In this document: piece after piece, positions 1-64,000 of the stretch | How the letters are laid out: each line of letters begins with the position of its first letter | Position numbering within the stretch: position 1 is the stretch's first letter | Assembly: GCA_051294905.1 (NCBI GenBank) | Contig: CM119372.1 | Location: 14,634,001-14,698,000, forward strand | Reading direction: 5' to 3' | Origin: Botryllus schlosseri | Taxonomy: Eukaryota | Length of the DNA: 64,000 nucleotides | Position numbers and translations under genes: made by a program | Notes under the pieces: generated by a model | Databases searched by the model: none | The model's input: only the letters and a program-made list of their open reading frames with translations | Told to the model about the DNA's origin: nothing

Positions 1-107
1 TTAATCCTAATCTACCTTCAACCCTATTATCCCGGCCCATCACCAACCCTAATATCCCCCAACGCTAATAACCCCACCTCCAACCCTAATATCCCCCTCC
101 CCAACCC

Positions 108-162
108 TGATACAGCTGATACAGCTGATGCAGCTGTGATACAGCTGTATATCCACAGGGCC
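108..162. repeat. Right terminal fragment of another copy of the GATACAGCT-repeat foldback family seen at 39939-43823
   Basis: tgatacagct units ending in tatatccacagggcc, identical to the right terminus at 43810-43823. Confidence 0.7.
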
Positions 163-1287
163 TCAGCTTTCTGTTGATACCCGTTTTATTAAATTTGGCG
201 CTCGACAAGCCGGTCAAAAATGGCCGTAAAGTTGCCTTTGGTCAAATGGAAAGTATGACGTAACCCAAATGCAGTGAGTCGTTCAGTCTCGTTGTGTTCA
301 CACCAGAGTTGGATCAATTACAATAATTGAGTTTAATTACAATTACAATTACTCCCTTGCATGTTTCAATTGAATTACAATTAGCCTACTCAATGCTGAA
401 AATATACAATTACAATTACTGATAAACATGTAATTAAATTACAATTACAATTACTGTTAAACATGTAATTGATTCGGTAGAGAGGTGTTCTTTGACAACC
501 GTAGCGACGTAATTTGCAATTAACAATCTCAAGCTATTCATGTTTTATTCATGATAGTAGAATACCCTTTAATTAAAAAAAACTCGAACGTATTCGAACT
601 ATTCCTAATCATGAGTACTGACAGCCAATGGAATACTATAGGACAGCCAATGAGATGTAATCAAACGATTAGGCTACTCAGAGCTGAGTGAGGATAATGA
701 AACGTGGTAAGGCGTCAGCGATAAGGATGATACCGATAAGATGTGTAAAATTAAAATAAATGCAAAAGGAAAGAACCTCCTGATAACTACGAATTACAGC
801 ATTTTGGTTCGCATTTACATTTTCACTTGCTCGGAAACTGTTAGATTGCATTTGATGAACATTAGGGTGCGAAAATTTCTGGCCCCAGTAAATTTGGCCA
901 AGATTAGGGGTAAGATTGGGATAACTTCTCAACAAATGCGTGATCAAGTTTGATGAAGCCTTGGTTGGAAACTTGAATTTCATTTTGCAATTGTTGCAGC
1001 AAGCCTCGGTACTGGTCAGAAATTTAAAAAAGAAAACTCTGACCGTGGTGAAGGAAATGGTTTAGCGCAGGTTTCCGAAGAGTTTATTTGTTGTTCATTC
1101 ATTTTTGAAATATTAAGATTAATTTAGCCCACTATGATTCTCTAACTTTTTTAGACACGCCCCCCCCCCCTTTATGACAGTGCAATATTTCGTGCCCCAC
1201 TTATCGCCATATCACACAAGTAGTTAGTATGATCGGTCGTGATTCGCCATTGTTTCTTATGGCGGGGTCGCATGCTAACGCGAAAAC

Positions 1288-1470
1288 CGGGGGTGGCATG
1301 CTAACGTTTTCGTCTTATGGCGGGGGTGGCATGCTAACGTTTTCGTCTTATGGCGGGGGTGGCATGCTAACGTTTTCGTCTTATGGCGGGGGTGGCATGC
1401 TAACGTTTTCGTCTTATGGCGGGGGTGACATGCTAACGTTTTCGTCTTATGGGTGCGGTCGCATGATAAC
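1288..1470. repeat. Subterminal 33-bp tandem repeat (about 5 copies; mirrored at ~14335-14515)
   Basis: Unit GGGGGTGGCATGCTAACGTTTTCGTCTTATGGC read directly. Confidence 0.9.
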
Positions 1471-1749
1471 GCGAAACTCGTGGTGGCATGCTAATGTTTT
1501 TTGGTATACGTGCGGCGACATGCTAACGACGATAAATGTGTCTGTCATGTATTCTTACGGGATCTGTGGCGACTCGCCATGTGTTCTTGCGGTCGTGATT
1601 CGCACTTTCAGGTATCTCTCGCGTGGTGTTGAATATGCACGAGTCACCAACAATAACCGCGCGGACGGAAACGTGGTTTGTTGTGAGGATTTACGCAGTG
1701 CGTGCGACAGACGGCGATTCGAATATCAACAATAGTCGCGTTCGCAAAC

Positions 1750-2490
1750 TAACACTTCAAAAAGATGTGAAATATTTGTAAAATCCTACGATCGCTCACA
1801 AGATACCACTTCCGGCATATCAATCTATCACTCAATACACAACCGAAGTTGAATTGTAATTGAATGCGTAAATTTATCACCTCGACATCAAAATTCGAAA
1901 ACAACAACTTGATGCTTTATGTTCTCACTCTAATTTCATGATAAGTGTAATAAGTGCCGAATAACAGATACACCACCGGCGAGACTTGAATACCAACAAA
2001 TTGTCACTTATTTCTATTCTAGCCGTAATCCTTTGTGAAGTTACGCTTATTCAAATAGCTGTGAAATAGTTTGCAAAACCCCGCGATCGCTGACAAGATA
2101 ATGTCTCGGTCATAACCATCTTTCACGACTCGGTGTCATAACCATACCGATCACTCACGCGGTGAAATTTTCGTAATCAGTTTGACACAGAACTTGATTT
2201 CGCTGGTAAGATTTAACAAGTAACGAATAACAGACCGCCAGTGTCGGTAACTTGAATAGCGACAAATTGTCACTTATTTCCGCTCTAACCCTAATCCTCT
2301 GTGAAGTGAGCGCTTATTCAAAAGGGTGTGATATAATTTTAAAATCCGACGACCACTCACCGGATAATGCTTCAGACATAGCAATCCCTCATGCCCGCTC
2401 ACAAGGTAATATTTCGGTAATTAGTTTGTCCCAGAACCGTCGCAGACGGTGATTCGAAAACCAACAATTTGTCACTTGCCCGCGATCGCT
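1750..2490. repeat. Degenerate ~270-290 bp triplicated unit inside the Polinton arm (mirrored at ~13310-14050)
   Basis: Recurring ttcaaa..tgtga.ata....aaaa.cc..cga..ctcac..gata at ~1756, ~2050 and ~2317, and caaattgtcacttatttc at ~1997 and ~2263. Confidence 0.6.
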
Positions 2491-5400
2491 ATATGTTTCA
2501 CACCTCGCGAAAAGTGGCTGACTTTAGTTGCGTGATAAGATCCATGAAAATATTCAATCGATGTGTTAGTTTGTCAACTTGAAATGTAACTCACTACACA
2601 GATCAAGTTGAATCGTATTTGAATGTATTGATTCGACCCAACTCAAATCCTATCAACGCGATCTGTTGAATCGAACGTAACCTGAATATTACTGACGCCA
2701 ACATTCACCCTCATCGGATCATTCACACATTCCACGCCGCTGTTTTAACACTTATAGAATCAATACCAACTATCTCTGACCCGATAATATTCAATCATTT
2801 TGGTAATTTGCCAACTTTAAATCCATTCGCGGGATGTACTAAAGGTAAATCCAAATAATCCAGAATGAAATATTTGGACTTTGACATTGTGCGAATTGAA
2901 ATAGGTTTGACAAACATGACTACCAACTTTCACCCAGTCACATTTCAAGATTATACTTTGAAACAATCCTTGAAACTGACAACTCTATTCACGACTGAGT
3001 TTTCCGTTTATCAAATAGAGTTTCAGTAAATACTATCGCGATTTTTTAATGTGTTACTACACACAATAGAATCAATCAATGAAATAACACCTGTTGTAAA
3101 TATTTCTAACTTGACAACCACTTGTGCATACCGCGATCGACTTGAGACGCGATGAGTTAAATCGGAATATTTCAATCTATTTGTCGAAACCTTGAACAAA
3201 CTATCGGGTTATTTTTTGTTGCAATCGAGTGAACGGAAATAGTATTACGTCTCGACATCTCGCCATCTTACCATATTCAAAGAGTCAACCACGAAAACAT
3301 TGTCAAGTAAATCCGTTACCCGACCAACTCAAGCAGTTAGCCAAGCATACACGAGTCCATACAAACACTAAAACCTAAAATCCATAACAAGTTCGGATGT
3401 ATTCGTATCCCTACGCATCTTTTTTAATCAACTTGAAAAGTCGTTACTATTCTGTAAGATAGAGGGATTACAACGCGGTATATTCTGCAAGACAAACTAA
3501 TTACTACTCGGTATATTTTGTGAGACAAAAGTAATTACTCTTTGGTACAGGGGACTTGAGCTTAACATAATATGTTTGAGTATACGAGATTTGAAAGTCT
3601 GATCGACGTAGTTGCGACTTCATTTCTTACAATCGAACGCTGGTGTTACATTGAAAGTTATCATGCTGTAAACATCGATTTAACATATGTAATAGTTGAT
3701 CATGACTTGATTATTAAATTATTCGCGTTAATTAGACCCGGCGTTATGTTGAAAGTTATGACAGCAACAAACTTTTCAGTACCAATGTTATTAACATATT
3801 AAGCTGTAAAACTATGCGTGTCTGAAATGTTCTTGAATGGAAAATTATTCCACCTTGGTACATATCACCCTGCGTATCGCGGATATCAGAAAATATTTTA
3901 CAAATGTAATTGTCCCCACTAACCAAGACTAAAGATGAAACAACAATTTCCTTTGTTAAACAATAACCGGTACAATACTTTATCATCGTAATCAGCAGTG
4001 AGAATTGAAACACTTTCGCACATTATCTGGTGTCAAGATATCACACTAGGTGAATTGACATACCGCCGCTTGCATAATACCTAATCCGTTCACACCATTT
4101 CACATACTTTGATCATTACAAAAGTAAATTGGAATATGTTTGCTAGATGCATTCAATTCAGTTAGAAATGTCTGGTGCACAACAATCGTAATATCAAAAA
4201 AGTACTTGCTACACTGTTATTTGCTAAACGTGTTTTGCATTGTTGTTCATTTGTAGTATTGATTGTTCTTGAACCCTCAAATAATAATTCCCGACATGAA
4301 ACCAAGCCACTGAAAGTCGTTACCATCACGAAGAAACAATGTGTGCGATGTTTGTCAAATGTATCCTACCTGGCCACCAGAAAACAATTTTCACTCACTC
4401 GAAATGAAACCAATGTGATGGTCTCCATTCGATATTTTGTTTGTGTCAAATACTTTACAATGATCACATTTGAGTGGTTGAGGTTTACATCATCAAGCTG
4501 TTATTTGTAAATCAAGATTTCGGTAAACTTGTAAATGTATCGTTTAACTAACCAACATTTAGTGATTGTTGAACATACGACTTCGAAATACTGCGTTGAT
4601 CGTAATTTCCATCATCGTGATAATCGAAGTACATTTCTTTCGAATTCGTAACAACCGGCGTTTCTACGACATGACAAATTTTTGACAAGTTATGCTTAGA
4701 AGATTGGTTGCATATCGCGAAAAAAAAAATATACCACTCATATTGATACTGTTACTCCATTGATCGATATTTTCAAACGAGTAAAATTTATTACTTGAGT
4801 TTCTCCGCTTAATGTAAATGAAAACTCAGCCGTCTTTTAACATCACAAAGACATTGATAAAAAGTAGGCAATCAAACACAACACTTTGTACGACACTAAT
4901 TATTGTTCCACACATCTCATTTCATACTAAGTGTATACGAAAGATATTCACGACACATGAAAATATTCGCTCATGCTACGAACATACGCAATGATTGGTG
5001 GTGCTTTCAAACTGTTTCGATATCACAAGAACTTTATTGTCTGAATGGGTGTTCATGTATCTTAATAATCAAATAGTTCAACACAGAACTAGTACTAACA
5101 GAAACATCAGAGAGTTGTTTACACAAAAGTTTGTATGTGTACAGTATGCAAATACCATGTGTAAGTCCAGCACAATTGCAGTATCCATCCGGGTTTAGTC
5201 AACACAAATTTATTACAACAGAGCCACGTAAACTTTCGTGAAAGAAAAGCATACTCACTTCCAGAGGGTTATGTCAACACCATAGCAGTAAATCAGCTAC
5301 TCCAACAACAAAGTACATATGTTTCTAGCCACGATCCTTACATCTTTCACATAGATCAATCTACTTTGCTAACGAAAAGTGCTGAGTCATCACATGATCG

Positions 5401-6119
5401 CCCTCACAACAAAACAACTAGTAGATATTATCATTCAAAATATTCCTAACCCTTTACACACCAGTGACAAATCATACAACGAATATGTTTTGTGGGTCGA
5501 ATTGTTGTTCAGTGTCAAGTCTACCTGTTGAAACGTACATTAAAACAGCGCAATTCAAATAAAACCACGAATCTATTTTCATTTCCTCACAAACTGTCAC
5601 ATACAGAAAAATAAATTTTATTCCGCCAAAACATACTTGTAACCAATCGCTTTCATTAAACACACAACACCATAAAAGTATTTACTTTCTACAACATAGA
5701 CATTCCGATGTAGTCAAGAAATATTTTTATTAATCAAAATCATCGACTTCTGTTTACGGCGTTAGTGTGTGCATGTCATACATGTGGGATCCGTATTAAA
5801 ATGGACACGACACGACTGAATGTAAGGAGATAGAAGTCTATCGCATAGATTTACATGTGGTCTTCGCTACGGTTTCAAAAAACGAATCATCTCTTTTGCA
5901 TTGATCGAGACCGAGCAAGTTAGTTAATGGCCATGATTGTGTTTGTCATATGCGAATGATAGGGTTACTGTCAAATCTACATACAACAACCTTCTGGCAC
6001 TCATAATAGCAATTTCATTCTCGCCCTTCGTAATTGTAGACTCACAACAAGTATATTGTACAACTCGACAGCTACGTTTAACAACACCAACGACACTAAA
6101 CATACGATACCTACCCAAG

Positions 6120-6720
6120 TAAAATTACCATTTTCACCTGGAGGTCAGTCGTTACCTGAGTAAAAATACCATTATTCTTTGGAGATTTATCGTTTAATCA
6201 GAGTAACAAAACATTTTCACTTGGGGGTCTATCGTTTCCAAGAGTAACAAGCCCCCTTTCCTTTGGAAATCTATTTTTTCCCTGGGTAACAAACCTTTTT
6301 CACTTGGAAATATATTTTTTCTCTGGATAACAAACCTTTATCACTTGGAAATATATTTTTTTCCCTGAGCAACAAACCTTTTTCACTTGGGAATATATTT
6401 TTTCTCTGGATAACAAACCTTTTTCACTTGGAAATATATTTTTTCTCTGGGTAACAAACCTTTTTCACTTGGAAATATATTTTTTACCTGAGTACCAAAC
6501 CTTTTTCACTTGGAAATATATTTTTATCCTACAGCAACAAACCATTTTCACATGGAAAACTACTTTTACCTAGAGTAACTAATCATTTTCTTTTGGAAAT
6601 ATATTTTCTCCCTGGGTAACAAACCCGTTTCGTTTGGAAAACTATCATTTACCTGAGTACCAATACCGTTTGCACTTGGAAATCTATCTTTTCTCTGGGT
6701 AACAATACCATTTTCGTTTT
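6120..6720. repeat. ~40-bp AT-rich tandem array (about 15 degenerate copies; mirrored at ~9083-9683)
   Basis: Unit approximately ACAAACCTTTTTCACTTGGAAATATATTTTTTCTCTGGGTA with variable T-run length. Confidence 0.85.
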
Positions 6721-8350
6721 GAAAACTGACAACCACACCCGACAATTTGATATTTTTGTATATTGTTACAACGGGCAGTGACAAAATATACACCAACAAC
6801 GACTCCGATACATTTGTGCAATCGCATATTTACTTGTGTTGGTGCATCCCATCAAAATCATCGGTTACCCACATGCAATGTGCTCTTGTATATCGAAATG
6901 TATGTTTGGGAAATTGGACAATAGGTTTCGATAGGTCTGTGATGTCCGGGGTCGTGCTTTGGATTTTCCAGAGTCAAAATGTCTGAATAAAACACCTCCT
7001 CGACGATGGTTGGTATGTGGATAACGGTGTTCGGAAAACGGTTGGATTTATGTCACCCATCGCGATAACAATTCCAGGTCGACTTTTCCCCGCATGTTTA
7101 CTATATTGTGTCTTTATTGATCAATGTATGTCTCAACATTCAGTTTGAAATCGGAAACTCTGATAAAGTACGTAACCGGATCCGGATATCAACTCTGAAT
7201 CGATAAACCAATGAACAATATTCAAAGTAAACATGTTACACCCTGTGTTTCCACGAAAAAATACCATCCAGACATACGTCGCGCTTGTTTGCCCACACCA
7301 GTATACGCGTAAATGGAGGTGTGTGACATTGCATGCAATGTGTTGGTATACAAACATCGATCCACAGACATTATCATAGCCGGTAGTTTTGATGTAGATC
7401 GAATGTCACCCGATAACAATACCAATAAGCCACATTGCAATGACTCTGAGTCCGCGCTATTACATCGATATTTCGACACCGTTCACTGATTTACTCGATG
7501 GTGTTATCGTGTTGTTACATTGCAAGATAGTCATGACCCTATCTCCAGACAGATCACCCAGACCAATTGGATACATCGGTCAATATCCATCGTGTTGTCG
7601 ACACCGAAGTTTTCTGCTGAGACTTCAGCGTTTGACCAATGTGAACTATCGAAGTATGGGTGCTCGAAATGATTGCGATCAGTCTTTTAGTCACGATACA
7701 TGGATGTCGCTACTCCCACATAACGACTCCAGATAAATATAGCGAAAATCTCGGACTGATACTGTGATCCAATAAGGTGTGTTTCTGTGAAGACAGCAAT
7801 CGTACACCACAATAGAACACTACCTCGTGATTTCACACGCAATCATAAAACACATCATCATAAGGGTCTAGTTCGTCCGGTGACATTTCGAAACGGTCGT
7901 CGCCACAAGAGATCGGTAACATTTTGAAACGACATCGCCACAAGTCTATTGACATCGATTCTGTTGGTCATGTCAATCCGTTTCACAATCCACCGTTTTC
8001 AACTCCCCGCACCATAGTGTTACGACACAGACAAGAAGCGTCGGTGGAAATAATAAAACACGGAAAGCACACTTTGGTGTTATTTGATATGGATTTTACA
8101 CCAGACGAACCTCATATTCGAGCAATGTATTTGAATGGCGATTGTATTATTGATGTTCAGGGAAAAGAAATTTATCGATTTATCGGTTTCGTACATATCC
8201 AACAAAAACTAGGGTATGTGATTGTGCGTGGTTCGCATATTCGACTGTGAACGCTCTATTGGTATATGCTGTATAGCTCACTTTCACCGTCGTGCGAATA
8301 ACCCATGTTACGGCTCCATGTTTGTGTGTCTGTATGTCATGCTTCAGATT

Positions 8351-11300
8351 GACTCAGAGTCATTGCAATGTGGCTTATTGGTATTGTTATCGGGTGACAT
8401 TCGATCTACATCAAAACTACCGGCTATGATAATGTCTGTGGATCGATGTTTGTATACCAACACATTGCATGCAATGTCACACACCTCCATTTACGCGTAT
8501 ACTGGTGTGGGCAAACAAGCGCGACGTATGTCTGGATGGTATTTTTTCGTGGAAACACAGGGTGTAACATGTTTACTTTGAATATTGTTCATTGGTTTAT
8601 CGATTCAGAGTTGATATCCGGATCCGGTTACGTACTTTATCAGAGTTTCCGATTTCAAACTGAATGTTGAGACATACATTGATCAATAAAGACACAATAT
8701 AGTAAACATGCGGGGAAAAGTCGACCTGGAATTGTTATCGCGATGGGTGACATAAATCCAACCGTTTTCCGAACCCCGTTATCCACATACCAACCATCGT
8801 CGAGGAGGTGTTTTATTCAGACATTTTGACTCTGGAAAATCCAAAGCACGACCCCGGACATCACAGACCTATCGAAACCTATTGTCCAATTTCCCAAACA
8901 TACATTTCGATATACAAGAGCACATTGCATGTGGGTAACCGATGATTTTGATAGGATGCACCAACACAAGTAAATATGCGATTGCACAAATGTATCGGAG
9001 TCGTTGTTGGTGTATATTTTGTCACTGCCCGTTGTAACAATATACAAAAATATCAAATTGTCGGGTGTGGTTGTCAGTTTTCAAAACGAAAATGGTATTG
9101 TTACCCAGAGAAAAGATAGATTTCCAAGTGCAAACGGTATTGGTACTCAGGTAAATGATAGTTTTCCAAACGAAACGGGTTTGTTACCCAGGGAGAAAAT
9201 ATATTTCCAAAAGAAAATGATTAGTTACTCTAGGTAAAAGTAGTTTTCCATGTGAAAATGGTTTGTTGCTGTAGGATAAAAATATATTTCCAAGTGAAAA
9301 AGGTTTGGTACTCAGGTAAAAAATATATTTCCAAGTGAAAAAGGTTTGTTACCCAGAGAAAAAATATATTTCCAAGTGAAAAAGGTTTGTTATCCAGAGA
9401 AAAAATATATTCCCAAGTGAAAAAGGTTTGTTGCTCAGGGAAAAAAATATATTTCCAAGTGATAAAGGTTTGTTATCCAGAGAAAAAATATATTTCCAAG
9501 TGAAAAAGGTTTGTTACCCAGGGAAAAAATAGATTTCCAAAGGAAAGGGGGCTTGTTACTCTTGGAAACGATAGACCCCCAAGTGAAAATGTTTTGTTAC
9601 TCTGATTAAACGATAAATCTCCAAAGAATAATGGTATTTTTACTCAGGTAACGACTGACCTCCAGGTGAAAATGGTAATTTTACTGGGGTAGGTATCGTA
9701 TGTTTAGTGTCGTTGGTGTTGTTAAACGTAGCTGTCGAGTTGTACAATATACTTGTTGTGAGTCTACAATTACGAAGGGCGAGAATGAAATTGCTATTAT
9801 GAGTGCCAGAAGGTTGTTGTATGTAGATTTGACAGTAACCCTATCATTCGCATATGACAAACACAATCATGGCCATTAACTAACTTGCTCGGTCTCGATC
9901 AATGCAAAAGAGATGATTCGTTTTTTGAAACCGTAGCGAAGACCACATGTAAATCTATGCGATAGACTTCTATCTCCTTACATTCAGTCGTGTCGTGTCC
10001 ATTTTAATACGGATCCCACATGTATGACATGCACACACTAACGCCGTAAACAGAAGTCGATGATTTTGATTAATAAAAATATTTCTTGACTACATCGGAA
10101 TGTCTATGTTGTAGAAAGTAAATACTTTTATGGTGTTGTGTGTTTAATGAAAGCGATTGGTTACAAGTATGTTTTGGCGGAATAAAATTTATTTTTCTGT
10201 ATGTGACAGTTTGTGAGGAAATGAAAATAGATTCGTGGTTTTATTTGAATTGCGCTGTTTTAATGTACGTTTCAACAGGTAGACTTGACACTGAACAACA
10301 ATTCGACCCACAAAACATATTCGTTGTATGATTTGTCACTGGTGTGTAAAGGGTTAGGAATATTTTGAATGATAATATCTACTAGTTGTTTTGTTGTGAG
10401 GGCGATCATGTGATGACTCAGCACTTTTCGTTAGCAAAGTAGATTGATCTATGTGAAAGATGTAAGGATCGTGGCTAGAAACATATGTACTTTGTTGTTG
10501 GAGTAGCTGATTTACTGCTATGGTGTTGACATAACCCTCTGGAAGTGAGTATGCTTTTCTTTCACGAAAGTTTACGTGGCTCTGTTGTAATAAATTTGTG
10601 TTGACTAAACCCGGATGGATACTGCAATTGTGCTGGACTTACACATGGTATTTGCATACTGTACACATACAAACTTTTGTGTAAACAACTCTCTGATGTT
10701 TCTGTTAGTACTAGTTCTGTGTTGAACTATTTGATTATTAAGATACATGAACACCCATTCAGACAATAAAGTTCTTGTGATATCGAAACAGTTTGAAAGC
10801 ACCACCAATCATTGCGTATGTTCGTAGCATGAGCGAATATTTTCATGTGTCGTGAATATCTTTCGTATACACTTAGTATGAAATGAGATGTGTGGAACAA
10901 TAATTAGTGTCGTACAAAGTGTTGTGTTTGATTGCCTACTTTTTATCAATGTCTTTGTGATGTTAAAAGACGGCTGAGTTTTCATTTACATTAAGCGGAG
11001 AAACTCAAGTAATAAATTTTACTCGTTTGAAAATATCGATCAATGGAGTAACAGTATCAATATGAGTGGTATATTTTTTTTTTCGCGATATGCAACCAAT
11101 CTTCTAAGCATAACTTGTCAAAAATTTGTCATGTCGTAGAAACGCCGGTTGTTACGAATTCGAAAGAAATGTACTTCGATTATCACGATGATGGAAATTA
11201 CGATCAACGCAGTATTTCGAAGTCGTATGTTCAACAATCACTAAATGTTGGTTAGTTAAACGATACATTTACAAGTTTACCGAAATCTTGATTTACAAAT

Positions 11301-14300
11301 AACAGCTTGATGATGTAAACCTCAACCACTCAAATGTGATCATTGTAAAGTATTTGACACAAACAAAATATCGAATGGAGACCATCACATTGGTTTCATT
11401 TCGAGTGAGTGAAAATTGTTTTCTGGTGGCCAGGTAGGATACATTTGACAAACATCGCACACATTGTTTCTTCGTGATGGTAACGACTTTCAGTGGCTTG
11501 GTTTCATGTCGGGAATTATTATTTGAGGGTTCAAGAACAATCAATACTACAAATGAACAACAATGCAAAACACGTTTAGCAAATAACAGTGTAGCAAGTA
11601 CTTTTTTGATATTACGATTGTTGTGCACCAGACATTTCTAACTGAATTGAATGCATCTAGCAAACATATTCCAATTTACTTTTGTAATGATCAAAGTATG
11701 TGAAATGGTGTGAACGGATTAGGTATTATGCAAGCGGCGGTATGTCAATTCACCTAGTGTGATATCTTGACACCAGATAATGTGCGAAAGTGTTTCAATT
11801 CTCACTGCTGATTACGATGATAAAGTATTGTACCGGTTATTGTTTAACAAAGGAAATTGTTGTTTCATCTTTAGTCTTGGTTAGTGGGGACAATTACATT
11901 TGTAAAATATTTTCTGATATCCGCGATACGCAGGGTGATATGTACCAAGGTGGAATAATTTTCCATTCAAGAACATTTCAGACACGCATAGTTTTACAGC
12001 TTAATATGTTAATAACATTGGTACTGAAAAGTTTGTTGCTGTCATAACTTTCAACATAACGCCGGGTCTAATTAACGCGAATAATTTAATAATCAAGTCA
12101 TGATCAACTATTACATATGTTAAATCGATGTTTACAGCATGATAACTTTCAATGTAACACCAGCGTTCGATTGTAAGAAATGAAGTCGCAACTACGTCGA
12201 TCAGACTTTCAAATCTCGTATACTCAAACATATTATGTTAAGCTCAAGTCCCCTGTACCAAAGAGTAATTACTTTTGTCTCACAAAATATACCGAGTAGT
12301 AATTAGTTTGTCTTGCAGAATATACCGCGTTGTAATCCCTCTATCTTACAGAATAGTAACGACTTTTCAAGTTGATTAAAAAAGATGCGTAGGGATACGA
12401 ATACATCCGAACTTGTTATGGATTTTAGGTTTTAGTGTTTGTATGGACTCGTGTATGCTTGGCTAACTGCTTGAGTTGGTCGGGTAACGGATTTACTTGA
12501 CAATGTTTTCGTGGTTGACTCTTTGAATATGGTAAGATGGCGAGATGTCGAGACGTAATACTATTTCCGTTCACTCGATTGCAACAAAAAATAACCCGAT
12601 AGTTTGTTCAAGGTTTCGACAAATAGATTGAAATATTCCGATTTAACTCATCGCGTCTCAAGTCGATCGCGGTATGCACAAGTGGTTGTCAAGTTAGAAA
12701 TATTTACAACAGGTGTTATTTCATTGATTGATTCTATTGTGTGTAGTAACACATTAAAAAATCGCGATAGTATTTACTGAAACTCTATTTGATAAACGGA
12801 AAACTCAGTCGTGAATAGAGTTGTCAGTTTCAAGGATTGTTTCAAAGTATAATCTTGAAATGTGACTGGGTGAAAGTTGGTAGTCATGTTTGTCAAACCT
12901 ATTTCAATTCGCACAATGTCAAAGTCCAAATATTTCATTCTGGATTATTTGGATTTACCTTTAGTACATCCCGCGAATGGATTTAAAGTTGGCAAATTAC
13001 CAAAATGATTGAATATTATCGGGTCAGAGATAGTTGGTATTGATTCTATAAGTGTTAAAACAGCGGCGTGGAATGTGTGAATGATCCGATGAGGGTGAAT
13101 GTTGGCGTCAGTAATATTCAGGTTACGTTCGATTCAACAGATCGCGTTGATAGGATTTGAGTTGGGTCGAATCAATACATTCAAATACGATTCAACTTGA
13201 TCTGTGTAGTGAGTTACATTTCAAGTTGACAAACTAACACATCGATTGAATATTTTCATGGATCTTATCACGCAACTAAAGTCAGCCACTTTTCGCGAGG
13301 TGTGAAACATATAGCGATCGCGGGCAAGTGACAAATTGTTGGTTTTCGAATCACCGTCTGCGACGGTTCTGGGACAAACTAATTACCGAAATATTACCTT
13401 GTGAGCGGGCATGAGGGATTGCTATGTCTGAAGCATTATCCGGTGAGTGGTCGTCGGATTTTAAAATTATATCACACCCTTTTGAATAAGCGCTCACTTC
13501 ACAGAGGATTAGGGTTAGAGCGGAAATAAGTGACAATTTGTCGCTATTCAAGTTACCGACACTGGCGGTCTGTTATTCGTTACTTGTTAAATCTTACCAG
13601 CGAAATCAAGTTCTGTGTCAAACTGATTACGAAAATTTCACCGCGTGAGTGATCGGTATGGTTATGACACCGAGTCGTGAAAGATGGTTATGACCGAGAC
13701 ATTATCTTGTCAGCGATCGCGGGGTTTTGCAAACTATTTCACAGCTATTTGAATAAGCGTTAACTTCACAAAGGATTACGGCTAGAATAGAAATAAGTGA
13801 CAATTTGTTGGTATTCAAGTCTCGCCGGTGGTGTATCTGTTATTCGGCACTTATTACACTTATCATGAAATTAGAGTGAGAACATAAAGCATCAAGTTGT
13901 TGTTTTCGAATTTTGATGTCGAGGTGATAAATTTACGCATTCAATTACAATTCAACTTCGGTTGTGTATTGAGTGATAGATTGATATGCCGGAAGTGGTA
14001 TCTTGTGAGCGATCGTAGGATTTTACAAATATTTCACATCTTTTTGAAGTGTTAGTTTGCGAACGCGACTATTGTTGATATTCGAATCGCCGTCTGTCGC
14101 ACGCACTGCGTAAATCCTCACAACAAACCACGTTTCCGTCCGCGCGGTTATTGTTGGTGACTCGTGCATATTCAACACCACGCGAGAGATACCTGAAAGT
14201 GCGAATCACGACCGCAAGAACACATGGCGAGTCGCCACAGATCCCGTAAGAATACATGACAGACACATTTATCGTCGTTAGCATGTCGCCGCACGTATAC

Positions 14301-14584
14301 CAAAAAACATTAGCATGCCACCACGAGTTTCGCGTTATCATGCGACCGCACCCATAAGACGAAAACGTTAGCATGTCACCCCCGCCATAAGACGAAAACG
14401 TTAGCATGCCACCCCCGCCATAAGACGAAAACGTTAGCATGCCACCCCCGCCATAAGACGAAAACGTTAGCATGCCACCCCGCCATAAGACGAAAACGTT
14501 AGCATGCCACCCCCGGTTTTCGCGTTAGCATGCGACCCCGCCATAAGAAACAATGGCGAATCACGACCGATCATACTAACTACT
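8351..14584 (-). repeat. Right arm of 6.2-kb inverted repeat
   Basis: Reverse complement of 1219-7452, with only a few differences seen by eye. Confidence 0.97.
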
Positions 14585-15671
14585 CACACAATGAAACCAG
14601 AATGCCATTAATCCTTACAGATAGTTTGATGATATGGAAGGTTATGACTATTGATGAGAGAATTCTCCAATATGAAATTCGGACTATACACGGAGCAATA
14701 GCTGTGAAATAGAGGTGAATCGCGCCAAGCGCGGAAAAAATTTCAGTTTACCGGAGCTTCGCGCCCCCTTCAGATACTTTCACGCCGCCCAAGGGATTGC
14801 GTTATGACGACTGTGGTGGAGTGCTGTAATCGACCTTGCTGGCGTGTTGTTTCACTGATTTTCCCTAATTGGTTTAATTTTAGTTGATTTCGTGAGCACA
14901 GTGAGATAGTGCTGCATACTAGCATATGTAATAGGCTAATACAATGCACATTTATCAAAGTACCGACTAGCTGCTAGGCATTTTAGCATTGGTGGCATAC
15001 ATGCATGTACGACACAGCCCCAAAAAATTAATATGGAGACTGTGAGTGCTGTGCGTCATCATAGTTATGCAGAACCTGGAAGGATTGTTAAAAGGGGATT
15101 TGGCAATTTTCTGGCATCCTTTGCGTCACCTAATTTATTAAAAGAGAAGGGTTGATTACGATGATTGTGTGAGCATACTAAATAATTATATATAGTATGG
15201 TATTGATATAGCGATTGTGCCTTCATAATATAAAATCGGAACCGAAAATCATCATTGTACTGGTTGATAAGCCACAGTGTCCCATATGGTGTGGACCAGA
15301 GCTGGATCAATTGTAATTTGTAATTTAGCTGAATGTCATTATTACATTTTTTCATGTAATTGTAATTGAAGCATTTCTATTTTGCGTAATTGTAATTTGA
15401 TGAAAATTTTGCTCAATTACAATTTCAATTACATTGTTATGGAAACCTGACAATCACAACATAAAATAATCAACCAATCAATCATTTATTCGTCACACCA
15501 GTGAAAATCCGGTACGGACCAGGATGACGACGAGGGCCGCAAGGCCTTAGTACACGGTCGCCACCTGTAATAATTAGCCTATTTACATCGGTGTTCCATG
15601 CGTGCCGCGTTATAAGTAGATAATTCGGCCATGCTAAACTGTTTCCCATACTTCAGTAGCAACAGAAAACT

Positions 15672-15810
15672 TTGGGACGCAACAATGCTGTCTGGCGAAA
15701 CGAGAGAGTAACGAGAGAGTAACTCTCTCGATTCGCCAGACAGCATTGTTGCGTCCCAATGCCAATCTCTCGTTTCACCAGACAGCATTGTTGCGTCTCA
15801 ATGCCAATCT
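15672..15810. repeat. Short hairpin with an extra direct copy of one arm (42-bp unit)
   Basis: ttgggacgcaacaatgctgtctggcgaa..gagagagt pairs with actctctc..ttcgccagacagcattgttgcgtcccaa (to 15759); the arm is repeated again at ~15766-15801. Confidence 0.75.
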
Positions 15811-18201
15811 CCAAAACAATGAAAAATTCGAGGCTGATTGTGGGGGTTCCAGGGCCGCGAGCGGAATAAAATTTATATTTTCGTAATCAGTGCAGAGTCA
15901 GCTTTCGATTGATACAAGTTTTACCAAATTTAATGCTCGGCAAGCCGGTCAAAAATGACCGTCAAATTGCCTGTAGCCAAATGGAAATTGTGACGTGATA
16001 CAATTTCACTCAGGCGTGAGATTTGCTTGTGTCGACACCTTATAGGACACTATGCTTTTATCCTAATCCAATCCAAATCCGACAAAATTTCGCAAATCCT
16101 GTTTTTACAAATCCTAATCCACATCCATGCTCATTGCTCATCTCTGCTAGGGTTACCATATTTTTGTATAGATAACCGTAGGCTAGTTATCTATAATTTT
16201 TGTGACCCAAATTCCGGACGCTTTTTAGCGTGCACTAGTGGATTTCAAAATGAGTTATGAGCACATTGTCTGTCAATATGACGTCACACCAGCAAAGCTT
16301 TGCTTATCGACCTTAGGTGGTTACGAATCAGAGAACCAGGATCAGGAGTGTGTGGCTGTGTGTTGTGTAATCGGGACCGAAACCACATTTTTTCAGCCCC
16401 GTCCCGCCCAAATAAACAATGATTTTGGGCCCACTATAGGATAATCGATGCGACTTCTAGGGGGCTTGCTATATGCATCTGGTCGTTTTTTTGGAATGAC
16501 TTCTGTCAATAACATTGTTTCTTCCATATTACTATATAGTTTGATCCTCTCTCCGCCACACAATCAGAGTTTGCGGTAGAGCTGGTAGAGGATAATGACT
16601 TCGAAAATACAGGGAGCGTAATTGCACATCGTTAAGTCATGTTCATGTCACACCGATAATATTGTTGATCAGCCTTATGCCGGTGGACACCACGGAGCTT
16701 TATAACCACCCCACATCCAATCGTTTCCAACCTGTCATGGTCGCGACTCCATTTCTAATTTGTACGGTGGCCCTTATCAAAATTAGACGAGCTGATTACT
16801 AAAAGAAGTTAGCACCTTTGCCCAGACTTACTCACGGGGTATTTTGAAATCTGACTACGTTCAGCATCTTCGCGAAACCCAGAATAAAGGCAAACGACCC
16901 CCACGTTTGGAAGCACTATCTCTGAAAAAAGCATTTAAACGACCTTAACCATCTCTAGGAATATACCGTTCTCCTATAATTGTTATTACAATTTAGTTTA
17001 TTTCAGTAAACGAAGGTTATTTATATTTTATTGCAGTTTTTCCTAGGGTGGTAGTCCCCATATTAAAACATTGAATGTGATAGTAAATGACGCGCAGAGC
17101 GACGAAAAATATCATGTAGCATATATATTCCCCAAAATATGATGTTATTATGTTGATTTACGAAAAAATTATGAGCCTACGTCAAGCCTTCAAAATTGCG
17201 GACATTTAGGCATATTTTAAAAATTCTTCCCTGACGCAAGTTTGAGCAGTGCAATTCTGGACGTGTGGTATGGTTTATATAGCTCAGTGATTGCAACCCT
17301 AGTATAGCCTATCCTCCAAGCCTGGTTTCTTTTGTCTGAATCTATGGTCGCTTCTTATTCAGTCAACCGTAACATGCATTGCCTGTGTGTTCTGTGTTGT
17401 GTAAAGCGTTGTTTTTACAGTGATCATCATCATCATCATCATTGGTTTATTAGCAATTGTATCAGTTCAATACACCACAAAAATGCGATACAATGAATAG
17501 ACAGGAAGATGTCGAAGCGACTTGGAGTAGTCTATGGAATCAGACACCCACCTTGGCCTAGGCGATGTAAATAGGAGGCATGCACACTGAATGAAAGTAA
17601 AGAAGACACTGAGCTATATGTAAACAAAACAAGCAAGTAGCAAGGTTGTATTTGAGGTGCGGAACCCAGGTCAGTAAAACCATGCATCCCTTGGCTTCAA
17701 ACTCTTGGAAACTGCTATAAATTCTTTGCGTGAGGCCTTGCAATAGTCTCAGTTACATTAGTCATCAGGCTATAAAAAACAGTCACCCGTAAAGTGTATT
17801 AATATTAGGATTATAATGTATCCGTTATTCGTTGAGTAATAATCAATCGTCCGCGTTAGTATTCTCATCTACACAGAACGCAGTGTGATGAATATTAATA
17901 GCATGAATGTTCAGTTGAAATCAACAGACGAACCTTCGTCTGGACCGTTGTGTAGTGTCAGCCTGTATGGAATCGGTGTGCTATGCTCACACTATATTCT
18001 ATTTTTTAATTATTTTTTATTGAATTACTTTAACTTGGAAAATCATCGCTGCTCACCTGATATATCAGGCAAAAAGGCCAGCGATTCCAATCAGGCCGCG
18101 GTGCCGGTATATCAATATACGTCGAGTTATAATAATTGTATTTTAATGAAAAATATTTTGAAACCAAATAAACACCTTTTATTATAGATTTCGAGTCCGT
18201 C

Positions 18202-19026
18202 ATGGAATATACTCAAGCCTGTCCATCTGGATATAGTAAAATTTTTGTGAAATACGACTCCTCGTGTAAATACAGTCATGAGCTGCTGTTTAAACCGGAT
18301 GAAACAAGAAAAGAAAATTCGCTGAAGCCCGCAGGAAGAACGTTACTAGTCGCCAACGTTCCACCATATTGCAGCAAAACCAATCTTGAAAGGATCTTTT
18401 CAAAATTTGGAAAGGTTGATTCCGTACATCTAGTTCACGCCCTGGGCGGTGAATCCGAGTATCACGCGAAGCCTCCTGTTGTCACCGACTTGACTGACAA
18501 TGACAGGAAATACTTTCCAAAGAAAGAAGAATACGGCTGTCCTTTTGCCTTTATAGTCTACCAAGACAAATCATCTATTACTAAAGCTATGGGCCAAACG
18601 ATCAAAGTAGCTCCAACTCTTTTATCGCGAAATGAAGCGATCGGTATGAAGAAATGGGCACAAGAGTATTACAGCCAGTTCCCAAATCAAGATGAACTGA
18701 AAACTAACATCGACGCTTATATGGCGAGATACGATCGTGCGATACTACAGAGAGAGGAGCAAGAAAAACTTGCGGGCGAGGAGGACAATGACGGGTGGAC
18801 AAAGGTGACAAAGGGCGGAAAGACTCCATTTATCGCAAGAACCGAGGCTAACCAGTTGAAAGCCAAAGAAAAGAGGAGGAATAGAAGCAGGGATTTGCTG
18901 AACTCGTATTCCTACCAGATAAGGGAGTCGAAGCGACAAAAAATTGCAGAGCTTCGAGAAAAATTCCAGGAAGACAAGCAAAGGGTGCAGGAAATGATAG
19001 AGGCGAGAAAATTCAAGCCATTTTAA
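18202..19026 (+). CDS. RRP7A: Ribosomal RNA-processing protein 7 homolog A (intronless, 274 aa)
   Basis: N-terminal RRM-like region (RTLLVANVPPYCSK..L..IFSKFGKV), FAFIVY, G(M)KKW, and the C-terminal RRP7 motif EEDNDGWTKV...LLNSYSYQIRESKRQKIAELREKFQEDKQRVQEMIEARKFKPF. Confidence 0.93.
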   Translation: MEYTQACPSGYSKIFVKYDSSCKYSHELLFKPDETRKENSLKPAGRTLLVANVPPYCSKTNLERIFSKFGKVDSVHLVHALGGESEYHAKPPVVTDLTDNDRKYFPKKEEYGCPFAFIVYQDKSSITKAMGQTIKVAPTLLSRNEAIGMKKWAQEYYSQFPNQDELKTNIDAYMARYDRAILQREEQEKLAGEEDNDGWTKVTKGGKTPFIARTEANQLKAKEKRRNRSRDLLNSYSYQIRESKRQKIAELREKFQEDKQRVQEMIEARKFKPF

Positions 19027-19658
19027 AAAACGCTATCAAAGCGAAACTGGAAAGGCAAAGAATCGTTTGCAGGGAAGCGATGCCGCAAACACCGATAGGA
19101 TTTTAGTGAGGGAAAGAATTTGCTGACAAGAGCTGTCAGAAACAATAAGACACGCATGAGGCCTCGTCATGAAATATGGGATATGCGAGTTGAGATTACT
19201 GTACTGTTGTGCCATTGATTGCATGGTGACAATTTGGTTTGGGATCTTTAAGCCATACGGTAGCCGACTGTGCTCGCAGCCACCGCTAGAGCACAATATC
19301 AGATTTATAATGACCATATGCGTCATCATCATCCTTGGAAAAAGACTGCTGATGGGCACAAGATGTGATTTCACGTCCCGAATCCGGTGTAATATGCTTG
19401 TATTTAACACATTTCGTGTGGCAGCAAAACGACTGAAATACATTTGAAAACTGGCACACAATCATAGAAAATAGTAATAAACAAATGAATGAATGTCAAC
19501 GTGTCATGAATGGAAACGTTACTACAGTATCAAGGAAGAACGTGCGCATTTATTCGACTCGAAGCAATGAGTGCGTGACCAACAGCTTAAGTAACACAAT
19601 AATATAAACAAACTTGGCATATTTTTCAACGTATTGAAGCGAATGATGCAGGATGAGA

Positions 19659-20014
19659 CTAACTCTCGGTCTCGTATTTCTCAACGAGATCAGGTGGCAA
19701 GTCTCCCGTCCTCAGAAGATTGCGGCATTTATCCTTGAGCATCCCAGGAGTCCGCGATCCCAAATCCTCGTAGCCGTCGTCAAGCATGCTCGACCAATTA
19801 CCGCGCGGGTGCTTACGAAGTAGGTCTATCAAAGCTGCTGTTTCAGTTGCGGTCCATTTATGCCTCACACGATCTCTCCGTCGCAATCTATCCAGCTCCT
19901 TTCGGCGCTTCTCTCTTTTGTCTTTAGCTTGTTTGCTGCCACTGTACTTATGTGTGGATCTTGATTTCAGTGTTTTGAATGCGTTGATTGTGCTTGGTCG
20001 TGTTGGAGATCCAC
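19659..20014 (-). CDS. Terminal exon with telobox Myb domain (Myb4)
   Basis: Acceptor taacag, then GGSPTRP...RHKWTATETAALIDLLRKHPRGNWSSMLDDGYEDLGSRTPGMLKDKCRNL...TAG; resembles TRF helix 3 RTxxMLKD(R/K)WR. Confidence 0.85.
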
Positions 20015-23000
20015 CTGTTATAGCACATTAACAAGCAAAATAATTAGGCCATTGCGATACCACTCGAGTACCAGACTTCGATTTCCCGCATCATGGTGTT
20101 CGGATTCAAAAGTTCCTCTCCGACCATGAGTGACCGGCATGCTTTTCTTAATGATCATACCATGATATAATTTTGTTTTAAAAAAAGGCCCACTAATTTG
20201 AAAAGTTATGTTAATCTGCATTTGATGTCCTAATTATAGATGCTTGAACCCTCAACAGGATGGTTAATTCTGACCAAGGAAATGGATAAATCTTGTCGGT
20301 TTCACCCGTCCTCGTGCTATCGTTTATATATCACTGTAAGCAGCTTGCAACCGGATCAATGTCAATGGTTACGGTTGTTCATGAATTAAGGCTCTTATTG
20401 CAAACCATATGTAGCCTAATACAGATTTGGCTCCACTGCCCGAAAACCGTAACTCTTGGCGTGACATATGGTTGAGCCATAACTGCTACATATTCTCCAT
20501 GTCAATTAGCCACACACTATTTTTAAGAATTTCTATTGAAGTTGTCAAAGCGCATGGAGAGCGAACATTTGTGAATATGGAATAGTGTGTAGCATCAAGT
20601 TATTGACAGTAGAAAGAACCGGTTCAATTAGTCACATCAAGGTGAAGTAACGCTGTATACCAGGGAGATTGCATAATTGGTAAATCTACTGCAGTTGACA
20701 CAAAGAGAACCCAGTTCGAGTCTTGGGAGTGATTTGAATAGTTGTGTTTACCTGGGATACGCTTCCGCTATGTTACTGTTCTTAATGTGTCGCTGTATAG
20801 ATCTCTTTTGCCTTAGGTTCCCGGCCTCCGGTATAATAGCTTAGCTCAGAGGTTCTCAGCAAGGTTTTCTGTGACACTCACCACTGCTCGGAAATCGGAA
20901 AACTTTTACCATGATTGACAGTAGTCGAAATTGTATATTGATGTATTCAGACATTGACGAGTTGAATGTCATGCCACAAGAATAGAATAAAATTTGGTTC
21001 CCAGGGTGTTACCTATGCTACTTCCATGCTTCTCTCATCAAGCTTCGGGTCCCAAATGTGACACCAACAGCGAATAAGTTTGACAACCTCCGGGTCTGAT
21101 TATAGTCCACACGGAAAAATATGAAGGATATGTAACTTGTGGCTAGCTCAAAAACGATTTACTTCCAACTATGTCCATTTCATATATATATAACTTGCGA
21201 TAGCATGCGGGTCAGGAGGCACAGAATGCCAGTTCGTCCCTTCACCCTCAATTGCATTCTGGGCATATCTGGCGTCTAAGTAGATCACACTTTACCTTGC
21301 AACTGACCGGAGCTCTTTTCATTCTCGCTTTCGGTAGAAGTGCTCTGCCCTTCCAGTGTGCTCGGCGAACGACTTCGGAGATGAAATTTCGGTTTGCTCT
21401 ACCGCAAAACAAACGCAGTGGTGTAATTACGAAAGCAGTACAGATTGCAATCAGTATCTACCGTTTGAGTAGCGGCATCCATGCTTCTGTTGAGTATTGG
21501 AGAGTTCGAAGGATCTGTTTCTGATATGAACGCAACGCAGTTTTACCACCGAAATAAAGCTGACTGAATACAATTACCTGAATTGGTGATAATGTGCAGG
21601 CTGTTCTCCTCGTCGGTAGAACGCAGGTCGCTGTTCAACGGATCCTGAACAAATAAAATTTTTAAGTACGCCAACGGGTATTAACTAAACATATTTCCCA
21701 ACCTCTATATCCGAAGAGTTTGATATGACCCTCCTACGTTTGATCATCACAGGACCCTGAAAGAACCAAAATTTCAAATACGACAATTCTTAATAACGAA
21801 ACATATTTACAATTTGTATTTACCTCAGAATCAGAAGAACATGTGTCAGTGGGATCAGCATCAGGATTTCTGAAATAAAATGTGGAAAGGCTACATCTTG
21901 CGATGTTACAATTGTGCGGCGGTAAAAGCAGAATAAGAATGTATTTTAGCAGGACTATGCAAGCGCTTGGATGCGCGTCACCTTGTTAACCACGGGGATT
22001 CCACGCTGGAATAAATCATGAATGGGTGACGCAATTATTGGTCTCACATCCATGTAAGATTCAGTGTCAAAGTAACATATTCAAGGACTGTAAACGTAAC
22101 ACACTACTACACTAAAACTTTCACCGCATTCTTGGGCAGAGCAAGGTGACACTCTGTAGTCGGGGTTTCGGTAAATTTTCTCTTCATAAGTCAGAATCAC
22201 GGAAAGCACATACTGGCTGACTCTGACTCCATCCACCTCAAAATTGAACCAAATGTTCCTTAAATAGTGTCGGTGAAGTTACAGAAGTTGTCAAGTTTTT
22301 CATGTAGGTGGGCCTTCAATCATAATTCCTTTCTACAAGCTCAAATTATTTCAACTAAAAAATGGTTGAGCCACCTGATACTAACAACTAAAAATGCATT
22401 AAACGTGTAATCTTCAGAGTAGATTTACGAGAATGTTGGATTCAAGTCGGAGTTTGTGAAGAAACTATTGGGAGTCAGAGTTGGTATATTGAAAATGTCT
22501 AAAGTTAACTATAAAGTAGGGTTGCCATACGTCCGGAATTTCCCGGGCATGTACGGAATTTCACTGTTCAAACTGCGTATGGGAGGAAATTCAAAAATAT
22601 GACTCATGTCCAGAGTTTTGAAGGCTTGAAATAGGATCGATTTTTTTTCGTAAATCGACATAACCGATATTATTTTTTGGGCAGATTTATGCCACATGCC
22701 ACTTATACTTTTTCTTCGCGCTGCCCGCGATTTAGTGACAAATCAATTGATTTTAATATGTGCACTGCCGACCTCGCAATACATGCATAAAAATAACCAT
22801 CATTTACTGATACAAGTCTAATTGTAATCGCAAAATCAAATCAAATCAAAATTTCATAGTGATATATGGAAGAATCAATATTATAAACAGATTTCATTCA
22901 CAAAATTCAATGACCAGATAGATGCATATAGAAACCAGATGTTGCCCCTCAGAAGTTACATCGATTACCATATGGTGGGCTCAAGATCAGTATTTATGAG

Positions 23001-26000
23001 GATGGGAGTGGGCTGAAAATGTTGTTTCGGTCCTGGTTACAACACACGACCACATAACTGCACCGACGTAACATTATAGCGGCTCCTGATGAGGATTGTG
23101 TCCACCTCTGGTCGATAGGCAAAGCATTGCTAGTGCGACGTCATATTGTGTCTTAACTCATTTTAAAAACCACTAGTGGGCGCTAAAGGGTATCCGGAAT
23201 TTGCCTCACCAAAATATGGTAACCCTACTGTAAAGTGAACCAAAGCACTGCTGTCACCGAATGTGTTGGCGACAGCTTCACGGGTTCGAAATTGCCCGGC
23301 CGACTTGAAATTAATACCTAAATAATCTTCAAATTCATCAACGTAAAATCCAACCAACTTTTTTCGGCAGTTGAGAACCTTGTTTTTCAACTGCTCTGCG
23401 ATCTCCTCAATGTTTTCGGCCAGCTTTTTGTCGATGCATTCAATCGACCCGTCGACAACTTTAACCGCATTTTTGCTGCACAATTTACTCCATCTGAATA
23501 ACATGATACTGAGTATGCTCACTCGCAAGGTTCCAACAAGCACACCCGGCCCAACCCACCTTTCTTCCATATCCGCCACGGTGATGTGGCTCCGGAAATC
23601 CATGTATTCTTGTATCGCGTGCCATCGCTGTCCCAGATGCATGGCTCCGCACACCAGATATCTCGATCGGCTCCGATAACTCGATAACGGCCGATAACTC
23701 GGCCGATAACTCGATCGGCAGGAACTTTACATCGCTTGCATCAGAAGTCAAGCTGCCCTCGGAAAGTGCAGGGCTGAAAATACGACTCAAGTTGATTCGA
23801 GACTTTGAGATAACGAAGGAGGCTGGCCGAGTAGGTATTTGAAAGTAACTGCATAAATATATACTCGGCAATGAGTAGAAGTGGCGAGACAAATGATACT
23901 TACTTCAAGTAGAAGTATAAAATCAAGGTTCAAAAGTACTCAAGTTGAGTATTTTCTATAAGTAGATTGGTTCGAGGGGTCCTGTGTAGTGTCTACGGCA
24001 GGATTGTCAAACTCAAGTTGCGTCACGGGCCGGATTCAAAATTTCAAACCGCTCGCGGGTCAGACCAATAAAATTATTCCAAAATGTTACCTCAGAATCC
24101 ATGCCCGTGTTGTCAACTTGAACACTCAATTATCCAACCTATGGATCAGTGCTGTATTCTGTCAATACCCTTATTTGCGAGCAATGTCATTGGTAAAACG
24201 TCTACGATTGGTCAGTTGAATACAGTTATATAAATTACTAAAACAATGACAATGACTGTAACGACGATAGACGTTGACATCGTGATCTGGCAATTGTTCT
24301 GTGAATGCGTTGTGAGGAATACACAAGATTTAACTGCATAAACGCAGGCGTTCAAATTTGGTTCATTATTATTGTTATATCGGGATTTGTATTTTCAGGA
24401 ATTCGAGGAACCGTCAAGTCAGAAGTGAAAACGAAGTGCGACCGCAGATATTTTAAATATATTTTTGTGTAACAATTATGTTCTCCATGCAGTCTGCATA
24501 ATACCGGTTTTGAACTGGCGTTTTCACTTCTGTGAATAACTATGTTTTGGTTCATTTTCCCGCAAAACTCCGAGCTCAGTGTGCACATTTTTCTTTAAGG
24601 AATCGGGTGTCAATGGCAGCGACTTGTTGCTGATGGTATAGTAATGTGACCTATTAACACACTGAACATTTCTGTCTTGAGGGATTTAAATAAGTGTTTC
24701 GTACTAAAAATCTCAACATTAGTCTGAAATGTGCAGGATAATACAGCCATTTTCAGAATCACTTCACAGGCCGTATGTTGATCGGAGTGGCTACTTTTGA
24801 AATTGCAAGGTGAGCCTTTGTGAATAATGCAAAAAACTAATGATGCTGCAGATAGCTGGAATCTTTGGGGATATAGTCAGGTACCGGTACCACGATAAAG
24901 GGGATGTTTTAAACGTGTCTTATGACAATTTCACTCAAAAAAATAAAGCAAATTTATCCCAAATCTACTTTTCAAGATCCAAATTGAGTAGTATGGTGAG
25001 TGGGGGTAATCCAACACATAACTACTTAAGTGAAAGTAGGTAAACCATACTCGGGTACTTAGAAAATGTAGTGCTTTGTTACTGACCACCTCTGCTCAGT
25101 TCCGCAGACTCTGGATAACAATCAGCCGTGATATTATTATTGAAAGGCGACGTTGCCTTGCAGGTCTCATACTATCCGCAACGAGTAATTTACACTTTAA
25201 TAACATGAACAGTAGGGTTGTCCAAAATTTGGAAAATCTTACAAATCCTCCGTTGTAATGTCTTATTCTATAGATTATTGATAAAAAACGACAATGGGCC
25301 TAAAAGAAACTCACAGGAAGGCCGTTAAGATTTCGTGCAAAGCGTTTGAAAGTAGCTGCCTAAGAATGGGCGTGCCACCGGCCATAGAACGGCGTGAAGA
25401 CTAGTAATCACGGCTCTTGATTTGCTAATCGGCTATGCTTCAATGGCCACGAGAGCAGCAGCAAGTTGATTAGGTGATCAAGAAGTCTGCTACCGGCGGC
25501 GATTGTGAAAGCGCATTGCATGTAGGTTGGCAGATAATGGTTTAGGATTGATTCAGGGTATGTTGAGGTACGAAATACATGAAGAACAAACAACAGCTGC
25601 TTCACAAAAACGTCCAAAGCATGACCGCTTTATTGTGAAGGAAACCGCCGCAGCCTATATGCCTTGTTTTCAACGAGGGAAAGCATAGGCGCTTATGCAA
25701 GTGGCAATGGATTCCTAGTTTTAGAAAGGATATATCATTATTGAATACAAATATAAAGCTTAACAACGACACTATTAGTTGTGTGATCTTATTGGGCTCA
25801 GGTGGTAGTACATAGTTGAAGTTTTGAATGCTGTAAGAATCGGCGGGTTATGCTTCGCACTTATCAGATGCTTACATCAAATTGTATTCACTTGCAAGTG
25901 TTGCTAAAGTCCTTAATGATGACACAGGAAAGCGGTGTAATAGTAAGCACATACTATGCTGGATATGATATGTCAATGATATGGCAAAGTCCTTAATAAA

Positions 26001-29000
26001 CGCGCAGAAAAGGAATCTAAAGGTAAGCACAGAAAATACTGCATAGTGCATAGTATCCAGCATAGTTTGTATATCATATCAAGCACAGTATTAGTGTGCT
26101 TACATTTACACCTCGTTTCTGCGGCATCATTTGGGACTTTGAAAACACTTACAAGTGAATTCAATTTGCTGCAAACATCTGATAAGTGCCAGGCCTAACC
26201 GTCTGATTCAGCCGATCCCTAGAGCATTCACAACTTCAACTATGTACTACAACCTGAGCCCAATAAGATCACACAAATTATAGTGTCGTTGTTAAGCTTT
26301 ATATTTGTATTCAATAATGATATCCGTTCTGAAACTAGGAATCCATTGCCACTTGCATAAGCACCTATGCTTTCCCTCGTTGAAAACAAGGCATATAGGC
26401 TACGGCGGTTTCCTTCACAGTAAAGCGGTCATGCTTTAGACGTTTTTGTGAAGCAGCTGTGGTTTGTTCATCATGTATTTGGTTTGTTCATCATGTATTT
26501 CGTACTTCAACATACCCTGAATCAATCCTAAATCATAATCTGTCAACCTACATACAATGCGCTTTCAGAATCGCCGCCGGTAGCAGACTCCTTGATCACC
26601 TAATCAGCAAGCTGCTGCTGTCGTGGTCATTGAAGCATAGCAGATTAGCCAATCAAGAGCCGTGGTTTCGTGATTACTAGTCTTCTCGCCGTTCTATGGT
26701 CGGTGGCACGCCCATTCTTCAGCAGCTACTTTCAAACGCTTTGCACGAAATCTTAACGGCCTCCTCGTGAGCTTCTTTCAGGCCTAATGTCGTTTTATAT
26801 CAATAATCTATAGAATAAGACATTACAACGGAGGATTTGTAAGATTTTCCAAATTTTGGACAACCCTAATGAACAGCTGCTTAGCGCCACATATCACCTG
26901 ATCAGTCGGTATCTTGATCCCTGCTGCTTGGGCCGCGGCCTTCCCGACCTGACTGAAGATTTGGACGACCCTGCACGCAAGGTATTTGTCAGTATGTGCT
27001 GCACGAATATTGGATTGTGAATGCGCAGACACATCATTTAACTTCAAGCGTAGTAGCAAATAAGGAAAATCAGAACTTCAATTTGTTTCACAGCCAGATA
27101 TGGTCAGAGCGGTCGTCATTGGTACTCGAGTAGGAGTACGGGAGAAGCATCGATTTCCAACAGATCTCAAAACTACTTCAAAGGAAAGTGAAAAATGAAA
27201 GAATGAAAAGTGCTCAAACACGTAGTCGACTCCGTTTAATTCAAAATTAAAGTGAAAAACCAATTATTGTTTCATGGTAATGCGTAAAGCCAGACAACAT
27301 CAAAACCACTGTACAGGGACAGTCACAGAATAACTGAACTGTTGCTGTGCTGTTTTACCGTAATTGGCACTGATTGCATACGACACAGTTTTAGTTAGCT
27401 CTATTCTACAATATTTCAATACTAAACGATGCAATTACTATGTGTTACTATGTAACAAACACATATAGGGTTCAAATAGTACAGTAATTCTTCAATACCG
27501 AAGCGGTATTTTCACTTGATAAAAGTACACGGCAGTGGTAAGTAAAAGCAAGAAGCTTTAAGCTGGAAAATATGGATAATATGGAAAATATAACGACTCT
27601 AACTGAAGGTTGAATCCACAAAACACAATGCTTCGGCGAATCCCACTATACCAGTTAATTGTCAATTGTAACAGCATGAATCATCTTGCCTCACCAAAAT
27701 TGCTCGAACCTGGGTCCGAATTTTGCGGAGACGAGGAGTTTTATACATGCAATTTCTACTTTTGTTCCTTTCCCGACAATTTTGGCCGAGTAAGGCGGTT
27801 GTCGGTTTGGCTGTAACTTCGAATAGTAGATTTGGTCGAGACGTCATTTTCTTTTAGCACTCGATCGAAGGGGGCTACTTCAGAAATTGCGGGGTGCATC
27901 TTCTCGATTGCGTGACTGATGACACTACAAATTGGTGCAATTTTCAAGAATGACTCATTCCATTACAATTTAGCAAATTTTCTGATATTTGTAATGCATA
28001 CTCTCAGAATTGTCCAATATTTACAAATGTTGAATTCTGGCAGCATTAAAAAAAAATTAAATTGAAAAATTTCCAGCGGTTGAAAAGATAATGCAATTTA
28101 AAATTCTCATGTCACTAGGTGGCGCTGCATGCAAAAATCTTTAAAATCCATATTTTTTGCTGTAATGATGGTGGAGAATCAATTAAAATGTCTAATTGTA
28201 CAATTTTGAGGCCAAGGCATTGAAAAAAATCAACTTTTTCGCCCCAAACTCGAAGGAAAAAAAGTTACGGACCAAACAAAATTGGGGGGGGGGGGCGGAC
28301 TTGAAAATTCATGTAGGATTCTGTTTACACACAAAAAAATTATTGCAAAATGTATTTTGAAGCAGTATGATTGATAAAAAATTGGATTTTAAAATTAATC
28401 TCTATTCCACAAGGGAATCACAAAAAAATTTGTCTTTGCATTGAGTAATTGGTTATAATAGTAGATGTGGTGGGCAGCAGTGCAATGCCACAGTTCATTA
28501 CTCCAAGTAGTCTACGGAATGTTCATTACCCAGCTGTTTTGCTATCGGTATCATTTTTTCTCTGGCAGTCGCAAGTCTCTCCTTCAACGCTGTGCTTAGA
28601 ACCGACAAATTGCCATCGGGCTTCACAACGAGGGCGTTCTGTCTTTTAAGACATCGAAATCTGAAAACAAACCACAAAAATAACGCCCGTACCATACCTT
28701 CGACCATCCGTGGACCGCTTGCGGTTAGAGTACTCAGGTAGTTTTGCCTGCTTACACTACTTAGTAGTTTTGATTTTATGCTACTTATACATCACAGTTT
28801 GCAGTATTTTAGGCAAACTAGCTCTAGTATACATACTTTTACCAGTAATCGAGTGGAAATTCAAAGGAATATTTTACCTCTTCTCTGCCCACATCGACAA
28901 TGGATACTTTGACCGCCTCCGTGTGCACGTAGTATCAAACCCAGATATTACCTGTCTTTGATTTTCGTGTTGGTACAACCGGATGGGAACGGGAAAGATT

Positions 29001-32000
29001 TCAGTATGGTGGCCCAGTTTCCAACTCCTAACTGCAAACAGCCTTCGGCGATATACGAGTCCAGTTCAAGTCGGGTCGAATCTGCATGAATCATATTGGC
29101 CGTAAGTTGCATGACCCGAGGCAAAATTGATTGGCAATCTGATAGACGGGCACGTACCCAGCCAAGAAAAATTGACAGGTTTCATAAAAGGGAGTTTGAA
29201 CATATTCAAAAGTTACCAAGGTAGCATCATGTCATTAGGGTTGAGTACATGCATAAATGTCGATGTAGTTTGCGCATTAGATTCCGCGTGTATAGGAATA
29301 CGCATCGGGCAATTTTAGCGGGATATTCTCCACCACTCCGTCGCAAGTGAAGATAAACCCACTGTCCATTAATTAGAAAGCCACTGCATCACTACATATC
29401 CTTATGCCAAGCCCACAGAGTGTTCATGACCTTGTTGCTTCGCTCTTGGTGTCTCTTCAGCATTCACTATCATCTTCGCTCTAGCAGATTCGAGTCTTTC
29501 CTTCATCAATTTGCTCAGAACGGACAGGTTGCCATCTGCCATCACTGCGATCACGTTCTGCCTCTTAAGGCTCCGAAATCTGAAACAAATCCAACAAATA
29601 GTTAATACCTCGACCCCAACCTTTGACAGCGCACCCTCACGGCTGACATAATTTGGCGTAAAAAACAGTCGTACGTAAGGTCGCGTGCCGGGACGCCTCA
29701 TAGTTCACCAGGGTCAGTGTATGCGAGTGTGGAGTGTTAGTGCACATTGCACGGACAACAAGATCACTCCATGCATAAAATCAAAATGTGTACATCAAAT
29801 CCAAATTTAAAATTTGCTTCCTATAGTACTGCGTACCCTGGTTTAATAATGTTCGGCCTAGGATTGTTATTGTGCATGTAGCGAATAACTCTATTATGCA
29901 TGCAGCCGCCCGTATGACGGCCTTATTTTAGTCAACCAACCACATAGTCAAAATCTACCATTTTTCCCGGGTTTTACACCAGTATTCTAAGCTTGAAAAT
30001 TTTGAAAAGTGTCCTCCTTTCCCGTTTCCAAAATATGGCAACCCCAGCTAAAGTACTGTACACCAACGACACCTGTCTTTGATCTTTGTGTTTGTAAATA
30101 TGGGCGGAAACGGAAAACATCTCAGTATCGTCGCCCAGTTCCCCAATCCGAACTGCAAGCAGCCTTCGACTATGAACGAATCCAGTTCAAGCGTGAACAC
30201 ACTTTTCTGCGTGGAAACGTAAGAACGAGTGTCACTCTCCGTGGACGAGACAGCATCAAATCTGAAATCAAACAACAGGATTGGCTGCGGTAATGCAACA
30301 GTTACTGACGTCCACATACCTTTCGCCAAGCACTACTCGCTTTCTCGGTATCTTTCGAGACTTTTTTGCATCGCCTGGATGTAGAGAATGAAGTAAAAAA
30401 CCAATAAGGGTCTTCGGTACCGGTATAGTTAGAATTTCGTCACATTCTTTGTATATTTTGTCCTTGATGTTCTTGCGTCATATACACCAACTCATAATAT
30501 ACAATATACACACACACACGATCTGTGCATAAGTATACCATGAGCGCATGAACAAGGAAGGTGCATAAATAGACCTGCAAGGCTATCACCAACCCTCCAA
30601 GCTATCCCAGTAATGCTGAGAGCTAATGCCATGGATATTGGATACCAGTGTTAGTAATCAGGCCTTTGGTGTGACCCGGCTGTGGATTGAACCGACGACC
30701 TACCAATCAAAAAGCCGGACGCTCCACCATTACGCTATCTATTACTTGAAGGAGTCAGAGAAATTTTGTAACACCATATGTAGTCGGAGTTGGGTTAGCT
30801 CATACTGGCTGCAGTCATACTTTGTTGAAATGCCGTGGCTCAGGCTTAAACAACTGAAAAATCGAAACAGATGTTGTCAAATGTTACTAAAACGTCCAAT
30901 CACAGATGTTATCTAGGCTTTCATGTAGGCGGAGCTTAACACAAACTCAATTTTATTCTGGAAGCATAATTTTTTACTTAAATGTTAAAAAATAGGTTGG
31001 TTCTTTTTTGGCAATAATTCAACTAAAAACACAATAAAGGTATTGTTTTAACGAGCAGATTTATACGAATGTTTGAGTCGCAGTTCTGTGAATAAATAAT
31101 GCGAGCCGCAGTCAGTGAGCTCAAAGATAAATTAAATACGTTTTGAGTAGTGGAAAAGTGAACCGACTGCACGGCGTTGCTAGTAGCTACCTGATTTGTG
31201 AGCTTGTTTCGTCGGGCTGGACGGGATTTGAAAAAAGCCTTCGTCGTTCTCTTGGTCCTTTTCCTGCGTCGTGTCTCGGCAAAAGTCCACGATATGCTTC
31301 AAGGGTATGATCACGCCTTTTGACAAAAAATATGCAATGTGAAAAATCGGCAGTGTCTGGTATTGTGAGAGAGATTTTCACTGACAGGCAGGTCGCATTC
31401 ACTCAGAATGTGTTCACAGTTCTAATAACAGAGTACCGGCAGCTATTTTCTGAAATATGGCCTGATGTATTCAAATGGGTTCTGCAGGTTCTGCCTACTA
31501 ACATTATTTACTCTTACTGTTATGTTTTTCAGGCAAACTACTTACGACTGGGCGAAATAGCCCCCGTATCATTTCATGGTCTGTGAATAGTGAATATTTT
31601 TTTTGAAAACTGCACCAATCAGCAGTACCACCAGTCATGAAGATGCACCCTGCTATTTTGAAAGCAGCCACTTCCTCATATCGATTCCCAAAAGCATGCA
31701 GCATTACTACTTACATTGGCACTTTTCAAATCTTCATTAGTCATTTTTACATGTCTTGGAAAGCGCCAGTTCAAGTAAGTGAGTAAAAATTATGGCATTA
31801 CTTGTTCTACCTGACTACCATCAAGATCAACGACTACTTGAGAGCACCTCTAAAGATGACACAAAAATTTGTGTGATTCGAGTACATTCATTTACCAGGC
31901 AAACACGATCATCTGCCATAGAACTTCAAATTTTCTGAATGGCAATTTTGAATGTAAACGACAGTTTGAACACAATGTTGCGATGTCGAAATTGTTGTAT

Positions 32001-35000
32001 CTTGGTCAAAATCAGAACTGTCCGCGAGTGAGGTTTGAGAGATGCAAGTACCAATTCAAGGCGAAAATATAAATATTCTTACCCGAAGTGCCCTTCTTTA
32101 TCCTGTAGTTGAGACTGTGTTTCGGAAACAAGACATCCTCTGTTTTGTCATCATCTGTTAATGAAATTTATGTATTCATAACCACCAATTATTCTTACAT
32201 GAAATACTGTAGTAGTTTTACAGCGCAATACGGGATGTACGGTCATCACGTCACAACCTGTATAAAGTCATAACGAAGTCTTTGATAAGACAATAAATCC
32301 GATGTGAGGCGTTGTATTCAATAATACAAATGTATCAACAGTTCAATTTCACAAAGTGGAATTTGGTTCCACAGAAATCAAAACGTATTTCCATGTAACG
32401 TTACAGATGAAGCATCATGTGATTGCGATCTTTGTTTATCCTACAGGTGGAGGAACGATGTAAAAATTTACACGAGACTCCAGATTATGGTAATTCGAAT
32501 GGGGCTTCTTGTTTCGTATAGTAATTTAATATTCTTACCAATATCCTACTCTAAATTGGGTATATAATTATATATGCATTGAGGGGAAGTATTTCAGTAA
32601 TGTGTACTATTTAATTTTTTATAAGCAAGCTACCATAAACGAATGATTCATCACCTGCAGAATTACGTGATTTCCCACCGTCCTCTAGGTCAATGTATCC
32701 TTTTCCTAATTTCTCAAGGATAGACCTTTCCAATGATTTGTTGAGGCCTGTTGACAAAAAGACAAAATTAGACCAAACCAAGAGTCCGCCAATATGCGAT
32801 CAACTACAAACCGCGTATAAATTGAGCAACTGCCTTGTAATAAGCAAGGTAAGAATGCTCTCTCGTTCGCATAATCTTTTCTCGAAGACCTTCTTTCATG
32901 ATGCAACGTTTTATCGTATTCTCGAGCACTCCTCTATGATTGGACTGAAAATACAAGGTGTGCTTGAATGCGTTGATTGAATATGTCCATTTCAAGGTGT
33001 TAAGGGGACTAGCAAGTCAAAAAGTTGCAAAAAAATAAAAATTTTCAATATTTTTTTTTCTGGTTGAAAATATTAACATTGCATCTTTGCTGTCACCTCA
33101 TGGCCTTATTTCACCCAAACAATAACTAAAAACTGCAAAATTTCAATGTTATCGCACACGACTGCAAATAATTCCAGCTAGGTATGAGGGGTTAGCTTAC
33201 TAATTCTGGTCTGAACTTGATATTAAAACATAAAATTACCCTCACACATCGTTCAAATATGTGCTAATCGTACCTTAATGGCTTCGTTGCCACGAAGGAA
33301 TTGGTCAGCCTTGGAAAATTCACCCTTTTTCAACATCCTCAGCACATGCTGCTTTGCCGTTTGAACAAGAATCTCATGACAGCTGGTCGAGAACGATTCG
33401 TGATTTTTCACCTGCATGAATGAGCAATGTTGAATAAACCGGGAAATGGGGGCCCGGAAAAAGTTACTCACATTTTCCCGAAATGCAGCCTCAACGTGAT
33501 GCAATCGAATAAGGAACGCTTCTAAAGGCGTGACGTCGTCGGACATGAGACGTATATCAGTATCAGCATCTCCGAGAAATGCACTAAATATTTTTCAATA
33601 GAGGATTTATTCAAGCAAATTATAGCCAGGAAACCTTCATTTAAACCAGGGCTGCGGATTTACAGAAATGTTGTATGGAGTCGGAGAAAACATGTGTCAG
33701 GAGTTTGCAAAAATGCTAAGACTCTGACTCCAACTACTTTGAAATCGAAGCAAATGTTCTCAAATGCTACTAGAAAGTGCGTCGCTGTTATAGAAGTTAT
33801 TAAATTTTTACAAACTCAATTTCTTTCTGCGAGAAAAACTTTCCCATATTTCAGCAAACCGTATATGTAATGGTATTACTAAAAATGAAAATAATGTAAT
33901 TAACAAACAATTTTCTGAGAATACTGTATTTTCAAAGAGCCCGGAGTCGGAGTTCTATCAAGAAAATATTAGGTGTCGGAGCTGGAGAGGCGTGTTTAAA
34001 GTGTCAGGAGTCAGAGTCGGTATATTGAAAATGTCTAGAGTTGGCGGTGAAGTGAACGGATTCCGCAGCCCTGTTTGAGATAACTTATTAGGTGTTTACC
34101 ACTCTTACACTCAGAATTCAACACCATAGCCTTCACGGTAGAAATTAAAAATATACGGAATGCATAGGAATATGATTTCAACTGTATTCAGCAGGCTTAA
34201 AACTTGTGCACAAATTTGGGTTAGGCTTAAATTTCTATTACGACTCATTCTATCGCATCCATGCTTACTAGTGTGCCAGTGAAAACAGTAGAATTCTCTT
34301 CTTGAACGGCGACCAACCGCCGGGAGTAGTATTTTTATTCTTGATCTCCTCAAATACTTTTGTGCACATTCTGCCGAGCGGCTTGCAGGTAGCTATCACA
34401 TAAAGCATCGCCTTGATACCACTTTCTGTTCTCTCAATGTCTTCCAAATGAGAGAGAATGTCGCTCAGCATATAGTCTGTGATGATTTTAGCCTGCACCA
34501 AACATTGAACAGGAACATATATTAGCATACTCGTTGAGTACAGCACCCAATAGCTATCAATAGTATGTTATTTCCACGTTGTCATTGGCAGAGGTTTGAT
34601 TTCAAATATGCCGTCATGAAAACGGAGCATGAGGCTTTAAATTCAACTTTTGGAGCATTTATACAATAGTAATACTATAAAAAGAGGAATATGATGAATA
34701 TGTAGTGATCCATGTATAATAATACCGAAATTAAAAAAACTATATTTTATCCTACTGATATATTCATTCCACTTATTCAATGATAGTAAATACCAGAAGT
34801 GGTGAGCTATTCATTGATTGTCTCAAGTATAATTGGTGCAGTGAAATTCCAGTCGACAAAAAACAGTGCTTTGCAGCACAGTCTGTCAATGTTAATCAAC
34901 GTCTTCAAGTGATAAAGTAGAATTAATCACTGATAACCGCTTGTAAATATGTGTACCAGTAATCACAGCACTTGGAAATTGTGGGACCATTAATGAGGCG

Positions 35001-35341
35001 GTGCTGAGTGAGATCTAAGGGGACTATGGCAATGTGCATTGTAACCTCAGATACCCTCCGAGGTTATCTATGTTAGCCAGATATATCAGTGCCTACTAAA
35101 TTAAATGAAAAAAAATTTCTAGTCCATACAACACTGATTCCAGTGCACTACCTTCGATCTGCAGGGAAAAACACATAGAAAACTAGCATGCTTGAAAGTG
35201 AAAGACATGATAACCTGGATATTCCCTTTCCTGCTCGCCTCATCCATTGTATCATTCAACTCATCCCTGGAAAGATACAAAGATTGTCCAATGGAGGAAT
35301 TATAGAATAACACAAATACTAACGTACATTGCTCTCGCCAT
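19659..35341 (-). CDS. Telomeric repeat-binding factor (TRF1/TRF2-like), multi-exon: N-terminal TRFH domain plus up to four Myb/telobox domains. Connectivity between ~28530 and ~23770 is unresolved, so it could be two genes.
   Basis: GT-AG exons 35341-35328, 35266-35215, 34492-34269, 33583-33472, 33411-33274, ~32945-32814 and ~32746-32657 splice in frame. They give MARAMDEL...ATCKPLG...DADTDIRLMSDDVTPLEAF...KKGEFSKADQFL...HSYLAYYKAVAQFIRGLNKSLERSILEKLG, resembling TRFH motifs (TPLESA, KEFEKA, FSY). Myb exons lie downstream. Confidence 0.75.
21296..21869 (-). CDS. Cluster of small Ser/acidic linker exons upstream of Myb4
   Basis: GT-AG bounded segments NPDADPTDTCSSDSE, GPVMIKRRRVISNSSDIE, DPLNSDLRSTDEENSLHIITNS, ETDPSNSPILNRSMDAATQT and SKPKFHLRSRSPSTLEG..., separated by ~50-70 bp introns. 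Confidence 0.6.
23379..23770 (-). CDS. Third (divergent) two-exon Myb module (Myb3)
   Basis: KFLPIE..YLVCGAMHLGQRWHAIQEYMDFRSHITVADMEER, intron 23559-23494, WSKLCSKNAVKVVDGSIECIDKKLAENIEE; same phase-2 intron in helix 3 as Myb1/Myb2. Confidence 0.65.
25213..26868. mobile_element. Long-palindromic non-autonomous hAT-type element (1.66 kb) within the TRF-like locus
   Basis: TAGGGTTGTCC...GGACAACCCTA termini, 8-bp TSD ATGAACAG (25205-25212, 26869-26876); arms complementary to about 25970/26070. Confidence 0.9.
28530..29081 (-). CDS. Second two-exon Myb module (Myb2): exons 29081-28952 and 28660-28530
   Basis: DSTRLELDSYIAEGCLQLGVGNWATILKSFPFPSGCTNTKIKDR|FRCLKRQNALVVKPDGNLSVLSTALKERL, canonical splice sites. 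Confidence 0.85.
29431..30261 (-). CDS. First two-exon Myb module (Myb1): exons 30261-30073 and 29579-29431
   Basis: FTLELDSFIVEGCLQFGLGNWATILRCFPFPPIFTNTKIKDR|FRSLKRQNVIAVMADGNLSVLSKLMKERL; the G..FG.GNW..IL and KDR.R pattern matches TRF Myb. Confidence 0.85.
30588..30737 (-). mobile_element. tRNA-derived SINE (MetaSINE-like core)
   Basis: Minus strand reads tagcgtaatggtggagcg (A-box-like)...ggttcaatcc (B-box-like)...gtcacaccaaagg...ctcagcattactggga; related copy at 61903-62043. Confidence 0.6.
33647..34073. mobile_element. hAT-type MITE with GGAGTC repeats in a TRF intron
   Basis: CAGGGCTGCGGA...TCCGCAGCCCTG TIRs; TSD not preserved. Confidence 0.65.
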
Positions 35342-35608
35342 AGTCCTCGATATGGAATAGGCACTGTATAAATTAACTAGGCTATAACATTGGCGGAACT
35401 TCCTGCTCAAAAAAATCAATGATGAATAGTGACTTCTTCTGTTTACGAAGTGTGAAACATGCATCAGCGAATTCAAGCAAATTTTATTACGCAAAATTGT
35501 TACCAGATGAGTTTACACATGCTGACCAAACTCAAAACGAATTGCATCCTACAAACAAGACGGATATTGAACATGCAACACGAAACCCCTCAGAAAAATA
35601 ACCTATAA

Positions 35609-36583
35609 TCATGGGCTCATAAAAGTAATCTCATCCGTGTTAGGAAACCGGTCCATGGTGAGCATTCCCTGCCTTTTCATTTCCTCAAAAATTTCATCAA
35701 TAAACCCAAACCAATAAATGACAAGCCCGGGGCCGAACCTGTTCCAATAGCTCAGATATTGTCCCCGTAAATATTCATTATGAGTCTCTAAATCACCGAA
35801 CGACGCTTTGCTTTCAATCCAACAAACAGGCTGCCCATGAACCACAATAGGAACTTCTAGCTTAATATCAGGAGTTTTATCGTACCCACGCTTGCGGAGG
35901 TCATTTTCGTCCAAAAATGGTAATTTAAGACCGTTGACAAAGTCACGTAACTTCAGTTCAAACTCAAGACCCACTGAGTGGCGGATAGCATCATTAATCG
36001 GCCCGTAACATACATCATAGCTGATGCACTGAAGCACTTGTTCCCGAAGTATGCCATCAGTGATCAGGTAAGGATCTTTTAGCCAGGAAGAGATTACTTG
36101 CTTTGAAGGTACAGGGTTCAATGCGGACAATTCCAGATTTTTCGCTGATGCTCTTGTGTTTGTCAGCTGATCACAAACAGAAATTTGCGTATCGGGATCT
36201 TTGATGTTCATTGATTCATTCCCTTCAGCATCTGTTTGATCTTGCAGGAACTGTTCGATGATAATCCTTGCCATCAAGCTAGGCGGTATCTCAAATCGAT
36301 TGGAAAGATGAACTAGGACGTGTGATTGTTCGTCCGCGACAAATTTGTCGTTGACCATATCTTTATAAAGTTGATAATAATACTTTGACGATTCGCTTTT
36401 CGTTTTGCTGCTAAATGTGACACGGACCCTTTTTTGAATGTAATTCAAAAAAATGCTGAACAAGGTATCGTAGCTACCCAGCGAAATGAATTTTTCTAGC
36501 ACATCATTCAAAGCACTTCTACTACATCTACGATTTTGTCCTTCAATGTGGGTGATGATTTGTCGGTACTCCGCAAGCTTCAT
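35609..36583 (-). CDS. CDIN1: CDAN1-interacting nuclease 1 (C15orf41 homolog), intronless, 324 aa
   Basis: GYDKTPDIKLEVP...CWIESKASFGD...QYLSYWNRFGPGLVIYWFGF (TPD / PD-(D/E)xK-like domain). Confidence 0.93.
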   Translation of the reverse strand: MKLAEYRQIITHIEGQNRRCSRSALNDVLEKFISLGSYDTLFSIFLNYIQKRVRVTFSSKTKSESSKYYYQLYKDMVNDKFVADEQSHVLVHLSNRFEIPPSLMARIIIEQFLQDQTDAEGNESMNIKDPDTQISVCDQLTNTRASAKNLELSALNPVPSKQVISSWLKDPYLITDGILREQVLQCISYDVCYGPINDAIRHSVGLEFELKLRDFVNGLKLPFLDENDLRKRGYDKTPDIKLEVPIVVHGQPVCWIESKASFGDLETHNEYLRGQYLSYWNRFGPGLVIYWFGFIDEIFEEMKRQGMLTMDRFPNTDEITFMSP

Positions 36584-36653
36584 ATTAACCTATCCCTGAA
36601 TTTGAGAAGAAATTTTCAGGTTTGAGGAAGCGTGCAAAAAGTCAGATCAAAGT

Positions 36654-37037
36654 TCAAGCTATTGTTTTTGCTGGAGGCTTGGGCAAAGAAGACTGTATTT
36701 TCACTAAAGATTCTCGTATCTTCTCTTGCTTCTTTTCAAACTCCTCAATCGTGCTCTCCTGACGTTTCAGTTCGCCGGTGATGTAATCAAGTCGTTTTTG
36801 AACGTTGGCTTTAGCTTCGTCCAAATCTTGCTTCACTAGAACGGGACCCGTTAATTTATACACGACAGCATCGCCTTCCAGCACGTCCAGTTCCTTTTTA
36901 ACCAAATCGTTTTCCGTCTGTTGCGATTCGAGCTGCTGTCGCAATTTGATACACTTTGTAATAGTCTTTTGGTTCTTCTGCAAATTCAAGACGTGGCTAT
37001 TAAATTCCTCTTGCAATTTTTTATCAACTTTATCCAT
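36654..37037 (-). CDS. PFDN6: Prefoldin subunit 6 (127 aa from the ATG at 37037)
   Basis: RQQLESQQTENDLVKKELDVL...VYKLTGPVLVKQDLDEAKANVQKRLDYITGELKR. The ATG follows an acceptor-like ttttaacag, so the longer ORF-track start is likely spurious. Confidence 0.93.
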   Translation of the reverse strand: MDKVDKKLQEEFNSHVLNLQKNQKTITKCIKLRQQLESQQTENDLVKKELDVLEGDAVVYKLTGPVLVKQDLDEAKANVQKRLDYITGELKRQESTIEEFEKKQEKIRESLVKIQSSLPKPPAKTIA

Positions 37038-37272
37038 ACTGCTGTTAAAACAATGATTGACAATACTTATGCAACACAAAGAGTAAAAGTTGAATAGGCA
37101 ACATAAACGCACATAATTCGTTAAATTTAGTGCAGAATACATAATACAATTTTGACATTGGTGCTACATTACAATTAGACCCAATAAGGATAGTAAATAA
37201 CTGCATACAACTGACATTTCATGCAACAGGATATTAATGGCACAAATAATAAGCCTCAAACTGATGGTAAAC

Positions 37273-38973
37273 TTAATCACTGTCATCCGAATCTTTCTCT
37301 TCAGGCAACACAGTTTCGTGAACTTTTTGTTGGAAGCTAACCAGTTTTCCAGTATTTGGATCAACACATACTGGCTGTATCACTTCATTGCTCGATAATT
37401 TTGAAATTTGAGTAGCGAGTTGGACTGCCATGTATTCCTTTTGCTCATCGGACATACTGTCAACAGGGTTGGGCAACACCGGTGGGATATGACCTGTAAC
37501 AGGATTAATCTTGTCAATATTTTCCCGGTATTCTTCAGTATCAGAATCGGTGTCTGTGTCAGAGTATGCTTTGCTGCCCTTTCCGCCTGCAAGCAGACCG
37601 CGACTAGCCAGTAATCCTGCCGCATTACCATAACCCGTGTATTTAATCAGTCGGTCCACATTTTCTTTGCAAAGAACAAATATAAAATCAGCGGCGGCTC
37701 CTTTTATCTCGGTGTTATGGTCGGTGAACAATTTGATCAATTTGTTCCGAAATTTAGACCCCATTTCCGGACGATTCTTGAAGTCTTTGCGTGGCGGAAT
37801 TACAAATGTTTTGCAATATTTTCTCACAATTCTCGAAGTCCGACTCAATACACTTAATAATGACAAAACCGGCACAAGGTATTGCGTAGAAGTATCGTCA
37901 GCATGAACTTTACGTTGGAGTTGGCATAAAATGACCAACAGAGAACTGACATCTCTGTCTTCAAAAGTAGGTAGGTCAGCCCCATCATATGAAAACAGGA
38001 CTTCGGTTCTGTCACTAGGCAGTGGTGGTATGAACGCCTCATCATCAAAATGCGATGAAACGACGGAATACAGACAGTTTTGAACGTCAACATGAAGTTT
38101 TTCTGTGCCCCCTTTATCATTCTCCACTATGATTAGAAGAAATTTGCGACAAAGAGATACAATACTTTCGAAGTCATTAACAACACTTTCGGGGAGATTT
38201 AAATCATCACATTTCATATTCATATTAAAAAGGGTTTTGAATATTTCACAACAAGACTTTGACAGATTTTGCGACAGTACAGCACGCGAAGTTGGGATTT
38301 TTGGTTCAGTTTCATGGCATTGTAACAGCTTTCTACTCAATGAATCAATTAGAACTTTCCTTCCATTATATTGGTTCACTACATCCAATCGTGCTCTGTC
38401 ATTCAAAGCAGTCACAAGGAAAACCAAGCGCACAAATAGAAACTCCAGATTGGTACTTGTGGTATCTACTGCAGTAAGTGTTGCCAGTTGCTTAATAACA
38501 GACTCTAGGAAATTTGTATCACTGCAATACTGATTGGAATCTTTTGTGATGTATATCAAATTACTCAAACACTTTAGGCATAACATCAGTATATCTTCCT
38601 TCGTATTAAAAGTCTTTGATACCCCATCTTCATGATTTGCAACGTTCAATCCCGCAAGTAGACAAAGATCCAGCCAAGTTCTTCTGCAGTTGAATTGTTC
38701 ATTAATAGAGTGAGCATCTCTGGACATGATTGCCAGAGCTGACAAACACACTGCAATTGATTCTTGATCGCCGGGTACTTGTATTAGGTCATGTATGATA
38801 TTCAGCAGTTTACTTGTGAATTGTTCTCTTTCCTGTGGAGATACACTGGTGAATACAAATGCCCCATTGTTTATTGATGCAAAATGTTCCAAGGATGGTT
38901 TCCAAGCGCTTGGTTTCGCTCCGTCCGCACGAGATAGGTCAGGAAAACTAGAAATTTGGTTGGACGATTGCAT
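37273..38973 (-). CDS. RIC8: Synembryn / Ric-8 guanine nucleotide exchange factor (intronless, 566 aa)
   Basis: LKCLSNL, RLVFLVTAL, EIFKTLFN, RPEMGSKFRNKLIKL, FVLCKENVDRLIKYTGYGNAAGLLASRGL, INPVTG, MSDEQKEYMAVQL. Confidence 0.95.
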   Translation of the reverse strand: MQSSNQISSFPDLSRADGAKPSAWKPSLEHFASINNGAFVFTSVSPQEREQFTSKLLNIIHDLIQVPGDQESIAVCLSALAIMSRDAHSINEQFNCRRTWLDLCLLAGLNVANHEDGVSKTFNTKEDILMLCLKCLSNLIYITKDSNQYCSDTNFLESVIKQLATLTAVDTTSTNLEFLFVRLVFLVTALNDRARLDVVNQYNGRKVLIDSLSRKLLQCHETEPKIPTSRAVLSQNLSKSCCEIFKTLFNMNMKCDDLNLPESVVNDFESIVSLCRKFLLIIVENDKGGTEKLHVDVQNCLYSVVSSHFDDEAFIPPLPSDRTEVLFSYDGADLPTFEDRDVSSLLVILCQLQRKVHADDTSTQYLVPVLSLLSVLSRTSRIVRKYCKTFVIPPRKDFKNRPEMGSKFRNKLIKLFTDHNTEIKGAAADFIFVLCKENVDRLIKYTGYGNAAGLLASRGLLAGGKGSKAYSDTDTDSDTEEYRENIDKINPVTGHIPPVLPNPVDSMSDEQKEYMAVQLATQISKLSSNEVIQPVCVDPNTGKLVSFQQKVHETVLPEEKDSDDSD

Positions 38974-39938
38974 TACTTCCCGGCAATAATTGCATGTAAA
39001 TTAAAAGAGGCCACCCTAGATAAGAATTAAGTCTGATAATCAAACGATTGTTAGCAGACTAGCACATACTGGTATTGACAAATACCATTTGTATTTGCTT
39101 TGCGCACATACCATAGAAAAAATACGACAATTCTGCACATTGCACGCATACGCTCCTTGAATTATTTCTACAGGTTGGTGTTATTGAGAGCACAATAAGG
39201 CCAGTCCGCACAAAAATCCACGTCTTCAAATCCTGATTTATGATTTCAAATCCAATTTTAGTCAACAGTAAAATTCCATATTCAACTATTGGTTCAAAAT
39301 CCTAAATATCAACATGTTCCAATATGAGCAGTTTCCATATGCCCAATAAGAAAAGTCGCTACAAACGTGCACACGCGCAATAAGGACAGCAGCGGCTGCT
39401 TCCTGCTTGAACGATGATGTTCTGGTTGGGGACAGGGGTTATAAGGGTCATCATCGGTCATTATAGGGTTTGGGTCAGAGTCAGAGGGTTCTTAGGGTTT
39501 TGGTATCTACTGTGCTTGATGCTTGTGCTGCTTATTGTAGGCCCTACTTTACTTGATGATCTCACGATCTCTTAGGCCTTTGCAGCTTAATTGGTTTGGT
39601 TCTTCTGCAGAGCCACATCCATCACATGGTACACTTCCCTCTGTATACATATACAGAATACAGAATATCTGTGTATTTTTGGTGGAACCGAATCTCTCTC
39701 TCTTTCTCTCTTGCGTTGCCTTATTGTGCACGCTACTGTCCTTATTGCGCACTCAATCACATGAAGAATTACTTTCAAATCTGGGTTTCAAGAAAGAACA
39801 AACGCATGGGCAAAGATGCAACCCATTCAAATAAGTATAATATAGTAGCCAGCCAGGTCCAATTCGCTGACGATTCTGCCAGAATGAAAAAGCTAAATCC
39901 ATAGCCGAATCGGAAAGGGTTGTGTCTGTACCGCTGAC

Positions 39939-42900
39939 GGCCCTGTGGATATAATGCTGTATCAGCTGTATCAGCTGTATCAGCTGTATCAGCTGTATCA
40001 CCCTGTGGATATAAAGCTGTATCAGCTGTATCAGCTGTATCAGCTGTATCAGCTGTATCACCCTGTGGATATAAAGCTGTATCAGCTGTATCAGCTGTAT
40101 CAGCTGTATCACCCTGTGGATATAAAGCTGTATCAGCTGTATCAGCTGTATCAGCTGTATCAGCTGTATCACCCTGTGGATATAAAGCTGTATCAGCTGT
40201 TTCATCTGTATCAGCTGTATCACCCTGTGGATATAAAGCTGTATCAGCTGTATGACCCTGTATCAGCTGTATCACGTCTATACTATGTCTGGGATGCGCG
40301 AAATAGTCTAGTAGTCTATCACACATTTAGTGAATCAGCTCTTCTTGCGTAAACGCGCGAAGCAAGAGAAATTTATATATTTCATGATTGAGTCGGTCAA
40401 TATATGATCGCGAATTGCCACCTTCGAGCTCGCCCCCCCCCCCCAATTGTGGGGTTTGAGGTGAGGCAGTTACGGTCCTGCGTAAGTCCTACACTATGTA
40501 AATTAGATAGCACCAGTGGTTCCCAACCTTTTTCGGTGGCGGGGCCAAATTTAGAATTTCAGAGTACGACCGGGGCCGCACGAATACCAAGGCAATGAAA
40601 GGAACCCAAAATAGTCACCAAAATATGAAAATTGACATTGTTCCGGTCATTCGCTTGACGCCATTGGCCATTGTGTTGCCGCGCTCCCGTTGTTCAGAAC
40701 AATCAACCTTTGCTGGCTATTTCGGAGTAGTTTTATTGCCCTGGCGAGATTTCAACTCGTATTTTTGGAATCAGTGCGACACTTGCTTTCGATAAACACC
40801 GACATATCAAATTATACGGATGCTTGGGTCGCGAGCTATAGGACTACAAAGTATGCTGTTTTTGCCAGCTAAGCAGTACGCATCTCTGCGTATTCAATCG
40901 TTAGTCACTTGTTGCACATCTATCCGTAAATTAGTTATCAATACCAAGGGCCGTAACAGCACTTCGTCAGTCCCCCCCCCCAAAAAAAACGTTTCTCGTG
41001 AGCCCCCATAGGGTGATAAACAGAACTTCAAAGCCCCCAGACCTCCTCAGGCTAGAAGGCTATTTACCGCTATTTATCATCTAAATCGGGTGTACGTTTT
41101 AGGCAGCTTCTCTCGACTAATCGCGCGAAGTGCGAAAAATTTATAAAATTCATGATTGAATCGGTCAATATAATCGGGAATTGCATATATATTGGTATCA
41201 ATTTTTATCCTCTCTCTGCTCACGTAATCAGATTGACCGGTTGAGCCGAGTGAGTTGTGTTTGAAAAGGTAGGACCACTCGTGACCTCCAGTCTGCTATA
41301 TCAAAAAATATAGAATCGCTAAAACGTACTAAACTAAAATATGCACACGATTTCAAATTGGTAGTTCTTCACTGGCCTATATTTTTCCCTGCGGGATGGT
41401 AGCCTATTTGTCTCGTGACGTTCAGATTTCCAAGACAGGAACATTCGGCGCCAGTCATTTAGGCGAATATGGTCAATTATACCTATTTTGAATATACATA
41501 ACGAAGTTTTCGGTCAGCGTAAGGGCAGTCCTTTTCGGCCAAGGTTTTCTCGCTGCCGATCGTTCTGGCACGCTTCTAGAAGTCGCATGTTACATGGCCT
41601 AAGCCTTTATATGTCTTGGTGCGTCGTGGCGCGGTAATGGCCAACGCCGATATGCCTATACTTCTATAAATCTTTGCCTATTTTATCTTTGTCGAAGAGT
41701 ACCGAATAATTAAGGTACTTGAAAACTTGAAATCGCGCGCAGCGCGAAAAAAAATCCCAATTGGGGGGCTTGGGATGCGGCAGTTACGGTCCTGTCAATA
41801 CCTATATCTATAGGTACTGCCCGTTAAACTCTGGAAAGTTAGGGCACATTGCATTGAAACAGCAGTGACATAATCTTAGCAGTCTACTCACAACTTTCCT
41901 GCAATCCTAATTGAAGACTCCAAGCCAAGCCAGAGTATTTTATAAATATAATTTTTTTTCATAAATAGATTTCTCAATATTTTTGTGGGGGCCGCAAGAA
42001 AGCTAGCTGGGGGCCGCATGCGGCCCGCAGGGCCTCGGTTGGGAATCACTGGTCTAGACTATATGAGCCTCCAGATACTACACCTCTACCTAATACACTC
42101 CTACAGTCACAGACGTCCAGGCCCACGTAGGCCCACGAGTCCATACACGGCTCTTTGCCCTCTTGTTTCAAGAAATCGAAAGTGTCATCGGAGAACGCCC
42201 ACGTGTGCTCTTTTTCGTACCTCAAAATATGGTAACCCTAGGCTAGACACCAACGAATATTTATTCGCAACAGAGTTTCTCGCAAGCAGAGCTTTTAACA
42301 CAAAGTAACGAAATTTAATTTGATCCCGGCCAAGATGTCAGAATATCTGTTACACTAGAAACCATGAATTGTCTTTACATTCATTGTGATGAATGCTGCC
42401 AATGGAGAATGGACACACTCTGCCTATTTCCACGTCGTCGGGGGTTCTCAACTTGCCTGATATAACGGGCCGCAGATCTATATTAATATGTATCAGTGTT
42501 GGGTAAGTCACTACCTTCGAGTCACGAGTCATTTCGAGCCATTTCGCATTTTGACTCGAGTCAAGACAATCGATTTTCGAAGGTGACTCGAGTCAAGTCA
42601 AGTCACTCGATTTTTGGAGGTGACTCGAGTCAATTAAGTCGAGTCAAGTCAAGTCAAGTCAAGTCACGAGTCAAGTCACAATTCAAGTCAAGCTGCTTTT
42701 TCGAAGTACGAGGTATGATTACGTCATTGCATTTTGCTGCCTGTCTGAAATACAGATTGAGTGGTCATTGATTCTGAACCGATGAACGAACATTTTGCTA
42801 TCAAATTACTTTACTATAATCTAGTTTACGACAAAGTAAAAGCTGTAAGCTTCGATCATTTCGTTTGCAGTCAATTTATTTGTGAGAGAACAATGGAGGC

Positions 42901-43823
42901 TCAGTAAATCGCACGATCATTGAATCATTGGTCGCTCACACGGGTCATACCAGCGTTTCGCGAACAATCCAAACATATGCAAGATACAGTTGACCATTTT
43001 TATCCACACCGATTACCGACATTCATATGCGCAGATCGTGTGTATGTGTATCGAGTCGGTGTATATGCCGCAAAAGCATCAAGGACAAAAATAAACTACG
43101 TCCTTTCCTTTTTTTATCTATCCATTATATGTTGTCTGTAAAAGCTGTAAAGGAGGACGGATTGCCTAATAGGGGGACAATTTGGCGTTCTCGGAGGATC
43201 ACTGGTCCAAAGGATCCGTTGGGCTGATATCTGCGCACCATAAGAGGCCGGGTTTGGTCAGAGAGACAGACGGAGTCTTTATTTCTTCATCCAACTGAAA
43301 TACAAACTAACAGACGGCAATAATGGTGGTACGGTATTCGGTACCAGGTAGGGAAATCCACAGGGTGATACAGCTGATACAGCTTTATATCCACAGGGTG
43401 ATGCAGCTGATACAGCTTTATATCCACAGGGTGATACAGCTGATACAGCTTTATATCCACAGGGTGATACAGCTAATACAGCTGATACAGCTTTATATCC
43501 ACAGGGCGATACAGCTGATACAGCTGATACAGCTTTATATCCACAGGGTGATACAGCTGATACAGCTGATACAACTTTATATCCACAGGGTGATACAGCT
43601 GATACAGCTTTATATCCACAGGGTGATACAGCTGATACAGCTGATACAGCTGATACAGCTGATACAGCTTTATATCCACAGGGTGATACAGCTGATACAG
43701 CTGATACAGCTGATACAGCTGATACAGCTTTATATCCACAGGGTGATACAGCTGATACAGCTGATACAGCTGATACAGCTGATACAGCTGATACAGCTGA
43801 TACAGCATTATATCCACAGGGCC
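39939..43823. mobile_element. Foldback-like (possibly Merlin-related) non-autonomous DNA transposon with modular TIRs and nested MITE fragments
   Basis: GGCCCTGTGGATATAATGCTG at the left and CAGCATTATATCCACAGGGCC at the right; 8-bp TSD CCGCTGAC (39931-39938, 43824-43831); TIR arrays 39939-40273 and 43356-43823 built from 9-bp GCTGTATCA and 15-bp CCCTGTGGATATAAA. Confidence 0.88.
42494..42692. repeat. MITE fragment with GAGTCAAGTC repeats, nested in the foldback element
   Basis: cagtgttgggtaagtcac followed by gactcgagtc/aagtc tandem units. Confidence 0.55.
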
Positions 43824-45016
43824 CCGCTGACTGTACCATATCGCCGGTTGCGGTTGCCGCCTCACCGTTAAACATCATTCGGTGATAGAGTCGATCCATG
43901 TGTAATTGCGTATAGTTCGGTTTTCTTATCGCGAAACCGCTCATCATGGTTCAGTACTTTCGCTGCATAACGTTACCGGTTCAACTCACTGAGCTATATA
44001 AACACTGGAGTGCGCAACTTACCGTGACGGCGGAGAAAATTGAATAACAGCTCTGGCTACCTACTTGCGCACTGGTGCTTATGGTGAACTACTGGGATTC
44101 TCCGTGTTTTTACGCTTTTCGAGGGGTTTTCGTCTGGAATAAGTATGTTTTATCACAAAACTAACACAGACCATATTAATGAACTATAGTATACCCTTTC
44201 TAATAGGTATGTCAGCCATGAATGACGCCATGGATTGCATTTGCGACTTCCGTATCCATAGATGGATCTAAAACGGCGAAGACTCGTGTGTAACTTCAAG
44301 GGATACTGCATTGCAACGACATTCCGACGCGAATATTTCAACGATTAGCTTCTGACTACATCAAACTCAACGTGAAGCAGTCTTCAGTAGCAGTGATGCC
44401 AATCGCCTTCGGTGATGTTTGCTTGCGAGTGCGGGAACACATCAAGTTTGCTCTCGATGTCTCAAAGAAGTTATCTAGACCTAAACTGCTTCTGCCCTGT
44501 CCATGATTTTGCCACGCTTATTAAACTGTAATTGCACTATGACTATATGGTTTATGCACCAGAAATATATCAACGAGATCATTGTGATATACGGCATTTT
44601 TATTTTAGCGATCCACATAGAAAGAGTATGGTTCAACTGGGCAATTCATAAATAGTTTTCAACGTTGCCGGAAATATGCCAGTCTTTTGTGCCATCGAAA
44701 TAAAGAAGGATAATTAGTTTCTTGCAGATTGAGATGACCAAATAGGCTTGTCATTGAATACGGTACCCTGTAAAACCAAAATATCAGAAACAGAACAACA
44801 AAACTAATTCATGTAATTGCTTGAGTGTCAGGAATGCTGAACACTTGCATTTAAAACAGAAGTAGCCAAGAAAGAAACATGTTGACATTGATGCTACTGA
44901 AATAATTCCTGGTGGAGTTGATATAGTTGCCGATTGACAACATTGAAATCTTTTGGGTGAAATCTGGCTTTAGGGTTGTATCGGAAGACACACTGGGTAT
45001 ACGGGTTTTAAGATTT

Positions 45017-45218
45017 TAATGTTAGACCTGTTAAAATATATGGAACTAGTTCTTTACAATAGTATTTTCTTTTGGCGATTTTTAGCTAGATGACTGTATG
45101 TATAATTATTAGGGCGTTAATGTTAGACCTGTTAAAATATATGGAACTAGTTCTTTACAATAGTATTTTCTTTTGGCGATTTTTAGCTAGATGACTGTAT
45201 GTATAATTATTAGGGCGT
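45017..45218. repeat. Perfect ~101-bp tandem duplication
   Basis: taatgttagacctgttaaaa...ataattattagggcgt occurs twice consecutively. Confidence 0.9.
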
Positions 45219-46062
45219 TTTTTTACCTAAAAAAAAAGGAAATTTTGACCTAAAAAATCAAAATTTTGACTTTTTTTGACCTAACTGAATCTTGACCAAA
45301 TTTTGACCTAACGTATGCAAATTAGGTGTTTTCCCACATAATGTTAAAATTGTACCACTCAATCTTCATTTCCGGCTGGAACTGACTGTCCTAACGACGC
45401 AGTTTGGCTGAAAAAATAAAAACGTTTTTGGCTTAGAAACAGGCAACTTTTTACATGAAAAAAACAATATTTTAACGAAATCTGGCCCTATGAAGAATTC
45501 CAGTGGTTACAATATGTAGGCTATTATGGTAGAAATAATTAAAAGATGTTGTAGTACAACGAGAGATACTTTCCTACATTCTTGGGTAGAAAGTGCATGT
45601 TCTTACTAAGAAGCTTGCCAAGGACGTTTAACAGCAGCAGTTGTTGGCTGACAACACTCAAGTTGTGCGTACACTGCTGGCGACACACCGTGTTGCTTTA
45701 TTCTGACAATGTTGTCTACATCACAATTTTTCATCGTGCGCTTCTTAATGTAAGAATGATGCAATGTCCAAGAAGTCTTTCTTCAGTTAGGATATTGCGG
45801 TACGTTGACCATAACACCATGTCTACCTATTTGTTTTATTTGACCGTTTACGATTCACAATGAGCAGACAATTAGCCGTTTACAACGGTAGGCCTATAAA
45901 ATAGGCTACAAGCTGTAAAATATCAAATGATATGTACACCGACAGTGCAGAATCTACGATAAAAACGAAATGCAGATGTCGAAAAAATTTTGACTTGATG
46001 AAAAATTTTGACAAATTTTGACTTAACGCTACAATTTTGACATGTCAAAAAAAACCGCCCTA
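45211..46062. mobile_element. Non-autonomous hAT-type element
   Basis: TAGGGCG...CGCCCTA termini, 8-bp TSD ATAATTAT (45203-45210, 46063-46070); related internal sequence at ~61420-61830. Confidence 0.85.
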
Positions 46063-46309
46063 ATAATTATACATAAATGATTTCCGTAGAAATTCCACCC
46101 CCTATTTAAGTGAGGGTCTCGAGACGATTTCATTGTGACAGCTTTTCGACCAAATTGCTACTAAGCACGGAAAAGTCAGGCCGCTGCTGAAAATAAATCA
46201 AAAATCGTCAGATTATATTTTCATCTGAACAAGACACACACAGATAGGAGCATGCCGAACGACCAGTTGCAGTTTCTCAAACTGGCATACACCTTGGCCT
46301 AGTGCTCGT

Positions 46310-46560
46310 CTGCTCGATGTCACAGTTCCTTTCGGTGTTAGTCTCTATTCCGCGGCTCTTTCTTGCTCATTCCATTGTTTCAGAGCTCTTTCCATTCTTT
46401 GGAGCATATCCTTTAATATTTTGAGGGCTTCCAATTTTCTCTCTTGATGTCTCTAATCCATTCGTTCTTTACAGCACCATTGCTTCCAAGGGAAACTGAA
46501 CACATACCATAGTAATAATCAGGTGTTCTTAAGCATTCCTTCAGCTGCAAACTAATGCAT
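46310..46560 (-). pseudogene. Decayed THAP zinc-finger domain (transposase-type N-terminus or THAP gene remnant)
   Basis: Manual translation FSFPWK / frameshift / KNEWIRDIKRENWKPSKY*RICSK resembles THAP FP...W...R..W.PSKYS.ICS.HF; has a stop and a frameshift. Confidence 0.6.
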
Positions 46561-47598
46561 AATACAATCATCTGTTCATGTATCTGTAAATAGAAAAATT
46601 TTCAAAGTGTCAAGCTGGCATCAAGCAAAGTGTTAGATGAAAAATTGTCTCCCTTATAAATGCTAAAATCTCACAGATAAAAAGTAAGTGGATATCGCCG
46701 CTTGCACTGTATTTCCTCATCCTCGCTATAACTCCTCACAAACTCGATACTGCCTTCAAACGTTTTGTACAGCCATAAGCTTATAACTTATAAGCACAGC
46801 ACACCTGACCGACTAATCCCCACCCCCACCCCTCGACATTATCTTGGAATCACCTGTACATGGATGTGAAAATGCATATGGATGAAAAATTTAAAAGGAT
46901 CACCCAATGATCAGTGATATTAGTTCAGAGTTGTGAATCTTACTTCTATAGCTAACTGCTGTTCTGACATCTGAGTTATATCCTGTTTCTATCGTACTTC
47001 TTATTCTATTCCCAGAATTCCCGATGTTATAATCTGTAAGTTATAGGAATAAATGGTTTAGTATAAACGCAATATCAAAAGATGGACGGCTGATAACTAA
47101 CAGTACCTGATTATTAGTCCGTTTTATGAAGGTACAATACGTAAACCCATAAGCGCCCAGGTAAAATTTCCGACGACTAGGTAGCCAAGGAGACAAAATG
47201 GCTACGCTTCAATTGTCTCCGCTGGAGACAACATTGGGAATACGAGATGCGCACCGCTTGGTTCAACTTCACTAGGGTTACCATATTTTGGAAATCTGAA
47301 AAGAGGACACTAATAATACGGTTGCGATAAAATGAAAAGATAGAATGGAGTGGAAACGACTCGCAGTACTGTTTCAATCAAACACCCACCTTTGCCTGGA
47401 GGCATCAACTATCCAACGTTTACATTCGATACATCTACTCCCGTCGTACACCTTGAGCTTGTAATGAATTTTTAACGTACCCTGCCCACTATTGACTTAT
47501 AGCTCAGTGACTTATAATCGCACTTAGCGCATGGAAAATCTTTGAGTTGAATCAATCTTCCCAAAAGATGTTCCTCTTTTTGTTGGAGTGCGATATGG

Positions 47599-48050
47599 GG
47601 TCCATACTATTACCGAGAATGCTATTACCGAGATGGACATTACCGAGAATGCTATTACCGAGAATGGACATTACCGAGAACGGACATTACCGAGAATGGA
47701 CATTACCGAGAACGGACATTACCGAGAATGGACATTACCGAGAATGGCCAATGCCAAGAATCTAGCTTACTGTAACGGACGTTGTCGGGAAATTTATACC
47801 TGAGAATCGATACCGAATGTGGCAACGCCGTGATGCACACACACGACCTGTTCATATGCATAACATGCCTGCATTGCATATATTGCATTCTCGGTAATGT
47901 CCATTCTCGGTGGTGTCCATTCTCGGTGATGTTAATTCTCGGTAATGTCCATTCTCGGAAATGTTCATTCTCGGTAATGTCCCATTCTCGGTTTTGTCCT
48001 TCTCGGTAATAGCATTCTCGGTAATAGCATTCTCGGACCGGACCGGACAC
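47599..48050. mobile_element. Small foldback MITE with ~16-bp ATTACCGAGAATGGAC repeats in inverted arrays
   Basis: Array 47610-47746 and reverse-complement array 47886-48036 around a ~140-bp core; no clear TSD. Confidence 0.7.
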
Positions 48051-48831
48051 CATCAAAGATACATCTTTATCTCCATCTAGCGACATAGGTAAGTTTGTTA
48101 CGGTACTTGATTATGTTAGTTATCTACAACTAGATCGTGATTTTGTTCTTGCTGGGCTGTGTGAGTACACTGGAGATAAATAAGCTTTTTTATAAAGCTT
48201 TACAGTATCGTTATTATAATAAACCTTTAATATAATATATAGCAGGTTCAATGTGCAAGGCATACAAGATCTTGTCAGCTAGCACGTCATGTAGCACCCA
48301 ATCTGGAATCGTTAGTCGCAGTGGAATCAGAGTAGCAAACTTTACGCGAAGTTTTCATATTCTTTCAGTCATGGCTTCGGCACGATCAACTTTGAAACAA
48401 TGTCCCATACCGTATTCATTCGAATCAAAGTAAATATTCCCCTAGCCGATTTTCAGAAAATTTAATTGTTGATCTCACGAATGTATTTGTTTATTTGATG
48501 ATCCTTCACTAGATGAGTTGCTTATTATGGCCATTCGATGGACGAGAAAATATCAAAATTTGATGTTACCAGTAGCCCAGTATACTCAATTGTTGTGCAG
48601 AAAACTGGTATCAAGTTGATTTGATCAATGCATTTGTCAGCCTAGCAACCGTAGGCTTACACAAATTCTTATACTATTTCTATTTGAAATTGTCACCTTT
48701 AAAATTTACAGTGACCTGTTAGGAATAGTTTAGTTTATGTAGCTTAATATTTATATCAGTAGGCCTCCTGCTACTGTATATATCCAAAAGAAAGGCACCC
48801 TTTGTAAAAGAGGGATATAAATATTCTAAGA

Positions 48832-51511
48832 ATGATTCTTACCAAGCAAGAAGATTGCCTAAGCGGTGAAAAACAAGATTGTGGATCTGCATCGTCTCCA
48901 GCACCGCCGTGTAATGTGAACAGTGAGTCGGTCATCATCTTCAGAACTATAGTCTTGATTGCATTTGGCTATAATGAATGGACAATATTTGACTTGATCT
49001 TTAGATTGCAGGTATTGTGGGGCTAACCTGAGTCCTATCTTTTCATTGCATCGCAGTATTGTGATGTTTTGAATTGATGACAATTATTAATAAACTGATA
49101 CTGGACAATAGAAATGCTTTTGAAACTACTAATTTGTCGCACCTTTATCCCTCTATTGTTGGACCAAAAAATGGACCCAAAATTGTGATGGTTGTACGTA
49201 CAATGTACATGCAAGGTATTACTATTAGTAGTTTGGGCATCACGTCAGCAGCTTGTTAGGTTGGCTCGTCACTTGCTTGTAGGACTGTCCCAAAAATCTT
49301 TTATTTTTGACTACATGATTTAGTTGCTTGTGTTTAACAATAATAAGACTACAATGTTCTGTTTTAACAATAGGCTACTACCTACCATTACGACATGGAC
49401 GGAATAGTTTCATCTATCCTAAATCATTATCTTGTGGAGATATGGTCTCATCAGTGGTGTTGTGAGATAGCAATCAAGCTGTGCTCAAACTTTAATTGAC
49501 AGTAGCCTACTATTCCGATCGGTATTTATAGCCAATACTATAAAATGCTTAGGGCTATATAGGCTAATATAAGAATAAGATAATTTTATCCAGTTTAATA
49601 CACTTAAACTTGATAATTGACTGCATGAACACTCTGGAACATGTATACATTTACGCAGAAAACGAAAGTAACTGGAACAAAAGACACAAGAACATTGATC
49701 GCTTTACACTGGCGGATGTGACTCTTGATTACTGTATTCCTTCACCTGGATCCAGGTCCAAGGGGAAAGGGAGACGTCGTCTAAACAGAATGGAAAATGG
49801 TTAGTTTCGGTATATAATGTAAATAAGTGTCAATGTTTCGGGGCTATCGACAGTTACCGTTCTGGAGTACACCCATAGTCCTTTTAAGCAACTTGTCTAC
49901 TCTAAAATCTCTTTGATTTCTGTTTATACCATTGCCTGATACAGTCTTAATGTGGCCCTGGACATGGTGGAATTCCACAACACACTTCCTACTTCTCTAG
50001 TTGGAGTGTTTTTGACTATATATATCTTCCATTATTGAGTTGATATTTGCAACTGATTCGGGCATTTGAAAGTTTCATCATTACTCTCTTATGGTCAGTT
50101 TCAGGACAAGTAAATTTAACCTAGCCACATTTGGAAGAATGTTAGGTAAGGTGTGTTTCCATAAATCGCCCCTGGGAAAACTGTCCGACTTTGTTAATGC
50201 TCTACAACTATTGTGCAGGAAACATATTCACTAAATTATGCATCCAAGCAGATTTTCGTCACGTATTCAAATTTAGCGCATAGCTAATATCCTAAACGAT
50301 GACATGATTTATAGTTGAGAATGTCTCCTCAAAGGGTTGTGAGTAACATAAAGCAAGTAACACACATATACTGTTGCAATGACTCTACCGATCTATGACA
50401 ACCCCCTAATGTGTCCTGTCCCATATTTGCTATTCTATGCTAACGCTTTTATGCTCAGTCACCGTAATGTGCAAATTTATATTTTTTAGTTAAATATCTG
50501 TTGAGTTTCTGGAACAAAAATGATGAGGAGTGTGACCCAAGCGAAGAATGCGAGTTTTCGGAGACCCCTTTTTCACGAATTGTGTCCGATGACAATTTGC
50601 GTAAGGTAACATTCAAATTCGATGCTTCCTTTCAACTTTCTATTGAAATTTTCATCTGTGTCAAGATATGGAATACCTTTTCGGAGCTGAATGGGGAACA
50701 GCAGGACCAATACATCACATTTCTTGAGAATGGTATAATCTGTTAGCCTGGCATGGGTATAGCCAACTACGATTTTCGCCAGGCAAACTGTTACTACATA
50801 AATGAAGTCGTTTACTTATCTTTGTGGTAATATTCGGAATCGACAAGTGTCTTTTTGGCTACGCCGGCCTCTGTATATGCCCAACTGCACAGTGCTCATG
50901 GCCTGTTCAGTTCTACTCACCTGTCACTTCTAAATATTTCACAGGGTTGGTGACTAAAGCAAGTAATCCAAGCTTGCCAAAATGCGACAACTCAAAATCC
51001 GAAAATATCGCTGCTCAAACAAATGACTGTGCAAATGAGCATGCGGACAGATGCTACCATAGGATTGGGAAGCGATTAAGAAATGCATTAAAGAAAAAGC
51101 ATGTGCCTTTGGTAAATATGATAGAGCATATATGTTGGGCTTGATCAAATTCAAAGGTTGGTCTTCAGGGCTTGTTGGAAGGTTTGGAATCAGATGTTAT
51201 CAAGTTTTTTCACAAGTGGCCAAAGTCAAAATATTCCTCTGTGTTATCGAGCAGCTATGAAAGATTGTTGATGCATGCACTATGCCAGTATCTTGGACTG
51301 ATGTCGAAAAGTAGGTTTTAAAATGTATAAAATCCAATATGAAGACCTACCAAGGTGATTGTGTTGTCACTTGTTCGTAATGATTTATTTTTCTAACATA
51401 ATAGGTGTGACTCAGAGTGGAAATCGCTTCACTGAGGTTCAGACGAAGAAAGATGAGGTTTTCCACATTCCTAACATTACATTGTCGCAATACATCAAAG
51501 AGCGATTATGA
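48832..51511 (+). CDS. R3HDM4: R3H domain-containing protein 4 (about 7 exons)
   Basis: Exons 48832-48922, 49659-49799, 50490-50605, ~50666-50732, ~50945-51111, ~51169-51310 and ~51405-51511 give KGKGRRRLNRMENVKYLL, IWNTFSEL..EQQ, CYHRIGKRLR..LKKKHVPLGLLEGLESDVIKFF and SSYERLLMHALCQYLGLMSKS (R3H). Confidence 0.88.
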
Positions 51512-53119
51512 CAACTCGACTTACTTGCCTATATCAGCTTCAAACTACATTTTTAGACCATTGCTAACTCATATTAGCCAGTTGATGTTCTTATGTAAAA
51601 TCAATTTTGTTGCGGATATTTTATCATATTTTTGTATATATACGACATACATATATTTTGATTGCATTTGCCGTTTTGTTGGGATTTTTTGATGTCTTGC
51701 TCGCTGTTGATACGTTTTCGATGCGAACTGACGAACTCTTTTCAAAAGGTTTGAGTGATCATAAGTTTGCAAAAGTCCAGTGTTTTTAGTGAATATCAGA
51801 AGGATTGAATGCGAAACAGATCTTTATTTTGACGTAATATACTGACATGATACCATATGTGTTGGCGTTGGGCCAATATTTTGGGGTTGAATAGAGAGTC
51901 ATCCAATCATAGCAGGCAGCAACTGGTCTTGGGCAAGGCAGTCCCGAATATAAGTAAAGTGGATCAGTGGCATGGTATCAATCCGATAAGGGCGTGACAG
52001 CGCGTAATTTGGGAAATTCAACAGTTCTTCTTCTAGTAGGTTATTTTGAATTCACAGAGACATAGGGGGCGCCGTAATGTTGTGGGGTAGAGGGCATAAT
52101 CGACTCTAGTTATTACATGTTGGCGCCATTTTGAGACAGTCAACTGGATTTCGGACGCATATGATTGATATCTTCAAATTCAAACTACAGTAATACATCT
52201 GGGGCAGTTGGATTCCAAAGGGTTCTTGATTCAGCATTTTATTGCACTTTCCCTTTTGGATGGCCGGAGGAAATATCTAATATCGATTGGGAAGATTCTT
52301 CCGACTCGAACGTCCGCATTACATATTTCGCGTCATATATGCCGGTATTTAGTTGACCCTGTCCATTAACCTAGCTGTCAAAGCTGTATAGTAGGGCGAA
52401 TTTCAAAAAAGGAGGACAAAAGGCGTCGAAGACCTTTTCGATTTCCTGAAAAAGGAGGACAAATCCTCCTAAAGTGGGGCGTATGGTAACCCTAATACTA
52501 TGTATACAATTTTACATTCATATATATATATATCATGGTTGTCTGTCTATGTGTGTATTGTGTATTGAAGATAACTGAACTAACCTACAGAATTTACCGT
52601 CTCTCTACCGCTTTTATTTCTCTCGCTCTAGATGTCAGTAAAGATATAATAATGTGACGTAATAATCTACTCGTTTAGTGGATGACAGGTCACTGCTGAA
52701 TTAGTGGTTTGTGAGTTACGGTATGCGTTGGCAAATGGAGTCAGTTTATGAATATTTTCATCATGAAAATGATATAGGAAAGGTACCGAAACGACTTGGA
52801 GTAATCTTTGAGATCAGACACGCTTTGCGGACAATTGCTGTTGCGGCTAGATTACCGTACCATTTGTGAAAGGTGTCGTACCAGTGCCGTCATCGGTAAT
52901 TGAACTGCGATTGATCTCTCTTGCTGTACCTGTACCGTGCTACCCAAGTAACAAATAGTGCCTAGAGGTGACCAAAGTGATCATTTTCAATGGTATATCG
53001 GTTCTCAAGTTGAAGTGGTACCAGTACGGTACGGGTACGGTAATGATGTCGTAAGTTTGTACTCATTTTTATATCATATGGTCGTCATTCGTGGTCGTTT
53101 AGGATATGGTCGTTCCAAC

Positions 53120-54246
53120 CAGGGCTTTGGAGCCGGAGCCCCGGAGCCGTGCATTTTTACTGGAGCTGGAGCCGGAGCCGAGGCTCTATATAAAATTCAG
53201 CCGGAGCTGGAGCTAGTTATTTGAGGGGTAGCTCCGGCTCCGACGCATTTCATATGATGCTATTATACATGCAACAACCATGTCTGCTGAGTTCACATAA
53301 TTCAACAGCAGACCTTCGCAAAATTAATAATCTTTTCCTCTTTGGCGCTACCTTATCCGACTAACCATGTTCCTGGGGATTTAACAGCAGAGCAGTCATA
53401 TGTTCAATGTTCAATTTTCATACATGAATGCCGAACCTCGGTCTAGATATGCCTGTAAAAATTATGGGTATTCGGCATACCCGCAATCTCATCATCAGCA
53501 CAACCTTGTTGACCAATTGTACGGTTCGAAAATAATGATCACTATGTATTACGCGAAATGGGAGAGAGGATAAAAACGTGATTTCGTTGCACATGTCGAT
53601 ATGACGAGCACGAGTCGAGAAATTCCATCTCATTGTTGCTATGAATCGGATGAGCAAATACTTGTTTTTTTCGTGATAGTTCTATAATCGGGCCGCGAAA
53701 CTGAACACTGTTAGTGAGTATGCAATTATGCATGCGAATTGGAATTCCTTAGTGCGCATGATCGTCATTCATGCCAGTAAGGATTTTCGAGCGTGAATAG
53801 GGGATAGCAGAAGAGTAACCCGAAATGCCGTTACACTCAGCGAACAATTGTCGCGGTGCGAGCGACTCAATGCGATGTCAGGACCACATGGTATTTTATG
53901 TTGGAGACAAATTACTGATTTGATATGCGATTTCCAATTTGTAATAATGTGTTTCGTAAATTCATTCTTGATGTCTGCTTGATACTCTAGTATTCCCGGA
54001 TTATCGAGCACTGTGACCTGTAAATGTGCAATGTGCATACTGCATAGTTTAATTCGTTATGGGCATATGGCCCGCGGGTTGCCCACCCCAGATATGCACA
54101 TTACACAGGCACCTTCAATAGTTTTCAGAGCCGGAGCTGGAGCCGGAGCAGTGGTAATAATGCGGCGCTGGAGCTGGAGCTAGTGTATGATAGAAGAAAG
54201 CTCCGGAGCTGGAGCAATGTTAATTTACGGCTGCTCCAAAGCCCTG
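53120..54246. mobile_element. hAT-type MITE with GGAGC(C/T) repeats
   Basis: CAGGGCTTTGGAGC...GCTCCAAAGCCCTG, 8-bp TSD GTTCCAAC (53112-53119, 54247-54254). Confidence 0.9.
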
Positions 54247-54499
54247 GTTCCAACATCCTCCAATCATTTAATCGCGTTGTGTTTTGTCCATCAAATTGTA
54301 AATTAATGGTCTTGTGCAGATAAAAATAGTGGCCCCGGTCGTTTATGGTTATTGGTTATGGCTTTATAGTTGTTCCCAGAACATGCCGAAGTACTTCAAC
54401 GAAAAGTAGCCGACAACGACTGTTTTGAAAAGCATTCTTTACTCACTACTCATTACTACATGTCCTTGAGCGCATCTTTACTCTCCGAAAAGCAACATA

Positions 54500-57400
54500 A
54501 TGGGTGAGCCATCCAACAAGCTCACACAAAAGTAAGAATCGATTGATACTTTCAGCCTCTTATTATGTTATACTTGTTATTTATTTCTAGAGCTGAGAAC
54601 AACAATACCGATCATACGAGCCGAAAAATCATTTCCACGTCACAACAAAAAGATTCAGGCACCTCGCCAAAGAAAGCCACAGAGACTGTTGACACGATTC
54701 CATATTACAAATTGGTATTTTTTTGGTTACGCGCAAAAAGATATGCATCGTTTAAACTATCCTTGATTTCAGTATTCATTCGCAAACTTTGTAGACTATT
54801 TTCTGATAGTCATTGGGACTCTTGCTGCGGCAACTCATGGAACTGGTTTACCTGTCATGTTCGTATTTTTTGGGGACTTGACGGACTCCTTCACAGATTA
54901 CGGTGCATTTGCCGCATGCAATTTCAGTTACACTGCATGTTTTGGTCAAGGTCTGTTTAATGGAACTGAGACGTAAGTATGCTTTGCAGATGTTTAGCTT
55001 ACCTAGCAAAATTTATAGTTTTGTAGTATCGGTGTTTTTGATATTCATGGTCTTTCGTCTACATTCAACGTTTTACACCAGGCCGAGGGTACCACTACTA
55101 CGCTATCTCGCCACGAACTGGTTTTTAGTGTGTTTGAAACCATATATAATTCAGCTGTTTCGAAAAGCATTAGTAGGCCTAATGAAGAAAATAGGTGTCC
55201 TAACTTGTGTGTACGCTCGTGTCTACATTCATCCAAATTTCATACAAGCTTGTTTTCCGTAGCCCGAGAAACCTTTTGAGCCAAGTGGGCGATATTGAGA
55301 CTTATTAACCATAAAAAGTCCCCGCAGACAGAATGGGTTGGAACATCTGTACTTGTGAAACCTATATTTTCTTCAATCCTATTAGTTTGCTGCTATTCCA
55401 GTTCTTGTAGTAGATTTAGAATGGCTAATAATGAAATATACCCTATGCATTTTCAGTGAGTTCCTTCAAAAGTTGGACAATGTACAAAATCTGACCGCCA
55501 ATAGTGTACAATTTGTTTACTATTTTGTGTATATTGCGTGTGGAGCATTCCTGTGCGCCTCTCTTCAAGTTAGTACGTTCAGTTTTCAAGCCGTCAGGTA
55601 GGAGAGATATTTAACTTTGGCGCCTTTCGATTCGGTTTAATTGAGACTGTCTTTCAGACAATCGCAAAAGATACGGGTGGCATACGTACGCAGCATATTG
55701 CGGCAAGACATCGGATATCATGATGTCACATCAGCAGGAGAGCTCAACGCTCGGTTGGCTGAGTGAGTTTCTCATTTAAGAAAGTTTTCTTCTGATTTGT
55801 CTAAGCACCACACGGACATATCATCTTCGGTATCATCTAAATCAGGGTTGTCAAACATACATCCCGCGGGCCGCAACCGGCTCGCCAGACTATTTCATCC
55901 GGCCCGCGAAGCCATTCTGGGTAGATTGTAAAAATGCTCATCATATCCAGCACGTTCGTAACAAATGTCGAGATGTTTTAAGGAAACACTTCCATCAAAT
56001 AATCCCTTAAGAAAGCAAATGTTAGTATATTTATGGGTAACATTATAGCAAGACTGTGGAGTTGTGGTTTCACTATAGTTCCAGTTACCCCTGGAACAAG
56101 TCAAGTCGGTCACATTGACACCCAATTCGAGAAGACAAAAAGTGCACATCGAGATTAGAGTTTTATGGAAAGATGGAACAACAAGTAGTTAATCACGGAA
56201 TCGAAAACGCCAATGCGAAACCGTTATATCCAGTTTACATGGAGGATATATTGGTTAGACAAAAATATTCAAATATCTGTGGGCGCGCTGCTGTGTCACT
56301 TCCAAAGCAAAAGGTCCCCGGAATCTACAGAAACCCGAATCGCGATTTAATAATAATGAAGCACAATGTATTCCTCACAACGCACACACATGGCTAACGC
56401 CAGATTACGGCTAAAGCAAAAACAGCATAGACATATGCCGACTCATATCGTCGTTACCGCCACTGTTTTAACGGCTCATTAGTATATTCAACCGCCCAAT
56501 CATCGTACTTTATCCAATTCCATTGTTCGCTCATAAACTCCGTATGTTCCGTGATATGATGTTTGTTTATATATGCGTGAAAATAAAGTATATTCAATTG
56601 AGAAGCAGGGCCATGAGGTAACATTTTCGAATCAGTTGACTGGTTCAGCCCGTGAGCGATTTGAAGGCTTGAATCCGGCCCGCGACGTGATTTGAGTTTG
56701 ACACCCCTGATCTAAATAATACTGTAACACTGAATGAAAGGTAGCGGAAGATAACAGAAAATGGATTAGCAATGAAAATTAAGTGGCATGTGTAGGTAAA
56801 ATTGATATGTCGGATCGTGATCCGGTAATCTTAAACGCACCCCAGTAGCCTATTCATTCAGTACATGCTGCATGTATTCTGTCTTGAATGTGGACAATCT
56901 GGACATTCTCGATGACTGTCGGATTGCTGTCGAAATACTGTTCTACAATCGTTTTTGCAAACAAACAACATGTGTGGGCTTCATTGTAATATTCTGATAT
57001 GCCATTAGTCAATCTCACTTCTGTTCAAACAACATAACTGGACTATGCTTTATTCCGTGTTTACTATATTCAATAATCACTAAGCAGTTCTTTACTGCAA
57101 TCTTCTGTTCGAATCTTGGGATGGAAGTTATTCGTTGCTTTACTCTACATTGAGGCGGCATTTTTCTGAATCCATTTATAGTCACTTTCACTAATAACAC
57201 GATTGCTCCTGCAGCGATATCAAGAAGATCCAGGATGGAATGGCAGATAAAGTGTCTTTGGCGATACAATATATTTGCATGGTCCTTGCGGGGTTGGTGA
57301 TCGCATTCATATATTCTTGGAAACTGTCACTTGTTTCTTTAGCGGTCTCTCCATTTTTGGTGCTGTCATCAGGATTGATATTTACGGTAAGCTGAAAGTC

Positions 57401-60400
57401 ATTCGATTCTATTTGTCTACTATGTCGTAAGTAAGTAATGCCCAATCTCTCTAATGAGTGTAGGCTATAAAAACCTATGTTTATTTTTGTAAATAACTAA
57501 TTACTGCGATCTCACCTGTATTTTATTGTATGAATCCAAATTGTTCATTGCTGGAAAATTCCGCAATTTTTGAATAGGACTAGTACTTTAATTTGCACTA
57601 TTGATTTCCAGCTCACTAACAATTACACAAAAAAGGAACTGGATGCATATGCTAGTGCTGGATCTATTGCTGAAGAGACGATCTCATCAATCCGAACCGT
57701 TGCAGCTTTTGGGATGCAAGACAAGCTGTATGAGAGGTATGGATCAACTATCACTCGATTGGTACTAGGATGTCATTGAAAGTTATACAGCATTTTATTG
57801 CACTTGCCCCTTGCATCTTGGATGGCCAGATGAAATAGCGAATATCGATTTGAAAGATTCATCCGACTCTCCAGATGAAGGAAATGTGTTAATGTGATTG
57901 CTATGGGAAGACGACATTTTGATTGAGAGTCCGAGTAGCAAATTCAATTCTGTAGTAGCCTGTTGTAGTACGTGACAGAATCACTATTTTGAACTTTACA
58001 ACAGGAGTTTGAGTCACTTCACAACTTGAATATTTCGGATTTGAATATTTTCGGCTGACACTTGTCAGGGGTAATCGTCAGCAACTAGTAGAGAATTGGA
58101 AAGAACATTGTATGTCAACAACCGTATCATCGTATATCGGACTTGCGAGCTTCATACGGAGTGACAATTGGATATGAAATGGAGTTGTGCGCCAGTATCA
58201 CAAAGAACTTTGCTCGTTCCCCAGCAATGTATGCACAGCAGCCCGTGATATAAAAGTTTCCACAATATTATACAATATACATACAAATTTTACCTAATCA
58301 ATATCGGTACGGTTGTAGATCCAGATATCTCTGAAGTAAAACTGTGGCAATGTTGAAGCAAATATGTCATAATGTAGATTGTAGGATGTATTTGGACAGG
58401 ATCAGATTTCGCCAACCACTTGCCTGTGTGGTGTGTGCTTCAATCTGTTGTTTGCAATTTCCAAGTTTCTCAGATTGTGTGGGATCAAAAACGCTACAAG
58501 CAGTAAATAGCAACTCCAACATCTTAATTCTACGTTGTTTTGTGTTTTGGGGATATGTTGTGTTGTATTGTATTGTGTTTTGGTCATCACATACATTTTG
58601 AAGATGAATACATTAAATATGAATGAATCAACAGCTTGTGGACAAGTTTACTCATGTCACTGCGTTTTTTTTGTGTTGATGCATGGTCATAACGACGAAG
58701 CTGCTGTCACTAGTGACAGTTTGCTGCGAAGAATTGAATTGGTCAATACCATATCTACAGGTATTCAGAGAGCTTGGGTGATGCAAAGGTCATGGGAATG
58801 AAGAAAGGAATCGTCTCCGGTGTTAGTCTTGGCTTTATGTATCTGACCATGTTTTCACTTTACGCTATCACATTTTGGTATGGAGTCACCCTTGTCATCG
58901 ATGAAAGTGACCCGCTCACAGCTGGAGACATGATGGTTGTTTTCTTCTGCATTCTAATCGCTGCATTTTCACTGGGAACGGTGAGTTGTACGGTGAACGG
59001 TTGTAAGATCAAGGTGCTATAACGGGTTTTCAAAGTATGGGTTATGGTATCATTTTGGGTCGCGACACCTTGAGATCGATCAAGTATGTAATATGAGTGA
59101 GTGAATATGCAGCAATAAAAATTTCTCTGCGCGATTTCCCGCAGATAGCTTGTGCTTTTCCGAGGTCACCGTGTTGGGTACTGTAGCCAATAAGCGAGAC
59201 ACCTAGAAAAGCCGCATGCCGACCTTTGTAATAGGCAAATTGGTTTGAATTCATCATTAGATTAGTCCGACAATGGTTCTCTCTCCAGTCCTTGCAGTCT
59301 GAGTAGACAGAAGTACAAATGCAGTAAGAATGCGACCCGCAGAGGAAAATGATGCACTCTAATTTGAAATCGCATGCGTCAGGCATGTTTCATACAGCTG
59401 CGTTGCGAACGACTGTTGTCTGCGCGTTTTCCATATCATACATGCCCGTAAAACGTAGCATAGTAATATTAATAATGTATTCTTTTTCATGCGTGAGGCC
59501 TTGGGTCGCGACATGCCCCTAAAACTTAGATTGGGGTCACGGTCTGAAAAGTTTAAGAACCGCTTGGTTATAATTGTACCCATTGCCCAATCGAGTGTGC
59601 TTGAGTTGTAATCGGTAGCAGCTTACACTTTTTTAATGAACATGTATCTTTCACTCATTTCGTTTCACCGTAATTTCAGTGGATGTGTTTTGTGACACCG
59701 TCAGATGTAGTGCCGTCACATGAGATTGCTGCTCAAATGAGTCATCCACTGCTAATGTCCAGTCCAGTTATTATTATTAATTGCATCGGACTGTGTAGTC
59801 TTTTGAGCTTATGTCATAAATTTTACCCGAATACTCTGCAAAGCTATGCTGGCAGTATAATTAAATTATACAATCTTTCCAAAGGTACAAGAATATATTT
59901 CCGACGATTTCATTATTTCCAGGCTGGCAGTAATTTTGAGTATTTTTCCGCCGCCCAGGCGGCTGGCCAGAAGATTTTCTCAGTTATACATCGAGTTCCG
60001 CCGATCGACATCTTCTCGGATGCGGGAATGAAACCTAACACTGTCAGCGGAGAAATTGAGATGAAGAATGTTGAATTCCACTATCCATCCCGATCGGACG
60101 TGGAGGTAATATTTTATCGATTTGCAAACCGGTTAAGCTTTTTGCAAATGTCTTACTTGAAAGGATGCGCACCAGCTTCATGTTCAAAATTTGAACGCAG
60201 CAATTCCCCGAAGTCGTGTTATTCCAGACTGCAAAAATTACTCCACAAGAGGGACAATACAGAATTCAAATTGGACTAACGAACGCTCGCATTGAGTTGA
60301 CTCGAACATTTGCCTAAATGGCTATTGTCCGAGTAAGGTCGTAAAAATAAGTCACTGTTGACTGATGACTAGATAATATGACTCGCAGACTTACCCGACT

Positions 60401-63400
60401 GCTGACTTGATGGAAATGTGAAAATGACTTGACTTGACTCAACTCAACTCACATTTTAAAGCTAAGAATTAATTTCTGCTTGGAGCCTAATCAGTACAGG
60501 CTTTCTGGGTAACATAAGGGTCGTTGTTCCTCCAGGTTCTGCAGGACGTGAGTTTTACCGTGAACAAAGGTCAGACCGTTGCCCTTGTCGGTCAAAGTGG
60601 ATGTGGAAAAAGCACATGTGTCAGTCTTATGCAGAGATTTTACGATGTTCAGGTATGCTTGTGGCAACCTTTAATCCACCTTCGTCATTTTAACTTTATC
60701 AGCTTACATTGATTGTATGATGCAAAATACTGTTCGCTGTACAGTTACTGCCTCTTTGAAGTGGTTGTTTTCAGTTTGCTTTAACACTATTGAGTGATTT
60801 ATTCATTACAATGCTGGAATCTATGCCTGATCTCTTAACATATACTTAATCTGCAGTGGTTTCTGATTCCTGTTGTTGAATTACTTCACAATTTGTTTGA
60901 CTATATCAATTTATATATGGTGTTATATGAGTACTTCAATGCAGATGTGGTGGCCATCATTCCCTGGGGAATTTGGCTTACGCTGGATCTCAGTTCACAA
61001 ATAAGGATTTGTCATGTCAGGTATTATATGATATATGGTCAGTCACTAAGAATAATAATTGTGCGGATGAATTCCAAAAATTAAGAAGTTATGCGACACA
61101 TGGTGCAAGTGAATCATATAGCGATAAAAGTCTTGGAACTTGATAAATGCTTCAACTGGGCCAATTTGAGTTGTCGGACGAGATGAAATTGCTTTCGAGT
61201 GCAGTCGGATGATAATTTCAAAGTTATTCGTCACAAATTATCAATTTCGATAATAAACAGTCAGAGGTAGTCAAAGTAGTCATCATTGGTAGTTGGTACT
61301 TAAGTCGAAGTAAAACGAATGTAAATTCCTAACCAGGTACAAGTAGATATATTGTAACTATTTCCAAGACATGCCGAAATTACTTCAAGCAAAAGTGGAA
61401 AATCGAGGTATGAAAAGTAATGACCTGAAAAATAAAAAATTTGACATTTTTTGACCTTAAAAACTTAATTTTGACAAAATTTTGCCCTCGTGTATGTAAA
61501 TTAGGTGTTAGCGCACATAATGTTGGAATTGCACTACTTATCGTCATGTCTGGTTGGAACTGTCTCTCCTTACGAAGTAGTTTGGCCTGAAAAAACTTGA
61601 CTTAAAAACTGACAAATTTTTACATGAAAGAACTTTATATTAACAAAATCTGGACCTATGAAGAATTCCCGTAGTTACATCACGCATTATGGTAGAAATA
61701 ATTAAAATTTGTTGTATTATAACGAAAGATACTTTCCTACATTCTTGGGTAGAAAGTGTCTGTCCTTACTAAGTAGCTTGCTAAGAATAGAGAAACAGCA
61801 GCAGTTGTTGGCTGGCAACACTGAAGTTGTGCGTGCATGATGTGCATATGCCGCTGGACAAGGAAGGCGCAGAAATATCCTTGTAAGGCTTTCTAATTCT
61901 TGCACCACCCTTCAATCTCATCCCGGTAATGCTGAGCGCCGAGCGGGGAACCAGTTTTACTGATCAGGTTTTTGATCTGACCCGGCCCGAGATTGAACCC
62001 ATGAGCTACCGATCAAGAAGCCCGATGCTCCACCGTTACGCTATTTTTCCGTTCGAATCTAGAAAGGCGTAGTTTTGATGGACGGCAACAATGTGAAGGA
62101 CTTGAACGTGAAGTGGCTTCGAGATCAAATCGGCGTGGTCGCGCAGGAGCCCGTACTTTTCGACACCACCATCGGAGAAAATATTAAATGGGGCCGCAGC
62201 GGCGTCGGCGATCAAGAAATTATCAGCGCCGCAAAGAAGGCAAACGCCTATGATTTTATCGTCAATCTTCCTAAGGTGAGCCATTGTCGAGTGAGTGAGT
62301 CATTTTTCCTGATGAATGGTTGGAGTTTACTTAGGCTAGGGCTGGGATTAGATTAGGTCTGATACGGGTTAAGTTGCGTTGGGGCAGGGGTTCTTAACCT
62401 GGGGTCCGCAGGCTAGTTTTCAGCGGACCATGAATGGCTAATGTTGAAATTGCAACTATAAACTATAAAAGTACATTGTCCTTAGTTATAAATCCGTCGT
62501 TATTGTTGACTTAATTCGCTATTGTTATTTTGACTTGTTTTCAATCATCGGGCAACTTTTTAGGCATGAACTAGGCCAGATGACCATAGTCCTTGATTAG
62601 GACTATGCTAAAGTGATGACCTTATATTCGTTTAAAATCCATTGCGTTAGGGTTTGTTTGGCTTAGGTTAGGATTAGTGTCCAGGGTTAGTTTTGGTTAG
62701 GTTAGGTAAGGATTGGAATTAGCTTGAGTTGGGGTTATTTTCTCACAGAAATTCGACACTCTTGTCGGTGAAAGCGGAGGTCAGCTGAGTGGTGGTCAAA
62801 AGCAACGCATCGCAATCGCGAGAGCAATCGTACGCGATCCAACTCTGCTGCTGCTCGACGAGGCCACGTCCGCTTTGGATACGGAAAGCGAATCTGTCGT
62901 ACAGGCCGCGTTGGACAAAGCCTCCGCCGGTAATAATGTGAGGCCTGCAGAAGGGTCGGTCACGAAGTACTTCGATTACTAGACTGCTTGTATATCAAAT
63001 TAAAGTTCTTTGGCGAAACATTATGCTTTTTATCACTTATATTGAAAATGGAAAGTAAATTCGGGCTAGGTTTGCAACACTTTTACGAGTGAAGTTGTCA
63101 TAGTGTCTGGGTGAGAAAGCCTCTGTATCATGATAACAGAAAATAATATTGAAAATTCACTTATTTGCAGTGTCATTTTGCCTTAGTCGCAAAGATACGC
63201 CGTGCAATTTTAAGTAGCCACCTCTGACCAACTGCTGAAAGTATTCGACCCCCCGACCAAATCTACTTTTTGAAACCACTTACTTCACTACTTTTCAGAA
63301 CTTTTATCTATAGAGATCCACGGCTTTACTTCTACTTTTACTCAAGTGGCAATCCTTACTACCTCTGAATATCTGTTCCGACATGACTGCAAAGACACTC

Positions 63401-63716
63401 TTCAGACCTTTCAATTTCTACTACTTCTACTTGAGTTGCAATGCTGACTACTTTGACATCCTGTGGATGCCGGAAACGCGAAAATAGTAATATTACACGT
63501 GACGCTATGTCTCAACAGGACGCACGACTGTGGTGATAGCGCACAGATTGTCGACGATACGAAACGCCGACAAAATCGTGGCTTTCCACGAGGGAAAGGT
63601 GATGGAGGAAGGCACCCACGAGGAGCTGCTAAAGTTAGAGGATGGAGTGTATGCCAACTTAGTCAACATGCAGACTGTCAAGGCTGGTGATGCGGGGAAA
63701 CAAGATAATGTACCGG
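54500..63716 (+). CDS. ABCB1: ABC transporter B family / P-glycoprotein, 5' half (TMD1 + NBD1); continues beyond the window
   Basis: Spliced exons encode [55 protein letters not shown], Walker [10 protein letters not shown] (~60590), [25 protein letters not shown]...[12 protein letters not shown] (~62785-62880) and [12 protein letters not shown]; the exact ABCB1/4/5 paralog is not resolved. Confidence 0.9.
55843..56709. mobile_element. hAT (Charlie-like) MITE in an ABCB intron
   Basis: CAGGGTTGTCAAAC...GTTTGACACCCCTG, 8-bp TSD ATCTAAAT (55835-55842, 56710-56717). Confidence 0.9.
61903..62043 (-). mobile_element. tRNA-derived SINE, same family as 30588-30737
   Basis: Shares cccggtaatgctgag...tgacccggc...gattgaacc...gctccacc.ttacgcta. 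Confidence 0.6.
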
Positions 63717-64000
63717 GTGCGTATCAATTTCCCCCATTTCTTCACAATCAATGTCAATCGGTGGTGATCTTCGATTGCGATAGAAATTGAACATGTTATA
63801 AATTCGGGACACTTTTATGAGCTATCATTCAACTTGTCCTGAGTTGATTGTATTGATAACTTGATCTGGGAAAAATCGGATACCCGAGTATTCGTGTCCC
63901 ACTTGTTGTGATGTCACAATGGTATAAACGATTTGGGAAAATATATCGCGTTGGAGATGTTTTGGTATTTTTTGCTGCAGACGTACTTGAGTCGAATCAT

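Follow-up and report, generated by a model that had tools for sequence, protein, structure and literature searches.

A 13.4-kb, 93% inverted-repeat insertion with Maverick/Polinton end motifs in Botryllus schlosseri, apparently one copy of an abundant and probably helper-dependent family

Introduction

Mavericks, also called Polintons, are virus-like transposons that terminate in (AGT)2//(ACT)2 or (AG)3//(CT)3 and are flanked by target-site duplications (TSDs) of 6 bp (range 5-8 bp), as described in the available part of a vertebrate survey (PMC8097293). In the sections of the surveys available to us, autonomous elements have terminal inverted repeats (TIRs) measuring 46-1,447 bp, 100-1,500 bp and 744 bp, element lengths run from 12.7 to 24.6 kb and from 13 to 25 kb, and the median copy number of vertebrate Mavericks is 8 (PMC8097293, PMC10748475, PMC11414722). 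A racket model of Polinton replication, with a folded single strand, has been drawn from sequence (PMC4196379, in part). Moreover, Polinton derivatives without polB apparently remain mobile, among them butterfly elements with TIRs of about 2 kb and genes for hexon and adenain (bioRxiv 10.1101/2025.02.07.637071, in the accessible text).

Related designs occur in foldback elements such as Tetris and Galileo, which are non-autonomous and combine long TIRs carrying internal tandem arrays with a short middle domain, Galileo using a THAP-domain transposase (PMC4079207, excerpted), and in copy-back and snap-back defective viral genomes, which carry one end twice, inverted around a loop, with little or no coding capacity (PMC13506859, excerpted). 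In the literature searched, no description of a whole-element palindromic Polinton was found; Repbase, Dfam, subscription papers and supplements lay outside this search, and TIR tables there could hold longer cases.

Results

The window, a 64,000-nt stretch of the B. schlosseri genome, contains an element of 13,366 bp (1219-14584) with AGTAGTTAGT at its left terminus and ACTAACTACT at its right terminus, i.e., of the (AGT)2//(ACT)2 type. Self-BLAST of the whole window returned one dominant inverted match (1219-7452 against 14584-8351, 99.92% identity), and global alignment gave two arms of 6,234 bp each with five differences, namely single-base indels at 1322 and near 2042 and substitutions at 6117, 6850 and 7028. 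The arms represent 93.3% of the element and enclose a unique spacer of 898 bp (7453-8350). Arm and spacer lengths, a self-complementarity of about 93%, Polinton-type AGTAGT/ACTACT termini and an intact 6-bp TSD had all been claimed in the first-pass annotation, and both alignment methods and the terminal sequences reproduced them. The features are as follows:

1213..1218, + strand: left 6-bp target-site duplication, CACACA (sequence)
1219..7452, + strand: left arm, 6,234 bp, opening with Maverick-type AGTAGT (self-BLAST, global alignment; motif according to the available part of PMC8097293)
1288..1471, + strand: subterminal tandem array of 5.6 units of 33 bp with 95% matches, mirrored at 14333-14515
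1708..2625, + strand: degenerate internal arm duplications (1939-2120 against 2204-2386 at 75%, plus shorter matches)
6203..6715, + strand: tandem array of about 11 units of 41 bp with 81% matches, mirrored at 9088-9600
7442..7452, no strand: 11-bp interrupted palindrome GACTC-T-GAGTC at the inner end of each arm (read from sequence), growing to 13 bp at the right junction (8350-8362)
7453..8350, no strand: unique spacer of 898 bp, which would form the loop of a folded single strand (alignment; depth step at left border)
7970..8250, + strand: candidate small loop gene, about 93 codons, frame broken (four open relatives)
8351..14584, - strand: right arm, 6,234 bp, the left arm in reverse complement, closing with ACTACT (alignment)
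14585..14590, + strand: right 6-bp target-site duplication, CACACA (sequence)

CACACA lies directly outside both termini as a direct repeat, for which the chance of a 6-bp match is about 3e-4, somewhat higher given the CA repeat. The flanks show no mirror symmetry (24.5% identity over 200 bp), the symmetry ending exactly at the termini, which argues against a simple fold-back read. In this context, an assembly artefact, with the palindrome created or trimmed by a fold-back read or a collapsed repeat, is very improbable: the unrelated flanks nevertheless bear the direct repeat, the mirror stops at the end motifs, the arms differ at five places, and all 30 bins of spacer and inner arm had coverage in the three DNA runs. 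It would agree with the lack of a spanning read among the pieces listed, with the proneness of a high-copy family to misassembly, and with a best run containing only 0.86 of the sampled words. The predicted DNA fold of 7400-8400, computed without a shuffle control, contained the expected stem only. No second copy of the element was found within the window. Other palindromic non-autonomous elements are present elsewhere in it.

The element resembles autonomous Mavericks in its end motif, its 6-bp TSD and its length of 13.4 kb, which falls inside the published range, and its putative link to Polintons is drawn from two features, the 6-bp motif and the TSD length. It departs from them in the size of its arms, beyond the published TIRs (maximum about 1.5-2 kb in the parts available). 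Like the butterfly derivatives, it has TIRs longer than usual, whereas its arms are three times longer than theirs, make up 93% of the element and hold no detectable gene. A giant foldback element moved by a cut-and-paste transposase unrelated to Polintons, with Polinton-like ends by chance, would share the long TIRs, internal tandem arrays and non-coding middle of Tetris, and the window does hold other palindromic non-autonomous elements. We consider this origin quite unlikely, since in the accessible sources foldbacks such as Tetris have TSDs of 8-10 bp and TIRs of up to 1,735 bp (PMC4079207) against a 6-bp TSD and arms 99.9% alike here, Ginger1 TSDs are CCGG or CCGT (PMC2836005), and no signature is commoner among vertebrate Mavericks than (AGT)2//(ACT)2 combined with a 6-bp TSD (PMC8097293).

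The longest non-repeat stop-to-stop frame of the element has 128 aa (7864-8250), and the only longer frames cross the 33-bp array; hence the earlier statement that no non-repeat ORF exceeds about 120 aa stands in substance, and the term "gene-less" is perhaps too strong, because this frame represents the downstream part of a frame-broken ORF of about 93 codons with open relatives. None of the 29 element ORFs reached the Pfam cut-off; six weak matches among them (E 0.003-0.08), all below it, were dismissed. No Pfam match at E<=1, to a Polinton core gene or to any other family, was obtained in any of 12 X-read-through frames (1480-6200 and 6720-8350), in a scan run without a positive control, which decayed genes can escape and which leaves room for very decayed remnants. 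Intact protein-primed PolB and retroviral-like integrase genes were absent from frames and Pfam results, ATPase, protease and capsid genes had neither an ORF long enough nor a Pfam match, and no SSB or IAP gene was found in the arm by the Pfam scan of read-through frames. Furthermore, Rfam matched nothing anywhere in the window, and the terminal 18-mer had no match among viral contigs.

Since no integrase or polymerase is detectable and the ends and TSD are of Maverick type, the element was likely integrated in trans by a helper, and this half of the first-pass reading is supported. The other half, in which one end of an autonomous parent was recently copied back by template switching and the product integrated once, fares worse. 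A gene-dense Maverick of 13-25 kb should have core genes or their remnants in a 7.1-kb end; none was detected in the 12 frames read through arm and spacer, and copy-back is therefore unsupported as stated.

The spacer may hold a candidate small gene, as judged from sequence. The loop ORF (about 93 codons, 7970-8250) is frame-broken near 7995-8001 in this copy and has four open relatives with 62-89% identity. Compared with neutrality, its substitutions were not significantly more conservative (P from 0.08 to 0.56, depending on pair and settings), with 3 of 9 variant sites among those listed being synonymous (25-30% expected), and the probability of remaining stop-free is about 0.15-0.3 for each diverged pair, a statistic affected by the relatives having been found through being ORFs. 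Searched with Foldseek against viral and PDB libraries, the predicted fold of the protein (pLDDT 49.6, seven strands) matched nothing at E<=0.001; the best VIA Z was 4.2, and Atlas matches reached at most 0.89. A resemblance to a WD40 blade (P0004, E 7.5e-4; hhalign probability 34%) is a weak lead. Among viral contigs, 60 pattern matches yielded no confirmed relative. Of 186 stretches in metagenome contigs, 3 passed (44% over 38 aa), and the sole one examined, L001, resembles a beta-propeller blade and was taken as chance. No RNA run with element sequence was found among the runs listed; in RNA run X23, 197 reads of 22.2 million were recovered, 8 at >=99%, and 40% continue unlike the element, a signal insufficient for attributing expression to this particular copy.

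Element sequence was partly present in 20 of the 24 runs listed, from 9 studies. In three DNA runs from different studies, X1 (possibly the assembly's own sample), X4 and X15, there were 37,169, 2,224 and 211 contigs, respectively, on 6730-8350, spread over identity bands of 99+, 95-99, 90-95 and under 90%. Judged from these contigs, the element is a member of an abundant, diverged family, unlike vertebrate Mavericks with their median of 8 copies. Non-autonomous Polintons were reportedly described by Kapitonov and Jurka in 2006, and one trait of such derivatives, many related copies (thousands of diverged contigs in three DNA runs), is present here.

Depth falls at the left spacer border (7445-7500) in all three DNA runs, for which reason the arm/spacer border appears common to the whole family. 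The mean summed depth of 13 arm bins over 16 spacer bins was 4.5 in X1, 2.2 in X4 and 3.2 in X15, and median ratios were 4.7, 1.4 and 4.0, respectively, summed contig depth not being equal to copy number; ratios above 2 in X1 and X15 imply that something else adds, either other spacer types or spacers under the 85% cut. Among the pieces listed, no contig spanned even the 1.6-kb stretch 6730-8350, nor was arm-spacer-arm spanned. At the right junction, no strand-change joint from 8350 to 7452 occurred among the joints listed, in a stretch that ended at 8350 and a table that gives skips only. One joint, from 7487 to 7436, is compatible with either a short-loop palindrome or a tandem duplication. 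At 7452, neither a strong loose end nor an alternative continuation was seen among the 24 loose ends listed (619 others). Abundance, divergence and an apparently family-wide border together make the palindrome look like an established architecture, not an accident of one copy.

These observations also weigh on the copy-back explanation, which we regard as unlikely. Its arm-spacer-arm layout is that of copy-back and snap-back genomes, the short palindrome at 7442-7452 is a possible switch point, and recurrence at one hot spot could likewise yield a family-wide border. In contrast, a family that is old and established is indicated by the depth step recurring at this border in runs of three studies and by the diverged contigs, which number in the thousands, and no strong loose end occurs at 7452 among those listed. 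Copy-back genomes are, in the available part of the source, transient and mainly of negative-strand RNA viruses (PMC13506859), whereas this element is chromosomal DNA with a TSD in an inherited, diverged family, resembling them in its probable dependence on a helper. An ancient copy-back is a possible origin of the family as a whole.

The two arms change in concert. At 17 of 17 variable arm sites listed (drawn from 40 of 136 variant rows), the left and right arms agree in their letter, and at 12 of these it is the family's minority letter, the other letter accounting for more than half of the depth in X1, X4 and X15 (for more than 90% at 5 of the 17). Minority letters common to both arms are also expected from a single copying event. 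We consider it likely that the arms are equalised in the course of mobilisation.

Equalisation might instead follow insertion, the same Polinton-ended, non-autonomous family having its arms kept alike by chromosomal arm-to-arm gene conversion, or in part by polishing of the assembly. Gene conversion works well on arms separated by 0.9 kb, and arm-to-arm conversion keeps sex-chromosome palindromes alike. Furthermore, a single copy cannot date the equalisation, the 17 shared letters among the listed sites fit both routes, and two of the five arm differences are single-base indels, a typical class of sequencing error. This possibility is nonetheless less likely: a young insertion is what the intact TSD and ends suggest, which would leave a short period for converting a dozen or more sites in 400 bp, and three remaining substitutions indicate that neither process is complete.

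Discussion

These data are best read as a foldback family with Polinton ends that is established and depends on a helper, rather than as the product of a single copy-back event in an autonomous parent. More fully, the locus would be one member of a family both abundant and diverged, whose copying and insertion likely depend on the polymerase and integrase that an autonomous Maverick, a helper that we infer, would supply, with arms probably made alike in the mobile cycle; we give this account a probability of roughly 55%.

Following the published Polinton model, a released single strand would fold into a racket with a 6.2-kb stem and a 0.9-kb loop, and the stem end would offer a Polinton origin to protein-primed synthesis. 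The helper's retroviral-like integrase would then insert the double-stranded product, leaving the 6-bp duplication. Prior to insertion, mismatches in the stem would undergo repair, or one arm would serve as the template for recopying its partner, such that every new copy would begin with near-identical arms while separate copies diverge. On this view, the five differences between the arms would have arisen afterwards by mutation (or be errors), suggesting a young insertion.

Tentatively, the family could go further and be a true satellite of an endogenous DNA virus, i.e., a stable hairpin replicon of helper size (13.4 kb) that a Maverick protein-primed polymerase copies via its 6-kb fold-back stem, its arms regenerated or corrected in each cycle, maybe packaged in the helper capsid, with a small loop gene of its own and outnumbering its helper. 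If this is true, it would supply evidence in vivo for the racket intermediate that has long been proposed in Polinton replication.

An almost-all-stem family with arms changing together makes the folded-strand replication model, as outlined in the accessible part of PMC4196379, testable, and hairpin or linear protein-capped forms could be looked for directly. Surveys keyed on pPolB and integrase, as the available sections describe them (PMC8097293, PMC10748475, PMC11414722), are blind to such elements. Insertions could be dated from the divergence between their two arms, in the way LTR pairs are used. Although long inverted repeats tend to be unstable, the family would show that many 13-kb palindromes can survive in an animal genome, and that virus-like transposons carry abundant parasites of their own.

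Structure and integrity of the palindromic insertion

Self-comparison of the window was dominated by an inverted match of 99.92% identity (1219-7452 against 14584-8351), and the alignment of both arms, each 6,234 bp long and separated by five differences, confirmed the first-pass annotation of an insertion (1219-14584; 13,366 bp) that is about 93% self-complementary (arms, 93.3%) around an 898-bp spacer. Likewise, the Polinton-type termini (AGTAGTTAGT and ACTAACTACT) and the claimed intact 6-bp target site duplication (TSD), a CACACA direct repeat immediately outside the element, were found at both ends.

Features of the element
7453-8350, spacer of 898 bp between the arms
Near the outer end of each arm, 33-bp tandem array
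Each arm, degenerate duplications, 1.7-2.6 kb
Near the inner end of each arm, 41-bp tandem array
7442-7452, 11-bp interrupted palindrome, which terminates each arm at its inner end

This short palindrome may have been a point of recombination or of template switching. The right junction (8350-8362) includes TGACTCA, an AP-1-like site. Observed/expected CpG was 1.5 in the outer arm (1219-2600), 1.35 in the spacer (7453-8350) and 0.77-0.9 in the flanks, with no sign of methylation-driven CpG loss in outer arm or spacer.

An assembly artefact is most improbable: a fold-back read should mirror the flank too, yet the flanks match each other at only 24.5% over 200 bp. Since the mirror stops at the element ends and excludes the flank, a simple artefact of this kind appears unlikely from the sequence.

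Coding content

The absence of long non-repeat frames was upheld, the longest reaching 128 aa from stop to stop against the proposed ceiling of ~120 aa; by ORF length, intact Polinton genes are excluded from the element. None of 29 element ORFs reached the Pfam cut-off, and no Pfam hit at E<=1 emerged from any of the 12 frames translated with X in place of stops, a scan without positive control that decayed genes can escape.

The 128-aa frame is the downstream portion of a ~93-codon spacer ORF (7970-8250) that in the present copy has lost its frame near 7995-8001. Four open protein relatives (P0001, 89%; P0005, 88%; P0002, 67%; P0003, 62% identity over 81-83 columns) share its start and align without gaps, and the ten residues that follow the ATG at position 7970 are identical to the start of P0001. 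This ORF is a candidate gene. The predicted fold was all-beta and of low confidence, and structure comparison gave no match. In addition, an ATG-led 168-aa frame (1229-1735) crosses the left-arm 33-bp array, with nothing above the Pfam cut-off; its right-arm counterpart is shifted by a single-base difference at 1322.

Flanking genes and other repeats

The flanks carry single-frame genes for RRP7, CDIN1 (TPD domain), prefoldin and RIC8, and among named proteins CDIN1 is closest to those of three tunicates, Styela clava, Clavelina lepadiformis and Phallusia mammillata, which makes a sea squirt the likely host.

Other features of the window
35612-39000, minus strand, RIC8, prefoldin subunit and CDIN1, three tightly packed single-frame genes
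39939-43823, 3.9-kb element, inverted ends opening with GGCCCTGTGG, GATACAGCT-rich subterminal arrays, 8-bp TSD CCGCTGAC
25210-26871, palindromic/inverted-repeat element, arms of ~800 bp at 87%
47604-48037, 430-bp element with 16-bp arrays
15672-15759, 88-bp palindrome
16196-23215, RRP7 gene surrounded by diverged inverted matches

The three-gene cluster resembles a tunicate operon, as we infer. The GG ends and 8-bp TSD of the 3.9-kb element are reminiscent of Merlin transposons; a related fragment lies at 107-167.

An abundant family and a copy whose arms change together

Part of the element was present in 20 of 24 listed runs from nine studies, the best being X1 (0.86 of element words), which may be the assembly's own sample. 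X15 and X17, labelled organism B, held 0.43-0.44 of element words, equal to many organism A runs; sample mixing or a close relative may account for this. Four runs were aligned on 6730-8350 (identity cut 85%), three of them DNA-like. Contig numbers (X1, 37,169; X4, 2,224; X15, 211) and their spread across every identity band down to the cut point to the element as one member of an abundant, diverged family. In the RNA run X23, most reads fell on 6785-7004, on a single strand, mostly <95% alike and often continuing into unlike sequence; they are possibly transcripts of diverged family members.

Summed depth, which gives no copy number, drops at 7445-7500 in all three DNA runs, a step that covers the left border only, as the aligned stretch stopped at 8350 and the joint table listed only skips. 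Arm/spacer depth ratios (mean 4.5, 2.2 and 3.2; median 4.7, 1.4 and 4.0 in X1, X4 and X15, respectively), where exceeding the 2 expected of two arms per spacer family-wide, suggest that other spacer types or spacer-less copies are also present. In X1, 304 contigs overran the ends of the stretch, and a joint 7487->7436 (depth 184, kind not shown in the joint table) is either a subfamily with a ~50-bp loop or a 52-bp tandem duplication spanning the arm/spacer border.

Among 136 variant rows on this stretch (40 listed), both arms carry the same letter at 17/17 listed inner-arm sites; the alternative letter exceeds 50% of depth in all three DNA runs at 12 of these and 90% at five. Since the arms share even minority letters, the present copy has moved away from the rest of its family with arms that remained 99.9% alike. 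This, together with the apparently family-wide border, needs repeated equalisation of the arms rather than one duplication long ago. A single copy fits equalisation in the mobile cycle, chromosomal conversion or, partly, polishing, and cannot say which; that the arms were kept alike by conversion in place or by polishing we consider rather unlikely.

The first-pass reading, a recent copy-back of one end of a parent Maverick, is weakened and now seems improbable: core genes, to be expected in a 7.1-kb end of a gene-dense Maverick (inferred from PMC8097293), were not detected, and the family has the appearance of an old one. The family may have arisen by copy-back in the distant past.

Relation to known systems and proposed mechanism

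The element has the end motif, TSD and overall size of Mavericks. Nevertheless, without detected core genes it is no autonomous Polinton, and its arms are four times the longest terminal inverted repeats (TIRs; 46-1,447 bp) in a vertebrate survey (PMC8097293); other sources give Polinton TIRs of 100-1,500 bp (PMC10748475) and, for butterfly polintons, gene-bearing TIRs of ~2 kb as well as polB-less forms that appear mobile (bioRxiv 10.1101/2025.02.07.637071). A foldback of non-Polinton kind would share its construction; however, Tetris has TSDs of 8-10 bp and TIRs of up to 1,735 bp (PMC4079207) against 6 bp and 6,234-bp arms here, and this reading is quite improbable. The layout also resembles snap-back defective genomes (PMC13506859). 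The literature search (Repbase, Dfam, subscription papers and supplements outside its scope) returned no account of whole-element palindromic Polintons; further background is found in PMC6431247 and PMC5718144.

We favor, at a probability of roughly 0.55, a helper-mobilised palindromic family with Polinton ends whose arms are equalised in the mobile cycle. A helper Maverick would provide polymerase and integrase, and the element strand would fold into a racket (6.2-kb stem, 0.9-kb loop), where stem mismatches would be repaired, or one arm recopied, giving near-identical arms in every new insertion. In a published model, single-stranded Polintons fold into such a racket, copied by their own polymerase before integration (PMC4196379), and protein-primed initiation is the role proposed for the end motif (PMC8097293). 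In brief, the insertion is real and probably young, and belongs to an abundant palindromic Polinton-ended family, whose design is that of a non-autonomous foldback built on a virus-like transposon.

Follow-up and report, generated by a model that had tools for sequence, protein, structure and literature searches.

The window, a stretch of 64,000 nucleotides of the Botryllus schlosseri genome (contig CM119372.1), carries on its minus strand a real and expressed gene, which encodes a protein of the telomere-repeat-binding type with four Myb-like units in place of the usual one (Table 1). The best-supported reading, to which we would give about six chances in ten, is a single expressed gene of at least 22 exons, extending from about 35.3 kb to 19.66 kb and coding for a protein of approximately 900 residues of the telobox (TRF-type) Myb class. 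The preliminary description of this DNA had located the four units at 30261-29431, 29081-28530, about 23770-23379 and 19860-19715, and all of them were recovered at these places on the minus strand. As reconstructed, the protein would consist of an N-terminal domain, a linker, Myb1, Myb2, a degenerate Myb3, an acidic serine-rich linker, a basic stretch and Myb4. This multi-Myb variant of telobox/TRF-type proteins is new, and it would presumably function at telomeres.

Table 1. Features of the multi-Myb gene and its introns, in order of transcription (positions in the window)
Feature	Position	Strand	Basis or structure
Candidate first exon(s)	35215..35341	-	ATG/donor pair enumeration
N-terminal domain exon, 74 codons + 2 nt, phase 0	34269..34492	-	splice-aware search, canonical sites
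N-terminal domain exon	33472..33583	-	splice-aware search, canonical sites
N-terminal domain exon	33274..33411	-	splice-aware search, canonical sites
N-terminal domain exon	32812..32944	-	splice-aware search, canonical sites
Last exon of the N-terminal helical region	32655..32747	-	splice-aware search, canonical sites
Acidic linker exon	32083..32154	-	splice-aware search, canonical sites
Linker, several in-frame paths, many scoring equally	30375..32082	-	splice-aware search
Basic linker exon, 55 nt	30320..30374	-	cDNA joint 30261>30320; 54-nt X1 piece is about the whole exon; acceptor found
Myb1 unit	29431..30261	-	exon A 30261-30073, exon B 29579-29431; X1 and X4 cDNA joints
Myb2 unit	28530..29081	-	exon A 29081-28952, exon B 28660-28530
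Basic linker exon	26898..26970	-	cDNA joints 28529>26969 and 26898>23773
Foldback inverted repeat	25210..26871	.	inside a 3.1-kb intron, outside the coding sequence
Myb3, degenerate a-type Myb-like unit followed by a predicted helix	23359..23773	-	exons 23773-23710..23661-23560 and 23493-23359; cDNA joints
48-nt tandem-repeat stretch, 12-nt units	23662..23709	-	replaces 5 nt of the X1 and X4 cDNA contigs
Five small exons, acidic serine-rich linker	21296..21869	-	21869-21824, 21756-21703, 21644-21578, 21520-21462, 21398-21296
Last coding exon: basic stretch, C-terminal b-type telobox Myb4, stop codon	19659..20014	-	joint 20012>21294

Exon joints were taken from cDNA contigs of two studies, X1 and X4 (the label "RNA?" carried by both is a guess), of which 15 of 41 joints were listed; raw RNA-seq reads (X22 and X24) back no more than three junctions (9, 2 and 2 reads). 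The first X1 record (2672 nt) has eleven GT..AG joints and one 48-nt gap bordered by TT..AG with 5 other letters between, and follows the path 28530>26970-26898>23773...>23493-23359>21869...>21296>20014. The same joints, all but one, are present in the X4 contigs: 28529>26969 was seen in X1 only and 26898>23773 in both, with cut positions subsequently adjusted. The latter joint skips the foldback element, which has 5 arm pairs of 80-95% complementarity. The joint 20012>21294 was found in X1, X4 and 2 X24 reads, and that between the two Myb2 exons (28952>28660) in X1, X4 and 9 X22 reads; 30320>30261 and 30073>29579 were additional cDNA joints. The small linker exons are separated by introns of 57-67 nt and keep the frame open, their joints occurring in X1 and X4 and one of them also in 2 raw X24 reads. 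The path from 28530 to 23770, which the preliminary description could not close, is thus complete from Myb2 to the C-terminal Myb, with eleven GT..AG introns and one non-canonical gap. Both sets of contigs tie the Myb2 exon to every later exon through the C-terminal Myb, so that more than one telobox Myb is present per transcript and the exons at 23.8-19.7 kb do not form a separate gene. In the cDNA version the spliced translation is open from 30374 to the stop codon.

Myb1 and Myb2 are direct repeats at the DNA level (79% and 71% identity) and share 57 of 86 amino acids, with dN/dS of 0.18; on these sequence data they are an old tandem duplication of a two-exon unit with purifying selection acting on both copies. 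Each is trailed by a conserved stretch of about 35 amino acids. For Myb1, cDNA joints fix exon A on either side and exon B at its beginning, and the end at 29431 is taken from a contig piece that measures exactly 149 nt; the start of Myb2 at 29081 is predicted from an acceptor in frame with 29431. The Myb1 intron (493 nt) splits the R codon of K-D-R|F-R as AG|A, and its position and phase are common to Myb1, Myb2 and Myb3. Against the telobox profile Myb1 scored 25.2 bits (E 1.1e-5) and Myb2 26.7 bits (E 3.8e-6). The exons A alone reached 19.6 and 13.3 bits, respectively, with the Pfam Myb model (gathering cut-off 24.4), the domain being split by the intron and the scan therefore partial. Among PDB matches of Myb1 exon A, 15 of 16 were Mybs of TRF2, TRF1 or zebrafish Terfa, with TRF2 as the best (E 7.7e-4).

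Upstream of Myb1, the front exons that had been described between 35341 and 32657 keep to one reading frame, are bounded by canonical splice sites and appear to be expressed, the last one ending within 2 nt of 32657; their "TRFH-like" label was confirmed by none of the tools applied, as set out below. The start at 35341 is one candidate among several possible first exons, since either an ATG at 35341 with a donor after 35324 or an ATG at 35247 with a donor after 35215 leads in phase 0 into 34492. A CDIN1-like gene adjoins here, and its contig terminates at 35562. The exon at 34269..34492 is single copy in the genome. Multiplying the depth of the Myb1 contig in X1 (10.3) by the predicted exon lengths reproduced three bins within 1 nt: 33216-33849 (250 nt predicted as 112+138, 249 implied), 32582-33215 (226 predicted as 133+93, 225 implied) and 31948-32581 (72 predicted, 72.6 implied). 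In bin 34484-35117 about 8 nt at depth 10.3 are compatible with a start near 34492, and the share of sampled words present was 0.34, with about 0.33 predicted by the exon-only reading. The same arithmetic favours the removal of the 60-nt in-frame intron ahead of exon 33274..33411 (GTGAGT donor, CAG acceptor). Within the linker 30375..32082, about 123 exonic nt fall in 31314-31947, and an exon at 31296-31191 is likely. A tRNA-like SINE also lies in this region, at about 30745-30456.

It might be considered that the N-terminal exons at 34.5-32.6 kb constitute a separate transcription unit, or that isoforms use Myb1 and Myb2 alternatively. Among the 15 listed of 41 joints, none joins Myb1 to Myb2 (29431>29081) and none lies upstream of 30374, where exon 1 and the linker 32083-30374 are situated; for this linker many exon paths are possible, and Myb1 and Myb2 exons B end in the same phase, which would allow the former to join 26970 directly. 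Placing N-terminal and Myb exons on one contig is a matter of depth arithmetic only, where two of the bins (4.05 and 4.03) could also arise from an unspliced contig of low depth. Against such a division, three N-terminal bins imply the very depth of the Myb1 contig, and the X1 pieces on either side of Myb1 exon A (54 nt and 149 nt) are practically entire exons, so the contig runs on by splicing at both ends, upstream of the 30374-30320 exon as well. Moreover, direct splicing of 30320 to 29081 leads to an early stop, so Myb2 exon A is productive only behind Myb1 exon B; both copies are under the purifying selection noted above, and the joint depths are alike (10.3 and 12.7). We therefore regard two units or alternative isoforms as quite improbable.

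Myb3 gave no Myb match in Pfam or PDB and failed against the telobox profile (only 4.8 bits, E 26). In its cDNA version, it nevertheless aligned with the Myb of a paralog on contig C10 at a Smith-Waterman score of 88 (z 17, with 0 of 500 shuffles reaching the score), and with Myb1 and Myb2 at z 6.8 and 7.6. Its helix 3 reads E-E-R-W-S, the K-D-R..R motif being lost. Judged by sequence, Myb3 is of the same origin as Myb1 and Myb2 and is degenerate, with the base-contact motif of helix 3 gone.

The 48-nt stretch inside Myb3 adds net 43 nt to the allele in the window, shifting the frame within the unit and bringing a stop in the next exon. This raises the question whether the assembly copy is a broken allele or a decaying gene, truncated after Myb2 by insertion of a tandem repeat. 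The 12-nt periodicity of the stretch would suit such an insertion, and the locus is single-copy, with neither a second copy nor a haplotig in the assembly. On the other side, the short 5-letter form, which keeps the frame, occurs in cDNA contigs of both studies, X1 and X4 differing there by one base, and thus is present in the population; all remaining exons are intact in the spliced translation. It should be added that, apart from this stretch, the X1 contig is identical to the window in the four pieces listed, which make up 2169 of its 2672 nt; the 48-nt stretch could therefore be an assembly error. A broken or decaying copy is a possibility, though one well short of even odds; be it natural or assembly-level, the frameshift would remove the two C-terminal units.

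Myb4 occupies approximately 19862-19713, its end being 16 codons ahead of the stop. It passed the gathering cut-off of Pfam Myb_DNA-binding (PF00249; 24.4 bits) at 30.9 bits and E 2.9e-7, and provides the C-terminal Myb of TRF/telobox type that is a trait of the TRF1/TRF2 family. Orthologous open reading frames for this exon are P0001, P0003 and P0004. K-D-R/K-W/Y-R is described as the TTAGGG-reading motif (Myler et al. 2021, PMC8653790). Helix 3 is K-D-R-F-R in Myb1 and Myb2 and K-D-K-C-R in Myb4, so that these three retain K, D and the closing R, and W or Y stands at the fourth place in none of them; spliced translation and alignment found the full motif in none of the four units. Of the "up to four Myb domains" previously proposed, four units do exist, but only Myb1, Myb2 and Myb4 keep K-D-(R/K)-x-R, which leaves three candidate DNA-binding units and one degenerate.

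Relatives of the gene were found in the same genome and in another tunicate. The paralog on contig C10 has a helical N-terminus, an a-type Myb and a C-terminal b-type Myb. In Clavelina lepadiformis, LOC143450384 encodes P0083 (597 aa) and P0017 (562 aa), both named "uncharacterized protein", and P0082 (111 aa), named "telomeric repeat-binding factor 1-like". P0083 matched C10 best (53 and 49 bits) and the gene in the window weakly (27 bits), so the latter is a paralog and not an ortholog of the Clavelina gene, whose ortholog in Botryllus is the C10 gene. The view that the architecture is undescribed accordingly holds only in part, as a two-Myb relative is already in NCBI. Alignment of 11 Myb units with a score matrix gave a-type and b-type groups, split by eye; in both the Clavelina/C10 genes and that of the window, a-type Myb(s) precede a C-terminal b-type Myb. 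The order N-terminus, a-type, b-type is thus shared, with the C10 N-terminus all-helical in a low-confidence model, and raw Smith-Waterman scores against the Clavelina/C10 counterparts were 80-91 for Myb3 and 49-85 for Myb4. In contrast, the relatives carry two Mybs, whose motifs are the canonical K-D-R-W-R and K-D-R/K-Y/F-R, while the a-type units of the gene in the window number three, including the degenerate one; its N-terminus is not similar to theirs (z about 0), and in C10 the N-terminus and a-type Myb share a single 847-codon open frame that lacks the intron described here. With K-D-R-W-R and K-D-R-Y-R, the C10 protein is the more canonical of the two Botryllus paralogs and may be the main telomere factor.

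The canonical motifs in C10 also speak for a different role of the gene in the window, namely a Myb/SANT chromatin or transcription factor working away from chromosome ends, on interstitial telobox-like sites or on histones, its TRF resemblance reflecting shared fold ancestry only. The aromatic position of helix 3 deviates from W/Y in all three motif-bearing units and TRFH was undetected; furthermore, the 79 matches of the last exon include many multi-Myb proteins whose role is unknown, and a TRF domain was present in 0 of the 56 matched proteins scanned. Weighing against this role, PDB matches at E<=1 to the last exon are mostly telomere-repeat-binding Mybs (18 of 21), as are those of Myb1 exon A, and K, D and the final R are retained in three units. 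The NCBI pipeline gave the short Clavelina isoform its telomeric name, and the genome uses TTAGGG, in long arrays, with 3652 forward and 7538 reverse occurrences of the (TTAGGG)6 word (control 0). On balance we consider a purely chromatin or transcription role rather unlikely.

The label "TRFH-like" found no support from Pfam PF08558, PDB sequence search, ESM Atlas or AlphaFold with Foldseek. PF08558 had 0 matches at E<=1 in five N-terminal open reading frame pieces and 0 at E<=10 across the whole genome searched exon by exon, a scan in which the control likewise matched nothing anywhere. Phmmer searches of PDB with two N-terminal pieces returned 4 and 2 matches at E<=10, with no TRF chain, and ESM Atlas gave no usable match for the region. 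AlphaFold models of the contiguous pieces were of low confidence (pLDDT 59 for a 103-aa piece and 46), and Foldseek found nothing at E<=0.001 for them and no TRF among the matches listed. The N-terminal domain is predicted to have about 230 aa with no recognisable family, its sole folded part (103 aa, modelled with low confidence) being helical.

According to Myler et al. 2021 (PMC8653790), the main metazoan shelterin survey, the TRF1/TRF2 family combines TRFH with a C-terminal TRF-like Myb and other invertebrates have a single TRF2-like TRF; it reports TRF orthologs as not found in tunicates, a gap that leaves open when TRF1 and TRF2 were duplicated. Poulet et al. 2012 (PMC3315331) report a single TRF-like telobox in two Ciona genomes. 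The present gene resembles vertebrate TRF1 and TRF2 and the TRF2-like TRF of invertebrates in its telobox-type Mybs and in belonging to an organism with TTAGGG repeats; as in vertebrate TRF1/TRF2, acidic and basic linkers precede the C-terminal Myb. It differs from TRF1 and TRF2, which carry one Myb per chain and become bivalent by homodimerisation, in having four Myb-like units in one cDNA-supported frame, no detectable TRFH, and F or C at the W/Y place of the motif in Myb1, Myb2 and Myb4.

On the sequence evidence, the protein could bind duplex TTAGGG through up to three Mybs per chain. By analogy with fungal Tay1 or yeast Rap1, binding would be multivalent inside one polypeptide. In Tay1 of Yarrowia and Ustilago, two consecutive TRF-like Mybs in one chain are reported to bind telomere repeats (PMC7952879); this is the principle proposed here for Myb1 and Myb2, Tay1 and budding-yeast Rap1 being likened to them by architecture and not by sequence. 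Unlike the gene in the window, Tay1, described as fungus-specific, has its Mybs near the N-terminus and is depicted without TRFH or a C-terminal Myb (PMC7952879). Myb3 and/or the N-terminal domain might serve protein-protein contacts, by analogy with C. elegans TEBP-1 and TEBP-2, for which several Myb modules are reported, one binding DNA and the rest adapted for dimerisation (PMC11032478). These modules offer a model for the degenerate Myb3, again by architecture and not by sequence, although the TEBP proteins as described consist of three modules and lack a separate helical domain at the N-terminus. Elsewhere, chains that carry several Mybs are known in fungi (Tay1, Rap1) and, in other form, in nematodes, whose telomere repeat is TTAGGC.

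The gene and its two-Myb paralog are concrete candidates for the missing tunicate TRF. We suggest, tentatively and at odds clearly below even, that the TRF of sea squirts was rebuilt and not lost, in the form of fast-evolving proteins with an unrecognisable and possibly TRFH-derived helical head, two to four Mybs per chain, and multivalent TTAGGG binding that is partly or wholly intramolecular and not by dimerisation only. If true, it would account for the failure of searches for "TRFH plus one C-terminal Myb" to detect a tunicate TRF, and the binding architecture would have changed right at the root of the lineage that neighbours the vertebrates; should the two proteins act at telomeres, they would show a chordate that has exchanged "one Myb plus dimerisation" for "several Mybs in one chain". 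The locus is also a clean case of domain gain, with a two-exon cassette duplicated in tandem and both copies kept by selection.

The minus-strand multi-Myb gene encodes a telobox protein whose Myb array is expanded, and its expressed message carries several telobox Mybs in one chain. RNA data were placed on positions 18000-37000 from the raw RNA-seq runs X22 and X24, the depth of which over the Myb gene was low, and from the contig sets X1 and X4, which come from different studies and were taken as cDNA, their RNA origin being guessed. A search for RNA data matching the gene listed no run that is recorded as RNA. Fifteen of the 41 joints found in this interval were listed, and 12 of the 15 read CT..AC on the plus strand, i.e. 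GT..AG on the minus strand; introns in the window are GT..AG, many of only 57-67 nt. A single X1 contig of 2672 nt contains all joints between 28530 and the last exon and extends further into the converging 3' end of the RRP7 gene; the same joints, minus one, were found in X4. Raw reads carried the joints 28660>28952 (n = 9, X22), 20012>21294 and 21398>21462 (n = 2 each, X24). The exon path from 28530 to 23770, which the preliminary description had left ambiguous, is closed by cDNA joints via a 73-nt exon (26970-26898) and a 3.1-kb intron.

Coordinates of the multi-Myb gene, its neighbours and its C10 paralog (window positions, except for the C10 gene)
Feature	Position	Strand	Remark
CDIN1-like gene	35609-36589	minus	Pfam TPD, E 2e-51; its cDNA contig ends at 35562
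Candidate first exon	ATG 35341 or 35247	minus	candidates only
Predicted front exons	34492-34269, 33583-33472, 33411-33274	minus	one frame, canonical sites
Predicted front exons	32944-32812, 32747-32655, 32154-32083	minus	one frame, canonical sites
Exon chain, upstream part	30374?-30320, 30261-30073, 29579-...	minus	listed joints, cut positions shifted
Exon chain, Myb2 to linker	...-28952, 28660-28530, 26970-26898	minus	listed joints, cut positions shifted
Exon chain, Myb3	23773-23710..23661-23560, 23493-23359	minus	listed joints, cut positions shifted
Exon chain, small exons	21869-21824, 21756-21703, 21644-21578, 21520-21462, 21398-21296	minus	listed joints
Exon chain, end	20014-stop	minus	listed joints, cut positions shifted
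RRP7 gene	18172-19026	plus	
C10 gene	contig C10:19791882-19800010 (loci L003, L010, L011)		second telobox gene

Several repeats reside in the introns of this gene. A 1.66-kb foldback element (25210-26871), composed of five arm pairs of 113-203 nt that are 80-95% complementary, lies within the 3.1-kb intron, and a repeat at 22438-23071 in the 1.5-kb intron showed a very high contig depth (X4 1649, X1 224); a short related piece, the direct repeat D5, is found at 33998-34053. Furthermore, a SINE-like element whose head resembles a tRNA (~30456-30745, minus strand), and for which ARAGORN and Rfam gave no call, is situated in the intron that precedes exon 30374-30320. It attracted hundreds of RNA reads, whose matches were partial, 90-95% alike and continued into unlike sequence, so that these reads derive from other copies.

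In the X1 and X4 contigs, 48 nt of the window (23709-23662) are represented by five letters, with one base different between the two studies. Read with this cDNA version, the frame runs uninterrupted between 30374 and the stop at 19661-19659; the window's own sequence has a net gain of 43 nt, which shifts the frame and brings a stop in the next exon. The stretch is a short tandem array built from 12-nt units, at a locus that is single-copy in the assembly, and over the listed pieces (2169 of 2672 nt) the X1 contig showed 0 differences from the window. The frameshift in the assembled allele may reflect an error of assembly or may mark a null allele. Alternative splicing as a rescue was considered by hand from the sequence, and the 69-nt GT..AG candidate was discarded, as it led to the wrong frame.

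Front exons were predicted by a splice-aware search using codon statistics taken from the neighbouring genes, and they have indirect but quantitative support from contig depth. Each contig adds its flat mean depth to the bins, and division of the bin sums by 10.3, the depth of the X1 contig with the Myb1 joints, gave 225, 249 and 72.6 exonic nt against 226, 250 and 72 in the model, while the next bin gave 8 nt against the 9 predicted by an exon start at 34492. The X1 share of sampled words over 28400-36700 was 0.34, as compared with ~0.33 for exons only and ~0.5 for an unspliced contig; it should be added that one low-depth unspliced contig could give the same values as seen in two adjoining bins (4.05 and 4.03). 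We ascribe the 33 extra nt needed in one of these two bins to the repeat D5, and the X4 bins followed no equally simple depth rule. For the linker 32083-30374, dynamic programming with the depth constraint returned several in-frame closures with many equal paths.

Among the four Myb units, Myb4 scored above the Pfam cut-off (30.9 bits, E 2.9e-7), and 18 of its 21 PDB matches at E ≤ 1 were telomere-repeat-binding Mybs (plant TRP/TBP1, TRF1, TRF2, Tbf1). Exon A of Myb1 alone, from which most of helix 3 is absent, matched 16 PDB sequences at E ≤ 10 (best E 7.7e-4), 15 of them being TRF2, TRF1 or the Terfa of zebrafish. A telobox profile made from 126 Myb domains of last-exon search matches was run on the spliced protein with a search space of 20000 and gave 25.2 bits for Myb1 (E 1.1e-5), 26.7 bits for Myb2 (E 3.8e-6) and 4.8 bits for Myb3 (E 26); the 78 bits of Myb4 are circular, as the profile was made from its own matches. 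Despite the weak profile score, sequence comparison identifies Myb3 as a true unit of common origin with Myb1 and Myb2. Its Smith-Waterman score was 88 when aligned with the C10 paralog's Myb (z 17, reached by 0 of 500 shuffles) and 41 and 50 against Myb1 and Myb2 (z 6.8 and 7.6), and the three units have a common intron position and phase, in the arginine codon (AG|A) of the helix-3 D/E-R-[F/W] triplet.

Helix 3 reads K-D-R-F-R in Myb1 and Myb2, E-E-R-W-S in Myb3 and K-D-K-C-R in Myb4. Compared with the TTAGGG-reading motif K-D-R/K-W/Y-R given by Myler et al. (PMC8653790), the charged contacts are kept in three units, none of which has W or Y, and are all lost in Myb3; the strict motif is thus absent from the window's gene.

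Myb2 repeats both exons of Myb1 in direct orientation, with DNA identities of 79% and 71% and spacings of 1121 and 919 nt. Across 86 aligned codons (57 identical residues) dS was ~1.2 and dN/dS 0.18, so that the duplication is old, with both copies constrained, and the constraint takes in a stretch of ~35 residues after each Myb. The predicted junction 29431>29081 is in frame and absent among the 15 listed of the 41 joints. Joining 30320 straight to 29081 produces an early stop, and a productive Myb2 message therefore needs Myb1 ahead.

The N-terminus, which had been proposed from sequence to be TRFH-like, received no support from Pfam, PDB phmmer, ESM Atlas or AlphaFold with Foldseek. Contiguous exon pieces were used as queries. 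Pfam gave no PF08558 match on them, and the same profile run against the genome exon by exon had no match either, the search's own control being likewise silent. PDB phmmer with N-terminal pieces returned no TRF among its matches, ESM Atlas had no match to the front piece, and word-based searches with the 113-aa ORF ("longer"), the 74-aa exon ("near") and the last exon ("longer") revealed no homologs. AlphaFold without alignment predicted four helices in the window's 103-aa piece, 20 intron-coded residues included, at pLDDT 59, and the C10 N-terminus was modelled at pLDDT 46; Foldseek hits in PDB were generic helical bundles only (E ≥ 0.7), meaningless at that model confidence. No similarity was detected between the N-termini of the window's gene, the C10 gene and its Clavelina counterpart by BLAST or Smith-Waterman (z ~0). 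As a lead only, two motifs of the front region, a turn with T-P-L-E and a helix with K-x-x-E-[F/Y]-x-K-A, are reminiscent of the central part of the TRF2 TRFH.

The tested exons are single-copy in the genome, save for the pair formed by Myb1 and Myb2 and for a distant gene located on contig C10. In the latter, an open frame of 847 codons encodes an N-terminus modelled, at low confidence, as helical and an internal a-type Myb (K-D-R-W-R), and its downstream exon encodes a b-type Myb (K-D-R-Y-R) directly before the stop. HMMER with the last exon of the window's gene against 1.84 billion proteins yielded 79 matches at E ≤ 0.001, the best named relative being from the ascidian Clavelina lepadiformis; the best three (P0001, P0003 and P0004; 39-44% identity, Logan only) seem to represent this terminal exon in other species. 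P0017 and P0083 are products of C. lepadiformis LOC143450384, in which an N-terminal region is followed by an a-type Myb and, at the C-terminus, by a b-type Myb; an isoform of 111 aa is named "telomeric repeat-binding factor 1-like". The strongest matches of the Clavelina protein lie on C10 (53 and 49 bits), its match to the window's gene being weak (27 bits). The C10 gene is likely its ortholog; the C10 motifs are the more canonical ones, and this gene may be the main TRF-like factor of the animal.

An alignment of 11 units, read by eye, placed Myb1-3 and the a-units of C10 and Clavelina in the a-type, and Myb4, the b-units of C10 and Clavelina, P0001, P0003 and P0004 in the b-type. From this split the ancestral build seems to be a+b, with the window's gene being a+a+a(degenerate)+b. 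No Pfam TRF domain was present in the 56 scanned of the 79 matches. Two further matches, P0002 (426 aa, JGI/IMG; repeats with K-D-K-W-R) and P0058 (741 aa), have 5 and 11 Pfam Myb repeats, indicating that multi-Myb telobox proteins occur elsewhere too.

Long arrays of TTAGGG are present in the genome (3652 + 7538 matches of a 36-mer, control 0), and we consider the product of the window's gene a putative telomere factor. Myb1, Myb2 and Myb4 would bind duplex TTAGGG, resulting in multivalent binding within one polypeptide, and protein contacts might be made by the degenerate Myb3, by the helix that follows and/or by the N-terminal domain. Such binding would be similar to that of fungal Tay1, described as having two TRF-like Mybs in succession and as lacking a TRFH (PMC7952879); the role proposed for Myb3 recalls C. 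elegans TEBP-1/2, in which, of three Myb modules, the third alone is reported to bind DNA and the first two to dimerise (PMC11032478). Myler et al. 2021 (PMC8653790) defined TRF as TRFH plus C-terminal Myb, with one TRF per invertebrate, and stated that their search for TRF orthologs in tunicates was unsuccessful; according to Poulet et al. 2012 (PMC3315331), Ciona intestinalis and C. savignyi have a single TRF-like telobox. We found no description of a tunicate TRF with several Mybs in the literature searched; the supplements of PMC8653790 and PMC3315331, outside that search, may list tunicate candidates. The window's protein was not filed as a member of the TRF1/TRF2 family, because its TRFH is without support, the strict helix-3 motif is absent and its build departs from the single Myb of TRF.

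The locus (C2:14634001-14698000, in an assembly of 495.5 Mb and 219 contigs) places the gene between two unrelated ones, CDIN1-like and RRP7; a neighbouring Ric-8 gene grouped with chordate clusters. A single unbroken cDNA contig (18186-20012) leads from RRP7 (plus strand) into the Myb gene's terminal exon (minus strand), from which the two seem to overlap or abut at their converging 3' ends. On the other side, the stop of the CDIN1-like gene and the candidate ATGs of the Myb gene, both on the minus strand, are only ~270-360 nt apart (within 35215-35609). Operon-like arrangements with trans-splicing are known from tunicates, and CDIN1-like and the Myb gene may form a putative one.

Scans of the whole window for tRNA and Rfam families gave 0 matches. 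Minisatellite-like arrays at 39753-40352 and 43279-43950 keep several frames open on both strands, with repeated words of 5-7 residues. Within 1178-4510 and 11293-14524, long open frames occur as identical pairs, 4166-4510 (plus) with 11293-11637 (minus) and 1178-1735 (plus) with 14069-14524 (minus), a pattern that points to a large inverted duplication whose copies are a few kb from each other.
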